DNA from: Octopus sinensis
Lineage: Eukaryota
Assembly (NCBI RefSeq): GCF_006345805.1
Contig: NW_021832230.1
Location: 1-64,000 of the forward strand
DNA length: 64,000 bases
Direction: 5' to 3'
Notes under the pieces: generated by a model
Told to the model about the DNA's origin: nothing
Seen by the model: only the letters and a program-made list of their open reading frames with translations
Database searches by the model: none
Made by a program: the position numbers and the translations under genes
Shown here: positions 1 through 64,000 of the stretch, one piece after another
How positions within the stretch are numbered: the first letter of the stretch is position 1
Layout: every line of letters begins with the position of its first letter

Positions 1-918
1 CTTTTCACATGGACAAAAGCCACTTGGACTCGCGTGGGTCTCCCCGTTTATGGGAGATCATGCGGCCAAGCTTTTTTAGAAAGGAAAGAGACTTTTGCCG
101 ATGACGCCGGAAGTCTCGACGGCGATGGGAGTGAACAGATACCGTTCAGAGAGCTCCTTGTACTTTCCAATCTTCAACTTCTCGGTTTTGCGAGAGACTG
201 AGCCAGGCTCGACAGCTGAAGAAGGAAGGTTGAGCTCCGAGAAAGTGTCTGAACACGTCGATCCCTAACAGAGACTTGCCGAACTCAAACGGGAAAGTCG
301 ATAGGCCGTCGGGTCTTTTTTCCGTCTCCCCTCGCAAGCCCACGGGTTCGAGGATTGATGGGATTCCCCAGCGGCCGTGAGCCCCCTCTGAATAACGTCG
401 TTAAGTGCTGCATGGCGTGGTGCGCGCCCTGCACTGCGACGACAGGAAAGGGATGTAGACCAAAACGGTCAATGACAGCACCACAACGACATTTGTGTAT
501 TCGCAGATTTCCAATCCAAGACGCAATGATAAACCAATTCGTAGGCAATTTTGTCTAGTAGGTTACCGGTGGAAGGGACAGGGAGAGCATCCAGCCAGGC
601 CCCACTCCCTGTGCAGCAGCCTGCGCGGAGACATGCAAGTCTGTGCTGATCGAAATTTTTGCGTAGATGTACGTCAAGAGCTTCACAAGAAATGGCATCC
701 CATTGAGCTTGGATACACGGGTCACTGGGTCTTTGTGTTGTACAATGAATCCCAAAGGTCCAGAGCGGCCACGTGATCAACTGACATTTTTCGTTCGGGA
801 AGGTTTCTGAGAACGATGTCAGTGAGGGCACGGGATGATGCCAGGGACGAGAGGAAGGCAGGAAGAGCCAGATAAACGGGCGAACGAAGGCCAATCCCCC
901 CGAGATTAACAGGCAGGG
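1..918 (-). mobile_element. CRE-clade (RLE-type) non-LTR retrotransposon, 5'-truncated 3' fragment, frameshifted
   Basis: Minus-strand translations give SLPVNLGGL, SGAWLDALPVPSTG, CRCGAVID..GLH (zinc finger), RGDGK..PDG and FTPIAVETSG. This is the typical C-terminal thumb/CCHC/PD-D endonuclease series of CRE elements. The truncated end abuts the satellite at ~919. Confidence 0.85.
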
Positions 919-1897
919 AAGATTAAATAAATTATGTAATAAATTGCGTAATATATAATGCTATTTGGGGAGTTCCCAAGATTTAGTGATACGAGGGTAC
1001 TTGAGATAGATTGCGTAATAAATTGCGTAATATATTATGTAATTTGGAGAGGTCCCTTGATGCGAAGATACGAGGGTACTTGAAATTATGTAATTGATTG
1101 CGTAATAAATTCGTAATATATTATGCAATTTTGGGATGTGCCAAGATGTGAAGATACGAGGGTACTTGAGATTATGTAATAGATTGCATCATATATTGCG
1201 TAATATATTATGTAATTTGGAGAGGTCCCTTGATGTGAAGATACGAGGGTACTTGAAATTATGTAATTGATTGCGTAATAAATTGCGTAATATATTATGC
1301 AATTTTGGGAGGTGCCAAGATGTGAAGATACGAGGGTACTTGAGATTATGTAATAGATTGCGTAATAAATTCGTAATATATTATGCAATTTTGGGATGTG
1401 CCAAGATGTGAAGATACGAGGGTACTTGAGATTATGTAATAGATTGCGTCATATATTGCGTAATATATTATGTAATTTGTGAAAGTCTCTAGATTTATGT
1501 ATATGAGGGTACTTGAGATTATGTAATAGATTGCGTAATAAATTGCGTAATATAATATGCAATTTTGGGAGGTGCCAAGATGTGAAGATACGAGGGTACT
1601 TGAGATTATGTAATAGATTGCGTAATAAATTGCGTAATATATTATGCAATTTCGGGAGGTGCCAAGATATGAAGATATGAGAAAACTTGAGATTATGTAA
1701 TAGATTGCGTAATAAATTAGGTAATATATTATGTAATTTGTGGAAGTCTCTAGATTTAAGTATATGAGGGTACTTGAGATTATTAAATAAATTATGTAAT
1801 AAATTGCGTAATATATAATGCTATTTGGGGAGTTCCCAAGATTTAGTGATACGAGGGTACTTGAGATTATGTAAAGATTGCGTAATAAATTAGGTAA
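919..1897. repeat. 87-nt satellite, block 1
   Basis: Tandem monomers: a ~61-nt core GAGGGTACTTGAGATTATGTAATAGATTGCGTAATAAATTGCGTAATATATTATGYAATTT plus a 26-nt variant head. Confidence 0.97.
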
Positions 1898-1923
1898 TCT
1901 TAATAATAAAATGGTATGGTGTG

Positions 1924-1954
<31 letters not shown>

Positions 1955-3493
1955 GTGGCACACCAACTTCAAATTGGCAATACGATGTCCTCGACTTACA
2001 TGATGAGGTCCTTAAAACCTTCCCCCAAAAAAAATTAAAAAAAATTTTCTGCGTTTTGGTAAAATGAACAACTACGATGTCCTCGACTTACATGATGAGG
2101 TCCTTAGAACCTTCCCCCCAAAAAAAATAAAAAAAAAATTTTCTGCATTTTGGTTAAAATGAACAACTACAATGTCCTCGACTTACATGATGAAGTCCTT
2201 AAAACCTTCCCCCCAAAAAAAATTAAAAAAAAATTTTCTGCATTTTGGTTAAAATGAACAACTACAATGTCCTCGACTTACATGATGAAGTCCTTAAAAC
2301 CTTCCCCCCCAAAAAAAATTAAAAAAAAATTTTCTGCATTTTGGTTAAAATGAACAACTACAATGTCCTCGACATTCATGATGAGGTCCATTAAAACCTT
2401 CAAGGCAAAAATCTCCCGTATTAAGAATATCCTTGATGAAAACGACAACGAGAATATTAACAATGATGAACTCCCAATTATTCGCGATAAAGAAATTCAA
2501 TTCATCCTATGTTTTTCTCTTTAAAATTAATTGCATATATCATTATCGACCATGAATCAAAATTAAAGCTATTATCATATTTGACTTTGACAGAATGTGC
2601 AATCACAGATTGCACGACCTTGAATTGAGTGTGCAATTAACAGATTTTGAAAAACACTTTGATAGTTGAAACCACCACACATCAATCATAACACAATTTA
2701 CCACCAATGACAGCGCAATCAGAAGAATTTGCGTAAAAATATTAACTATTTAGTTAAGTTTTTCGTAAAGATAGAATTTATTTTCGGTATGCCTCTTTTC
2801 CTAAACTTTTTTTTTATATTCAAAAATAATTTTTTCAATAGATAACCGAAGGAGAAAGACGACCTTAAGAAAAGAAGTTTTTCGTAAAGATAGAATTTAT
2901 TTTCTGTATGCCTCTTTTTTCCTAATATTTTTATTATCAAAAAATAATTTTTTAAATAGATACCGAAGGAGGAAAAACGAAGCTGAAGAAAAAACGGTCA
3001 GCTTAAGGTAATTAAATCTTTTTTGTGTGTCGCTTTTTTGGCTGCTGCTACTCTGCCTACCGCATCTCCGCCTGCCGCATCTCCCCCTGCCCCTTCCGCC
3101 AGTAAAAATAAAAAAAGAAAAAAAAGGAAATTACAAAGGAAAAATGAAAAAAAATTAAATATAAAAAAAAATAAACACAAAAAATGAAAAAAAAAGTTTG
3201 CATGACAATAAACAAGGCCCAGGGACAGTCATTAAAGGTAGTTGGGGTATTTTTAGAGTGAGTGCTTTTCACATGGACAGCGTATGTGGGATGCTCGAGG
3301 GTAGGCAGAAGAGAAAATTTATTCATATATGCCAAGGAAGGACGGACGACAAACATCGTTTATCAACAGGCGATAGAATAGGGTTACATTAAACCAGGTA
3401 GTTTTATACATCTACATAAACTTATAGTTGTTTGATGAAACAGGCCCTCCGCAGGAGCTAGGTCGCGGTGAGCGAAGCGAGCTGCCGAGCTAG
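1898..3493 (+). mobile_element. Non-autonomous Helitron copy 1 (internally deleted)
   Basis: 5' TC at 1898 after A. Then a (GTCT)n microsatellite, ~94-nt tandem repeats, a short helicase C-terminal remnant, and a GC-rich subterminal motif ending CTAG at 3490-3493 before T. Confidence 0.9.
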
Positions 3494-3679
3494 TTTTAAA
3501 TAAGATTAATCATTTTATTTCGAGTTTTCATACAATTGTCAAAATAAATTCAACTGTAAATTATTATTTATGTTTGGACTGTATTTCTAAATATAAATTG
3601 TCACAGTCCAAAGACGCCAGGGCTGTGAGGTTTTAAAATATTAGTAAATTTTGATAAAAATTACATTAAAACTATATAA

Positions 3680-5723
3680 TCTTAATAATAAAATGGTATG
3701 GTGTGTGTCTGTCTGTCTTTCTGTCTGTCTGTCTTTCTGTCTGTCTGTGTGTGCACACCAACTTCAAATTGGCAATACGATGTCCTCGACTTACATGATG
3801 AGGTCCTTAAAACCTTCCCCCCAAAAAAAATTAAAAAAAAATTTTCTGCATTTTGGTTAAAATGAACAACTACAATGTCCTCAACTTACATGATGAGGTC
3901 CTTAAAACCTTCCCCCCAAAAAAAATTAAAAAAAAATTTTCTGCATTTTGGTTAAAATGAACAACTACAATGTCCTCGACTTACATGATGAGGTCCTTAA
4001 AACCTTCACCCCAAAAAAAATAAAAAAAATTTTCTGCATTTTGGTTAAAATGAACACTACGATGTCCTCGACTTACATGATGAGGTCCTTAAAACCTTTT
4101 CGCCAAAAAATCAAAAAATTATTTTCTGCATTTGATTAAAATGAACAACGTTAATGTCCTCGACATTCATGATGAGGTCCATTAAAAATCTCACGTATTA
4201 AGAATATCCTTGATGAAAACGACAGCGAGAATATTAACAATGATGAACTCCCAATTATTCGCGATAAAGAAATTCAATTCATCCTATGATTTTCTCTTTA
4301 AAATTAAATGCATATATCATTATCGATCATGAATCAAAATTAAAGCTATTATCATATTTGACTTTGACAGAATGTGCAATTACAGATTGCACGACCTTGA
4401 ATGAGTGTGCAATTAACAGATTTTGAAAAACACTTTGATAGTTGAAACCACATTAGCACAATCATTAACACAATTTACCACCAATTGACAGCGCAATCAG
4501 AAGATTTGCGTAAAAATATTAACTATTTAGTTAAGTTTTTCGTAAAGATAGAATTTATTTTCGGTATGCCTCTTTTCCTAAACTTTTTTATTATTCAAAA
4601 ATAATTTTTTCAATAGATAACCGAAGGAGGAAAGACGACCTTAAGAAAAGAAGTTTTTCGTAAAGATAGAATATTTCTGTATGCCTCTTTTTTCCTAATA
4701 TTTTATTATTCAAAAATAATTTTTTAAATAGATAACCGAAGGAGGAAAAACGAAGCTGAAGAAAAAACGGTCAGCTTAAGGTAATTAAATTAATCTTTTT
4801 GTGTGTCGCTTTTTTGGCTGCTGCTACTCTGCCTGCCGCATCTCCGCCTGCCCCATTTCCGGCTGCCCCATTTCCTGCTGCCCCATTTCCGGCTGCCCCA
4901 TCTCCGCCAGTGGTTTGTCTAATCAAGGTCACTAAGCTAAATCTCCGGACTATAAAGGCTCTTAAGCATTATCTTAACTGGCTGTAAAAAAAATTAGACA
5001 GGTTGTTGCCGTGGCGGCAGAGATTTTTTTTGTTTATACTTTTACAAATTTTAAAGTTTTTTTTGTTTTTTCATTTCTTTTGTTTTTAAATTATTTATTT
5101 TTATTTGTTTTTTTTATTTTTTTGTTATTTTCTACAAATTCAACCGGATTGAATTTTTAAACTCCTTAGATCCCTCTGGAATGCCGAATCATCTTTTAAA
5201 GTTAAAGATAGGCGTTCCAGTGGTTTATTACGAAATCTTGCGCCACCTAAATTATGCAACGGAACGAGGTTAGTTATCAAAAATTTGATGGCTAACGTAA
5301 TAGAGGCGACGATATTAACAGGTAAGTATAGAGGTGAGGATGTTTATATTCCACGAATTCCGATAATTTCTGATGAATTACCATTTAGATTTAAAAGGCT
5401 GCAATTTCCTTTAAGGATGAGTTTTGCAATGACAATAAACAAGGCCCAAAGACAGTCATTAAAGGTAGTTGGGTTATTTTTAAAGAGTGAGTGCTTTTCA
5501 CATGAACAGCTGTATGTGGGATGCTCGAGGGTAGGCAGGAGAGAAAATTTATTCATATATGCCAAGGAAGGACGGACGACAAACATCGTTTATCAACAGG
5601 CGATAGAATAGGGTTACATTAAACCAGGTAGTTTTATACATCTACATAAACTTATAGTTGTTTGATGAAACAGGCCCTCCGCAGGAGCTAGGTCGCGGTG
5701 AGCGAAGCGAGCTGCCGAGCTAG
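3680..5723 (+). mobile_element. Non-autonomous Helitron copy 2
   Basis: Same 5' TCTTAATAATAAAATGGTATGG start and GAGCGAAGCGAGCTGCCGAGCTAG end as copy 1. A|T insertion site, no TSD. Confidence 0.92.
5180..5611 (+). pseudogene. Helitron RepHel PIF1-type helicase, C-terminal fragment
   Basis: LRNLAPPKLCNGTRL...RLQFPLRMSFAMTINKAQ.QSL...QLYVGCSRV (PIF1 motifs V/VI). A second copy is at 30469-30899. Confidence 0.93.
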
Positions 5724-8700
5724 TATATTATGTAATTTGTGGAAGTCTCTAGATTTAAGTATATGAGGGTACTTGAGATTATTAAATAAATTATGTAATA
5801 AATTGCGTAATATATAATGCTATTTGGGGAGTTCCCAAGATTTAGTGATACGAGGGTACTTGAGATTATGTAAAGATTGCGTCATATATTGCGTAATATA
5901 TTATGCAATTTGTGGAAGTCTCTAGATTTATGTATATTAGGGTACTTGAGATTATGAAATAGATTGCGTAATAAATTGCGTAATATATTATGCAATTTTG
6001 GGAGGTGCCAAGATGTAAAGATACGAGGGTACTTGAGATTATGTAATAGATTGCGTAATAAATTGCGTAATATATTATGTAATTTGGAGAGGTCCCTTGA
6101 TGTGAAGATACGAGGGTACTTGAGATTATGTAATAGATTGCGTAATAAATTGCGTAATATATTATGCAATTTTGGGAGGTGCCAAGATGTGAAGATACGA
6201 GGGTACTTGAGATTATGTAATAGATTGCGTAATAAATTAGGTAATATATTATGTAATTTGGAGAGGTCCCTTGATGTGAAGATCTGAGGGTACTTGAGAT
6301 TATGTAATAGATTGCGTAATAAATTGCGTAATATATTATGTAATTTGGAGTGGTCCCTTGATGTGAAGATACGAGGCTACTTGAGATTATGTAATAGATT
6401 GCGTAATAAATTGCGTAATATATTATGCAATTTTGGGAGGTGCCAAGATGTGAAGATATGAGGATACTTGAGATTATGTAATAGATTGCGTCATATATTG
6501 CGTAATAAATTGCGTAATATATTATGCAATTTTGGGATGTGCCAAGATGTGAAGATACGAGGGTACTTGAGATTATGTAATAGATTGCGTCATATATTGC
6601 GTAATATATTATGCAATTTTGGGATGTGCCAAGATGTGAAGATACGAGGGTACTTGAGATTATGTAATAGATTGCGTAATAAATTGCGTAATATATTATG
6701 CAATTTTGGGAGGTGCCAAGATGTGAAGATACGAACTTGAGATTATGTAATAGATTGCGTAATAAATTGCGTAATATATTATGCAATTTTGGGAGGTGCC
6801 AAGATGTGAAGATATGAGGATACTTGAGATTATGTAATAGATTGCGTCATATATTGCGTAATATATTATGTAATTTGTGGAAGTCTCTAGATTTATGTAT
6901 ATGAGGGTACTTGAGATTATTAAATAAATTATGTAATAAATTGCGTAATATATAATGCTATTTGGGGAGTTCCCAAGATTTAGTGATACGAGGGTACTTG
7001 AGATAGATTGCGTAATAAATTGCGTAATATATTATGTAATTTGGAGAGGTCCCTTGATGCGAAGATACGAGGGTACTTGAAATTATGTAATTGATTGCGT
7101 AATAAATTCGTAATATATTATGCAATTTTGGGATGTGCCAAGATGTGAAGATACGATGGTACTTGAGATTATGTAATAGATTGCATCATATATTGCGTAA
7201 TATATTATGTATTTGGAGAGGTCCTTGATGTGAAGATACGAGGGTACTTGAAATTATGTAATGATTGCGTAATAAGTTGCGTAATATATTATGTCAATTT
7301 ATGATGTGCCAAGATGTGAATACCGAGTACTGAGATTATGTAATAGATTGGCGTCATATATTGCGTAATATATTATATATTTGTGAAAGTCTCTAGAATT
7401 TATGTATATGAGGGACTTGAGATTATGTAATAGATTGCGTAATAAATGCGTAATATAATATGCAATTTTGGGAGGTGCCAAGATGTGAAGATACGAGGGT
7501 ACTTGAGATTATGTAATAATTGCGTAATAAATGCGTAATATTATGCAATTTGCGGAGGTGCCAAGATATGAAGATATGAGAAAACTTGAGATTATGTAAG
7601 ATTGCGTAATAAATTGCGTAATATATTATGCATTTGTTGGGATTGCGAAGATTGAAGATACGGTGTATTTGAGATTATGTAATAGATTGCGTATAAATTG
7701 CGTAATATATTATGTAATTTGGAGAGGTCCCTTGATGTGAAGATCGAGGTACATGAAATTATGTAATTGATTGCGTAATAAGTTGCGTAATATATTATGC
7801 AATTTATGAGTGCCAAGATGTGAAGATACGAGGGTACTTGAGATTATGTAATAGATTGCGTCATAAATTCGTATATATAATGCTATTTGGGGAGTTCCCA
7901 AATTTAGTGATACGAGGGTACTTGAGATTATGTAAGATTGCGTCATATATTGCGTAATATATTATGCAATTTGTGGAAGTCTCTAGATTTATGTATATGA
8001 GGGTATTTGAGATTATGAAATAGATTGCGTAATAAATTGCGTAATATATTATGCAATTTTGGGAGGTGCCAAGATGTAAAGATACGAGGGTACTTGAGAT
8101 TATGTAATAGATTGCGTAATAAATTGCGTAATATATTATGTAATTTGGAGAGGTCCCTTGATGTGAAGATACGAGGGTACTTGAGATTATGTAATAGATT
8201 GCGTAATAAATTGCGTAATATATTATGCAATTTTGGGATGTGCCAAGATGTGAAGATACGAGGGTACATGAGATTATGTAATAGATTGCGTAATAAATTG
8301 CGTAATATATTATGCAATTTTGGGAGGTGCCAAGATGTGAAGATACGAGGGTATTTGAATTATGTAATAGATTGCGTAATATATTATGCAATTTTGGGAG
8401 GTGCCAAGATGTGAAGATACGAGGGTACTTGAGATTATGTAATAGATTGCGTAATAAATTGCGTAATATATTATGCAATTTGTGGAAGTCTCTAGATTTA
8501 TGTATATGAGGGTACTTGAGATTATGTAATAGATTGCGTAATAAATTGCGTAATATATTATGCAATTTGGTTTTGGGATGTGCCAAGATGTGAAGATACG
8601 AGGGTATTGAGATTATGTAATAGATTGCGTAATAAATGCGTAATATATTATGATGATTTGGAGAAGTCCCTTGATGTGAAGATATGAGGGTACTTGAGAT

Positions 8701-11700
8701 TATGTTATAGATTGCGTAATAAATTGCGTAATATATTATGCAATTTTGGTAGGTGCCAATATATGAGGAAACGGGGTACTTGAGATTATGTAATAGATTG
8801 CGTAATAAATTGCGTAATATATTATGCAATTTTTTGTTTTGGAGTGCCAAGATGTGAGATACGAGGGTACTTGAGATTATGTAATAGATGGCATATATTG
8901 CGTAATATATTATGTAATTTGTGAAAGTCTCTAGATTTATGTATATGAGGGTACTTGAGATTATGTATAGATTGCGTAATAAATTGCGTAATATAATATG
9001 CAATTTTGGGAGGTGCCAAGATGTGAAGATACACGAGGGTACTTGAGATTATGTAATAGATTGCGTAATAAATTAAGTAATATATTATGCAATTTCGGGA
9101 GGTGCCAAGATATGAAGATGAGAAAACTTGAGATTATGTAATAGATTGCATAATAAATAGGTAATATATTATGTAATTGTGGAAGTCTCTAGATTTAAGT
9201 ATATGAGGGTACTTGAGATTATAAATAAATTATGTAATAAATTGCGTAATATATAATGCTATTGGGGAGTTCCCAAGATTTAGTGATACGAGGGTACTTG
9301 AGATTATGTAATAGATTGCGTAATAATTAGGTATATATTATGTAATTTTGGAAGTCTCTAGATTTAAGTATATGAGGGTACTTGAAATTATTAAATAATT
9401 ATGTAATAAATTGCGTAATATATAATGCTATTTGGGGAGTCCCAAGATTTAGTGATACGAGGGTACTTGAGATTATGTAAAGATTGCGTCATATATTGCG
9501 TAATATATTATGTAATTTGGAGGGTCCCTTGATGGAAGATACGAGGGTACTTGAGATTATGTAATAGATTGCGTAATAAATTGCGTAATATATTATGCAA
9601 TTTTGGGAGGTGCAAGATGTGAAGAAACACGAGGGTACTTGAGATTATGTAATAGATTGCGTAATAAATTAGGTAATATATTATGTAATTTGGAGAGGTC
9701 CTATGATGTGAAGATCTGAGGGTACTTGAGATTATGTAATAGATTGCGTCATATATTGCGTAATATATTATGCAATTTGTGGAAGTCTCTAGATTTATGT
9801 ATATAAGGGTACTTGAGATTATGTAATAAATTGCGTAATATATTATGCAATTTTGGGATGTGCGAAGATGTGAAGATACGAGTGTATTTGAGATTATGTA
9901 ATAGATTGCGTAATAAATTGCGTAATATATTATGTAATTTGGAGAGGTCCCTTGATGTGAAGATACGAGGGTACATGAAATTATGTAATTGATTGCGTAA
10001 TAAGTTGCGTAATATATTATGCAATTTTATGATGTGCCAAGATGTGAAGATACGAGGGTACTTGAGATATGTAATAGATTGCGTAATAAATTCGTAATAT
10101 ATAATGCTATTTGGGGAGTTCCCAAGATTAGTGATACGAGGGTACTTGAGATTATGATAAGATTGCGTCATATTGCGTAATATATTATGCAATTTGTGGA
10201 AGTCTCTAGATTTATGTATATGAGGGTATTTGAGATTATGAAATAGATTGCGTAATAAATGCGTAATATATTATGCAATTTTGGGAGGTGCCAAGATGTA
10301 AAGATACGAGGGTACTTGAGATTATGTAATAGATTGCGTAATAAATTGAGTAATATATTATGTAATTTGGAGAGGTCCTTGATGTGAAGATACGAGGGTA
10401 CTTGAGATATGTTAATAGATTGCGTAATAATTGCGTAATATATTATGCAATTTTTGGATGTGCCAAGATGTGAAGATACGAGGGTACATGAGATTATGTA
10501 TGTAATAGATGCGCGTAATAATTGCGTAATATATTATGAAATTTGGGAGGTGCCAAGATGTGAAGATACGAGGGTATTTGAATTATGTAATAGATTGCGT
10601 AATATATTATGCATTTTGGGAGGTGCCAAGATGTAAGATGTGAAGATACGAGGGTACTTGAGATTATGTAATAGATTGCGTAATAAATTGCGTAATATAT
10701 TATGCAATTTCTGGAAGTCTCTAGATTTATGTATATGAGGGTACTTGAGATTATGTAATAGATTGCGTAATAAATTGCGTAATATATTATGCAATTTTGG
10801 GATGTGCCAAGATGTGAAGATACGAGGGTATTTGAGATTATGTAATAGATTGCGTAATAAATTGCGTAATATATTATGTAATTTGGAGAAGTCCCTTGAT
10901 GTGAAGATATGAGGGTACTTGAGATTATGTTATAGATTGCGTAATAAATTGCGTAATATATTATGCAATTTTGGGAGGTGCCAAGATATGAGGAAACGAG
11001 GGTACTTGAGATTATGTAATAGATTGCGTAATAAATTGCGTAATATATTATGCAATTTTTTGGATGTGCCAAGATGTGAAGATACGAGGGTACTTGAGAT
11101 TATGTAATAGATTGCGTCATATATTGCGTAATATATTATGTAATTTGTGTGAAAGTCTTAGATTATGTATATGAGGGTACTTGAGAGATTATGTAATAGA
11201 TTGCGTAATAAATTGCGTAATATAATATGAATTTTGGGAGGTGCCAAGATGTGAAGATACGAGGGTACTTAAGATTATGTAATAGATTGCGTAATAAATT
11301 AAGTAATATATTATGCAATTTCGGGAGGTGCCAAGATATGAAGATATGAGAAAACTTGAGATTATGTAATAGATTGCATAATAAATTAGGTAATATATTA
11401 TGTAATTTGTGGAAGTCTCTAGATTTAAGTATATGAGGGTACTTGAGATTATTAAATAAATTATGTAATAAATTGCGTAATATATAATGCTATTTGGGGA
11501 GTTCCCAAGATTTAGTGATACGAGGGTACTTGAGATTATGTAAAGATTGCGTAATAAATTAGGTAATATATTATGTAATTTGTGGAAGTCTCTAGATTTA
11601 AGTATATGAGGGTACTTGAAATTATTAAATAAATTATGTAATAAATTGCGTAATATATAATGCTATTTGGGGAGTTCCCAAGATTTAGTGATACGAGGGT

Positions 11701-14659
11701 ACTTGAGATTATGTAAAGATTGCGTCATATATTGCGTAATATATTATGTAATTTGGAGAGGTCCCTTGATGTGAAGATACGAGGGTACTTGAGATTATGT
11801 AATAGATTGCGTAATAAATTGCGTAATATATTATGCAATTTTGGGAGGTGCCAAGATGTGAAGAAACGAGGGTACTTGAGATTATGTAATAGATTGCGTA
11901 ATAAATTAGGTAATATATTATGTAATTTGGAGAGGTCCCATGATGTGAAGATCTGAGGGTACTTGAGATTATGTAATAGATTGCGTCATATATTGCGTAA
12001 TATATTATGCAATTTGTGGAAGTCTCTAGATTTATGTATATAAGGGTACTTGAGATTATGTAATAGATTGCGTAATATATTATGCAATTTGGGAGGTGCC
12101 AAATGTGAAAATACGGGTACTTGAGATTATGTAATAGATTGCGTAATAAATTGCGTAATATATTATGTAATTTGGAGTGGTCCCTTGATGTGAAGATACG
12201 AGGCTACTTGAGATTATGTAATAGATTGCGTAATATATTATGCAATTTTGGGATGTGCGAAGATGTGAAGATACGAGGGTATTTGAGATTATGTAATAGA
12301 TTGCGTAATAAATTGCGTAATATATTATGTAATTTGGAGAGGTCCCTTGATGTGAAGATACGAGGGTACATGAAATTATGTAATTGATTGCGTAATAAGT
12401 TGCGTAATATATTATGCAATTTTATGATGTGCCAAGATGTGAAGATACGAGGGTACTTGAGATTATGTAATAGATTGCGTAATAAATTCGTAATATATAA
12501 TGCTATTTGGGGAGTTCCCAAGATTTAGTGATACGAGGGTACTTGAGATTATGTAAAGATTGCGTCATATATTGCGTAATATATTATGCAATTTGTGGAA
12601 GTCTCTAGATTTATGTATATGAGGGTATTTGAGATTATGAAATAGATTGCGTAATAAATTGCGTAATATATTATGCAATTTTGGGAGGTGCCAAGATGTA
12701 AAGATACGAGGGTACTTGAGATTATGTAATAGATTGCGTAATAAATTGCGTAATATATTATGTAATTTGGAGAGGTCCCTTGATGTGAAGATACGAGGGT
12801 ACTTGAGATTATGTAATAGATTGCGTAATAAATTGCGTAATATATTATGCAATTTTGGGATGTGCCAAGATGTGAAGATACGAGGGTACATGAGATTATG
12901 TAATAGATTGCGTAATAAATTGCGTAATATATTATGCAATTTTGGGAGGTGCCAAGATGTGAAGATACGAGGGTACTTGAATTATGTAATAGATTGCGTA
13001 ATATATTATGCAATTTTGGGAGGTGCCAAGATGTGAAGATACGAGGGTACTTGAGATTATGTAATAGATTGCGTAATAAATTGCGTAATATATTATGCAA
13101 TTTGTGGAAGTCTCTAGATTTATGTATATGAGGGTACTTGAGATTATGTAATAGATTGCGTAATAAATTGCGTAATATATTATGCAATTTTGGGATGTGC
13201 CAAGATGTGAAGATACGAGGGTATTTGAGATTATGTAATAGATTGCGTAATAAATTGCGTAATATATTATGTAATTTGGAGAAGTCCCTTGATGTGAAGA
13301 TACGAGGGTACTTGAGATTATGTTATAGATTGCGTAATAAATTGCGTAATATATTATGCAATTTTGGGAGGTGCCAAGATGTGAAGATACGAGGGTACTT
13401 GAGATTATGTAATAGATTGCGTAATAAATTGCGTAATATATTATGTAATTTGGAGAGGTCCCTTGATGTGAAGATACGAGGGTACTTGAGATTATGTTAT
13501 AGATTGCGTAATAAATTGCGTAATATATTATGCAATTTTGGGAGGTGCCAAGATATGAGGAAACGAGGGTACTTGAGATTATGTAATAGATTGCGTAATA
13601 AATTGCGTAATATATTATGCAATTTTGGGAGGTGCCAAGATGTGAAGATACGAGGGTACTTGAGATTATGTAATAGATTGCGTCATATATTGCGTAATAT
13701 ATTATGCAATTTTGGGATGTGCCAAGATGTGAAGATACGAGGGTACTTGAGATTATGTAATAGATTGCGTAATAAATTGCGTAATATATTATGCAATTTT
13801 GGGAGGTGCCAAGATGTGAAGATACGAATGTACTTGAGATTATGTAATAGATTGCGTAATAAATTGCGTAATATATTATGCAATTTTGGGAGGTGCCAAG
13901 ATGTGAAGATATGAGGATACTTGAGATTATGTAATAGATTGCGTCATATATTGCGTAATATATTATGTAATTTGTGGAAGTCTCTAGATTTATGTATATG
14001 AGGGTACTTGAGATTATTAAATAAATTATGTAATAAATTGCGTAATATATAATGCTATTTGGGGAGTTCCCAAGATTTAGTGATACGAGGGTACTTGAGA
14101 TTATGTAAAGATTGCGTCATATATTGCGTAATATATTATGCAATTTGTGGAAGTCTCTAGATTTATGTATATGAGGGTAAATGAGATTATGTAATAGATT
14201 GCGTAATAAGTTGCGTAATATATTATGCAATTTTATGATGTGCCAAGATGTGAAGATACGAGGGTACTTGAGATTATGTAATAGATTGCGTAATAAATTC
14301 GTAATATATTATGCAATTTTGGGATGTGCCAAGATGTGAAGATACGAGGGTACTTGAGATTATGTAATAGATTGCGTCATATATTGCGTAATATATTATG
14401 TAATTGTGGAAGAAGCTCTAGAATTATGTATATGAGGGTACTTGAGATTATGTAATAAATTGCGTAATAAATTGCGTAATATATTATGCAATTTTGGGAG
14501 GTGCCAAGATGTGAAGATACGAGGGTACTTGAGATTATGTAATAGATTGCGTAATAAATTGCGTAATATATTATGCAATTTTGGGAGGTGCCAAGATATG
14601 AAGATATGAGAAAACTTGAGATTATGTAATAGATTGCGTAATAAATTAGGTAATATATA
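5724..14659. repeat. 87-nt satellite, block 2 (higher-order repeat array)
   Basis: Core starts recur at 6025, 6112, 6199 and 6286 (87-nt period). 75- and 99-nt monomers arise from loss or gain of a 12-nt subunit. Block 7943-8414 recurs at 12565-13036 with identical ORF translations. Confidence 0.97.
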
Positions 14660-15253
14660 TGTCGGAGCGCAGCGAGCGACCGAGCGCAGCGAGCGACCAC
14701 TCAATTCTAGATCCGATCAATCAAAAAATCTATAATTGACAAATACCCAGGCTTGTATTTGGGATTAAATATATTCGATAACAAAATTAAAATCGATGCC
14801 AAAGCAGAATGAGCTTTTAAAACCGATTTCATAAAAAAAAATAATATTTTAAAATTTATAATTGATATTTTAGAATAATGAGAAAAATTAATGCTTCAAA
14901 TTTATAAAATGTCAAAACAAGAATCTCTGAGGAGCAAGCCTGTCTGCACAGTTCATTTTGATTAGAAGACTTAATTTTAGAGATTAAAACGAAAAAAATA
15001 GCAATGAGATGTCAAATTATTACCCCCCTCACAACCTAAAACCAATTAGCGTTCAGTATTCATTGATTTTACTTTTTCTATTAAGGTCTACTTATAAATA
15101 TTTTATGGATTCAATGGAAAACTGTATTAAGTTATTCACTTTAATTTAAATCATGTTAAAATGTTAAATAGTTAATAAATTATATTTTTGATGATAGGCT
15201 TGTTAGATGTCAAAGGTCGCGTCTAGCGCTCGGTCGCGCGCTGCGTCGCGACA
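14660..15253. mobile_element. MITE with ~39-bp imperfect TIRs (TGT...ACA termini) inserted in the satellite
   Basis: Left TGTCGGAGCGCAGCGAGCGACCGAGCGCAGCGAGCGACC versus reverse complement of right TGTCGCGACGCAGCGCGCGACCGAGCGCTAGACGCGACC. AT-rich non-coding interior. Flanks have a net +4 nt relative to the empty monomer. Confidence 0.8.
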
Positions 15254-15967
15254 TATTATGTAATTGTAGAGGTACCTTGATGTGAAGATACGAGGATACT
15301 TGAGATTATGTAATAGATTGCATAATAAATTAGGTATATATTATGCAATTTGGGAGGTGCTAAGATGTGAAGATACGAGGGTACTTGAGATTATGTAATA
15401 GATTGCGTAATAAATTGCGTAATATATTATGCAATTTTGGAAGGTGCCAAGATGTGAGATATGAGGATACTGAGATTATGTAATAGATTGCTTCATATAT
15501 TGCGTATATATTATGTAATTTGTGGAAGTCTCTAGATTTAAGTATATGAGGGTACTTGAGATTATTAAATAAATTATGTAATAAATTGCGTAAATATAAT
15601 GCTATTTGGGAGTTCCAAGATTAGTGATACGAGGGTACTTGAGATTATGTAAATTATGTAAAGATTGCGTCATATATTGCGTAATATATTATGCAATTTG
15701 TGGAAGTCTCTAGATTTATGTATATGAGGGTACTTGAGATTATGTAATAGATTGCGTAATAAATTGCGTAATTTGGAGTGGTCCCTTGATGTGAAGATAC
15801 GAGGGTACTTGAGATTATGTAATAGATTGCGTAATAAATTCGGTAATATATTATGCAATTTGGGGAAGTCCCTAGACCTGAAGATAGGAGGATATTTGAG
15901 ATTATGTAATAAATTGCGTAATATTTTATTGAATTTGGGGAGGTTCCTAGATGTGAAGATTATGGAT
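15254..15967. repeat. 87-nt satellite, block 3 (diverged edge monomers)
   Basis: Same core. The last two monomers (15840-15967) are the most diverged. Confidence 0.93.
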
Positions 15968-18620
15968 ACTTCACAGCTCTCCTGCTAAACGTCAACGGTA
16001 TAGGGAAGATCAGAGAACTCCGAAATCTCTTAACTAACCTGAGAATTAACGTGGCCATGCTTCAAGAAACCAAACTGTCGCCGAATGACCACACCCCTTC
16101 ATTCCCGGGATACAAGGCTATCAGGCTGGTCCGGAAAGGGAAAGGAGGGGGTGGCCTTCTCACTCTAATCAGAAACAACGTGAATTTTCTGACATTTCCG
16201 CTGAAGTGAGGAACATCATCGCGGCTGACGAGGTTTCCGAGTTAATCGGGATCTCGCTTGGCACATCGAAGGGTCGTTTATTGCTCGTCAATATGTACAT
16301 CCCACCTCCCGAGGCTCTTGTCCAAGGAGCTAGTGCCTCCCTACTCTCTCCAATCTTGCACGAATAGACGGGGTCATCTTATGCGGTGACCTCAATGCAA
16401 AACACCCCCTTTGGCTTTCTAATCAGTTGGCGGATACGAGAGGGAAATCTTTACTTTCCCAATTGGATTCCTTAACTATCCTGAACGACCCATCGAGAAA
16501 CACAAGAACCCCATTCAGAGGGACCGACAAATCTACGTCACTCGATGTAACTTTATGCTCTCCTTCTCTGGCATCATCTACGGAGTGGTCAGTCTTCTAT
16601 GAAACGAGAAGCGATCACAACCCGATAACGGTGAAGATCAAAAGAGAAGTTGTCACCAGTTAAGTTCCAATTCCTTACAATTACAAAGCGGCCAACTGGC
16701 CACGGTTCCAAGAGATATTGAACACGAGACTAAAAAATTGCAATCTGTGCAACTTTAGCTCTCTCGACAAGGCCATTGGCTTCTTCTCGAAGATCATTCT
16801 GGAAGCAAGAGCAATGACTATTCCTAAACGTCCACCTCACGCTGCTTGTAGTCGAAGGATATCCGGTCTGGCCAAGGAGAGAAATCGCCTCAAAAAGTCA
16901 AACCGGATGTCTTCTGACATAATTACCCGCATCCGACACTTAAACAAGGAATTAAGTCCAATGAACTCAGGCACACCTATTTGAAATGGAATCGCATTCT
17001 TTCTACCGTGAACCGCAATCGTTCAACGGGTGAAGTGTGGAAAGCCATTCGGCACATGGCCAGGGGGGACGCTCCCGAACCTTTCGAAGATTTTGATAAA
17101 AAAGACGTGAACAACCTCATAAATTTCTATGCGAAAAATGCACATAAAGAGCACAGGAAATCCGACTCACTCCCCTCCAACAGGAGCCTAAAAAAACGGA
17201 CTGAACCGCTCCTCCTCTCGGTAAAGGAGGTGGAAGATACCTTGCACTCAACAAAACCTTCTTACTCTCACTGCCCGGATAAAATACCGGTGATCCTATT
17301 AAAAAACCTTGGCGTCGAAGGTGTCAGATTCCTAACAGCCATCTTCAACCATTCTATCAACAACAACGCAATTCCGGCATTATGGAAACAGGCCTTAATA
17401 AGGCCGATACTGAAGCCTGGAAGACCAAGAGGGGACCCGGCATCTTTCAGGCCGATTTCCCTGTTATGTTCGATGTCAAAAATCCTGGAAAGACTGGTTC
17501 TTGGCAGAATAGAAGCTTTCTTACCCGAAAGACATTTTCAACATGGGTTTAAGAAGGCGAAGTCCACGTCTTCGTACCTCCAATCCTTATCAAACTTCAT
17601 CTGTACCGGTTTTGCCAGCAAACCGAGGCACCAAAAGACCGTACGCTGCTCCGTCGACACCATAAAGCCTTCGATTCCGTCTCGAGGAAGCTCCTCTCAA
17701 GGAAGATATTCCAATCCGACTTTCCTCTGAAGCTAAAAATATGGATTACCAACTTCCTAAGTGGACGAAGGGGAAGGGTGGCCTCGGTGGTCTGAGGTCC
17801 AAATCTCGTCTTCTACCCAACGGAGTACCTCAGGGATCCCCCTTATCCCCGGCCCTCTTCAACCTATTTTTGGAAGACCTCCCTCGCTCCCTCGACAACA
17901 ATGACATTGTTCTCTCATACGCGGACGACATCGTACTAGCCTCACGGGACCGGGACATCCAGAAGGCCTCTGAAAGGCTCCAAGCTAACTTGGATCGGCT
18001 GAACCTATGGCTGACGGACAACCGGCTCTTGGTAAACGCGGCGAAGTCCGCCACGTCCCTCTTCACCTCGGATAAAAGATTGGGAAGGACGTCAGTCGAC
18101 TTAAAGCTGAATAATATATCCGTTCCCTTCTGCAGGAGTCAGACGGTCCTAGGGGTAACCCTCGACATGTACCTCTGTTTCTCCCCTCATGTGGACAACC
18201 TCCTTCGCAAATGCGAACAAAAATTGAACATACTACGAACTCTATCCGGAATATGGAGAAACGGGTCGCACCCGGTACTGGCGAATATCTACCGCCAGTA
18301 CTTCGAACCTTGTATTGCCTACGCTTGCGGATCTTGGGGTCCGCGGCTATCGTGGTCCAACAGGAGGCGAATCGAGGAGGCCCAACAAAGGGCCCTCAGA
18401 TTAACCGATCGGTCCAGCCTCTCTGGAAGACCTCATCAAGCTAAACCTGGGCCCGTCAGCGAATACTCCGTCAAAAACGGCCTGCCGCCCTGTGCGATCT
18501 TGTGTCGGCTCGTGGAAAGATAACCGAGCGAGGATGAGGTCCCTGGTTGAGTGCATCGGGATCACGTGACGTTTTGTTCGGTTTTAGCGTGGTCTTGGTG
18601 ATTTAATAAAATAAAATAAA
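15968..18620 (+). mobile_element. APE-RT non-LTR retrotransposon (ingi/Vingi-like, 'family A'), with stops and frameshifts
   Basis: APE motifs LLNVNG, MLQETK, GGGLLT, GDLNAK and SDHNP. RT motifs FRPISLLC, QHGFKK, GVPQGSPLSP and YADD. Short 3' UTR after GATCACGTGA and a (TAAAA)n tail. Confidence 0.9.
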
Positions 18621-19276
18621 ACCGAGTTTCCATTCATTAGTATTACCACTCGATATTTTATTGTAAAATAGAGAAAAATTTGAAGATATCAATTAATGAC
18701 GAGGAAAATAATTTCTTTGAAAATTACGATTCTTTTGTACTCTAAAACCAAATAATTCTATTTCCGATATTCAAAGTTTTATTTCCACACCAACCGATAC
18801 ATGTAAGAACAAGTGGCTGATTTATAACGGTTTATTTTATTATTATTTGTATAGCTTTTACATTTTGTGAAAACATTGTTTTTATTTATAGTACAATTTC
18901 GTAATTTTGCGAAACTCAGTGCTAGCAGACTGAATATATGATGCTTCTTTTACGTAATTTGCAGTTCTATTAATTATTTTTTAAGCCGCAAGTATCTTTG
19001 GATTGATTCTAAAGGAAAGTTAAAAAAAATATTCCGCTTCAAAATATATAAACATGTCAATAGATCAAATTCAGAGTTCACATGAAACAATTAGATCCCA
19101 TAATGGTCTGCTAATTTATTTTATTTTTGATGCTGGTGGGAATTTATTTGAAATAAACATTTGTACTTATTTCAATTTCTTTTTCGATTTTTTCACATAT
19201 TCTTTATATTCATTATGATCAATTGGTTGAGTTTAATATCAAAGGTCAATGCAACTTACTTTTGTCAATTTTTTAT

Positions 19277-22200
19277 ATAGAATAGAATAGTGTTTATTGA
19301 GCGAAAAGAAAAACAAGGAAGAAATCATCGGCGGGGAGATAAAAACAAGGCACCGAAGTGTCTCTTTCCATGCGTATCCCCAATACTAGTCATGTATGAC
19401 GACAATTCTCCAAGACCATCCGGATCGTGGGCACAGAGGATTCTTGTGAGTCTTTTAACCTTCCGTCAAGTTGTACTCCGTAAGCCAATTTCATAGCGAA
19501 ACGTCTTGTCTTTTCCAACTGTTCGATCAGGTAGTCACTCTCCTCCGTACCGTACCAGCCCTCATAGCCATATGTGAGGACTGGCTGCACACACGTTTTG
19601 TATACGTAGATGTACGTTTCCGGATCCAGATGGAACCTGGTTAAGCTTTTGAGGATCCTCACACTCCTCTTTCTCTGATTTGCTATATGCTCTACGTACG
19701 AGCCACGACAGTTGATGGTTGCTCCCAGGTAAGAAAGATTTTTTCTTTTCGAGAGATCCATCACATAGCTACTCATCGCATATGCACACGACTCCGCATA
19801 GCGACTCCCTCTCCGCAACCATGAAATGGTGCTCTTCTCCGGTGCTAGGGTCAAACTCTTCTCTATAGTCCACATCTTTAGCGTTGCAATGTATGATTTC
19901 AGTCGTCTCCAAGACTGCGATATCCTTTTCGAGGTATCCATGACCAGGATATCGTCAGCATAGATAACGAGCTTGCCAGTACGTGTCAACGGAAGAGGAA
20001 TGTCCGCCAAGAAGAGGTTGAACAGAAGTGGACTCAAGATAGATCCCTGCTGGACTCCCCTTCTAAGTTCCACACACCCCGATAAGCGGTTTCCACAGCG
20101 GACAAATGATTGTCTTCCTGACAAGAAGCTCTCCAGCCATCGATAGGTCTTTATCCCGGCTCCGATGTCATGGATTCTGGAGAGTAGGCCCAGGTGCCAC
20201 ACGCTATCGAAGGCTTTGGCCAGATCCAGACACACCACAGTTAGCCATGCTTCATTTCTGTCAGCACGGGATAATTGGTGCTCTAACTCCCTGAGGCAGT
20301 CCCCTGTGGATCTTCCTCCACGAAATCCCCATTGTTCGGGTAGAAGCAAATTTTGTGATTCTATATGACCAGAGAGTCTGTTAAAGACAATCTTTTCCAT
20401 TGTCTTAGAGAAAGCACAAATGAGGCTAATTGGCCGGTAGTTCTGTGCCAGCAGCAGTGTCGATTTACCAGATTTTGGAATCATTCGAACAATCGTATGC
20501 TTCCACGCCGATGGAAGGTGTCCGAACGTCCAGCTGGCGTGAAACAACATAGTCAATGCTCGTATCAAGATTTCAGGGGCCTTCTTTAACAACTTCGGAG
20601 GGATGTAGTCGAAGCCAGGCGCCTTGTTCTTCAACCCAGCAATTGCCCTTTCAACCTCTTCCTGTGTTATCGCCCCACATAATGGTCCCTCCGATAATTG
20701 CGAAGAGCCAAGCTTCTTCACAATTCGGTCATAAGTCCCTCGTGGAACGGTAGATTCGACCTCTTGAACCTGACTGAGTTGGTTCCTGAGTACTTCCGGG
20801 ATACGATCAGAGGAGATATATTTCCCGTCTGGTTCTTTTAGTGAAATTTCAAATCCTTTGGCATCATTTCTGGTAAGGCGTTGATATGCTTTCCAGAAAT
20901 TAGGGTTTCGCTTATCCAGTTTTCTGCATTCAGACCTCCATTTACTTTCGACCTCAGTCTTGGCCATTTTTGCAATAGTAGATTTTATCTTGTCGATCTC
21001 CAATTTCAGGCGGCATTTGATTGACTCAACCCGACATCTTCTCCTGCGATTTTCCAGGGTACCTTCGTTCTGATCAGAGTGACAAGTTTCGAATTCATCC
21101 GCTTTTGCGTTCCTTTGGGTTTCCATACATTTTTTAATGCATAAACATCCAGGAATTTTATGATTGACGATCTAAGGTGATCATCGAGATTGTCAATATC
21201 ATCTCTGCTTCTCAGAGGCTGGGACACGACATTTCGAAGCGAATCCCGCATATATGATTCGAATAAACTCCAGTTCATGTTCACGAGGTTGTAACCAATG
21301 AACAAGTCCTCCGTAACATTCATAGTCATCTTTATCAACATCGTTTGCGGCACGTGGTCAGAGCCAATGTCCGCTTCCAACCTCGGTATGTAACATAAAG
21401 GACTAATTGATGCCGAGCATAGAAAGAGACCCAAGCGATCAGCCCTGACTCTGTCTGCATAATGATTCAGTTCTTCCGATGTAAAGACCGAAAAACCCAA
21501 GCTACTGGCCAAGTCCTCAAGGACAGTTCCATTCATATTCGTAGTTTCACATCCATAACTCACATTTTTGGCATTAAGATCTCCTGCTAGTATTGACAGG
21601 CAATTTTCTTCAAAGAACGTCCCAATAACGTTTGAATAGCGCCTCAGCGACTTTGAGTACATTCCCATGACGGTTAGCCAGCCAGCAGTCGTGTGCAGCT
21701 CGAGCACAATAAGTTCACAGAGTGACTCCTCCACAATTCTGATGTTTCTTACCTTAAGGTTCGCCCTGTAGTAGACTGAGGTTCCTGTCCCCGCCACTGA
21801 GTATATTTTCCATGGTATATTAATAGACTTATAGCCTTCGAATTCCACCCTCGTAGCTTCCTTCAGCTTAGTCTCATTGATAATCAATATGTGAGACTTC
21901 GCTGTGGCCAGCAGGAGCCTCAGCTCCGATGCCCGTCTCGCAAGCGAGCGGGCATTTAGAATTGTCAGAGCAAGGAATCCTTCCGACATGGGTGGCTGAC
22001 CTCCCGTGGGAGCGCCACCTTTTTCGGTAAAGGGGGTCTGCCTGCTTTCCGTTTGCACCGGTTTCAGCCGGCTCTGGAGGCGTCCCATCGTCCTCCAGCC
22101 GGGCTTCGGGCTTGGCAGCTGAACTCCAGATTTTGCTACTGCAGTTTTCTTCACTGCTCTCGCCTTCGGGGCAGCGGGTTTTGTTTCTGGGCATGGGTCC

Positions 22201-22648
22201 GTTTGAATTCCCGTGTTAATGAAGCAGGTCTGACTTCCGGATTCGATCAAGTTCTTGACGATAACGTCAGTTTGAACACCAATATCGCATTTTGGATTAA
22301 GTAACTTCTTCGACCAAGACATTTGTATGCCAGACATTTGTATTGCATTTACACGATTTCTCTTAGTGGGAGTCACTTCCAGTTTCTTCTTTGTCGATTG
22401 TTTCGCCACCGGACAGCCCAACCAGTTCGCCCGATGTCCATGTGATCCGCAGTTGATGCACGGGAGTTTGACGTGTGTTCCGATCGTACATTGGGTGCGA
22501 TCGTGTGCATCACCACACAACAAACAGCGCACTGTCTCCTTACAGTATAACGAGATGTGTCCAAATTTGTAACATCGATAGCATTGCCTCTCGGGATTTT
22601 TGTACCAGGTAAAACGGATTTGGTTGAAGCCAATTTTAAGACCTAGGG
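19277..22648 (-). mobile_element. Near full-length non-LTR retrotransposon 'family B' (Gag-like zinc knuckles + APE + RT; Jockey/I-group-like)
   Basis: Three knuckles (CYRCYKFGHISLYC, CLLCGDAHDRTQC, CINCGSHGHRANWLGC). APE motifs LNARS, INETK, GDLNAK and SDH. RT ORF 19390-21126 (LDLAKAFDSV, GVQQGSILSP, YADD). 3' tail (ATTCT)n. One frameshift near 21065. Confidence 0.92.
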
Positions 22649-23795
22649 ATCAATTTTTTACTTTTTATTCAAAATTTTAATTTTCTTGAATTTGATGAAT
22701 TTTGCATTCTCAATACAAGTTTTTCGAAAATTTTTAATTTTCATTCGAAATCAAATTCATATTTGTGCAATTTTTTTAATAATAATATTGGGAAAAATCA
22801 ATGTCACCGTCCAGATAGGTCGGGGCGCCAGATCGGTTATGTATAAAATTTTTAATAAAAACTACCTTTCGGAAGTTATTTTCTTTTTCTGTTCATTCTT
22901 TTGTTGATTTTAATATTATTTTTGCCAAAATATTGAAGTTACTGAGTTCATAAAAAACCAACATCCAGTGATTTCCAGATAATTACCGTATTGATTTTGC
23001 ATTTATTTAAAAACGCTTTAACCAAGGTTAGCCAAACAATTCTCAACAATAAAGTTTATTAGAAAAATCCATTTTTAATTTTAAAAATGTTGTAAATTTC
23101 TATTTTTATCATTAAAACTCTAAAATACAATCCGGCCTAAGGCCGGATGATTCAATGTGAATATTTTTCCCTATGCGGCCTTCGGCCGCGTCTAATTTGT
23201 AACAATGGCACAATTATTTCACAATTAAGTAAATATGACACGAGAAAAACCACAGAACGAACCCCATGAATATTTGCAGTTAAAGTTTTTTTACTCTGCT
23301 AATATGTATCCTTTGATCTTTTTCATCCTCTTCATTAATTATCGTTACGAGTTCTCGATCCCTATTTTTCACAATATATTTTTGTGCAGATATTTCGTCG
23401 TATAATGGGTATTTTCTATAACCCGGGTTTGCATCCCTATCATGCCGTATTAATACTATCCAGCAAATATTGTCGCGGGACACCGCTGCCAGCTGGACAT
23501 ATCAAGGGACGATCAAATCAAAACCAATATAGCCGTTCCGTGAGATCGCAACTTCATCGCCACTTTTCACTTCATCATACAGTTTACCCTCTATTGCTCG
23601 CCATTTCTATAACTCGCCACTTTTTTGGAAAAAATGCCATTTTTACTAAGGAAATTCCATTGCTCGCCAAATTCTCTTACTCGCCACGTTTTAGTATTAA
23701 AAAATTAAAATTTATTATTAAAAAAAATAATTTTTTCAAATATTTATACCGCGTGTTTTTTTTGTAACATGAGGAAGTGCTCAAGATTATCTTAT

Positions 23796-24156
23796 AGAAT
23801 AGAATAGAATAGTGTTTATTGAGCGAAAAGAAAAAGAAAAACAAGGAAGAAAAACATCGGCGGGGAGATAAAAACAAGGCACCGAAGTGTCTCTTTCCAT
23901 GCGTATCCCCAATACTAGTCATGTTTGACGACAATTCTCCAAGACCATCCGGATCGTGGGCACAGAGGATTCTTGTGAGTCTTTTAGCCTTCCGTCAAGT
24001 TGTACTCCGTAAGCCAATTTCATAGCGAAACGTCTTGTCTTTTCCAACTGTTCGATCAGGTAGTCACTCTCCTCCGTACCGTACCAGCCCTCGTAGCCAT
24101 ATGTGAGGACTGGCTGCACACACGTTTTGTATACGTAGATGTACGTTTCCGGATCC
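23796..24156 (-). mobile_element. Family B LINE, 5'-truncated copy inserted at codon ~9 of the pogo transposase
   Basis: Near-identical to 19277-19630. 12-bp TSD AGATTATCTTAT at 23784-23795 and 24157-24168. Removing it restores MRKCSRLSYDQKRE. Confidence 0.93.
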
Positions 24157-26694
24157 AGATTATCTTATGATCAAAAAAGAGAATTATAAATTATCTTATT
24201 GATAATTCTTCTCTAAGTCTAAGGCGTGTTTCAGAAATTTTTTCGTCGCGTTTCAAAAAATCAATTTCGAGAAGTGCAATTAACGATCTTAAATTGAGCA
24301 AACAGAAGATTCTTGGAATTAATCCAATTTATGGAAGAAGTTCTCGTTTTTCGAAACTTAGATATTCAGCAATTGATTCTGAAATCATTGCCTGGATAGA
24401 TTACATGGAATCTATTGGAGTTTGCCTCAATGATGAGATAATTTTGTCGAAAGCAACTGAAATTGCTGCGTTAAACGGTCTCTTCGAATTTAAAGCCAGT
24501 AAAGGATGGCTTGAAAAGTTCAAAAAAAGGCACAATGTAAAACTAAGATTTTTCATGGTGAATTGGGATATACTGCGGATGAGTTCAAAGACCAAATCGA
24601 AGACTTTAAAAAAATTATCTCTTCTAAAATAAATGAATATGGTTCAGAAAATGTTTATAATGCCGACGAAACCGGCGTATTTTACAAGACCATTCCATCA
24701 AAAAAGTGTCTGCAGGAAACGCCGACCAGGAAAAAAATTACTTAAAGATAGGTTAACATTTTTAGCCAATTTTCAGATTTTCATTAATGCTTTGCGCAAA
24801 TATGACTGGATCCGATAAAAGAACCCCTTTGATGATCGGGCAGTTTAAGAAACCAAGGTGTTTTAAAAACTTGAACGTTGATGAATATTTACAATACCGG
24901 AATTCTTCAAAGGCTTGGATGAACATGGAAATATTTAACGAATGGTTGTATAATTGGAACAAGACTCTCAAACAAAACAAAAAAAGATACTTTTGGTTGT
25001 AGACCATTGTCCTTCGCATAGAATAACAATCGAATTAAGTATGATAGAAGTTTATATTTACCAAAAAACACGACTACTGTGCTTCAACCGATGGATCAAG
25101 GAATCATTAGATCATTCAAATCTCATTTCAACAAATTTAAATTTAAACATATAATTGAACAAATAAACTACGGTGACGCAACTATTGAATGCTATAAAAA
25201 TTAACCCTGAAAGATGCAGTCTTATTTTCTTATCTAGCCTGGAAAGATGTGTCAGTGGATACAATATCAAAATGTTTTCAGCACGCCAAATGGGAAAACA
25301 GAATTGAAGAACCTATTATGGGAGACCATAAAATAAAAAATTTCGAACAAATTATAGAAAAATTAATGATCACAGATCCCATAAAAGAGGAGGAGTTTAT
25401 AGACTTTACGTACTCTGAAAATGACGAACTTCATGAATTTGTTCAAAACAATAACTATGAAAATAACGATGAAAATGCAATTTTAGACAGTTCAATTACT
25501 GAAGATTGTGAAAGAAACAACTGTATTACACATCAAGATGCGATAAAATGTATTTCGGACCTCAAAAAATATTTTTCACATGACGATAATTTTGATGTGA
25601 ATATGCTAGAAAGTTTATTAAAAATGCAAAAAAATATAGAGAAAAGATCATACAAAAAAACTAATTAAAAGAAATGTATTATACAAGTTATTCTAATGAC
25701 GGCCAGGATCTTTGGTATTTTTTGCGAGCTTATTGAAATGCACTGGTAGGGTAGATATCATTATGCGCAAACATGACTCTAAGTTTGCATCCGTTATCCG
25801 AGATCTATATTGACTTTTTAAATATTTCATTTTGGAAAATGTAGACTCACATAAATATGTGCATCCGAATAAAACGAGAATAATTTCTTGCCATTTCACG
25901 TAAATTTGGATAATCTGTCGCTGATTAAATCATTGCAAAATTAAATCATTTTTTAATTTCAATAATTCAATTTGAAATTCCAACGGCGCATTCTCAATCG
26001 AAACAGTATGTGGTGCTGCAGTTAATTGAAGTTTGAGTTCAATTTTTTTTAATTCGTTAAATCGCTCTTCAAATTGTTTCAAAATATAATCGAATATAGT
26101 ATTAAATGTATTTGGTGTAAGATCGTCATAATTAATTATTTTGTCATCAATGAGATTTTTAACTTTTTGAAAATAAAATAATTCATTTTTTTCTATGTGA
26201 ATCTTCAGTATGCGGCATGTATCCATAAAATCGTTAATTTTTTTTATACATTCGACAAATTGTTTGGTCCTTACCTTGCAAAGATATATTCAAATTATTG
26301 ATATATGGATTTGACAACTAGGTGGTCTAAATGTCTTTGAAAATGTTGTTTAGCATTGTCCCGTTTTATAGTTTTCACAATCTCATGGCACAATAAGCAT
26401 TGCATGCTATTGTTGTCTGTTTCGACTACGAAGTATTCACTTTCCCAGTTGATATTAAATTTTCTTTTTTCGTCATTCAAAGCACGTCGTCTTTTAACAG
26501 GCAATGTCATAAATAAATTAAGCCGTTTATGATAATTACTTTTAATAAAGGTTAACCGTTATATAAAAATAGAATTTTATTTAATATGAATATTTTTAAT
26601 TATTATTTAGGGTTTTTCTTGATTAATTAACACTATGAGCATTATATTTAAGATTAGTTGCTTGATGACCTAATTGAATTTATGGCTATAGCGT

Positions 26695-26761
26695 GCGTCA
26701 TGTGGTTCACCGTTTCTGGTGGCGTCAGATACAATCTTAAATTGTATCCAAAAAGAACCAT
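26695..26761 (+). ncRNA. Candidate HDV-like self-cleaving ribozyme (possibly degenerate)
   Basis: Nested pairings in HDV order: P1 GCGTC/GGCGT, P2 GTGGTTC/GAACCAT, P3 ACC/GGT, P4 GATACAAT/ATTGTATC, with a C after P4. L3 (6 nt), J1/4 (CA rather than GG) and J4/2 (C + 5 A) are non-canonical. Confidence 0.4.
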
Positions 26762-26849
26762 TAGTCAAAATCCATCCAGCGGACTTCCCCCTGGACAGCA
26801 CTCCCCCCAAGTTAGTGCACTTTCCTGGTGGCGGCTCATCATCTCCGGA

Positions 26850-26873
26850 GATGTTGAGCAAAATCCTGGACCT
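26850..26873 (+). other. 2A-like StopGo peptide motif DVEQNPGP upstream of APE
   Basis: SWWRLIISG-DVEQNPG-P matches D(V/I)ExNPGP with a hydrophobic upstream segment. It is in frame with, and 8 codons before, APE LNING. Confidence 0.85.
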
Positions 26874-27498
26874 AGAAAGAACCTCAATATACTGAGCCTG
26901 AATATCAACGGAGTTAGAGGCAAGGCCAAAGAACTAAAACTTTATCTGGAGAGGAAAAATATTGACGTCTGTCTTTTGCAAGAAACGAAGCTTTCGAAAA
27001 CTGGCAAAACCCCCAATTTCTCTGGCTTCAATGTGCTAAGAATGGATCGCCCATCGAGGCACGGCGGAGGCTTATTGACCCTTGTCAGAAAGGAAATCAT
27101 CTACAAAAATCACTCCACATTCAGGAAACTGGATAAAGACTGTAATACAGAATTTCTCGCCATCTCCATTCAAACTTCTCTTGGACAAATTATTATTGGA
27201 AACATCTATATCCCGGCTCCTGTGCCAAGAATTTACAGTGGATTTGTCTGAACTTGACAAGGTGGAAAACTTGCTGGTCTCTGGCGATTTTAATGCCAAA
27301 ACACCCTCATGGTATTGGAAGCAACCTTCAGATAAGAGGGGGAACCTAATAATTTCTCACCTGGAAAATCTGTGTGTTGTAAACGACCCAAGAATGAACA
27401 CTCGAACCCCTTACAACGAGAAAAATTCACTCACTTCACCCGATATTACGATTTGCTCACCACGACTGGCACCTCTTGTTCATTGGCCTCTTGTTCAT

Positions 27499-28169
27499 CG
27501 GCATCAGGGGGTCTTTTCTAAAGTCAGAACAGTCCTTCCCGGGGTCCATCAGGGCTCTGTGCTGAGTCCCACGTTTTTTAATGTCTTTATTGCATCTGCG
27601 CCCATGCCAGTCAATGCTCGTACTGAAATGGTAATTTATGCAGACGACATCATCCTCTGGGATCACTCGATGAAACCTGAGTGTGCGTGTCGTAGGCTAC
27701 AGGTTGCTGTGGATGGACTTGTAAACTGGTGTGGGAGTAGGGGTCTAAAGATGCGTGCGGATAAGTGCAGTGTTCTCAAAGTCTGTAAAAGGACGAGGGG
27801 TTACACTAATTACGCTCCTAGGTTATTGCTGAACGGGTCAGCAATTGCTGCAGTTGATCGGATGACTTATTTGGGCGTGCTCTTAAGCCGTCCGGTAAGT
27901 TTGATGATCACATTGCACGTACGAAAAATGCGTGCAATGCAGCGATTAGGCGCGTTGCGTGCTTTTCGGCTGCGGAGAGGTGCTTGGCTACGTGTGTTTA
28001 ACGCCATGGTGTTACCCGTGTTGACCTATGGTGTACATGCCTGGCACTTCTGTGAGGACCGAGAGAAGTACGTTGACGCGCTCAAGAAAGTCAGAAGACG
28101 AGCCATCCGGCTAGCCCATGGCTTAGGATGGCGAGTGGAGCTCACGGACACCCAGGAATTGTCCCTCAT
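27499..28169 (+). mobile_element. RT C-terminal fragment of a different LINE (distantly family B-like) replacing part of the host LINE
   Basis: GVHQGSVLSP, YADD and VLPVLTYG...KKVRRRAIRLAHG appear ahead of the host's own RT, giving two YADD motifs in ORF 27082-28941. Confidence 0.8.
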
Positions 28170-28935
28170 GAATACACGAAAGAATACACGCTCCTGCGGA
28201 CCAGACGGAATCCCAGCGATCATGCTCAAAAAATTGGGCGATGCAGGTATCTCTGCACTTACGAGTATTTACAACTACTCGTGCAATTTCAATTTCATTC
28301 CAACATTATGGAAACTGTCGTGCATTCACCCAATCCTGAAGCCTGGAAAACCGAAGGAGCAACCTGGATCATACAGGCCACTGTCCCTTTTATGCGTCCA
28401 GGCACGAATTCTAGAGAGAATGGTGATGACTTTGATTCGTCCCCTCCTCCCAGAAGTCAGTTTCCAACATGGATTCAAAGAGGGGCGATCAACTGTCACA
28501 CACCTAAATGCTTTAATGAAGTTTATATCAGACGGTCTAAACAAGAAACCTAAACAGGAAAAATCCATTGTCTGCTCGATCGACATAAAGAAGGCTTTCG
28601 ATTCGGTGCCAAGGAAAATACTCACACAAAAGATCTATTCCTCAAATATTGATACGAATCTAAAACTATGGCTTGGGAATTTCCTGAGCGGCCGTCGGGG
28701 AAGAGCTTGCTGTGGAAACAGAGCTTCCATATCGAGACTATTACCAAATGGGGTCCCTCAGGGTTCTCCACTATCTCCACTCTTATTCAATCTCATGATG
28801 AACGACATACCACAGCCAGAAGGGGACAACGATCTGTTATTACTATATGCAGATGATATTATCGTCGCATCAAGGGATGTGAGCATAATAAAAGCAACGG
28901 ATAGAATACAGGATAACCTCAACAATCTGAGTTCA

Positions 28936-31012
28936 TCTTAATAATAAAATGGTATGGTGTGTGTCTGTCTTTCTGTCTGTCTGTCTGTGTGTGCACACCA
29001 ACTTCAAATTGGCAATACGATGTCCTCGACTTACATGATGAGGTCCTTAAAACCTTCCCGCCAAAAAAAAATTGAAAAGAACTTTTCTGCATTTTGGTTA
29101 AAATGAACAACTACGATGTCCTCGACTTACATGATGAAGTCCTTAAAACCTTCCCCAAAAAAAAATTAAAAAAAAATTTTCTGCATTTTGGTTAAAATGA
29201 ACAACTACGATGTCCTCGACTTACATGATGAAGTCTTTAAAACCTTCCCCCCTAAAAAAAATTAAAAAAAAATTTTCTGCATTTTGGTTAAAATGAACAA
29301 CTACGATGTCCTCGACTTACATGATGAAGTCCTTAAAACCTTCCCCCCCAAAAAAAATTAAAAAAAAATTTTCTGTATTTTGGTTAAAATGAACAACTAC
29401 GATGTCCTCGACTTACATGATGAAGTCCTTAAAACCTTCCCGCCAAAAAATCAAAAAATTATTTTCTGCATTTGATTAAAATGAACAACGTTAATGTCCT
29501 CGACATTCATGATGAGGTCCATTAAAACCTTCGAGGCAAAAATCTCACGTATTAAGAATATCCTTGATGAAAACGACAGCAAGAATATTAACAATGATGA
29601 ACTCCCAATTATTCGCGATAAAGAAATTCAATTCATCCTATGATTTTCTCTTAAAAATTAAATGCATATATCATTATCGACCATGAATCAAAATTAAAGC
29701 TATTATCATATTTGACTTTGACAGAATGTGCAATTACAGATTGCACGACCTTGAATAGAGTGTGCAATTAACAGATTTTGAAAAACCACTTTGATAGTTG
29801 AAACCACATTAGCACAATCATTAACACAATTTACCACCAATTGACGCACGACCTTGAATAGAGTGTGCAATTAACAGATTTTGAAAAACACTTTGATAGT
29901 TGAAACCACATTAGCACAATCATTAACAGAATTTACCACCAATTGACAGCGCAATCAGAAGAATTTGCGTAAAAATATTAACTATTTAGTTAAGTTTTTC
30001 GTAAAGATAGAATTTATTTTCGGATGCCTCTTTTCCTAAACTTTTTTATTATTCAAAAATAATTTTTTCAATAGATAACCGAAGGAGGGAAGACGAAGCT
30101 GAAGAAAAAACGGTCAGCTTAAGGTAATTAATTAAATCTTTTTTGTGCGTCGCTTTTTTGGCTGCTGCTACTCTGCCTGCCCCATCTCCGCCAGTGGTTT
30201 GTGTAATCAAGGTCACTAAGCTAAATCTCCGGACTATAAAGGCTCTTAAGCATTATCTTAATTGGCTGTTAAAAAAATTAGACAGGTTGTTGCCGTGGCG
30301 GCAGAGATTTTTTTTGTTTATACTATTTCACAAATTTTTAAAGTTTTTTTTTGTTTTTTTTTATTTTTTTGTTTTTAAATTATTTATTTTTATTTGTTTT
30401 TTTTATTTTTTTGTTATTTTCTAAAAATTCAACCGGATTGAATTTTTAAACTCCTTAGATCCCTTGGAATGCCGAATCATTTTTTAAAGTTAAAGATAGG
30501 CGTTCCAGTGGTTTTATTACGAAATCTTGCGCCACCTAAATTATGCAACGGAACGAGGTTAGTTATCAAAAATTTGATGGATAACGTAATAGAGGCGACG
30601 ATATTAACAGGTAAGTATAGAGGTGAGGATGTATATATTCCACGAATTCCGATAATTTCTGATGAATTACCATTTAGATTTAAAAGGCTGCAATTTCCTT
30701 TGAGGATGAGTTTTGCAATGACAATAAACAAGGCCCAGGGACAGTCATTAAAGGTAGTTGGGTTATTTTTAGAGAGTGAGTGCTTTTCACATTGAAAGCT
30801 GTATGTGGGATGCTCGAGGGTAGGCAGAAGAGAACATTTATTCATATATGCCAAGGAAGGACGGACGACAAACATCGTTTATCAACAGGCGATAGAATAG
30901 GGTTACATTAAACTAGGTAGTTTTATACATCTACATAAACTTATAGTTGTTTGATGAAACAGGCCCTCCGCAGGAGCTAGGTCGCGGTGAGCGAAGCGAG
31001 CTGCCGAGCTAG
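28936..31012 (+). mobile_element. Non-autonomous Helitron copy 3 inserted in the LINE RT ORF
   Basis: A|TC ... CTAG|T with no TSD. Same microsatellite, ~94-nt repeats and helicase fragment as copy 2. Confidence 0.95.
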
Positions 31013-32849
31013 TGGCTATATAAAAACGAACTGGAGGCAAGTCCGGAAAAATCTATTTTGACTCTGTTTACGAAAAACAGAAGGCTTGGGAAAGTCTCAA
31101 TTGAAGCAAAGTTAGACGGGGAAATTATACCGCAGAGCAAAACCCAGAAGATTCTTGGAGTTACATTCGACACCTTTTTAACCTTTTCAACCCACGTCGA
31201 AAATGTAGTTATGGCGGGTGCAAGAAAGATTAACTTCCTGAATGCCTTCCTGAAGAACGCAGGAGAATGCAAAGGCCTATATGGCCTAAACAACATATAT
31301 AATCAATACTTGGAACCTACGATCGGCTATGCGTGCGCAATCTGGGGAACAAACTTAAGTGGAAACAATATATCAAAAATCGACAAAATTCGGGCGAAAG
31401 CGGCAAACCTGCTGAATACTTTCTCTTAAAAAAGATTATCCCGAAAGCCTGGAACAACGGAGAGGTTCGTCCTGAAAATCCCCGTCCGTACCGAAAATGC
31501 GTCGGGACAACGGCGGAACATCGGGAGAGGCTGCGAGAACTGCTGGGGGAGGCTGGGATCACCTGAATTCTTCTTTCTTTTGGCTATGACGTTGGTTTTC
31601 TGGTTCAATAATAATAATGACCTAATTGTGCCCACGGCCGCACATTCATCGACTCGCGGCCGCATGCGGCCGTCACGGCCGCACTTGCGCACCCCTGGTT
31701 TAGATAGTTAAAAATTATAGAAATTTTTTGTTGATAGAAAATAGGATATTGATTATTTCTCTTACTCGCCAAATTCTCTTAGTCGCCAATTTTGGCTTGG
31801 TCCCAAAAATGGCGAGCAATAGAGGGAAGACTGTATTTCCATTTTCAAAGCCACATCAGTACGTATGGCACCATAAATTGTGAGTGTCAATAAACTGTAC
31901 AACCTATCACGTCCAAAGTGATTAAGATTGTGTTGAACCTAATTTAAATAGACAATTATACTACTTCAATGAATTTTAACTTAAGTTCAGCGTCTTCGAT
32001 ACAAAAGAAACGCAACTTTGAGCCATTTTTAGAAATGTAGGTGTTGTTCTCCTTGAAACTAAATTTTTTGGCATATCTCCGTATTCGTGCCCTTTCTTCC
32101 GAACTCAAGGAATCATCAAGGTGGCCTGATTCCAAATACTCCCTAATTTTTTCGAGGGTGTCTCGAGTTAATTAACTAAAACCATTGATTAATGCTAATC
32201 TTTTCAACTTTTTAGAACTTTTTTATTAATAAGATTTTATTTTTTTATTATCAATATTTTTTTGCAATGAAATGTTTTGTAGGAAAAATATTTGTTTTGT
32301 ATTTAGTTAATTGACCTGACCGATCTGGCGCTCCGGCCGGTCTGGACGGTGACAATCAATATTAATAATAAAATCATTAATGAATATTATTCAAATAAAT
32401 ATTCTTTAAATTTATGTTAAAAATTGAAAACAATATTTTATATATTTATCAATTAAAAAAGCAATATATTTAATTAATCTCTTTGTATGTGGTAACTTGA
32501 CTTTAATATTTTTTAATTTTAAATAGCTGCGTTATTTACTACTTCCAAATATTACCTTCGGCTTTATATTGAGTAATAGAACTCATTTTCTTTACTAAGG
32601 ATAAAATTTAGCGCCTTATAAAATATAATATCGGAATTTTACTAATACCATTTCTTTTATTTTTATTTAGCGATTATAAAACAACTTTGTCGAATTAAAT
32701 TAATATGACTTTATGTGCTTATGAACACGAGATATTTTGTTAGAATATAATTTATATTCTAATGATTTCCGAGAAATTAGCTAATTATGCCAAATGTTCG
32801 ATTTATTCAAAAAATTAATATCTATGAAACTTTTTTTACTCTTTTGTAG

Positions 32850-34794
32850 ACAAGAGTTCAATAAAAACTATGGATGTTTTGTCCGGCAATGATACTTCAG
32901 AAACTGTTATGATGCGAAAGAAGTTGCGAACGACGTCAAATTTTGCTCGAAATTCATTCATTTACAAAAATGATAAAAAATGTCATTCTGAGCCTGAAAT
33001 TGATCCTAATAAGTTTTAAATTATTTTTATTTTTAGTACAAATATTTTCTTTTCACCGTTCCAGAGCATTGTAGAAAAACTTAATAAAACTATGAATAAA
33101 ATTTCAGATGTGAAAATTATTTTGAAAAAGTTTACTAATTAGATTGATTTAATTTTATTAGTAAAAATACGAATATACTCAATGATTCTTCGCTAAATAA
33201 AATCGATAATGATATTTTTATTTTATTAGATACTGCCCAGTCTGACGTAGAAAAAAGTATCAAAAATCTTATTTCATTACCAATTGACAAATCGATTAGT
33301 GAAATGACTTCGGAAAAAGTTTTAAATCACTGAATACTATTTAATGATAATTTCATTAGTTTCAAAAATTATTGGGCAATGAATTATCATATATAAAATA
33401 CATGAAACCGAACGGACTACAAGTATCGCAATACATATCAGAAAATTTCACTGGTAATGATTTCAATTTAAAGGGCGTTTAAAAAGATCTTAGCGATCTG
33501 ACCTCTTTGGAAACATTTGTTAAATCGACTAAGTTATCAAAAACAAAAACTTTCAAATCTGAAATAAAATATAATAATGATCTAAAAATGTATCATAAAC
33601 AAAAGAAATTGACTGTTAAATGCATTTTTTAATTTACTAGGTTTTACCGAATATTGACAAATGGGGGGTAGATATTTTTAATATTGAGGAACAATTTCCA
33701 AATAGAGTTCTCACCGTTGTTGCGTACACAGTTTTTATGGTATCGTGTAAATCAATTTTTAATACAAAGAATTATAATTTGGATGTAAAATTAAACATTC
33801 CGTCTGAAAAAATAATAAATTTTATGGTTCAGCTAGAAGAAAAGTACCATTCGGATGTTTTGTATCATAACAGTACTCATGCGGCAGATGTTTTACAAAG
33901 TGTTAATGTATTTCTTAATTTTCCGTGTTTTGAGGTACAAATAATGATAATACACTCAGGGAGTTTTCTCTGATTGTGAGATTTTAGCTGCTCTTCTGGC
34001 TGCCGCAATTCATGATGTGGATCATCCCGGATTTTCGAATCAGTTTCTTATACGAACTGGTTTACAATTCTCTTTGGAAATATTGTAGAATCAAGCTTAG
34101 CTATAACCTATAATGATATATCTGTACTTGAGAATCATCATGTCAGTACAGCCTTCAAACTTCTGAAGGTTCCTGGGTGTGATATTCTCTCTTCTCTAAG
34201 CAAAACGGAGCAAATTTATGTCAGAAAAACTGTGATTGAAATGGTTTTGGGGACTGACATGTCTAAGCACTATGATCACATTGCACAAATGATATCCATG
34301 TCTAAATCAGATGAAAATAATCAAAAGGCTTTTTCTACAAGTTCAGAACGATTAAATGTATTGATTTATAATAATTATCAATATCACTAGTTATTAAAAT
34401 CTATGTTACACTGTGCGGACATTAGTACAGCGGCACGTCCGAAAAATATTTACGAAAGATGGGTTTCAAGATTGACAAGCGAGTTTTTTATGCAAGGCGA
34501 CTTGGAGAAGAAACTAGGGTTAGATCCAAGTCCTCTATGTGACCGGGTAAACTCTGATATTCAGCAATCACAGGTTTTTGATAATTATTTATTTGGTAGG
34601 CTACATTTATTGAATATGTGGTTCTACCGTTGTGGGAATCATGGGCACAAATTGTGTTTCCTAATGCAGAAATTATGTTAGAAACGATACATGAAAATAA
34701 AGAACAATTAGGAAATATTCAGATAATAGATAGGGACACAGATTACTCTATAATTATTGATAAGTATGAACTCAAATATACTGATAATGAATAA
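32850..34794 (+). CDS. PDE4: cAMP-specific 3',5'-cyclic nucleotide phosphodiesterase, PDE4/dunce-like; multi-exon, 5' end uncertain
   Basis: UCR2-like [10 protein letters not shown] and [18 protein letters not shown]. Catalytic motifs [40 protein letters not shown] and [13 protein letters not shown]. Introns 33935-33959, 34060-34088, 34358-34390 and 34574-34599. One apparent 1-nt deletion near 33398. Confidence 0.92.
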
Positions 34795-34829
34795 AATTTA
34801 ATATTGATTTAATTTTTAAATAAAATTCG

Positions 34830-35648
34830 ACAAAATCTATGTAGAATGTCTAATCGTTTTTACATGGGAGGAGTGTTTAGGAAATGCTACTAACTTGCTT
34901 CGCTTCAAAACACTTGCCTCAACAGATAGTATGAGGCCATGCAAATTAAGAAGAAATTTTGTAAAAGCATTTATGAAAAAATTGGTATTATGGAAATCAA
35001 ATATACAAACAAATATCAATGACATTTTCCCACTTTTAAATACCTTCTGCGCCATAGTAATCATTGAAGTAAACAAAGACATATTTGCTGAACATTTGGA
35101 TTGTTTGTTGAAGCATTTTGCTCATTATTTTTAAGATCTTGATTGTAAAACGTTCGAATGGATACAGAATCCATTTATTGATGAAGAACATAATGGATTT
35201 GCATTGAAAACTTTTGAAGAAGAAAAATTGTTAGAATTGTCATGTGATACATTATTGAAACAAAAATTTGAGAGAGAACCGGTAATTTATTTTTGGTTGA
35301 ATGTAAGTACGGAATATGAAATTTTGTCGAATAAAGCAATGAAAATTTTGTTGCCATTTGCTACCTCATATTTATGCGAAACTGGATTTTCTCCACTAGC
35401 TGCAATGAAATCTAAATATCGAACTCGTTTAGTAATGACTAATGAGCTAAGAGTAGCACTCTCTTCAATGACATCAAGATTTCCAAAACTTTGCGCCAAG
35501 ATGGAAAAAATTATCTCACTAACTTTTTGTTTTAAAAAATTGTTTTTGATAAATTAATACTTGTATTATATTATGGAATATAAAGGGAGGCGCAAGATTG
35601 TACATTTTTTCTAAGGGAGGCGTGTAAAGAAAAGCTTAGAAACCTCTG
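34830..35648 (+). mobile_element. hAT Buster/ZBED8-like transposon, 3' fragment
   Basis: FEWIQNPF and AMKILLPFATSYLCETGFS. 3' TIR ...GCTTAGAAACCTCTG followed by CTCTAGCT (NNNTANNN). Confidence 0.88.
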
Positions 35649-36178
35649 CTCTAGCTAATGAATCTCAGATGACATCTCGTAATGCTAATAATAGCAAAAG
35701 CGTACCTCTGACTACCATCAAACTGAGTATTCCGAAGAAAACCGATTTGTGCTTGTATTTTTGCTGGGATAAGCGACCCGATCTTACAAATGAGGAGTTC
35801 GGTTGTTTTTCTAGTCACTACAAATGTATTGGAAGAAATTGGCTTCTAGAAATGCTTCCTCAACCTTGGAAAGAGTAATTAACTAAATAAAAGACTCATG
35901 TTTGAGAGCAGCATCAAATTGACTGTCCATAACAAAATTCGAAAAAGCTAAAAAAATATCTTTTGTTAAAATTTAATAGCTGTTATTATTTATTGGTTAT
36001 TGGTTTTTATATTCTGTTTTATTAATATATTTTTTAAACTTATATATTACAATCAAATTTAGTGCTTCAATTTATGGATTTTGTTGGTTTGTATCTTTTT
36101 AGTTTTCTGTATTATTTTTTCAGTATTATTGATTAATATCATTCAAATGATTACCTATTTTTAGATAATAAGAATCAA

Positions 36179-39100
36179 ATGAATATGGAAGTGGTAAATT
36201 TCTAATTTTTATACTTAAGTTACAAACAATCGAACAACAATGCGAAATATTATTTTGTTCACCAAATATGAATCTTCGAAACGAAGCACAAATCATTTTA
36301 AACAAATTAATGCAAAGAATTTCTCCATTTGAATTGTGCCTCAAAAGCCTTCAGCTCTCTAACGTATTTAATTGCAAAATATATTTTGATAGAGTCAATT
36401 TCTTCACTTTATTTCAATTTCAACTCTTAATCGCAGTTTTGAAAACAGGACGTTTACTTTTTCTCCTGAAGAAAAAGAAAGCATCTGTAATAATTTTTAC
36501 TTTTTATAAAAGAATGTATGATATTATTAATTTAGTGCCCGTCCTCTTAAACTTTATGGCAAATAACATCAATGGGGAAATTTCAACTAGTAAATTTTCT
36601 GCACAGGTTTTTTAATTTTAATCTGATTTTAGTTATATGTTCGGATTATGATGTCTATTGATTCACCTTCCACCAATATGTATAATGTTATAAAGGAGGC
36701 TAAAAAATTTATTGTGGTTTACATCCTATTATATAAAAATATTTAAGACTGAGACTTTGATTCCCTATCAAAATTTTTTGGGGTTCACAATTTTATTCTA
36801 TCTAGTTGAAGAGTCTAATCGTACTAACAATATTTCATTAGGGGTACTTCTATTTATTCACTCATAAACATAGGAATTTCTTAGAGGATGGGATTTTCTC
36901 ACTACTATGAGATCACGTGACAAATTTTCCGAGAAATATTTTTTGGAAATAATAATGATAATAATAAATTATGTGGATAAATTTATAATGCATCACACAA
37001 ATGAAATGATAAATTTTATGAATGTTTTTACTATCCTAAAATTAACAGACTTTAAAATCTGCCCTTGAATTAATGACTGCTTGCTTGCTTTATGATTTTG
37101 GTACCACTAATTTTGAATCGTCTCTAAATGACATGGCCGCAGTCAATCTTCCAAAGATATGGCATTCTTGTTTTATTTTTAATTTTATTCCTAGACGTTT
37201 ATTCTTTTACAACACCAAATACTCTATTTCATCTTTTGGATGTCGTGCCTCCACATCTTCATATCAATGTTTGTTTATTTGAAAGAAGAAAAAACGTTTA
37301 GGTTTATGATTGTTTGGGACCAATGGTATCTATGGGAAGGAACACGTTGACTCCTCTTGAACGATCTCAATTTATAAATTCTGTGGAGTCTGCTTTTATT
37401 AATATCCTTGAAAAATCTGAAGTTTAAATTCTTATCTGATAATAAATATTATTTAGAATTTGAATACCAATGCTGCCTGTCACTCATTTGCCAAAATGAT
37501 TTTTCGTTTTCATGTTGCAATCTGTCGATCGGAATTGGAAGCAACTCCTGCTTATCAGACATATATCAAACTTCTGAGTTCATTTACTGAATTTATAATT
37601 AAGGTTTTTTATAATATTTAAAAAATTTTGTAGGATATGTCACAAATAGGCGATAATACGTTATCTTATGTTCTTAATGTTTGGTCTCGTCTTATAGACG
37701 ATAAACGAGATTTTAATAGCTTCTGTAATCGTCAATTAGTAGAAATTGTGCAACTTTACATATCATGTCGTCTTAATACTGTAGAAATTACAAGGTTATT
37801 ATTAAGAAAATGATATTTAGTTACGAGGAAACTAGAAATTACTTAATTGAATGTCACGAAAATATTGCAACTCAGCTAGATATTGTTTGTCCATGTGCTT
37901 TTATAATTAGATCGGACTGCTTTTTAGGTTCAATTATAGTAATAATTTCCACGCCCTTAAGAATGAGTTTGATCTAACTCAGCGAACTTATCGATCCGAA
38001 ATAACAGCTAATTCCACTATCCAACCGAGTACTGATGGTTTTGATTCTGTTATTTCATACCTAATAGCAAAATTGACCTGGCTTGTTTTTATAATAGCCC
38101 ATATTATAAATGGCTCCAACACAATTTCTGCTACTAGGGGGGAAGCTGATAATTTTGATGCAATCTTATGTGCAGAGTCAGTTGTCTATGATTATTTTAG
38201 AGTTTTGTCTTTTATGATGAACACGGCCAATCAATTTCATGTCTACTTTTCTCCGAATCTTGAGCGAGCGTTTATTCGTTTTCTTGACTCATTTCAAAAG
38301 ACCTTTTATGGTCAATCCAATGAGACTATAAATATAGTTAATTATTTCTAATTAAATGTAGATATATTCATTATTATCTAGTGGGGAGTCTAAAATGAAT
38401 GCTGATTCTATTATTCTTGTTTTAGTCATGAATCGAATGTATTATATTGGTTTATTTTTATAGATTAACTCATCTCAAATGTCTTATTGATTTTGATATT
38501 ATTGAATCTTCAGTTAGTCTTTTAACAGGCCTAACTTCTGTTGAATATATTAACGCACAGTTACTTGAGATTTCCTCTGCTAAATATTTGTTGACAAGTC
38601 ACATTGTTTGTTATATTATTCTATTTCATTATAGCCAACACGGCTTTGTTTTCTAGCACAAACGGATCCCAAATTTTATCCAATTCGGACTAAATTTTTC
38701 TCGGCCATAACTATATTGGCAGGCACTCCGAATATGACTAATAACAGATTTAAAGACTTCATTAAGATTGTCGAAAGTATAGTAGTGATATATTTAACTT
38801 ATAAGACCGTTTAAACATGTTCCAGCAAAAATTGGAAGCAGGAGATGCAGAAAATTGCAGGATGGAAGTCATTTTCCTTGCTAGAGATTTGCGCGGGATA
38901 TGTTATGCGCTATCTCATAATTATTCGTATTCTATTTTTATTTCATGGATACAATCGAAATATTTATCTATGTTGATACAATGCTTTAAAATATATTATG
39001 ATGATGCTGTTGTTTGTTCTTCGTTATTCCGCTTCTTTATTGAAGCAACTACTAATCGGTTATTTGTGATTATTTTATATTATATTCAGATATCAGCGTC

Positions 39101-40186
39101 TTCACTTCGATGTAACGTCGCCTAATGGAATTTATTTAATGAAGGCTATCTGTAGTGCTTGTGTTGTATACGGTTTGCTTAAATTTTTCTTAAATAACTC
39201 AATTTTGATGCAACTTTAGGTTCTCGTGCTATTGGACACACTGTTTCTACTGACTCTTCGGATTATTATGTAAAAAAGTCTTTCATTTTATTTTTGTTAA
39301 ATTTTAGAATAAAATTGACCTCATATTCATTAACACTGTTAAATACGGCTCTTAATTCAAAATATACTAATCTGGCACTTTTTGCTGTTTATAATGACAG
39401 CTGTCTTTTTGATGCACTCTTGTCAAACTTGAATCTCGTTCTATCTATTGATATCAATTTTATTATTGTAATTTTTTAATTATATTCTTTATAGACATAT
39501 ACTAAATTAAAAAATGCAGCTTTTCATTTTATTCATTTACTTACAACTGATCACCACGAGTTTCTTGATCGTCAGCAAATAAGTAGTATATTAGGTATCA
39601 TTGGAATAATTCGCTGTGGGCTCGGCTGCATTGGTAATTTATATTTTAAACTTAAAATAGATTTCTCTATTGTTTCTATGGCTTGCATATCAATCGAATC
39701 TCTATTTGCCGAATTATACAAGAAGATGAAGGAAAACGAGTTGAATACTCAGGGCTCTTTGTTTGTATTAATAAATGAGTACTGTCATATTCTTTACGAG
39801 GTTTTAAAGTTTACTTATAAAATTTCATAGGTTGTGATTCAGATTTTTGATCTAATACTTTTTGAGACAGAAACACACTTCTGGACGTATGCAAGACCAT
39901 TTAACTCACTTATTTTAATTAATACGCAGGTTTTGCATTTTTCAGCAAAATTTATAGTTCCTGTTTAAACTTGAAGGTAACATCTTACAATATTTTTCCG
40001 AAAATCAACATTCATTAATACATCAGCATTTTCAAATTTTGACTGATTCGCTTAAAGAAATCAAACCAGATTTTCTAAGAGAAAAGTAGGAATTTTTTTT
40101 ATTGTAGGTTCAATGAATCTTTTTCTATTTTTTTGGAAAAAATTCGACCTTTAGAAAAATCAAATAAACAGAATACAACAATTTAA
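36179..40186 (+). CDS. XPO7: Exportin-7 / RanBP17-like importin-beta family protein; many tiny introns
   Basis: Spliced motifs CLLYDFGTT...VNLPKIW, LTWLVFII, LARDLRGI...WIQSKY, FDVTSPNG and WTYARPF match XPO7 family blocks. First intron 36194-36219 (26 nt), last 40086-40107 (22 nt). Confidence 0.9.
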
Positions 40187-40848
40187 ATCAAATTGGGCTT
40201 TGTTTTTATTTTTGATTTGTGTTCTACGAAATAAATTTGTTCTATCTTTTAATTTAATTTGATGATCATTATTGTTATTAGTATCTTGTGTGTCGACATT
40301 TCTGTAATGTGACGACATTTCACGACAGAAAGAATATCATCGTGAAAAAAAATTTTCCATATCTACGTTCGACCGGAACGCTTAGCAAGAGTTCTATATT
40401 GTTTCTGAAATTGATGTGTAAACAAAAAACTAACTTTATTTTTAGCATAATCGAGAAGCATGTGGTGCAGAAAATCTTGGGTCTTATTTCAAAATAGGAA
40501 TTATAAAAAAAAACTTTTTGCTTATCTTTTTATTAAGCATATTGATATATTTATAGCTTTTAAAACTGATTAAATAATTTTTCTATTAATTTCCCTTTCG
40601 CGAACCATTTTAGTTGCAACTGAGTGTTTGAGAGCAATATTTTACCCAGTGTGTCTTAAATGCTCTAATTATTTACTGAGTTGACTTTTCTTGTATATTA
40701 ATTTAAATTTTCCTCTGACGTGATTTGTTTCTCATCATTTTTAAAAAATTAAGCGCATAATTTTAATTATTTTCACTTGCTAAAAATAACAAATCGACCA
40801 ATCACGGATTTTAGTCAATTAGGTCCGACTGTATTTTCTGTCAATTGC

Positions 40849-43560
40849 TTACTCAGATTTTTTTGCATTATTATTAATAAGCACACCGCAAAAAAACGTT
40901 CGTAAAGTTATCTCGTTTGTTCCACCCTCATCCTGGATGCGTTTTGTTAGTCGCTTCCAAGTTCCTCTGTTCCTCGATAATTTCCTCAGGTGCTCAAGAT
41001 CGTCTGCTGATTTCAACTCTTTTTCAATTAAAGTTAGGTCTTGATGCAGAAGGGTTGCTAGAGTAAATCGTGGTCTTCTTCGGAAAGTCGTTCCCGGATG
41101 AGGAGCGTAGTGGTGTTCCATTGCGAGATTTGCGGGAGTTTTCCTGTCCATTCTTAGGATGTGACCGAATAAGCCCCATCTATTAATTCTTATTTTTTCG
41201 TTCAACGGATGTACATTGTAATTGGAATAGAGATGTTTGTTTGATATGCGTTTTGGCTAAAAAATTCTTAGGATGTATTTATGCTGCATTCTATGGAAGG
41301 AATTCAGATTTTCCATTTCGTGCACTGTGAGTACCCAGGAAGAGGAGTTGTACAATAAGACTGGTTTTACGAACATATTGTATAGTTTGATTTTTAAAGG
41401 CACAGAAATTTGTTTACCTCTTAACCATACGTTTTTTAATCTTTTAAACGCGAAAATTTCTAGTGATTTTCTTCGTATCATGTCTTCTGTGTCTCCTAAT
41501 AGAGTGCATCATGAACTGTTAGGTTTTCAGATTTCTTCTTTCGCGCGTGCCAAGTTTCTTTGTATGCCTCCATTTTTCCTCGTGTCGTTGTTCACATCGC
41601 CTCACTATAGTGTATTGTGTTTTCTCAGTGTTGATTTTTATGAATGATTTTTCAAATGTGTTGACCAATTTGGCCATACCTTCTAATTGTTGGTCTGTTG
41701 CCGTGAGATCTATGTCATCTGCGAAGATGATTTCTGTAATATATCTGGGGATATTATTCCTGGCGTCTCGTAGGGTCGCTTTTGGATATACGATGAATAA
41801 GACCGGGAATAGGGCGTCTCTTTGGGAGGGTGCCCTTGTTTGTTTTGAATACTCTGGATTTCTGATTTCCGGACGGAATAAATAGTTGAGTAGAGGAGAG
41901 TAGATATCGAATTATTTTGATGCAATCTTCCTCGAGTAGTGGCGTTAATATTTGTATCATCTTAACTCTACTGATTGAGTCAAATTCTTTAGATAGGTCG
42001 ATTCCCAGTATGTAGTGCTCCTCTTTATATTTTTGGCACAAAGCACATATCCATTTGTGGCTCCAAACAGCATCGGAAGTTGATCTTCCAAAGACAAACC
42101 CACTATGGCTAGGTCCGATAAATCTACGTAGTGGGCCTTTAATTCTCTCCAGATCAATTAGGTGATAAAATTTTACGCAGTGAGTTGAGTAGTATGATTG
42201 GTCTTAAGCTGTTTACCTTTACTTTTTTCTTCCCCGCTTTATTTAAGGGGATTAACTTTCCGATCCAGATGTTAATTCTGGAGTATTCTTCAAAATTTTG
42301 TTCAAAATATAAGTAATGAGTTTTTGAAGCTCAGTAGCATATTTTATTAGCTCTGTATTAACATTATCTGAACCTGGAGCTTTTGAGTTGTTTAGTCTGG
42401 TCACAGATTTTTTAACTTCCATTGAAATAATTTCTTATGATAGCTTTCTGGGCGCTCCATCGAAAGGATAAAGCGTTTCTTCGTTTTCAAAATTGAAATA
42501 TTTTTCAAAGTGGTCGGCTATAGTGTCTGTACGTTCCTGGTTGTTATAAATGATTCTTCCGAGTTCATCATGAACTGTTAGGTTTTCAGATTTCTTCTTT
42601 CGCGCTAGTTTACAGATGTATATATTTCCGCTTCGTGTTTGTACTTTCCCAGTTCATTTGCAAAGTTTTATAACTCTGTTTCGAGATTTTTCTGGCATTT
42701 TTTCTTGATTTCTCGCATGATTTTGTTTCTTTGGATTTTGAACTCAACTGCTTTCACTTGGTAATGGGTGTTTATGTATTTATGATATGTAGATTCTTTT
42801 ATAAATGAGAAAGGTAATCTATATGCGGGTCATATATTCCTTTGAAGGTTTTGGGAATTGTCCCAATCGTATATTTAGTTTATTCCATAAACTTCCAGCA
42901 GGTAAATTGAGATTGATCGATTCTATTATTAATCGTCAGCAAATAGTTTGTGATATTTTAGCTGAGTAGTTATTTCTGTAGACAGGATTGTTTCTTGAGA
43001 GGTTGACTGCAAATCTAGCTTCTCTGTGTCTGTTTTTGACTCTGTTAATCAAAAATCTTCTCTTTAGGAGAAGTTTGATTACCAATAGTTTATGGTCACT
43101 CGAAGTTACCGTTCCTTCATATGTTCTGGCGTCACAGAGTAAAGCTATATGTGATTGTCGACACAGAATGTAGTCAATTTGGTTATATATTTTGATTGAA
43201 TGTCCATCTGAGTTTCTGCGCTCTCCAGTTTAGGTCGTGATATCCCTTGCAGCGTGTTGGAATGTTGTGTTGCAAATGAACAATTGTTTATTAATCACGA
43301 AGTTGGCCATAGTTGCCCCAGACATTTTCCTCCGACCTCTACCATGGTTATCCATGAAGCTCAGTTCTATGGTCCCTTTTCCGATCTTCGCGTTCCAATC
43401 TCAGCTTATGTAAAGTAGATAGCTCGTGGATATTTCCATAAGGGTCGTAAATAGTAAACTGTAAAAATCATCCAGTTCCGTTGGGTTTTTAGAGACTTTT
43501 GTATAGAAGAGGAATAACTAAAGCAGTGCTTCCCGATTCGTTTTGAGTTCGCAACCATAA
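40849..43560 (-). mobile_element. RTE-clade non-LTR retrotransposon, degraded
   Basis: APE remnants (FNAKIG, QIDYILC). RT motifs DLSKEFDSISR and FADDID. C-terminal RWGLFGHILRMDRKTPANLAM. Many stops and frameshifts. Confidence 0.88.
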
Positions 43561-43639
43561 AAATTTTAAAAGCCAACCTAGCACCCCTATTTTTAAATCT
43601 AAGAGAGAATTTTATTTAAAAAATTATTTAAAAAAATAT

Positions 43640-43930
43640 TTACGTTCCTTGAGATTTTTCTTGCCTTTTAGTCTTAATTAATTCTTCGAAACGTGGTTTT
43701 TTGTTTGCTAGTGCAATTCTGAGATAGTTTTCAAGGCTAAGAGAGTTTCTGTTCTTCTTTTTTATATGTAGTAGAGATGAAAATCCAGATTCACATAGCC
43801 AAGTTGTTCAAATGGTATCAGAACTTACAGTGATTTCTTTGCAAGTTTAGGGAACCCTGCTTGCAAACCGCACCAAAAAACTTCCAAAGAATTTGAGTCG
43901 TACAACATTTCCCAATGTCGCCAGTGGTTT
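43640..43930 (-). mobile_element. hAT (Buster-like) transposase C-terminal remnant
   Basis: FWCGLQAGFPKLAKKSL...WLCESGFSSLLHIKKKNRNSL. Confidence 0.8.
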
Positions 43931-43959
43931 ATTTTAAATAATTATGAATTGGGAATGGC

Positions 43960-44150
43960 AGAGTGTTTGTCCCCCGGGCTGTTGAGACGTCAAGAATACA
44001 GGGGCCTTCTACTCGGACCCTACTCTAGTGCATTGGCTCATTAATCGAAAGGGTTACCGGCGACCCGTGTGAGCACCGGTATTTAATCGAACGAATATCT
44101 ATAGCCATAGTCAGAGGCAATACTTTGGCTATCTGCCAATGACGATTTTT
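43960..44150 (+). mobile_element. CRE-like 3' terminal remnant
   Basis: VETSRIQGP...RVTGDPCEHRYLIERISIAIVRGN. Confidence 0.75.
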
Positions 44151-44238
44151 CTCTTGTCCTTTCTTTATTAATAAAATAAATTAATTTATTATGTGACTGT
44201 TTGTGCTAAGTTTTTATGCAAGCTTGGGGGTTAATAAA

Positions 44239-44924
44239 TGTGACCGGTTGAATACGAGCCCAGGTTGAATACGAGCCGTTAAACGAGCCGTCAAAGTGGC
44301 GTTATACGAGCCGTTAAATGGCGTGAATGCCGTTAAATCATATTAGGGTTAGGGTCAGGGTTAGGGTCAGTGTTAGGGTCAGTGTTAGGGTCAGTGTAGG
44401 GTCAGTGTTAGGGTCAGGTTAGGGTTAGGGTCAGGGTTAGGGTTAGGGTCAGGGTTAGGGTTAGGTCAGGGTTAGGGTCAGGGTTAGGGTTAGGGTCAGG
44501 TTAGCGTCAGGTTAGCGTCAGGGTTAGCGTCAGGGTTAGCGTCAGGTTAGCGCAGATTAGGTTAGGGTCTGTTTTCTTTAGTGTCTTTTATGATGAATAT
44601 GTTTATAAATAACGTTGAAATCATTTATAGTTAGAGTTAAAGTTAAGATTGAGTTAAAGTTGTTACAAACTTGTAATTGCTAATGTTGCAATTTATATAT
44701 CAAAAATAAAAATAATTCACATTATAATTTGCTAATGTTGTAATAATTTTACTATTTTAAAGCAAACATGGTTCAAATATAAAACATCATTTTTCAAAAA
44801 TTTAAAGTTCAATCATTAGTTCGGAACGTTTGCATTTATTGTAATTGGCCTTTTGAATCGGTATATTAATTATCGATCTTTTTAACGGCTCGTATTCAAC
44901 CGTATCTCATTATGAACGGTCACA
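44239..44924. mobile_element. 686-bp MITE (TGTGACCG...CGGTCACA) with 5-bp TSD, carrying a telomere-like array
   Basis: TSD ATAAA at 44234-44238 and 44925-44929. Inverted GTTGAATACGAGCC motifs at both ends. Several subterminal ACGAGCC copies on the left. Confidence 0.87.
44343..44567 (+). repeat. Interstitial telomere-like array (TTAGGG with TCAGGG/TCAGTG/TTAGCG variants)
   Basis: About 225 nt of alternating TTAGGG and variant hexamers. Confidence 0.95.
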
Positions 44925-44989
44925 ATAAATAAAAAAAAATTCACCTCTAGCAGACAAATACCTGTTTCTGAGTCAAAGTAAATTCAGAT

Positions 44990-45500
44990 GATAAAGTTCC
45001 ACTGTATATGTCGTATGGATGCATGATGGAGATTTACCACGACCCAAAAATTTCAGAAGCCCGTTTACATATTATAAATTTATCTTCCTGACTGTTCGAT
45101 ACTGTAAGCAGAAGAAAGCTGCTAAGTTTATTTTTGCCCATGCTAGACGGACACTGTCTGAGGATGATACCTGTCCTACTTGCGAACATCAAAATAGACA
45201 TTTTTCAAAATAACATACTTGCGTAAGAACAGCATTGATTTGGTCGATCAACCGGTCACTGTTTCTCGCTTTCTGAGGAAGAACTGTCTCTAACCAAACT
45301 TTGCCTAGTGGCGGTTTGCTTGGACGTCTGCGAGGCTTTTGACAGTGTCTGGCACTTTGGGTTTTTAGAGTATGTGACGGAATTGGTTGCTGGGCGGAAA
45401 ACTGTCAAATGGCTAGAGGGGTTCTTTTGTGAGAAAAAATCGTTCATTCATTACGGGAATTTCTCATTGAAAAGAAGGGAGGGGTTTCATAGGGATTAGT
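44990..45500 (+). mobile_element. Short degraded RT fragments from two LINE families
   Basis: FDTVSRRKLLSL (RTE-like) and VCLDVCEAFDSVWH (family B-like). Confidence 0.65.
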
Positions 45501-45510
45501 CTTTATCTTT

Positions 45511-47330
45511 TAGCGATTCCCAACCGGGGTGCCGCGAGGTCTGGTTTTAGGCGCCGCGATATCTTTAATATTTAAAATTAAAAGTTATTTATGGTTGTAT
45601 AGAATAGAATAGAATAGTATTTATTGACTGAAAATAAAAACAAGGAAGAAATCATTAACGGGGAGATAAAAACAAGGCACCGAAGTGTCTCTTTCCATGC
45701 GTATCCCCAATTGTAGTCATAGTTGACGGCACTTCTCCAAGACTATCCGGATCGTGGGCACAGAGGATTCTTGTGTGTCTTTTAACCTTCCGTCAAGTTG
45801 TACTCCGTAAGCCAATTTCATAGCGAAACGTCTTGTCTTTTCCAACTGTTCGATCAGGTAGTCACTCTCCTCCGTACCGTACCAGCCCTCGTAGCCATAT
45901 GTGAGGACTGGCTGCACACACGTTTTGTATACGTAGATGTACGTTTCCGGATCCAGATGGAACCTGGTTAAGCTTTTGAGGATCCTCACACTCCTCTTTC
46001 TCTGATTTGCTATATGATCTGCGTACGAGCAACGACAGTTGATGGTTGCTCCCAGGTAATAAAGATTTTTGTTTTTCGAGAGATCCATCACATAACTACT
46101 CATCGCATATGCACACGACTCCGCATAGCGACTCCCTCTCCGCAACCATGAGATGGTGCTCTTCTCCGGTGCTTGGGTCAAACCCTTCTCTATAGTCCAC
46201 ATCTTTAGCGTCCACATCTTCAATTTATGATTGAAGTCGTCTCCAAGACTGCGATATCCTTTTCGAGGTATCCATGACCAGGATATCGTCAGCATAGATG
46301 ACGAGCTTGCCAGTACGTGTCGACGGCAGAGGAATGTCCGCCAAGAAGAGGTTGAACAGAAGTGGACTCAAGATAGATCCCTGCGGGACTCCCCTTCTAA
46401 GTTCCACACACCCCAATAAGCGGTTTCCACAGCGGACAAATGATTGTCTTCCTGACAAGAAGCTCTCCAGCCATCGATATGTCTTTATCCCGGCTCCGGT
46501 TTCATGGACTCTGGAGAGTAGGCCCAGGTGCCACACGCTATCGAAGGCTTTGGCCAGGTCTAGACACACCACAGTTAGCCATGCTTTATTTCTATCAGCA
46601 CGGGATAATTGGTGCTCTAACTCCCTGAGGCAGTCCCCTGTGGATCTTCCTTCACGAAATCCCCATTGTTCGGGTAAAAGCAAATTTTGTGATTCTATAT
46701 GACCAGAGAGTCTGTTAAAGACAATCTTTTCCATTGTCTTAGAGAAAGCACAAATGAGGCTAATTGGGCGGTAGTTCTGTGCCAGCAGTGTCGATTTACC
46801 AGATTTTTTTATTCAGGTGGACGAATCAACAGATTTTTGTTCAGAATCTCATGTTATTGTATTTGTTCGATTTGTAAATGATAATACGATTGAGGAACAC
46901 TTCTTATGCTGCAAACAAATAAACTGTACGACCAAAGGAGAAGATATATTCAATCTTGTATCTACATATTTCAAGCAGAATAGTATATCATGGAAAAATT
47001 GTGTTGGGATTTGCACAGATGGTGCTCCCTCAATGGTTGGATCTAGAAAGGATTTGTCGCTTTTGCAAAACAGGAAAATGATGAAATTATCACAACACAT
47101 TGCTTCATTCATAGAGAAGTGCTGGTTTTTAAAACTCTTGGAAAAGAACTAAGAAATGTTCTTACTGACGTTATTAAAATGATCAATTTGAATCTTGTAC
47201 GGAACAAAAGCAATATTTGTTGGATTTCGATGTGTTGTGACAAAAAACCGACGAAACACAGAAACTGTACATTCAGCCCTATAACATAAACTGAGGAAGA
47301 CATTGCTCACCAACAGAGGACATGATGTGA
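45511..47330 (+). mobile_element. hAT Buster/ZBED5-like remnant split by a family B LINE
   Basis: 5' TIR-like AGCGATTCCCAACCGGGGTGCCGCG at 45512. Transposase QVDESTD...TDGAPSMVG...HCFIHRE from ~46812. Confidence 0.78.
45599..46807 (-). mobile_element. Family B LINE, 5'-truncated copy
   Basis: Highly similar to 19277-20475, with an (ATTCT)n tail. No TSD visible. Confidence 0.93.
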
Positions 47331-47499
47331 AAACGAGAATACGTATTGACAATCACTGGTAAAACTTATACTCCTCTATAATTTTGAACATGCGTTTGCA
47401 TAAGACATGAATACGAGAAGCTGAACTCTTTTCACATAGATCAGCCTCGACTAATTTTGTCTTCACGAAATCAATCCAGAATACTATCTGAAATCCTTT

Positions 47500-47780
47500 A
47501 CACGAAAACGGGAACCATGCTAATTTCATGGGAGGTAAAAGGGACACAGTTTGGTAACATCCTCAGAATGGATATGGATGGTCCTGGAAACGCGGCCATG
47601 GACTACCACATTGTCTTGGACGTATTACGCTTCTGCGGCTAACCAAAGAAAATATTCCAGACTGTCTTTGATAACGAACTCAGAAGGATGTGGAAACGCT
47701 TTCAAAATGGAGAAATTCTTGACATGTTACGGTGCGCTGCTCGCAATTGCCAAAGATTGCGAAATAATAATGCAATAAGT
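47500..47780 (+). mobile_element. RTE-like C-terminal remnant
   Basis: FGNILRMDMDGPGNAAMDY resembles the C-terminus of the 40849-43560 element. Confidence 0.6.
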
Positions 47781-48394
47781 GAGGCATTTTTGTGTTCTGA
47801 ATGTTGATAGAACTGCTAATCTCTGTTGATAAAGCTCAAATTTATTTTTGTCTAAAAACGAGTTTTTTATAGCTCTGTGAAGAAGGTCTTTTGTACAAGG
47901 AGACGACTAACGTCAAATGTTGGATAAATACTACACCAATTCTGTTATTTTCATACTTCAACGTGCTTTGTATTCCAAGAATGCTGATAGTATATTAATG
48001 TGATTGAGTGGCATGCAAGAATTCTAAACCACAATGAGAAAACTAACCACATCAAATTCCTTTCCTTAAGGAGAAAATACACCCAAAATGGCATTACATC
48101 TTTAAACATTAAACTGATTAAAAAATTGACAGTAGTAAAAATGATAAGAATGCGATTTAAATTATTGACAATAAATAAATATATATATAGTGCATATCTT
48201 TCGATAATTTTATGGTAAATAAATTTAATTGACTTTTACTATTGTAAAAAATAATCTATTATGGTAGTTGATCATATTGTGAAAATAAAGTTTTTAGATT
48301 AGAAATTTATTTAATTAATATTATTAGAATGTTAATCAGTTTTCAAAACTAAAGCAGACTTGGTTCAAAAATTTCCATTCTGAAAGTGGAATTC

Positions 48395-49199
48395 TCATTT
48401 GGTTATAACATGAATATTGTTTTATGATATCTTGATCTGCAGGACAAGATGAACGAATAACTTGTTGACTATACAATTGACTTAAGAGATTGTTAATTCT
48501 TTTCATGTTTTCTGGTATTGTAAAATTCTTAAAATACTATTTAAGAATAAGTTTTACACAAAAATATTACTTTTAATACGACCTGAAGACAATACAGACG
48601 CACGAATAAAAAAATATCACAAAAAGCAAGCTCATTTCCGGTTAAAAATGGTTCTTTATAATTTTCTAAAACTTGATCAAGACGTGATAGTTGGTTTATG
48701 ACACATTCAATGTTATAATTGTTGTTGATAAAACGTGAGAAAACGCGGGAAATATCAAATACTTCATTATAAAATCCAGGAGATGGTTCAGCCATGAATT
48801 CAGGAAAATTGTTGTTGAAATAATCTTCAATTTCTGTGTTATTGACGAGATAGATTTCTTCTGACGTACTATTATCTCTGTATGTTAACTAAAATTTAAA
48901 AAATGATGTTGATTAACAAGAGGAAGTGAATTCGAATTGAAATTTTTGAGAATTGGATTTGTAAATGACAAATCATTTAGCGACAGGACGTATACAGTTA
49001 AATTAAGTACTCTCCGATTGTGGAGAAGCCTAAGGATAGTATGCCATTGTTGATCATAGACGTTAAATCCTTGTCGGGTTGGATCAATTTCAGAACTCTA
49101 TAATTGTTGAAATGAAATGCAGTATACACGAATGTATAATTTGTAATCAATCAAATCTTCTGTGGTCGACATTAAATTACAGTCTATATATGTTGTCAT
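48395..49199 (-). CDS. CLIC: Chloride intracellular channel (CLIC/EXC-4-like) protein
   Basis: Spliced product YKLYIR/SSEIDPTRQG...FLTGNELAFCDIFLFVRLYCLQVV...FTIPE...SSCPADQDI. Introns 49098-49127 (30 nt) and 48889-48917 (29 nt), plus a third near 48540-48570. Confidence 0.88.
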
Positions 49200-49799
49200 G
49201 GACTATTGGGTTTTCCAATATAAATAAAAAATATTAAGATAAAATATTATAGATTAAAATATTTATATTTCTTTTCTCGATAGCTTGAGACATTTATAAT
49301 TAAAAATGCTTACTTCAAATAAACAAGGGAATACAGAATTGAGTCTCAATAAATTAATATAACTATTGGTTTTTAAGAAATAAACTTATATCAGTTTAGA
49401 ATATTTTTTAAAGATTTTATTACAAAATTGATGACAAACTATAGTTTTTATGAGAAATAAACAACGAACTAAGTTGAAACTTCAAATTATACATGATATA
49501 CGCACTCTTTTAAGATATGATTTATAGTTTTATGTTCAATATTAAACCATCAATAATTGTTCTACTCTCTAAAATTATTTAAATAAAGACTGTCTAGTTA
49601 AAGATCCTGTGAAATATTTTTATTCCTGAAGGATTTTTAACACCCCCCGAGAATATTGTTTTTATTTGCCTATTTGTAAAATTTCACAATCAATATGCGC
49701 AGTTCTAAAATTATTCCGAATGTTAATCGATCATCGATATTTAAAATAAATATATTTTAGATCATTTTAATACAAAATTTATTTTTACTAATAACAAAA

Positions 49800-50070
49800 A
49801 TGCCACGGAAAAAACGATGAGGGCAAAGAAGAGAAAATACGAAGCGCTGCGAGACCAATTTGCGTTCTATCCGATCGTGGTCAAGACAGCTGGAGGAATA
49901 AGTGGGAAATCGCTTCGCTTTCTAAAGAAGATTGAACGCCTAGCCACATAAAAAGCCACGACACGTGAGATCCGGTGGCTTCTCCAGTTGATCTCTGTTG
50001 CTATCGTAATAGGTAACGCAACGTCCATAATGTCGGCGGGGTCCACTTCGGATGGATGGCTTTGTTAACT
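49800..50070 (+). mobile_element. CRE-like 3' terminal remnant
   Basis: KKRKYEAL..FAFYPIVVKTAGG...WLLQLISVAIVIGNA. Confidence 0.75.
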
Positions 50071-50399
50071 TCTAGTCGATGTAACTATTATTTTATATTC
50101 ATTTGGTTGTTACCTATTGCAAAGAATATTAAGTCTCAAATCTTAACAACAAATATATTTTACATTTTAAATACTTGAACTATTAAATAAGAAATGATCA
50201 ATCAAATTTCCGAATCCCGCTTTAAGTTTGCTGTTTAAATATTCGAACTTTTTTATGTTCAATATCCTCCAAATGAAAACTAAAAAAATTAACAAAAGTT
50301 AAGTAAATTGAATTCAAGTGTTTGCTTATATTCAAGATAATTCCTTCAAGATTGTTTTTAGCCATGGCAGAAGATATTAATTACTCTAACGATTTTTTA

Positions 50400-51082
50400 T
50401 ATCATTATAATTTTTGACAACGGTGGTAGTTGTTGCAACCATTGCAACGCCGCCAAAAAGACTGTGAATCATCTTGCTACAAGATGTGGCAGAATATTAA
50501 ACAGCAATGAGGTTGTAGGGTGTATTCACTTGCACTTCTGCCGAAAATATCGGATAAAACAGTCTCGGGAGTTTAAGACCCACTCCCTTTAGTCGACTGT
50601 CTCTAATGAGGTAGTCGAAATACTGGTGGACACGACGATCAAAACGGATAATAAAGTCAATAATAATTTTTGTCTACGACAGCGTTCGGAACATCATAAC
50701 GCTGATCAAAGTTGAGATTACTTATCAACAATCTTTGAAGCATGTGGAAGTTGAGAAATTACATAAATACAATCTTTTGGCAAGCGAATGGAGGTTAATC
50801 CGCAATGCAAGTGTGAATGTCGTACCGTTGGTTCTCATGTGGGATGGAATAACATCCAAATTTTACAAGCACTACCAAAGCTCTCTACAAGTCCATGACT
50901 CAACGCGTGCATTTGTTCAGACAATCGTAATCAAAAAAACACTGGAGAGCATGCCCCTGGAGTACAAACTCCTGCCTACAACAGCGAAGCATGCGATCAA
51001 TGAACGACTAAATAAAGGAAACACCCACCACGAACACCAGATGAACCTGTCAAGGATACAGACGCTGTATTCCGGCCCATGA
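50400..51082 (+). mobile_element. R4/Dong-like RLE non-LTR retrotransposon 3' remnant
   Basis: CNHCNAAKKTVNHLATRC (CCHC), NEVVGCIH, VDTTIKTD, EK..KYNLLA and VVPLVLMWDG...IKKTLES. Internal deletion and frameshifts. Confidence 0.75.
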
Positions 51083-51484
51083 ATCTGGCGGAAGGAGGCG
51101 GATTGATAGCAAAGAGAAGGAAGTTGGAACCAAAATTCTTATAAGATATTTTTTTCCACTTCAATGAATTTACTAATTTGGATTTGTTTAATAAAAGAAT
51201 AAGACAGCTTCTAGATTTACAATTTATCAGATTTTTTAACTTTATAAAATAAGAATTTTTGATAGTACTTTATAAATTGTAGAATAAATACTTGTTATTT
51301 ATTTAAACTTAAAGTTGTTGTTGTCCTGCTAAGCATTAATTTTTTACGTGTCTTGAGTATTGACTATTTTCGATATTGTTTATATCGCCTATTTCTTATT
51401 ATTTAGAGTCTGTTAACATTTTGAGTAAGGATTTATATGTTAATCACTTCTAGATTTTATAATTACCTAGTTTATTGTAGAGAT

Positions 51485-53239
51485 ATGAAAGTGGGCTTCT
51501 CTGGAGATGGAGATAGCAGGGTAACCGACGAATTCTACAAGGCTCATATGATTTCAGGAGTTTCTGGTAAAAAACAACCTAAGTTGGATTCTGGATACAT
51601 TTCCGACGAATACGGGCATGATTTTCATCTGGTTATTATGTAGAACAAAAACATCTTCAAACGATGACGTAAATACTTATGAACGAGAACCATCCTACGA
51701 AAAAAACACACATGTAATTAAGATGAATCAAATTTCTGAAACTGCGGCGAATTTTCTCCAGTATCCGATTTTATTTCCCTTTACTAAACGATTATATTTT
51801 GATATGGTGCAAAGGTTGCTAGCTTAAATTATTTTAGCTCGGATTCAATATTTTCGAATATTCAGACTCCAGAATATCCGAAAACTTGTTTTAATCACTC
51901 GGAGGATCCAGAAATTTATTTTAAAAATCTTATAAATTATTGTTTCCGGAAAAATGAAAATTATCATTCAAGCAACTCTATATTATCGGAACAAAAAATT
52001 CCTGGTTAATACATTACTTTAACTGTTCAGGAATTTCAGTATTTAGTGAAAATATTAGTACTATGGGACTGAAGACTACAAATGGTGGCGATGGTACAAA
52101 CCAAAATCCCGCAAAACACATTCCATTCAATGCTTTTCAAAAAGATGATTCGACGCTAATTAAAACTGATACAAACGTAAAATTGTATTATAAGCATGTT
52201 TTAGAAGTATGATCTCAATGATAGTTTGATCTATAAAGACAAAAGAAACTTGATCGATACTAAGACAGAGCAATCAGATAAAAATAAAGCTACGAATGAC
52301 GATATATTTTTATCAAATTCAGGGAAACGGAAATCTATTCACAGAGGAACTTTTAGCAATTCCGACTTATCTAAACAGCATAACGAAAGAGATCGGAAGA
52401 AGTATTTTAATATAGATTTACGTTTATAGGCCGGAAATTGTTTTAGGAAAATATCGTTTTGACGTCATAAAATGGAATAATCGATCTCTCCAATGCGTAC
52501 GAATCATAGATTGTTAAAATTATTAGCGTGAAAACAAGTTCCAGTTTGCATTTTGCTCAACAAAAAGTTTTCTAAATTCACTTCTGGCAACTGAGCTCAG
52601 TGAAAATGAACCGCATTACTATAGTTTTGAAATGTTCGTATATTTTCAACATATATTAAAGAAATACATGTTTGAATAGTGGTTTAATTGATATAGGAAA
52701 ACTATAGAGGAGTCTAATCTTGTTCATAGCAATATTTTATGCGAAAGAAGACTTTATTTTCTAATGTATTTTTTTATTGATTTTCCACAGCCTTCGTATT
52801 TATTCAGTTACTAATCTGCATATATACAATAATAGGAATAAATTTTCTAACATATCAAATGCACCTCGAGAGTATGATAAGATTGTAAACACCTTCTTGA
52901 TATTCATTTTGTAGATTAAAGCCAATGGTGTATGTTCCAAGGGAGAATCCGGCTCTCAAAATTCATTCAGTTTATCTTTTTCTAGATACCAGCATGACAT
53001 TATTTACAATTATTTACACATTCTTAAGTTCCTTGAGCAGTCCCATTCTTTTTGGGATGAAGCATACAAATATTTTGATAGGAATGATGGTTTAGTGGTA
53101 TATTATTATTTCAGTATTTTTTCGTATGTTGCGAGACCGCGGATGTTCCCTTGAAATAACTAGTAGCATCAGTGTTCTTGTGAAATATGTTGAAATTGGA
53201 CTCGAAATCTTGCGAGGGTCAATAGTTAGCGAGAAATAA
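51485..53239 (+). CDS. Uncharacterised multi-exon gene, exon structure only partly resolvable
   Basis: Open exon-like stretches separated by short GT..AG segments. Ends FFRMLRDRGCSLEI...GSIVSEK*. No family recognised. Confidence 0.5.
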
Positions 53240-53639
53240 TGATGCTATACTGCAATATATATTTCTATCTACAACTTGATGATTTTCTATATTATTTTTC
53301 ATTTTTACTTTGATTTTGATGTCGACAAGTATCGACATACTTTTAATTCTTATTTATTGTCTTATACGAGGATTTATGAGCCTCCTACAAAAAATGCGTT
53401 TAATCTTATATCTAGTTAATCTTATATCTAGTTCTCTTCTCTATTTTTCTTGTTTTTTTCTAAAAAAAAGTTATAGCCAATATTTAATTAAAACAGTCGT
53501 CTAATACTTTGATTAGTAGCAGAGCGTGTGATTTACGATTGATTAAATTGCAACCCTGCCATGTGTTCCTCAAAAAGCTTGGTTTGAAAATCAACACTTT
53601 GTTGCATGTTCTTACAGAAGACAGAACAGCAACATAACC

Positions 53640-54100
53640 CGAACTCTAAACATCATTGCTGTGAACGCTCGATCTATCAAATCGTAGTCAATGAGTCAAA
53701 GCTGAGAATAAATAAATCCTATTACCTACTGGGGTACAGATCTTAGATATCAAATTTTGCAATAGTTTTTTTTCTAGAACAGGCATGACAATATATTGCC
53801 TTGCGAACCTATGCATCTGCAATTCCCGGAACAAGACGTACGTCAATCTTTATTTTTGTAAATAACAAACATAACCTCTGGCTACAGGTGGGAGGGATAG
53901 TATATTCAACAGCTTTGTTGCTTACAGAGTTAATAGACGACTACTTTTAGAGTTATTCCCACTGTTTAGTTATCGGTGACTTCAATGTGAAAAATACCTT
54001 GTATGATTTTAAATCAAAGAATAAAACGGACGAATATTCCAAAAACTTGTAAAAAACTTGCTATCTCTGTTCATGTGTCAGAGACCGCTAACCATCACTC
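53640..54100 (+). mobile_element. Decayed LINE APE remnant
   Basis: VVNESKL and LVIGDFNVKN motifs amid stops. Confidence 0.55.
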
Positions 54101-54639
54101 TGAAAATAAACTTTTAGGCATGTAAACGGGATCGGCGTCACTGCCACGGCGAAAGAAATTTCTAACTTATTTGCCAACCTAGAACAGACATGACTATATA
54201 TTCAAACCACCTAGCCACCCCGCAAAAATCTAATCATGATGATTCACTCGATGCCGACATTCTCTATATACGAAACAGTACTTCTGACTTCATTATCCAG
54301 TCTCTATTGGATAATTACCATCGCACCCCAATTGCTGAGAATATCTGGACCATGAATTGGGCCAAAACAACGCTGTGGAAAATGACAAAATTTGTGAGAT
54401 AAGATACAAAGAGGTTTCCTCTAACAAAAAGCTTATACACAGTCCGTAGGTGTAGTGATTTTTTCCTAAGTCTAGAATCGAAAATTATGAAAGCGGTGGT
54501 TTTTCAAGAAACCCTGGCTTTAGCACGCCTTTAATTTTCGATAGCATTTGATATCTAAATGTTCTTAAAAGAATCTTATACTGTCGCCTAATTAAAAAAG
54601 TTTTATATTGGGTTAGAATTTTTTGTCAAACCACAGACT

Positions 54640-55190
54640 TTTCAGAGGATTCTTGTTAGAGGAAATAAAATCCACGTCATCTGCGTATGCCACTGCATTG
54701 ATCTTTCCTTCATAGTTTTATTTTCGTCAATACAGCTTCCAGATATATGACAAACAGAATAAAAGATAACGGATCTCTCTGAAATGTCCCCGATTTTATC
54801 GAAAATAAACGAAATGTCATTACCTAGGCTCGGTAACGACCTAGGCTCGTGACGTTTGAAAGAGGCTGTATTCTTTGAAGAAAATTGCCGACACTTTTCG
54901 TATGGTATTCATAATGATTACTGGCCTGAGGTTCTCCACTTTTCCTTTAGCTTTGTTCTATTTTTGGACAGAACCAGTATCCCTCGTCTCAGAGGCAGAT
55001 GGTCGTTTGTTTTAAACATTCCGTTGAAGAGATCCGCAATGAGTACATTTAGGTTTTCACTTCCATACCTAAGTAGTTCTGGCCCTAGCCAACCCGGTCC
55101 TGGACTTTTATTGTTTTTGAGCTGAGCAGATGTTCTTTGAACTTCTACAGAAGTTATTTCCAACTCCATTTTTTTGAATGGCCACTAAAT
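54640..55190 (-). mobile_element. RTE-like RT fragment
   Basis: LKNNKSPGPG..GPELLRYG, ILVLSK..., RDPLSFILFVIYLE and YADDV. Confidence 0.75.
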
Positions 55191-55272
55191 GTTCCAATTC
55201 CGTTGCATTCCGATTTAAACAGTTACTTTAGTAGACAGCAAATTAATTATGCTGCTTCTGCAGAAACTGCGA

Positions 55273-56330
55273 TTTATTTTTATTTTATTTAACCGTCAAG
55301 ACCACGGTAAAAATCAAACAAAAATCACGTGATCCTGATGCACTCGACCAAGGACCTCATCTTCGCTCGGTGATCTTTCCACGAGCCCACACAAGATCGT
55401 ACCGAGCGGCAAGTCGTTTTGCCGGGGCATTTGCTGATGGCAAATAAAGTCTTCCAGAGAAGTCTTTCAGCTTGATAAAGTCTTCCAGAGAAGCTGGACC
55501 GAGGTGTTCGTTATCGTGTGACCAACTGTGGGCCTTTTGTTGGGCCTCCTCAATTCACCTCCTGTTGGACCACGATACCGCGGACCCCATGATCCGCAGG
55601 CGTAGGCAATTGATGGTTCGAAGTATTGGCGGTAGATATTCGCCAGTACCGGGTGTGACTCGTTTTTCCATAAGCCGGATAGAGTTCTGAGGATGTTCAA
55701 TTTTTTTTGCATTTGTGAAGGAGGTTGTCGAAGCAGAGGTGCATGTCGAGGGTTACCCCTAGGACCGTCTGACTCCTGGAGAAGGGTACGGACACGTTGT
55801 TCAACTTTAAGTCGACTGAAGTCCTTCCCAATCTTTTGTCGGAGGTGAAAAGGGACGTGGCAGACTTCGCCGCGTTTACCAAGAGCCGGTTGTCCGTCAG
55901 CCATAGGTTCAGCCGATCCAAGTTAACTTGGAGCCTTTCAGAAGCCTTCTGGATGTCCCGGTCCCGTGAAGCTAATACGATTTCGTCCGCGTATGAAAGG
56001 ACAATGTCATTATTGTCGAGGGAAGACGGGAGATCTTCAAGGAAAAGATTGAAAAGGGTCGGGGATAAGGGGGATCCCTGGGGTACTCCTTTGGATAGAA
56101 GACGAGATGTGGACTTCAGACCTCCGATGCACACCCTTCCCATTCTTACTTTTAAGAAGTTGGTGATCCATATTTTGAGTTTCGGAGAAAATTCAGTTTC
56201 GAACATCTTCCTTGATAAAAGTCTCCTCGAGACAGAGTCAAAGGCTTTGTAAATGTCAACGGAGCAAAGCACGGCCTTCCTGTTCCTCGGTTTGCTTGCA
56301 AAATAAATTTTCCTCCGTTCAAGTAATTGC
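55273..56330 (-). mobile_element. Family A (Vingi-like) LINE, 5'-truncated copy
   Basis: Near-identical RT to 17600-18620, with the same 3' UTR and (TAAAA)n tail. Confidence 0.92.
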
Positions 56331-56699
56331 ATCTTAAATTTAGAAATTTTTATTTCAAATGGTGCAAAATTTAGATTTTCTGTTTTCGCAATCAGAGTTG
56401 GATTTTTTGTTGTGCTTTAAAGTCTCTTTACATACGAAATACGTAAGTTTTTAGAATTCATGACATATGCAAACTCTTCAGTCCAATTAGATTGAAAAAA
56501 CGAGTGTTTTGCTTCATTTATTTTTTATTAGAAAATATTTCGTTTCTGCGTTTCCTGCAGCCAGTTTTTTTCATCTTTCGTGTGTTAAACTCACTAAACG
56601 CGACTCGGCCGCAATATTTTCTTGGAAATGTTTTTCATGCCTTTCACAAACGATGATCACTAAGCCTATATTATCTGAAAAATCCTCAACTGACCGGCC

Positions 56700-58238
56700 T
56701 TGTTATGCATTTAATTCTATCCGTCGAGATTATATTTTAGAATCTGTTCGTAATCTTTCCCTCATTATATCCCATCGTACATCTATCATATGCCTCCCCA
56801 AGTTGTCTCCTGTTTGCTCACAACGTTATTATGTCTGAATCGGGGATCCAACAGAGTGACCCATTGGGGCCTCTTCTGTTCTCCCTAAGAGTACATCATA
56901 TTGCGTCTCAATTATCTTCCAAAGTCAATCTTTGGTATCTTGATGACGTCACACTTGGTGGAGATTTAGAGGTCGTGAAAAATGATGTCACAAGAATTAT
57001 TTATGGATTTGCTTCTATCGGACTTGTTCTCAACGGATCTAAATCTGAACTAATCCGCCTGTCTGCAAATCCACTTGAATTTAAATCTACTTGGGGCTTT
57101 TCCTACTCAAGAACTATCTCTTTATTCCGAAACTTACTTTTCTCATGCGCACTACGCTGTGCTTCCGAGAACAAGAATACTTATCTCGCCTGGATAATCT
57201 GGTTTCCAAAGCCCTTAGGCTACTGGTAAACATAAAACTCAAATCTGATGATATGGTGCGTGCTAATTTGCCCATTCGTTATGAGGGCATCGGTATTCGC
57301 TCTTGCCGCGACTTATCCCTTCCGTGTTACCTATCATCGTTGTCCGCTTCCACTAATTTCGTCAACTCTGTTTTTCCCTCTTCTGAACAGTGCGAGTTGT
57401 TGGAATATGCGGCTGGTGTCAACGTGTGGGTTTCTCGGGGCTTAAAGTCCCGGACATTCCGTCGGCTCAAAAGAACTGGGACAACATTTATTGTTCTCAC
57501 ATAATTGAAGATATCCGGTCACACGCCGATCAGTTTCAGTTGGCAAGCATTAATTGTGCTTTTAAACCGCATTCGGGAGATTGGTTGAATGCGTTACCGA
57601 TCTCGTCAGCGGGCATGTTCCTGGACGACGAATCGGTCCCCATCGGAATCTGTTTACGGCTTGGCATAAAGATTTGCCAACCGCACCATTGCAGATGTGG
57701 ACAACTCATTGACAGGAGAGGTTTACACCTTCTTTCTTGTCGCCTCGGTGCCGGCAGGATCCCCAGGCACGCCTCATTGAATGACGTTGTGAAGCGCGCG
57801 CTTAACGCCGCTGGATTCCCCTCGATGTTAGAACCGATAGGACTAGACCGTGGAGATGGAAAACGCCCTGACGGGTCGACTTTATTCCCGTTCAGGGAGG
57901 GAATGGCACTCGTGTGGGATGTTACCTGCGTAGACTCATTTTCCTCATCATCGTTGGTTGACTCCGCTTCTCGTCCTGGATCTACATCTGCCCTTGCCGA
58001 ATCTAGGAAAACTGCAAAGTATGGCTCTTTAACCGATACCTGCTGTTTCATTCCTCTGGCTTTCGAGACCAGTGGGATAATTGGACCCAAAGCCCTCAAA
58101 CTCCTCTCAGAGATTGGTTTAATCATCTCGAGGAGGAGTCACGATAGTCGTGAAACGAGCTGGCTTTTTCAGCGGATATCGTTCGCGATATTACGTGAAA
58201 ATTGCCTGTCCATCCGCTCGGCGACTCATCTAATTTAG
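56700..58238 (+). mobile_element. CRE-clade retrotransposon fragment (RT 3' half + RLE)
   Basis: GIQQSDPLGPLLF, WYLDDVTLGG, GDWLNALP, CRCGQLIDRRGLHLLSC, RGDGKRPDG and LAFETSG. Confidence 0.92.
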
Positions 58239-58333
58239 TTAATTTCTCTATTTTACTTGTTATTTTTTTTAGAAAACATAACAACAAAGACGTGTGAAAT
58301 CAATTTTAAAAATTTATAAGATTTAATTTTAAA

Positions 58334-58872
58334 ATGGCGCGAAAATCTGTCGCTTTGGACTGCACGCTCTATCCTGTAGACGCAGTGCTGGCCGCATCTC
58401 GCGTCACGCGGCTCTTAACGACCTTATCAGGAGAGCCCTGGAAGTGGCCGGAATCCCCTCCCTGCTTGAACCCTCTGGAATCGATCGGGGGGACGGAAAA
58501 AGGCCTGACGGGATCACTGTGTTTTCCTTCAACAGGGGGAAGCCTCTTACCTGGGATGCCACGTGTGTGGACTCTTTCTCGCCTCAGAACCTGCTGATGT
58601 CCGCATCCGCCCCTGGATCTATTGTCACAACCGCGGAATGCAAAAAGATGCGGAAGTACTCTTCACTTACGGAGAAGTTCCAATTCCTTCCATTCGCGGT
58701 TGAGACTTCCGGTTCCTTAAGCAGTAAGGCAATCAGCTTCGTTCAGGAGATCGGGTCCCGCATGTCTGCTATCACAGGCGACGCCCGCGAATCAAGATGG
58801 TTTTTCGAGCGGATATCCCTTGCGATAGTACGCTCTAATTCTTTCTCGATCGCGTCGGCTTCCCGTTCATGA
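58334..58872 (+). mobile_element. Second CRE-clade 3' fragment (distinct family member)
   Basis: GLHALSC, EPSGIDRGDGKRPDG, WDATCVD, FAVETSG and ERISLAIVR. Confidence 0.9.
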
Positions 58873-59619
58873 AGCTTTCGAACACTATCATACATATTTG
58901 GTTATTTTTTGTCGTAAGAGTATTCTGGTTTTCTATATTGACGGAACGATTCAAAATGTTTAAAATTTATTTTGGAACTTTTTCTTGGAATTAAAGAATT
59001 AATTTAGAAATTTTAAAATGATTATTCAAATATATGTAAATAAGTTTTAAAGAGCCACCTAATTATAAGATAGATGATCTGTTTTTAAATGAAAAAAGTA
59101 TACGCCAGTCTCTAAATATATTCAGAAAATTTCAAAAAACCCAGTGACTTGCAAGCCTCCAGTTGCCGACCCATAATCATGGTTATGAATAACTTTTCAA
59201 CCCCGCTGACCCTTGGAATGACCTTTCGCTTTACTTGGACGACGTTTTACTCGTGGACATCTCTAAATACCTATTGATCACGAAGCTTAGACAAATCTGA
59301 TTTACTCCGAATTTCATCAAGAAGCATTTACAATCCAACACTTGATATCTATGAAGGAATCCCTGGACTGCGATCGTTAAAAACTCAGGTTACTTACTCG
59401 AAATCTTCCAAAAAAAAAGATTTCCATAACAGCCCTCCGTTTTCTAAGGCTTACTTGTAAACGATGCTAAGCGCAATATTTCTCTCAAAATTGAATTCTG
59501 AATACTCACCTGATGATCGATGGACTTTGATTTCAAACGTCTCTACGAAAACTAGTGTCGTTGATTGTCCTTTATAGTATATCTCCTACCGTGGAAAAAT
59601 TTTTGTCTGTGGGATAAAG

Positions 59620-60234
59620 TGGGTTCAGAAGAGGGAGGTCTACTGCGGATATTGTATGAACACACAGATGGATGTGTGCCATGACGCCGAGGTTCAGGAA
59701 GGCGGTTCACGTACTGAGGATAGATCTATCAAGGGCGTTTGACACTGTTCGCAGGGACAACTTATTCAGCTATTGGAAACATTGTTGGATGAGGACAGTT
59801 TGAGAATGCTACGTGTCCTAGTTGCGAATATTGATATGGAAGTATGGGTTGGCTCAGAGCACTCTTGTGAATTCAAAACACACATTGGCACTCCATGAGG
59901 TGACTCCTTATCTCCGATCTTATTCGTCATCTATCTGGAAGCTGCACTTTGTGATCTGAGAGCTAAAATTGGCCCAACCACCATCATGGAATTAATATAT
60001 GCGGACGACATAGATTTTGTTTCAGAAGAAATGAATGATATCAGATTTACACTTGACTACGCTCCTGAAGTATTTGGAGAATGGTTTTTGAAAATGAACA
60101 ACAAAAGACTGAGTTCATTACAGTCAAACGAGAAAGTAAAGTTACTGACGAGATATGGAGGAGATCAAGAAAAGTCGGGTCACTGCTTGGTAATTGGGAA
60201 GATGTCCAATGAAGAAAGATACTGTCAACATTAA
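59620..60234 (+). mobile_element. RTE-like RT fragment
   Basis: DLSRAFDTVRR, GDSLSPILFVIYLE and YADDIDF. Confidence 0.8.
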
Positions 60235-61101
60235 CACTGAAGAGGCTTAAATCGACATAGCTCAGCTATACAAATCTCTTAAATCCCGTAAAAGTACGTT
60301 TGTACAATTCCTTCGCTTTCATCCTGCCCATTTTACGAGAAGATTGTAACTTTCTTTCTTGTTGTTGGGGATGTGCAATTAATAATAATTTTAACGTAAA
60401 ATGATTTTTTGATTTTAATAAAACAAATTAAAATTTAATAAGTAGACATCTCCCCACGTTTCTCAAAAATTTCTAAACTTCTTTTTTCATTGACATAAGC
60501 TGATTTTCAGTTATTTTTTGGATGTTTCCAAATCTTTCAATTTTTAGTGGATTTTGCAATAATTTATTCTTTATCGTCGTCCAAACATGCTCTATTGGAT
60601 TCAGGTCAGGTGATTGAGAAGCCAAATCAAAAATGGTATATTTCCGTTTTTATGGATATTGAGGCAGTACAGGTGGAAATACTCATTGAAGAAGGAAATG
60701 CGTTCTTTCTGGGAGGAGAAGACAGACAGTGCATGCAATGTGTAGATTCACGGAGAAAACTGCTGGGTGGCTGTGAAGTTTTGGGTGTCATGGATTTGGA
60801 TTTATGAAAAGACAAAAAGAATGAAAAAAGATTAAAGGATAAGATCGAATAAAATAAATAAAAAAGGGCTAAGAATGAGAGTAAGAGATAATTAAGAGAT
60901 GGAAAGATGCAAAAATAAAAATAGACCAAAAGAATGACAAGAATAGAGCAAAGGAGCAACAGAATGACAATGACAGAGACACGACGACAACAACCCAGAT
61001 AAAAATTTATTACTTTCTTGTTGACACAAAAGTGTTGTAGGTAACATTATTTTCAATGCTATTGAAAATTTGTTTTAGACTATTTTACTTATGTTTTAAT
61101 A

Positions 61102-62121
61102 GAGAATAGAATAGAATAGTGTTTATTGAGTGAAAAGAAAAAGAAAAACAAGGAAGAAATCATCAGCGGGGAGATAAAAACAAGGCACCGAAGTGTCTCT
61201 TTCCATGCGTATCCCCAATACTAGTCATGTTTGACGACAATTCTCCAAGACCATCCGGATCGTGGGCACAGAGGATTCTTGTGAGTCTTTTAACCTTCCG
61301 TCAAGTTGTACTCCGTAAGCCAATTTCATAGCGAAACGTCTTGTCTTTTCCAACTGTTCGATCAGGTAGTCACTCTCCTCCGTACCGTACCAGCCCTCGT
61401 AGCCATATGTGAGGACTGGCTGCACACACGTTTTGTATACGTAGAGTACGTTTCCGGATCCAGATGGAACCTGGTTAAGCTTTTGAGGATCCTCACACTC
61501 CTCTTTCTCTGATTTGCTATATAATCTGCGTACGAGCCACGACAGTGGATGGTTGCTCCCAGGTAATAAAGATTTTTGCTTTTTGAGAGATCCATCACAT
61601 AACTACTCATCGCATATGCACACGACTCCGCATAGCGACTCCCTCTCCGCAACCATGAAATGGTCCTCTTCTCCGGTGCTAAGGTCAAACCCTTCTCTAT
61701 AGTCCACATCTTTAGCGTTGCAATGTATGATTTCAGTCGTCTCCAAGACTGCGATATCCTTTTCGAGGTATCCATGACCAGGATATCGTCAGCATAGATA
61801 ACGAGCTTGCCAGTACGTGTCGACGGCAGAGGAATGTCCGCCAAGAAGAGGTTGAACAGAAGTGGACTCAAGATAGATCCCTGCGGGACTCCCCTTCTAA
61901 GTTCCACACACCCCGATAGGCGGTTTCCACAGCGGACAAATGATTGTCTTCCTGACAAGAAGCTCTCCAGCCATCGATAGGTCTTTATCCCGGCTCCGAT
62001 GTCATGGATTCTGGAGAGTAGGCCCAGGTGCCACACGCTATCGAAGGCTTTGGCCAGATCTAGACACACCACAGTTAGCCATGCTTCATTTCTGTCAGCA
62101 CGGGATAATTGGTGCTCTAAC
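61102..62121 (-). mobile_element. Family B LINE, 5'-truncated copy
   Basis: Near-identical to 19277-20290. Possible 7-bp TSD TTTAATA at 61095-61101 and 62122-62128. Confidence 0.93.
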
Positions 62122-62204
62122 TTTAATAAAATTTCTAAAAAATTTTCTAAAATTTAAAAATTAACTTCATTAATATTATATCATTTATGATTGTTCTGTT
62201 GTGA

Positions 62205-64000
62205 ATGAACATGGAAACAATAACGCTTATTGGTCTGGTCAAATATAGTCCTAATGATTTTTCCGATTCCAAATTCAAGAAAGGACAGTTAATTGTACAT
62301 CAATTTAATCAGAATGACTGGTTTATCAAAATAGTATCAAATACTGACCTCACTGAATGCAATACACAAACTATTAAGGTAGCAATCTTTTTTACTACAG
62401 CCTAATTTTCAGTTAACGAATGAGCTTAAGTCATTCTTTTTTGATATATCGACCTCATCAATATCTTTATATTTTTTCGACGGAGGACACCTAAAGTTTA
62501 TGTCAATGAAATGTGATGACTCTGCAAATGAATCTCTGCAACATTTTGAATCACTGCTTCGTTCGATTGTTGAGGAATATCAAAGTTTGTTTTTCTTATA
62601 TTTTTAACAGAAATTGAAAATTCTTCGAGTGAAGATAGTCCGGTTAGTTACCCTGCTCTCACTGCTCCTACATTTACGAGTATTCCCGAAAATGAGAAAA
62701 ATGAACAAGAAAATCAAAATCATAGTAGTAAAGAATATGGATCTTTAAATACTTATGGTACTTTAAGAGGGTACTTTTGGCATATTTTACATGAAGTTTT
62801 TTTAATCATGGTATTAATTGTTATGCAAATTCTATTTTACAACTTCTTCGTCGATGCAAACATTTTTTGTTATTACTTGAGGAAATATTCAATTTTCCAA
62901 TAGATAAAGGAGAAGAAAAATTGCCTGTTGCATGGTTACGAGTTTTCATTAGTTCTAGGAAACTGTTAAGAGTTTACGAAGAACACGATTCAGATTCGTA
63001 TAATAATTCAGAAGTTATGGCGTTAATAAAACTAATATCTAAAAATTATCCCGTATTTGACATTTACTCCGAAAATGTAGTCAATAATTTTTTAGTTATA
63101 GGATGCTCAAGAATTTTTGAGTTATTTGCTTGATGCCATTGATGAGGAGTTTGAATCTCTCGAAGATAAATCAGGGTTTGAAAATCCTGTGAAAAATAAT
63201 TTTGGGGTCATTATAGAAAAGAGAGTAATTTGTAAAGAGTATTTGCTTCTTTAATTTTTATAAAAGATGTAAGCATTTGGTGTTCAAGAACGAATACTTT
63301 TCAATGCTATCTCTTTACCCTCCTCCCTTAAAGTTTTTATATTATAAAAATTATTATTTTATCAGTAAAGGACTTTATTCTTTGGAACAATTATTACAAT
63401 GGAGCATGAACGATGAAGAAGTGGAATTCACCTGTAGCAAATGTTCTAATCAGTATGTTGATATCAGAATGTCAGTAATTAAATCCCCTCGGTCAGTTTT
63501 ATTTTTCTATTTTTCATAGCTATCTTCTACTTCATGTAAATAGAATTTCCTACGATTGTTCAGAATTTTTACTAGCTAAAAAAGAAGTTCCGATTATAAT
63601 TAATGATCGAATTAAAATTGATTGCAAACAATATGCCATTGCACAAAGTAGTTCAGAATCTCCAATTTCTTCGATTATTGCTGAAATGGATGTAGAATCT
63701 GCTTCAGAAAAATGTGATCAAAAATTAGAATTTAATTCTGTTGATTCAGCTCCCTATTCTGCCAAACGTTTTTGTAATCATCAAAATTCGCATTCAAATA
63801 TGGATGAACTCGAAGCAGTTTAGTTTATCTTATTTTACACCTATAGAAAATATGTAGTAATGAGTATTTATTGTGTTCTATTGTAAATCATTTTGGTATA
63901 TGTCCTGGTTCAGGTTCGTATTACATAGTTATCCCCCAGGACATTATACATGTGATGTCATGATTGAAAGGGACGTATGGTTATCTTGCAATGATTTGTT
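62205..64000 (+). CDS. USP37: Ubiquitin carboxyl-terminal hydrolase, USP26/29/37-like; incomplete at the window end
   Basis: After splicing 62771-62796 (26 nt), the Cys box reads GFFNHGINCYANSILQ. Also DAQEFLSYLLD, zinc-ribbon CSKC, His box GHYTCDV...W..CND, and an N-terminal segment resembling the USP37 PH-like domain. Subfamily assignment is from memory of motifs. Confidence 0.8.

Follow-up and report, generated by a model that had tools for sequence, protein, structure and literature searches.

The 686-bp element at positions 44239–44924 is probably (with a probability of about 0.6) one copy of a non-autonomous cut-and-paste DNA transposon of the MITE type, in which a telomere-like block is carried as passenger DNA. 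The element is located in a 64-kb window (the whole stretch of DNA that was analysed) and was delimited by direct reading of positions 43900–45300 with a check of the coordinates. Read directly, the left junction is ...GTTAATAAA followed by TGTGACCGGTTGAATACGAGCC, and the right junction is GGCTCGTATTCAACCGTATCTCATTATGAACGGTCACA followed by ATAAATAAAA. We observed a perfect target-site duplication, ATAAA, on both sides (44234–44238 on the left and 44925–44929 on the right), which abuts the ends of the terminal inverted repeats (TIRs) exactly. The first-pass annotation had described a TIR element with a perfect 5-bp duplication around a G-rich array, and this structure was seen directly. The element presents several features of a MITE: TIRs, a flanking target-site duplication, a small size and a non-coding sequence (the longest ORF is 42 aa). 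To the right of the array, the interior consists of an AT-rich core (44571–44880; 22% GC) which contains no reading frame and shows no significant similarity elsewhere in the 64-kb window. No RNA family was matched within the element, and a tract flanked by telomerase RNA was rejected because Rfam returned no match around the array.

The two TIRs are 45 nt long on the left (44239–44283, forward strand) and 44 nt long on the right (44881–44924, reverse strand). The left TIR reads TGTGACCG, with two tandem 15-nt copies of GGTTGAATACGAGCC (spaced by 17 nt from start to start) and then GTTAAA; the reverse complement of the right TIR reads TGTGACCGTTCATAATGAGATACGGTTGAATACGAGCCGTTAAA. The termini of the element are TGTGACC... 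and ...GGTCACA, and each TIR is composed of TGTGACC(G) followed by two subrepeats of ~17 nt. Both subrepeats of the left TIR correspond to GGTTGAATACGAGCC, and the outer subrepeat of the right TIR has diverged to GTTCATAATGAGATAC. The alignment of the TIRs with MAFFT (45 vs. 44 nt) is colinear; 36 of 45 positions are identical, and one gap of 1 nt was introduced. A 16-nt internal deletion had been proposed earlier for the left TIR, but the colinear alignment with its single 1-nt gap is sufficient. The deletion is moreover disfavored because it pairs the outer subrepeat on the left with the inner subrepeat on the right and needs a compensating duplication of 17 nt. The TIRs contain a 21-nt perfect inverted repeat, GGTTGAATACGAGCCGTTAAA, at positions 44263–83 and 44881–901 (0 matches in 100 dinucleotide-preserving shuffles of the window), and the ends of the element pair when it is folded as single-stranded DNA (z = −3.2 relative to shuffles).

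The left end further contains the subterminal repeats ACGAGCCGT[T/C]AAA and GCCGTTAAAT (44271–44342, forward strand), which were recovered by TRF with periods of 12 and 23 and as repeat families. The first of these, ACGAGCCGT[T/C]AAA, was found in three copies in the left end and in one copy in the right TIR, and the subterminal motif ACGAGCCGTTAAA does not occur outside the element in the 64-kb window. TIR transposons usually present multiple transposase-binding sites near their ends, and the reiterated subterminal motifs are presumed to represent such sites.

An 8-nt inverted repeat with a 5-bp duplication can be found in 64 chance cases in this AT-rich window, which could suggest that the structure is not mobile at all and simply represents an inverted repeat that happens to surround an interstitial telomere-like tract. 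However, the element was judged to be real based on its long TIR and reiterated subterminal motif and not on a short repeat with a duplication. The perfect 21-nt inverted repeat with no match in the shuffles, the colinearity of TIRs of ~45 nt, the reiteration of the subterminal motif at this locus only within the 64-kb window and the exact contact between the duplication and the TIR ends all argue against a chance origin, which we consider extremely unlikely.

We searched for additional copies of the element. A blastn search of the 64-kb window revealed no further copy, its only matches being AT-rich sequences of low complexity, and the TIR core was likewise confined to the element within the window. 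The exact 21-mer of the TIR core was absent from metagenome, prokaryote-genome and viral contigs. A gapped pattern of the termini yielded three matches, all in GC-rich bacterial contigs, and these were rejected as chance matches only. The flanks of the element are unique (~840 bp on the left and ~670 bp on the right), with no empty site in the window. Dispersed copies, another criterion for MITEs, were not found within the window and the metagenome, prokaryote-genome and viral collections. The dispersal of arrays that had been proposed previously requires more than one copy, and it gained no support from the window or from these collections. We infer the mobility of the element, its membership in a family and the presence of the array in a family consensus from this one known copy.

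The telomere-like array spans positions 44343–44570, with its G-rich strand on the forward strand. It is a 228-bp minisatellite with a basic period of 12 (TTAGGG-TCAGGG), which TRF preferred (89% matches; 17.7 copies) to a period of 6 (72% matches). The array is called telomere-like by its resemblance to TTAGGG, which may not be the telomere motif of the host. A total of ~38 units were counted on the forward strand, 14 of which are TTAGGG (16 when counting those within compound units). The variant units are TCAGGG (7), TCAGG (4), TTAGCG (4–5), TCAGTG (3–4) and TTAGG (2), and the longest pure run of TTAGGG comprises two units. These units are organized in blocks: TTAGGG/TCAGGG units form the first block and four copies of TCAGTG-TTAGGG form the second, followed by five repetitions of TCAGG(G) with one or two TTAGGG units and then by five copies of TCAGG(G)-TTAGCG. 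Dimers of TTAGGG were matched 14 times relative to 0.13 expected, all of them within the array, which is the sole such locus in the 64 kb. The array also contains three non-overlapping canonical G4 motifs out of the four found in the whole window. The first-pass annotation had reported a G-rich array of ~225 nt made of TTAGGG, TCAGGG and TTAGCG units and capable of forming G-quadruplexes. Both statements hold, the latter as a prediction, but the array presents a 12-bp period and is degenerate.

The array is degenerate and block-structured and looks like a drifting minisatellite; a telomerase product would be more uniform. Because the variants are found in contiguous blocks and are not scattered, they point to slippage or unequal exchange after point mutations. 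Judging from the sequence of its units, a telomeric origin of the array is most likely, and nothing indicates a telomere-related function. Neutral cargo had been offered earlier as a fallback interpretation, and it is the better-supported half of the proposal. The array most likely started from a short stretch of (TTAGGG)n that an ancestral copy acquired when a double-strand break or a gap was repaired. Slippage or unequal exchange would then have expanded the captured tract and turned it into a diversified minisatellite with a 12-bp period, a history suggested by the contiguous blocks of TCAGTG, TCAGGG and TTAGCG variants.

When the array joined the element is less clear, and two scenarios appear equally plausible, each of them rather unlikely on its own. 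In the first scenario, the array is a family-wide cargo: every copy would carry it and the family would seed interstitial telomere-like, G4-prone tracts, across the genome, either neutrally or with side effects such as fragility. The array is located between intact TIR arms and adjoins the subterminal repeats. It is also far more degenerate (72% at period 6) than a fresh telomerase product would be, and the target-site duplication is still perfect; the combination mildly favours an array that arrived with the element. However, a duplication of 5–7 bp is too short for dating the insertion, minisatellites can diversify fast in place and the window as well as the metagenome, prokaryote-genome and viral collections yielded no further copy. 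We consider it improbable, and more so than the shared cargo taken by itself, that the element belongs to a multicopy MITE family mobilized by an integrase-type (Ginger2/TDD-like) enzyme with the telomere-like minisatellite as a constant part.

In the second scenario, the array is specific to this copy: a plain MITE was later hit by telomeric break repair or by a nested insertion, and the array expanded locally. Repaired breaks are a known source of short interstitial telomeric sequences (PMC7215372, PMC8537989). Moreover, the array together with 47 nt lies between the two copies of a 7-nt direct repeat, AAATCAT (44335–41 and 44618–24; a rough estimate gives a chance probability of ~0.03), and this mildly favours a secondary nested insertion. 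However, the significance of this AT-rich 7-nt repeat is marginal, telomeric tracts from break repair are usually short, fairly pure and without duplications, and no similarity to RNA families or telomerase RNA was found with Rfam.

We further analyzed which transposase might have mobilized the element. Under the preferred reading of a non-autonomous transposon with passenger DNA, a DDE transposase supplied in trans would bind the subterminal repeats, cut at the TGT/ACA ends and integrate the element with a 5-bp stagger. The best guess is an integrase-type enzyme of the Ginger2/TDD kind, based on the TGTNR termini, the 5-bp duplication and an AT-rich target that lies between a purine and a pyrimidine. 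Integrase-type Ginger elements present TGTNR termini with a TG..CA pattern; Ginger1 elements generate 4-bp duplications (CCGG/CCGT) and possess TIRs of 40–270 bp, metazoan Ginger2 elements generate 4-bp duplications in an AT-rich target (R-TATA-Y) and possess TIRs of 50–180 bp, and TDD-4/5 elements generate 5-bp duplications (PMC2836005). The duplication of Ginger2 has also been summarized as 4 or 5 bp (PMC10045372). The same source attributes 6-bp duplications and mostly TA..TA ends to GingerRoot/IS3EU, and duplications of 4, ~15 or ~25 bp to IS481EU (PMC10045372).

We compared these properties with the 686-bp element and with a larger 9.5-kb element of the same window (22802–32354), which had been labeled "Ginger-like" and served as a comparison object. 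The TIRs of the large element are ~40 nt long (TGTCACCGTCCAGA...GCGCCAGATCGGT), with 36 of 44 compared positions identical. The sequence TGTCACCGTCCAGA is found exactly twice in the window, in inverted orientation, at positions 22802 and 32354, and the element is flanked by the duplication ATCAA (22797–801 and 32355–59). Its TIR was absent from the genome and viral contigs that were searched. The TIRs of both elements (44–45 nt for the small one and ~40 nt for the large one) reach or fall slightly short of the minimum lengths published for Ginger elements. Both targets are AT-rich and flanked by A...T, with a sample of only two. A base A precedes the left duplication and a base T follows the right duplication in both elements, which renders the length of the duplication ambiguous: the data are equally readable as 5-bp duplications or as 7-bp duplications (AATAAAT at 44233–44239 for the left copy of the small element and AATCAAT for the large element; pattern AATNAAT) with GTSACC termini. 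The first-pass annotation had considered that the two elements share the same duplication length; both can indeed be read as 5 bp, but equally as 7 bp.

The TGTNR...ACA structure is obtained under the 5-bp reading only (the small element reads TGTGA...TCACA and the large one TGTCA...TGACA), and the 5-bp duplications ATAAA and ATCAA fit only the TDD type under this same reading. Ginger1 was ruled out by the 5-bp duplications, since Ginger1 elements duplicate 4 bp (CCGG/CCGT). IS3EU/GingerRoot (6 bp; TA..TA) and IS481EU (4, 15 or 25 bp) were excluded on the basis of duplication length and termini. Transib elements generate a 5-bp duplication with CAC... ends, Tc1/mariner elements duplicate TA and piggyBac elements duplicate TTAA. 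These three groups were excluded by the same two properties, and alternative boundaries give no fitting termini. Overall, classifying the small element as Ginger2/TDD-like is a tentative best guess, held at somewhat less than even odds, and it does not amount to membership.

The A...T extension raises the possibility that both elements belong to a different superfamily, either a non-integrase TIR superfamily or an undescribed one, in which case the true duplication would be 7 bp with GTSACC termini and the resemblance to Ginger would be coincidental. With a 7-bp duplication and GTSACC termini, Ginger would not fit. This extension would occur by chance in both elements with P ~0.01 (from the base composition of the window), no integrase was found with Pfam in the minus-strand frames of the large element and the published metazoan Ginger elements present 4-bp duplications. 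However, A...T flanks are also expected from a preference for targets flanked by a purine and a pyrimidine, as for the RTATAY target of Ginger2, and TGT...ACA termini are a hallmark of integrase-type elements. We consider a different superfamily to be fairly unlikely.

The interior of the large element is composite. Read by eye, the plus-strand ORFs are LINE pieces (endonuclease and reverse transcriptase), a pogo-like piece and a fragment of a Helitron-type helicase. The interior also holds a hAT piece, with a Spin-doc zinc finger and a dimerisation region, and a tandem array of 96 bp. The LINE reverse transcriptase found in the window is only 30% identical to its best match. No rve/integrase domain was detected by Pfam in the three X-masked frames of the minus strand, which is the strand of the proposed transposase fragment, and the sole match in these frames was the Spin-doc zinc finger of the nested hAT. 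A 71-aa frame (…IREYLESGHL…RRYAKKFSFKENNTYISKNG…), which lies ~170 bp inward of the right end, is reminiscent of the region that precedes the zinc finger of Gypsy/Ginger1 integrases, and a database search returned no homologue of it. Since no integrase was detected, the "Ginger-like" label of the large element reflects its termini and duplication length alone. The integrase-type transposase that had been proposed for the system is consistent with the TGTGA termini and the 5-bp duplication, but the large element provided no integrase in support of it; such an enzyme may act in trans from another place in the genome.

The match that had been noted earlier between the right terminus of the small element and the TIR of the large element was reproduced (11 of 14 positions; P ~2e-3 given the shared TGT). 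In addition, the 9-mer TGTSACCGT was found three times in the 64 kb, always at element ends, relative to 0.32 expected. No similarity was detected between the two TIRs past nucleotide 14, and the subterminal motifs differ. Because only the first 14 nt are alike and the subterminal motif is absent elsewhere, the small element does not appear to be a deletion derivative of the large one. From these sequences, the two elements would represent at most different families of one superfamily, and the link of the small element to Ginger, which consists of the similarity over these 14 nt (11/14) together with the length of the duplication, is weak. In comparison with Ginger2/TDD elements (PMC2836005), the small element, under the 5-bp reading, similarly presents a TGTNR...ACA structure, TIRs of tens of nucleotides and a short duplication (as in TDD-4/5, with 5 bp), and the purine and pyrimidine around its AT-rich target are compatible with theirs. 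In contrast, metazoan Ginger2 elements duplicate 4 bp and the duplication observed here is 5 or 7 bp, and an integrase-like transposase was not found in the window. To our knowledge, no Ginger element with a telomere-like cargo has been described.

The strongest form of the original proposal was a telomere-seed system, in which a Ginger-type transposase and the MITE would spread seeds for telomere healing, for the recruitment of telomere proteins or for programmed fragmentation. The termini of Oxytricha TBE elements bear telomere repeats. Telomere-repeat-linked transposons have been reported in hosts that eliminate DNA, such as the TBE elements of Oxytricha (PMC4724952) and the Helitrons of Paramecium (PMC13085455), and the G4 motifs and many TTAGGG units of the array are in line with this idea. 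Paramecium Helitrons insert into telomeric repeats, and Tel-1 of Tetrahymena was proposed to gain its repeats on a linear intermediate (PMC13085455). These ciliate elements (TBE, Tel-1 and the Helitrons) are similar to the element described here in that they are mobile and physically linked to telomere repeats. In contrast to this element, however, their repeats are found at or flanking the termini and their hosts eliminate DNA, of which there is no indication here. In TBE/Tel-1-type elements the repeats form or abut the termini; the array of the small element is internal, 104 nt from its left end and 354 nt from its right end, with no more than two pure units in a row. Moreover, only one copy is known, no integrase was detected in the large element by the minus-strand Pfam scans and the window holds ordinary genes with no signs of fragmentation sites. 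We consider a telomere-seed system to be very improbable.

The neighbourhood of the small element looks like ordinary gene-bearing chromatin. We observed phosphodiesterase exons (33641–34678; best homologues 39–46% identical), an exportin-7-like exon (37911–38348; one weak match among 1.8 billion representatives) and an exon of a UCH-type hydrolase (62795–63130). The phosphodiesterase and exportin-7-like exons are unusually divergent. RNA-family searches returned no match, be it to rRNA, tRNA or any other family. A module composed of (TGTC)n and a 95/96-bp array was observed at three sites in the window. Repeat-carrying mobile DNA seems to be habitual in this genome.

Several MITEs with tandem repeats are already known: Xstir in Xenopus, (GTCY)n-microsatellite elements in insects and the MITE-like BIV160/HindIII-satellite elements in bivalves (PMC6947457). 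Similarly to these, the element described here is a short non-coding TIR element whose interior tandem array hitch-hikes with it and evolves by slippage. In contrast to them, its repeat unit is telomere-like (TTAGGG/TCAGGG) and it is known from a single copy. The novelty here is a repeat-bearing MITE with a telomere-like cargo. The array is also comparable to interstitial telomeric sequences, which are likewise internal, degenerate TTAGGG-like tracts with variants of the TCAGGG type and for which the transposition of mobile elements was proposed as one source (PMC6410037, PMC7215372). It differs from them by its location inside TIRs and a target-site duplication, and it is longer and more block-structured than the typical short tracts left by break repair.

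Chromosome fragility and rearrangement have been linked to interstitial telomere-like tracts, whose dispersal is only partly understood. Mobile elements have been suggested to transpose them, but sequence-level examples are rare (PMC6410037). A TIR element proven to carry such a tract would constitute a concrete example of that route and would extend the little-studied DNA transposons with TGT...ACA (integrase-type) termini by non-autonomous members with a cargo. With one copy and no transposase, this represents a tidy annotation rather than a discovery. If the family were multicopy, its transposition would incidentally spread interstitial telomere-like tracts. With multiple copies and a constant array, the element would constitute a documented vehicle that scatters G4-prone tracts in an animal genome, by a route that has so far only been proposed.

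The non-coding, MITE-type element of 686 bp (44239-44924) and the 9.5-kb Ginger-like TIR element (22802-32354), which both present TGT...ACA ends, were found to share the target form A-NNNNN-T (n = 2). Their duplications can therefore also be read as 7 bp long: AATAAAT for the small element (44233-44239 and 44924-44930) and AATCAAT for the 9.5-kb element (22796-22802 and 32354-32360). This pattern represents either a true 7-bp duplication or a preference for targets flanked by a purine and a pyrimidine, like that of the integrase-type Ginger2 transposons.

Within the small element, the 7-nt direct repeat AAATCAT (44335-44341 and 44618-44624) encloses the telomere-like TTAGGG/TCAGGG array together with 47 nt of unique sequence. 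A nested insertion that delivered the array may have left this pair as its footprint, or the pair may have arisen by chance, with a probability that we roughly estimate, rather than compute, at about 0.03.

A recently active LINE family is represented in the window by at least four copies or fragments (19277-21171, 23793-24164, 45720-46812, and 61100-62153), with ~89-92% identity across their 3' parts; one of the fragments lies on the right side of the small element, at a distance of about 680 bp. A LINE endonuclease ORF (26658-27251, + strand) is preceded by the sequence GDVEQNPGP, a 2A-like self-cleaving peptide motif; such motifs have been reported in some non-LTR retrotransposons of aquatic invertebrates. 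Pieces of DNA transposons are also nested in the 9.5-kb element: a pogo/Tigger-like piece (24171-25665, + strand) and a hAT-like piece with a Spin-doc zinc finger and a dimerisation-type C-terminus (25696-26558, − strand). A further hAT dimerisation fragment was found at 35135-35554.

The 9.5-kb element additionally contains, near a Helitron-type helicase fragment (30442-30792), the third copy (about 28950-29950) of a composite module whose other two copies lie at 1920-3190 and 3702-4908. The module combines a 95/96-bp tandem array of 4-5 copies with a (TGTC)n microsatellite and additional 102-119-bp and 15-bp arrays. It looks like a dispersed mobile element carrying tandem repeats, for which the literature offers parallels in (GTCY)n-microsatellite MITEs and in satellites borne by Helitrons. 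Separately, a large 87-bp satellite occupies 1006-1898 and 5724-14658. Its main array comprises ~104 copies (80% matches), its smaller array presents a 260-bp higher-order period, and the satellite has a strong G-over-C skew of about +0.5.

Host exons, all on the + strand, encode a cyclic-nucleotide phosphodiesterase (33641-34678), an exportin-7-like protein (37911-38348), and a UCH-type ubiquitin hydrolase (62795-63130). The phosphodiesterase reaches a best identity of 39-46%, and the exportin-7-like exon yielded only one weak match among 1.8 billion representatives. Because all three are unusually divergent, their sequences point to a host lineage that is either fast-evolving or poorly sampled.
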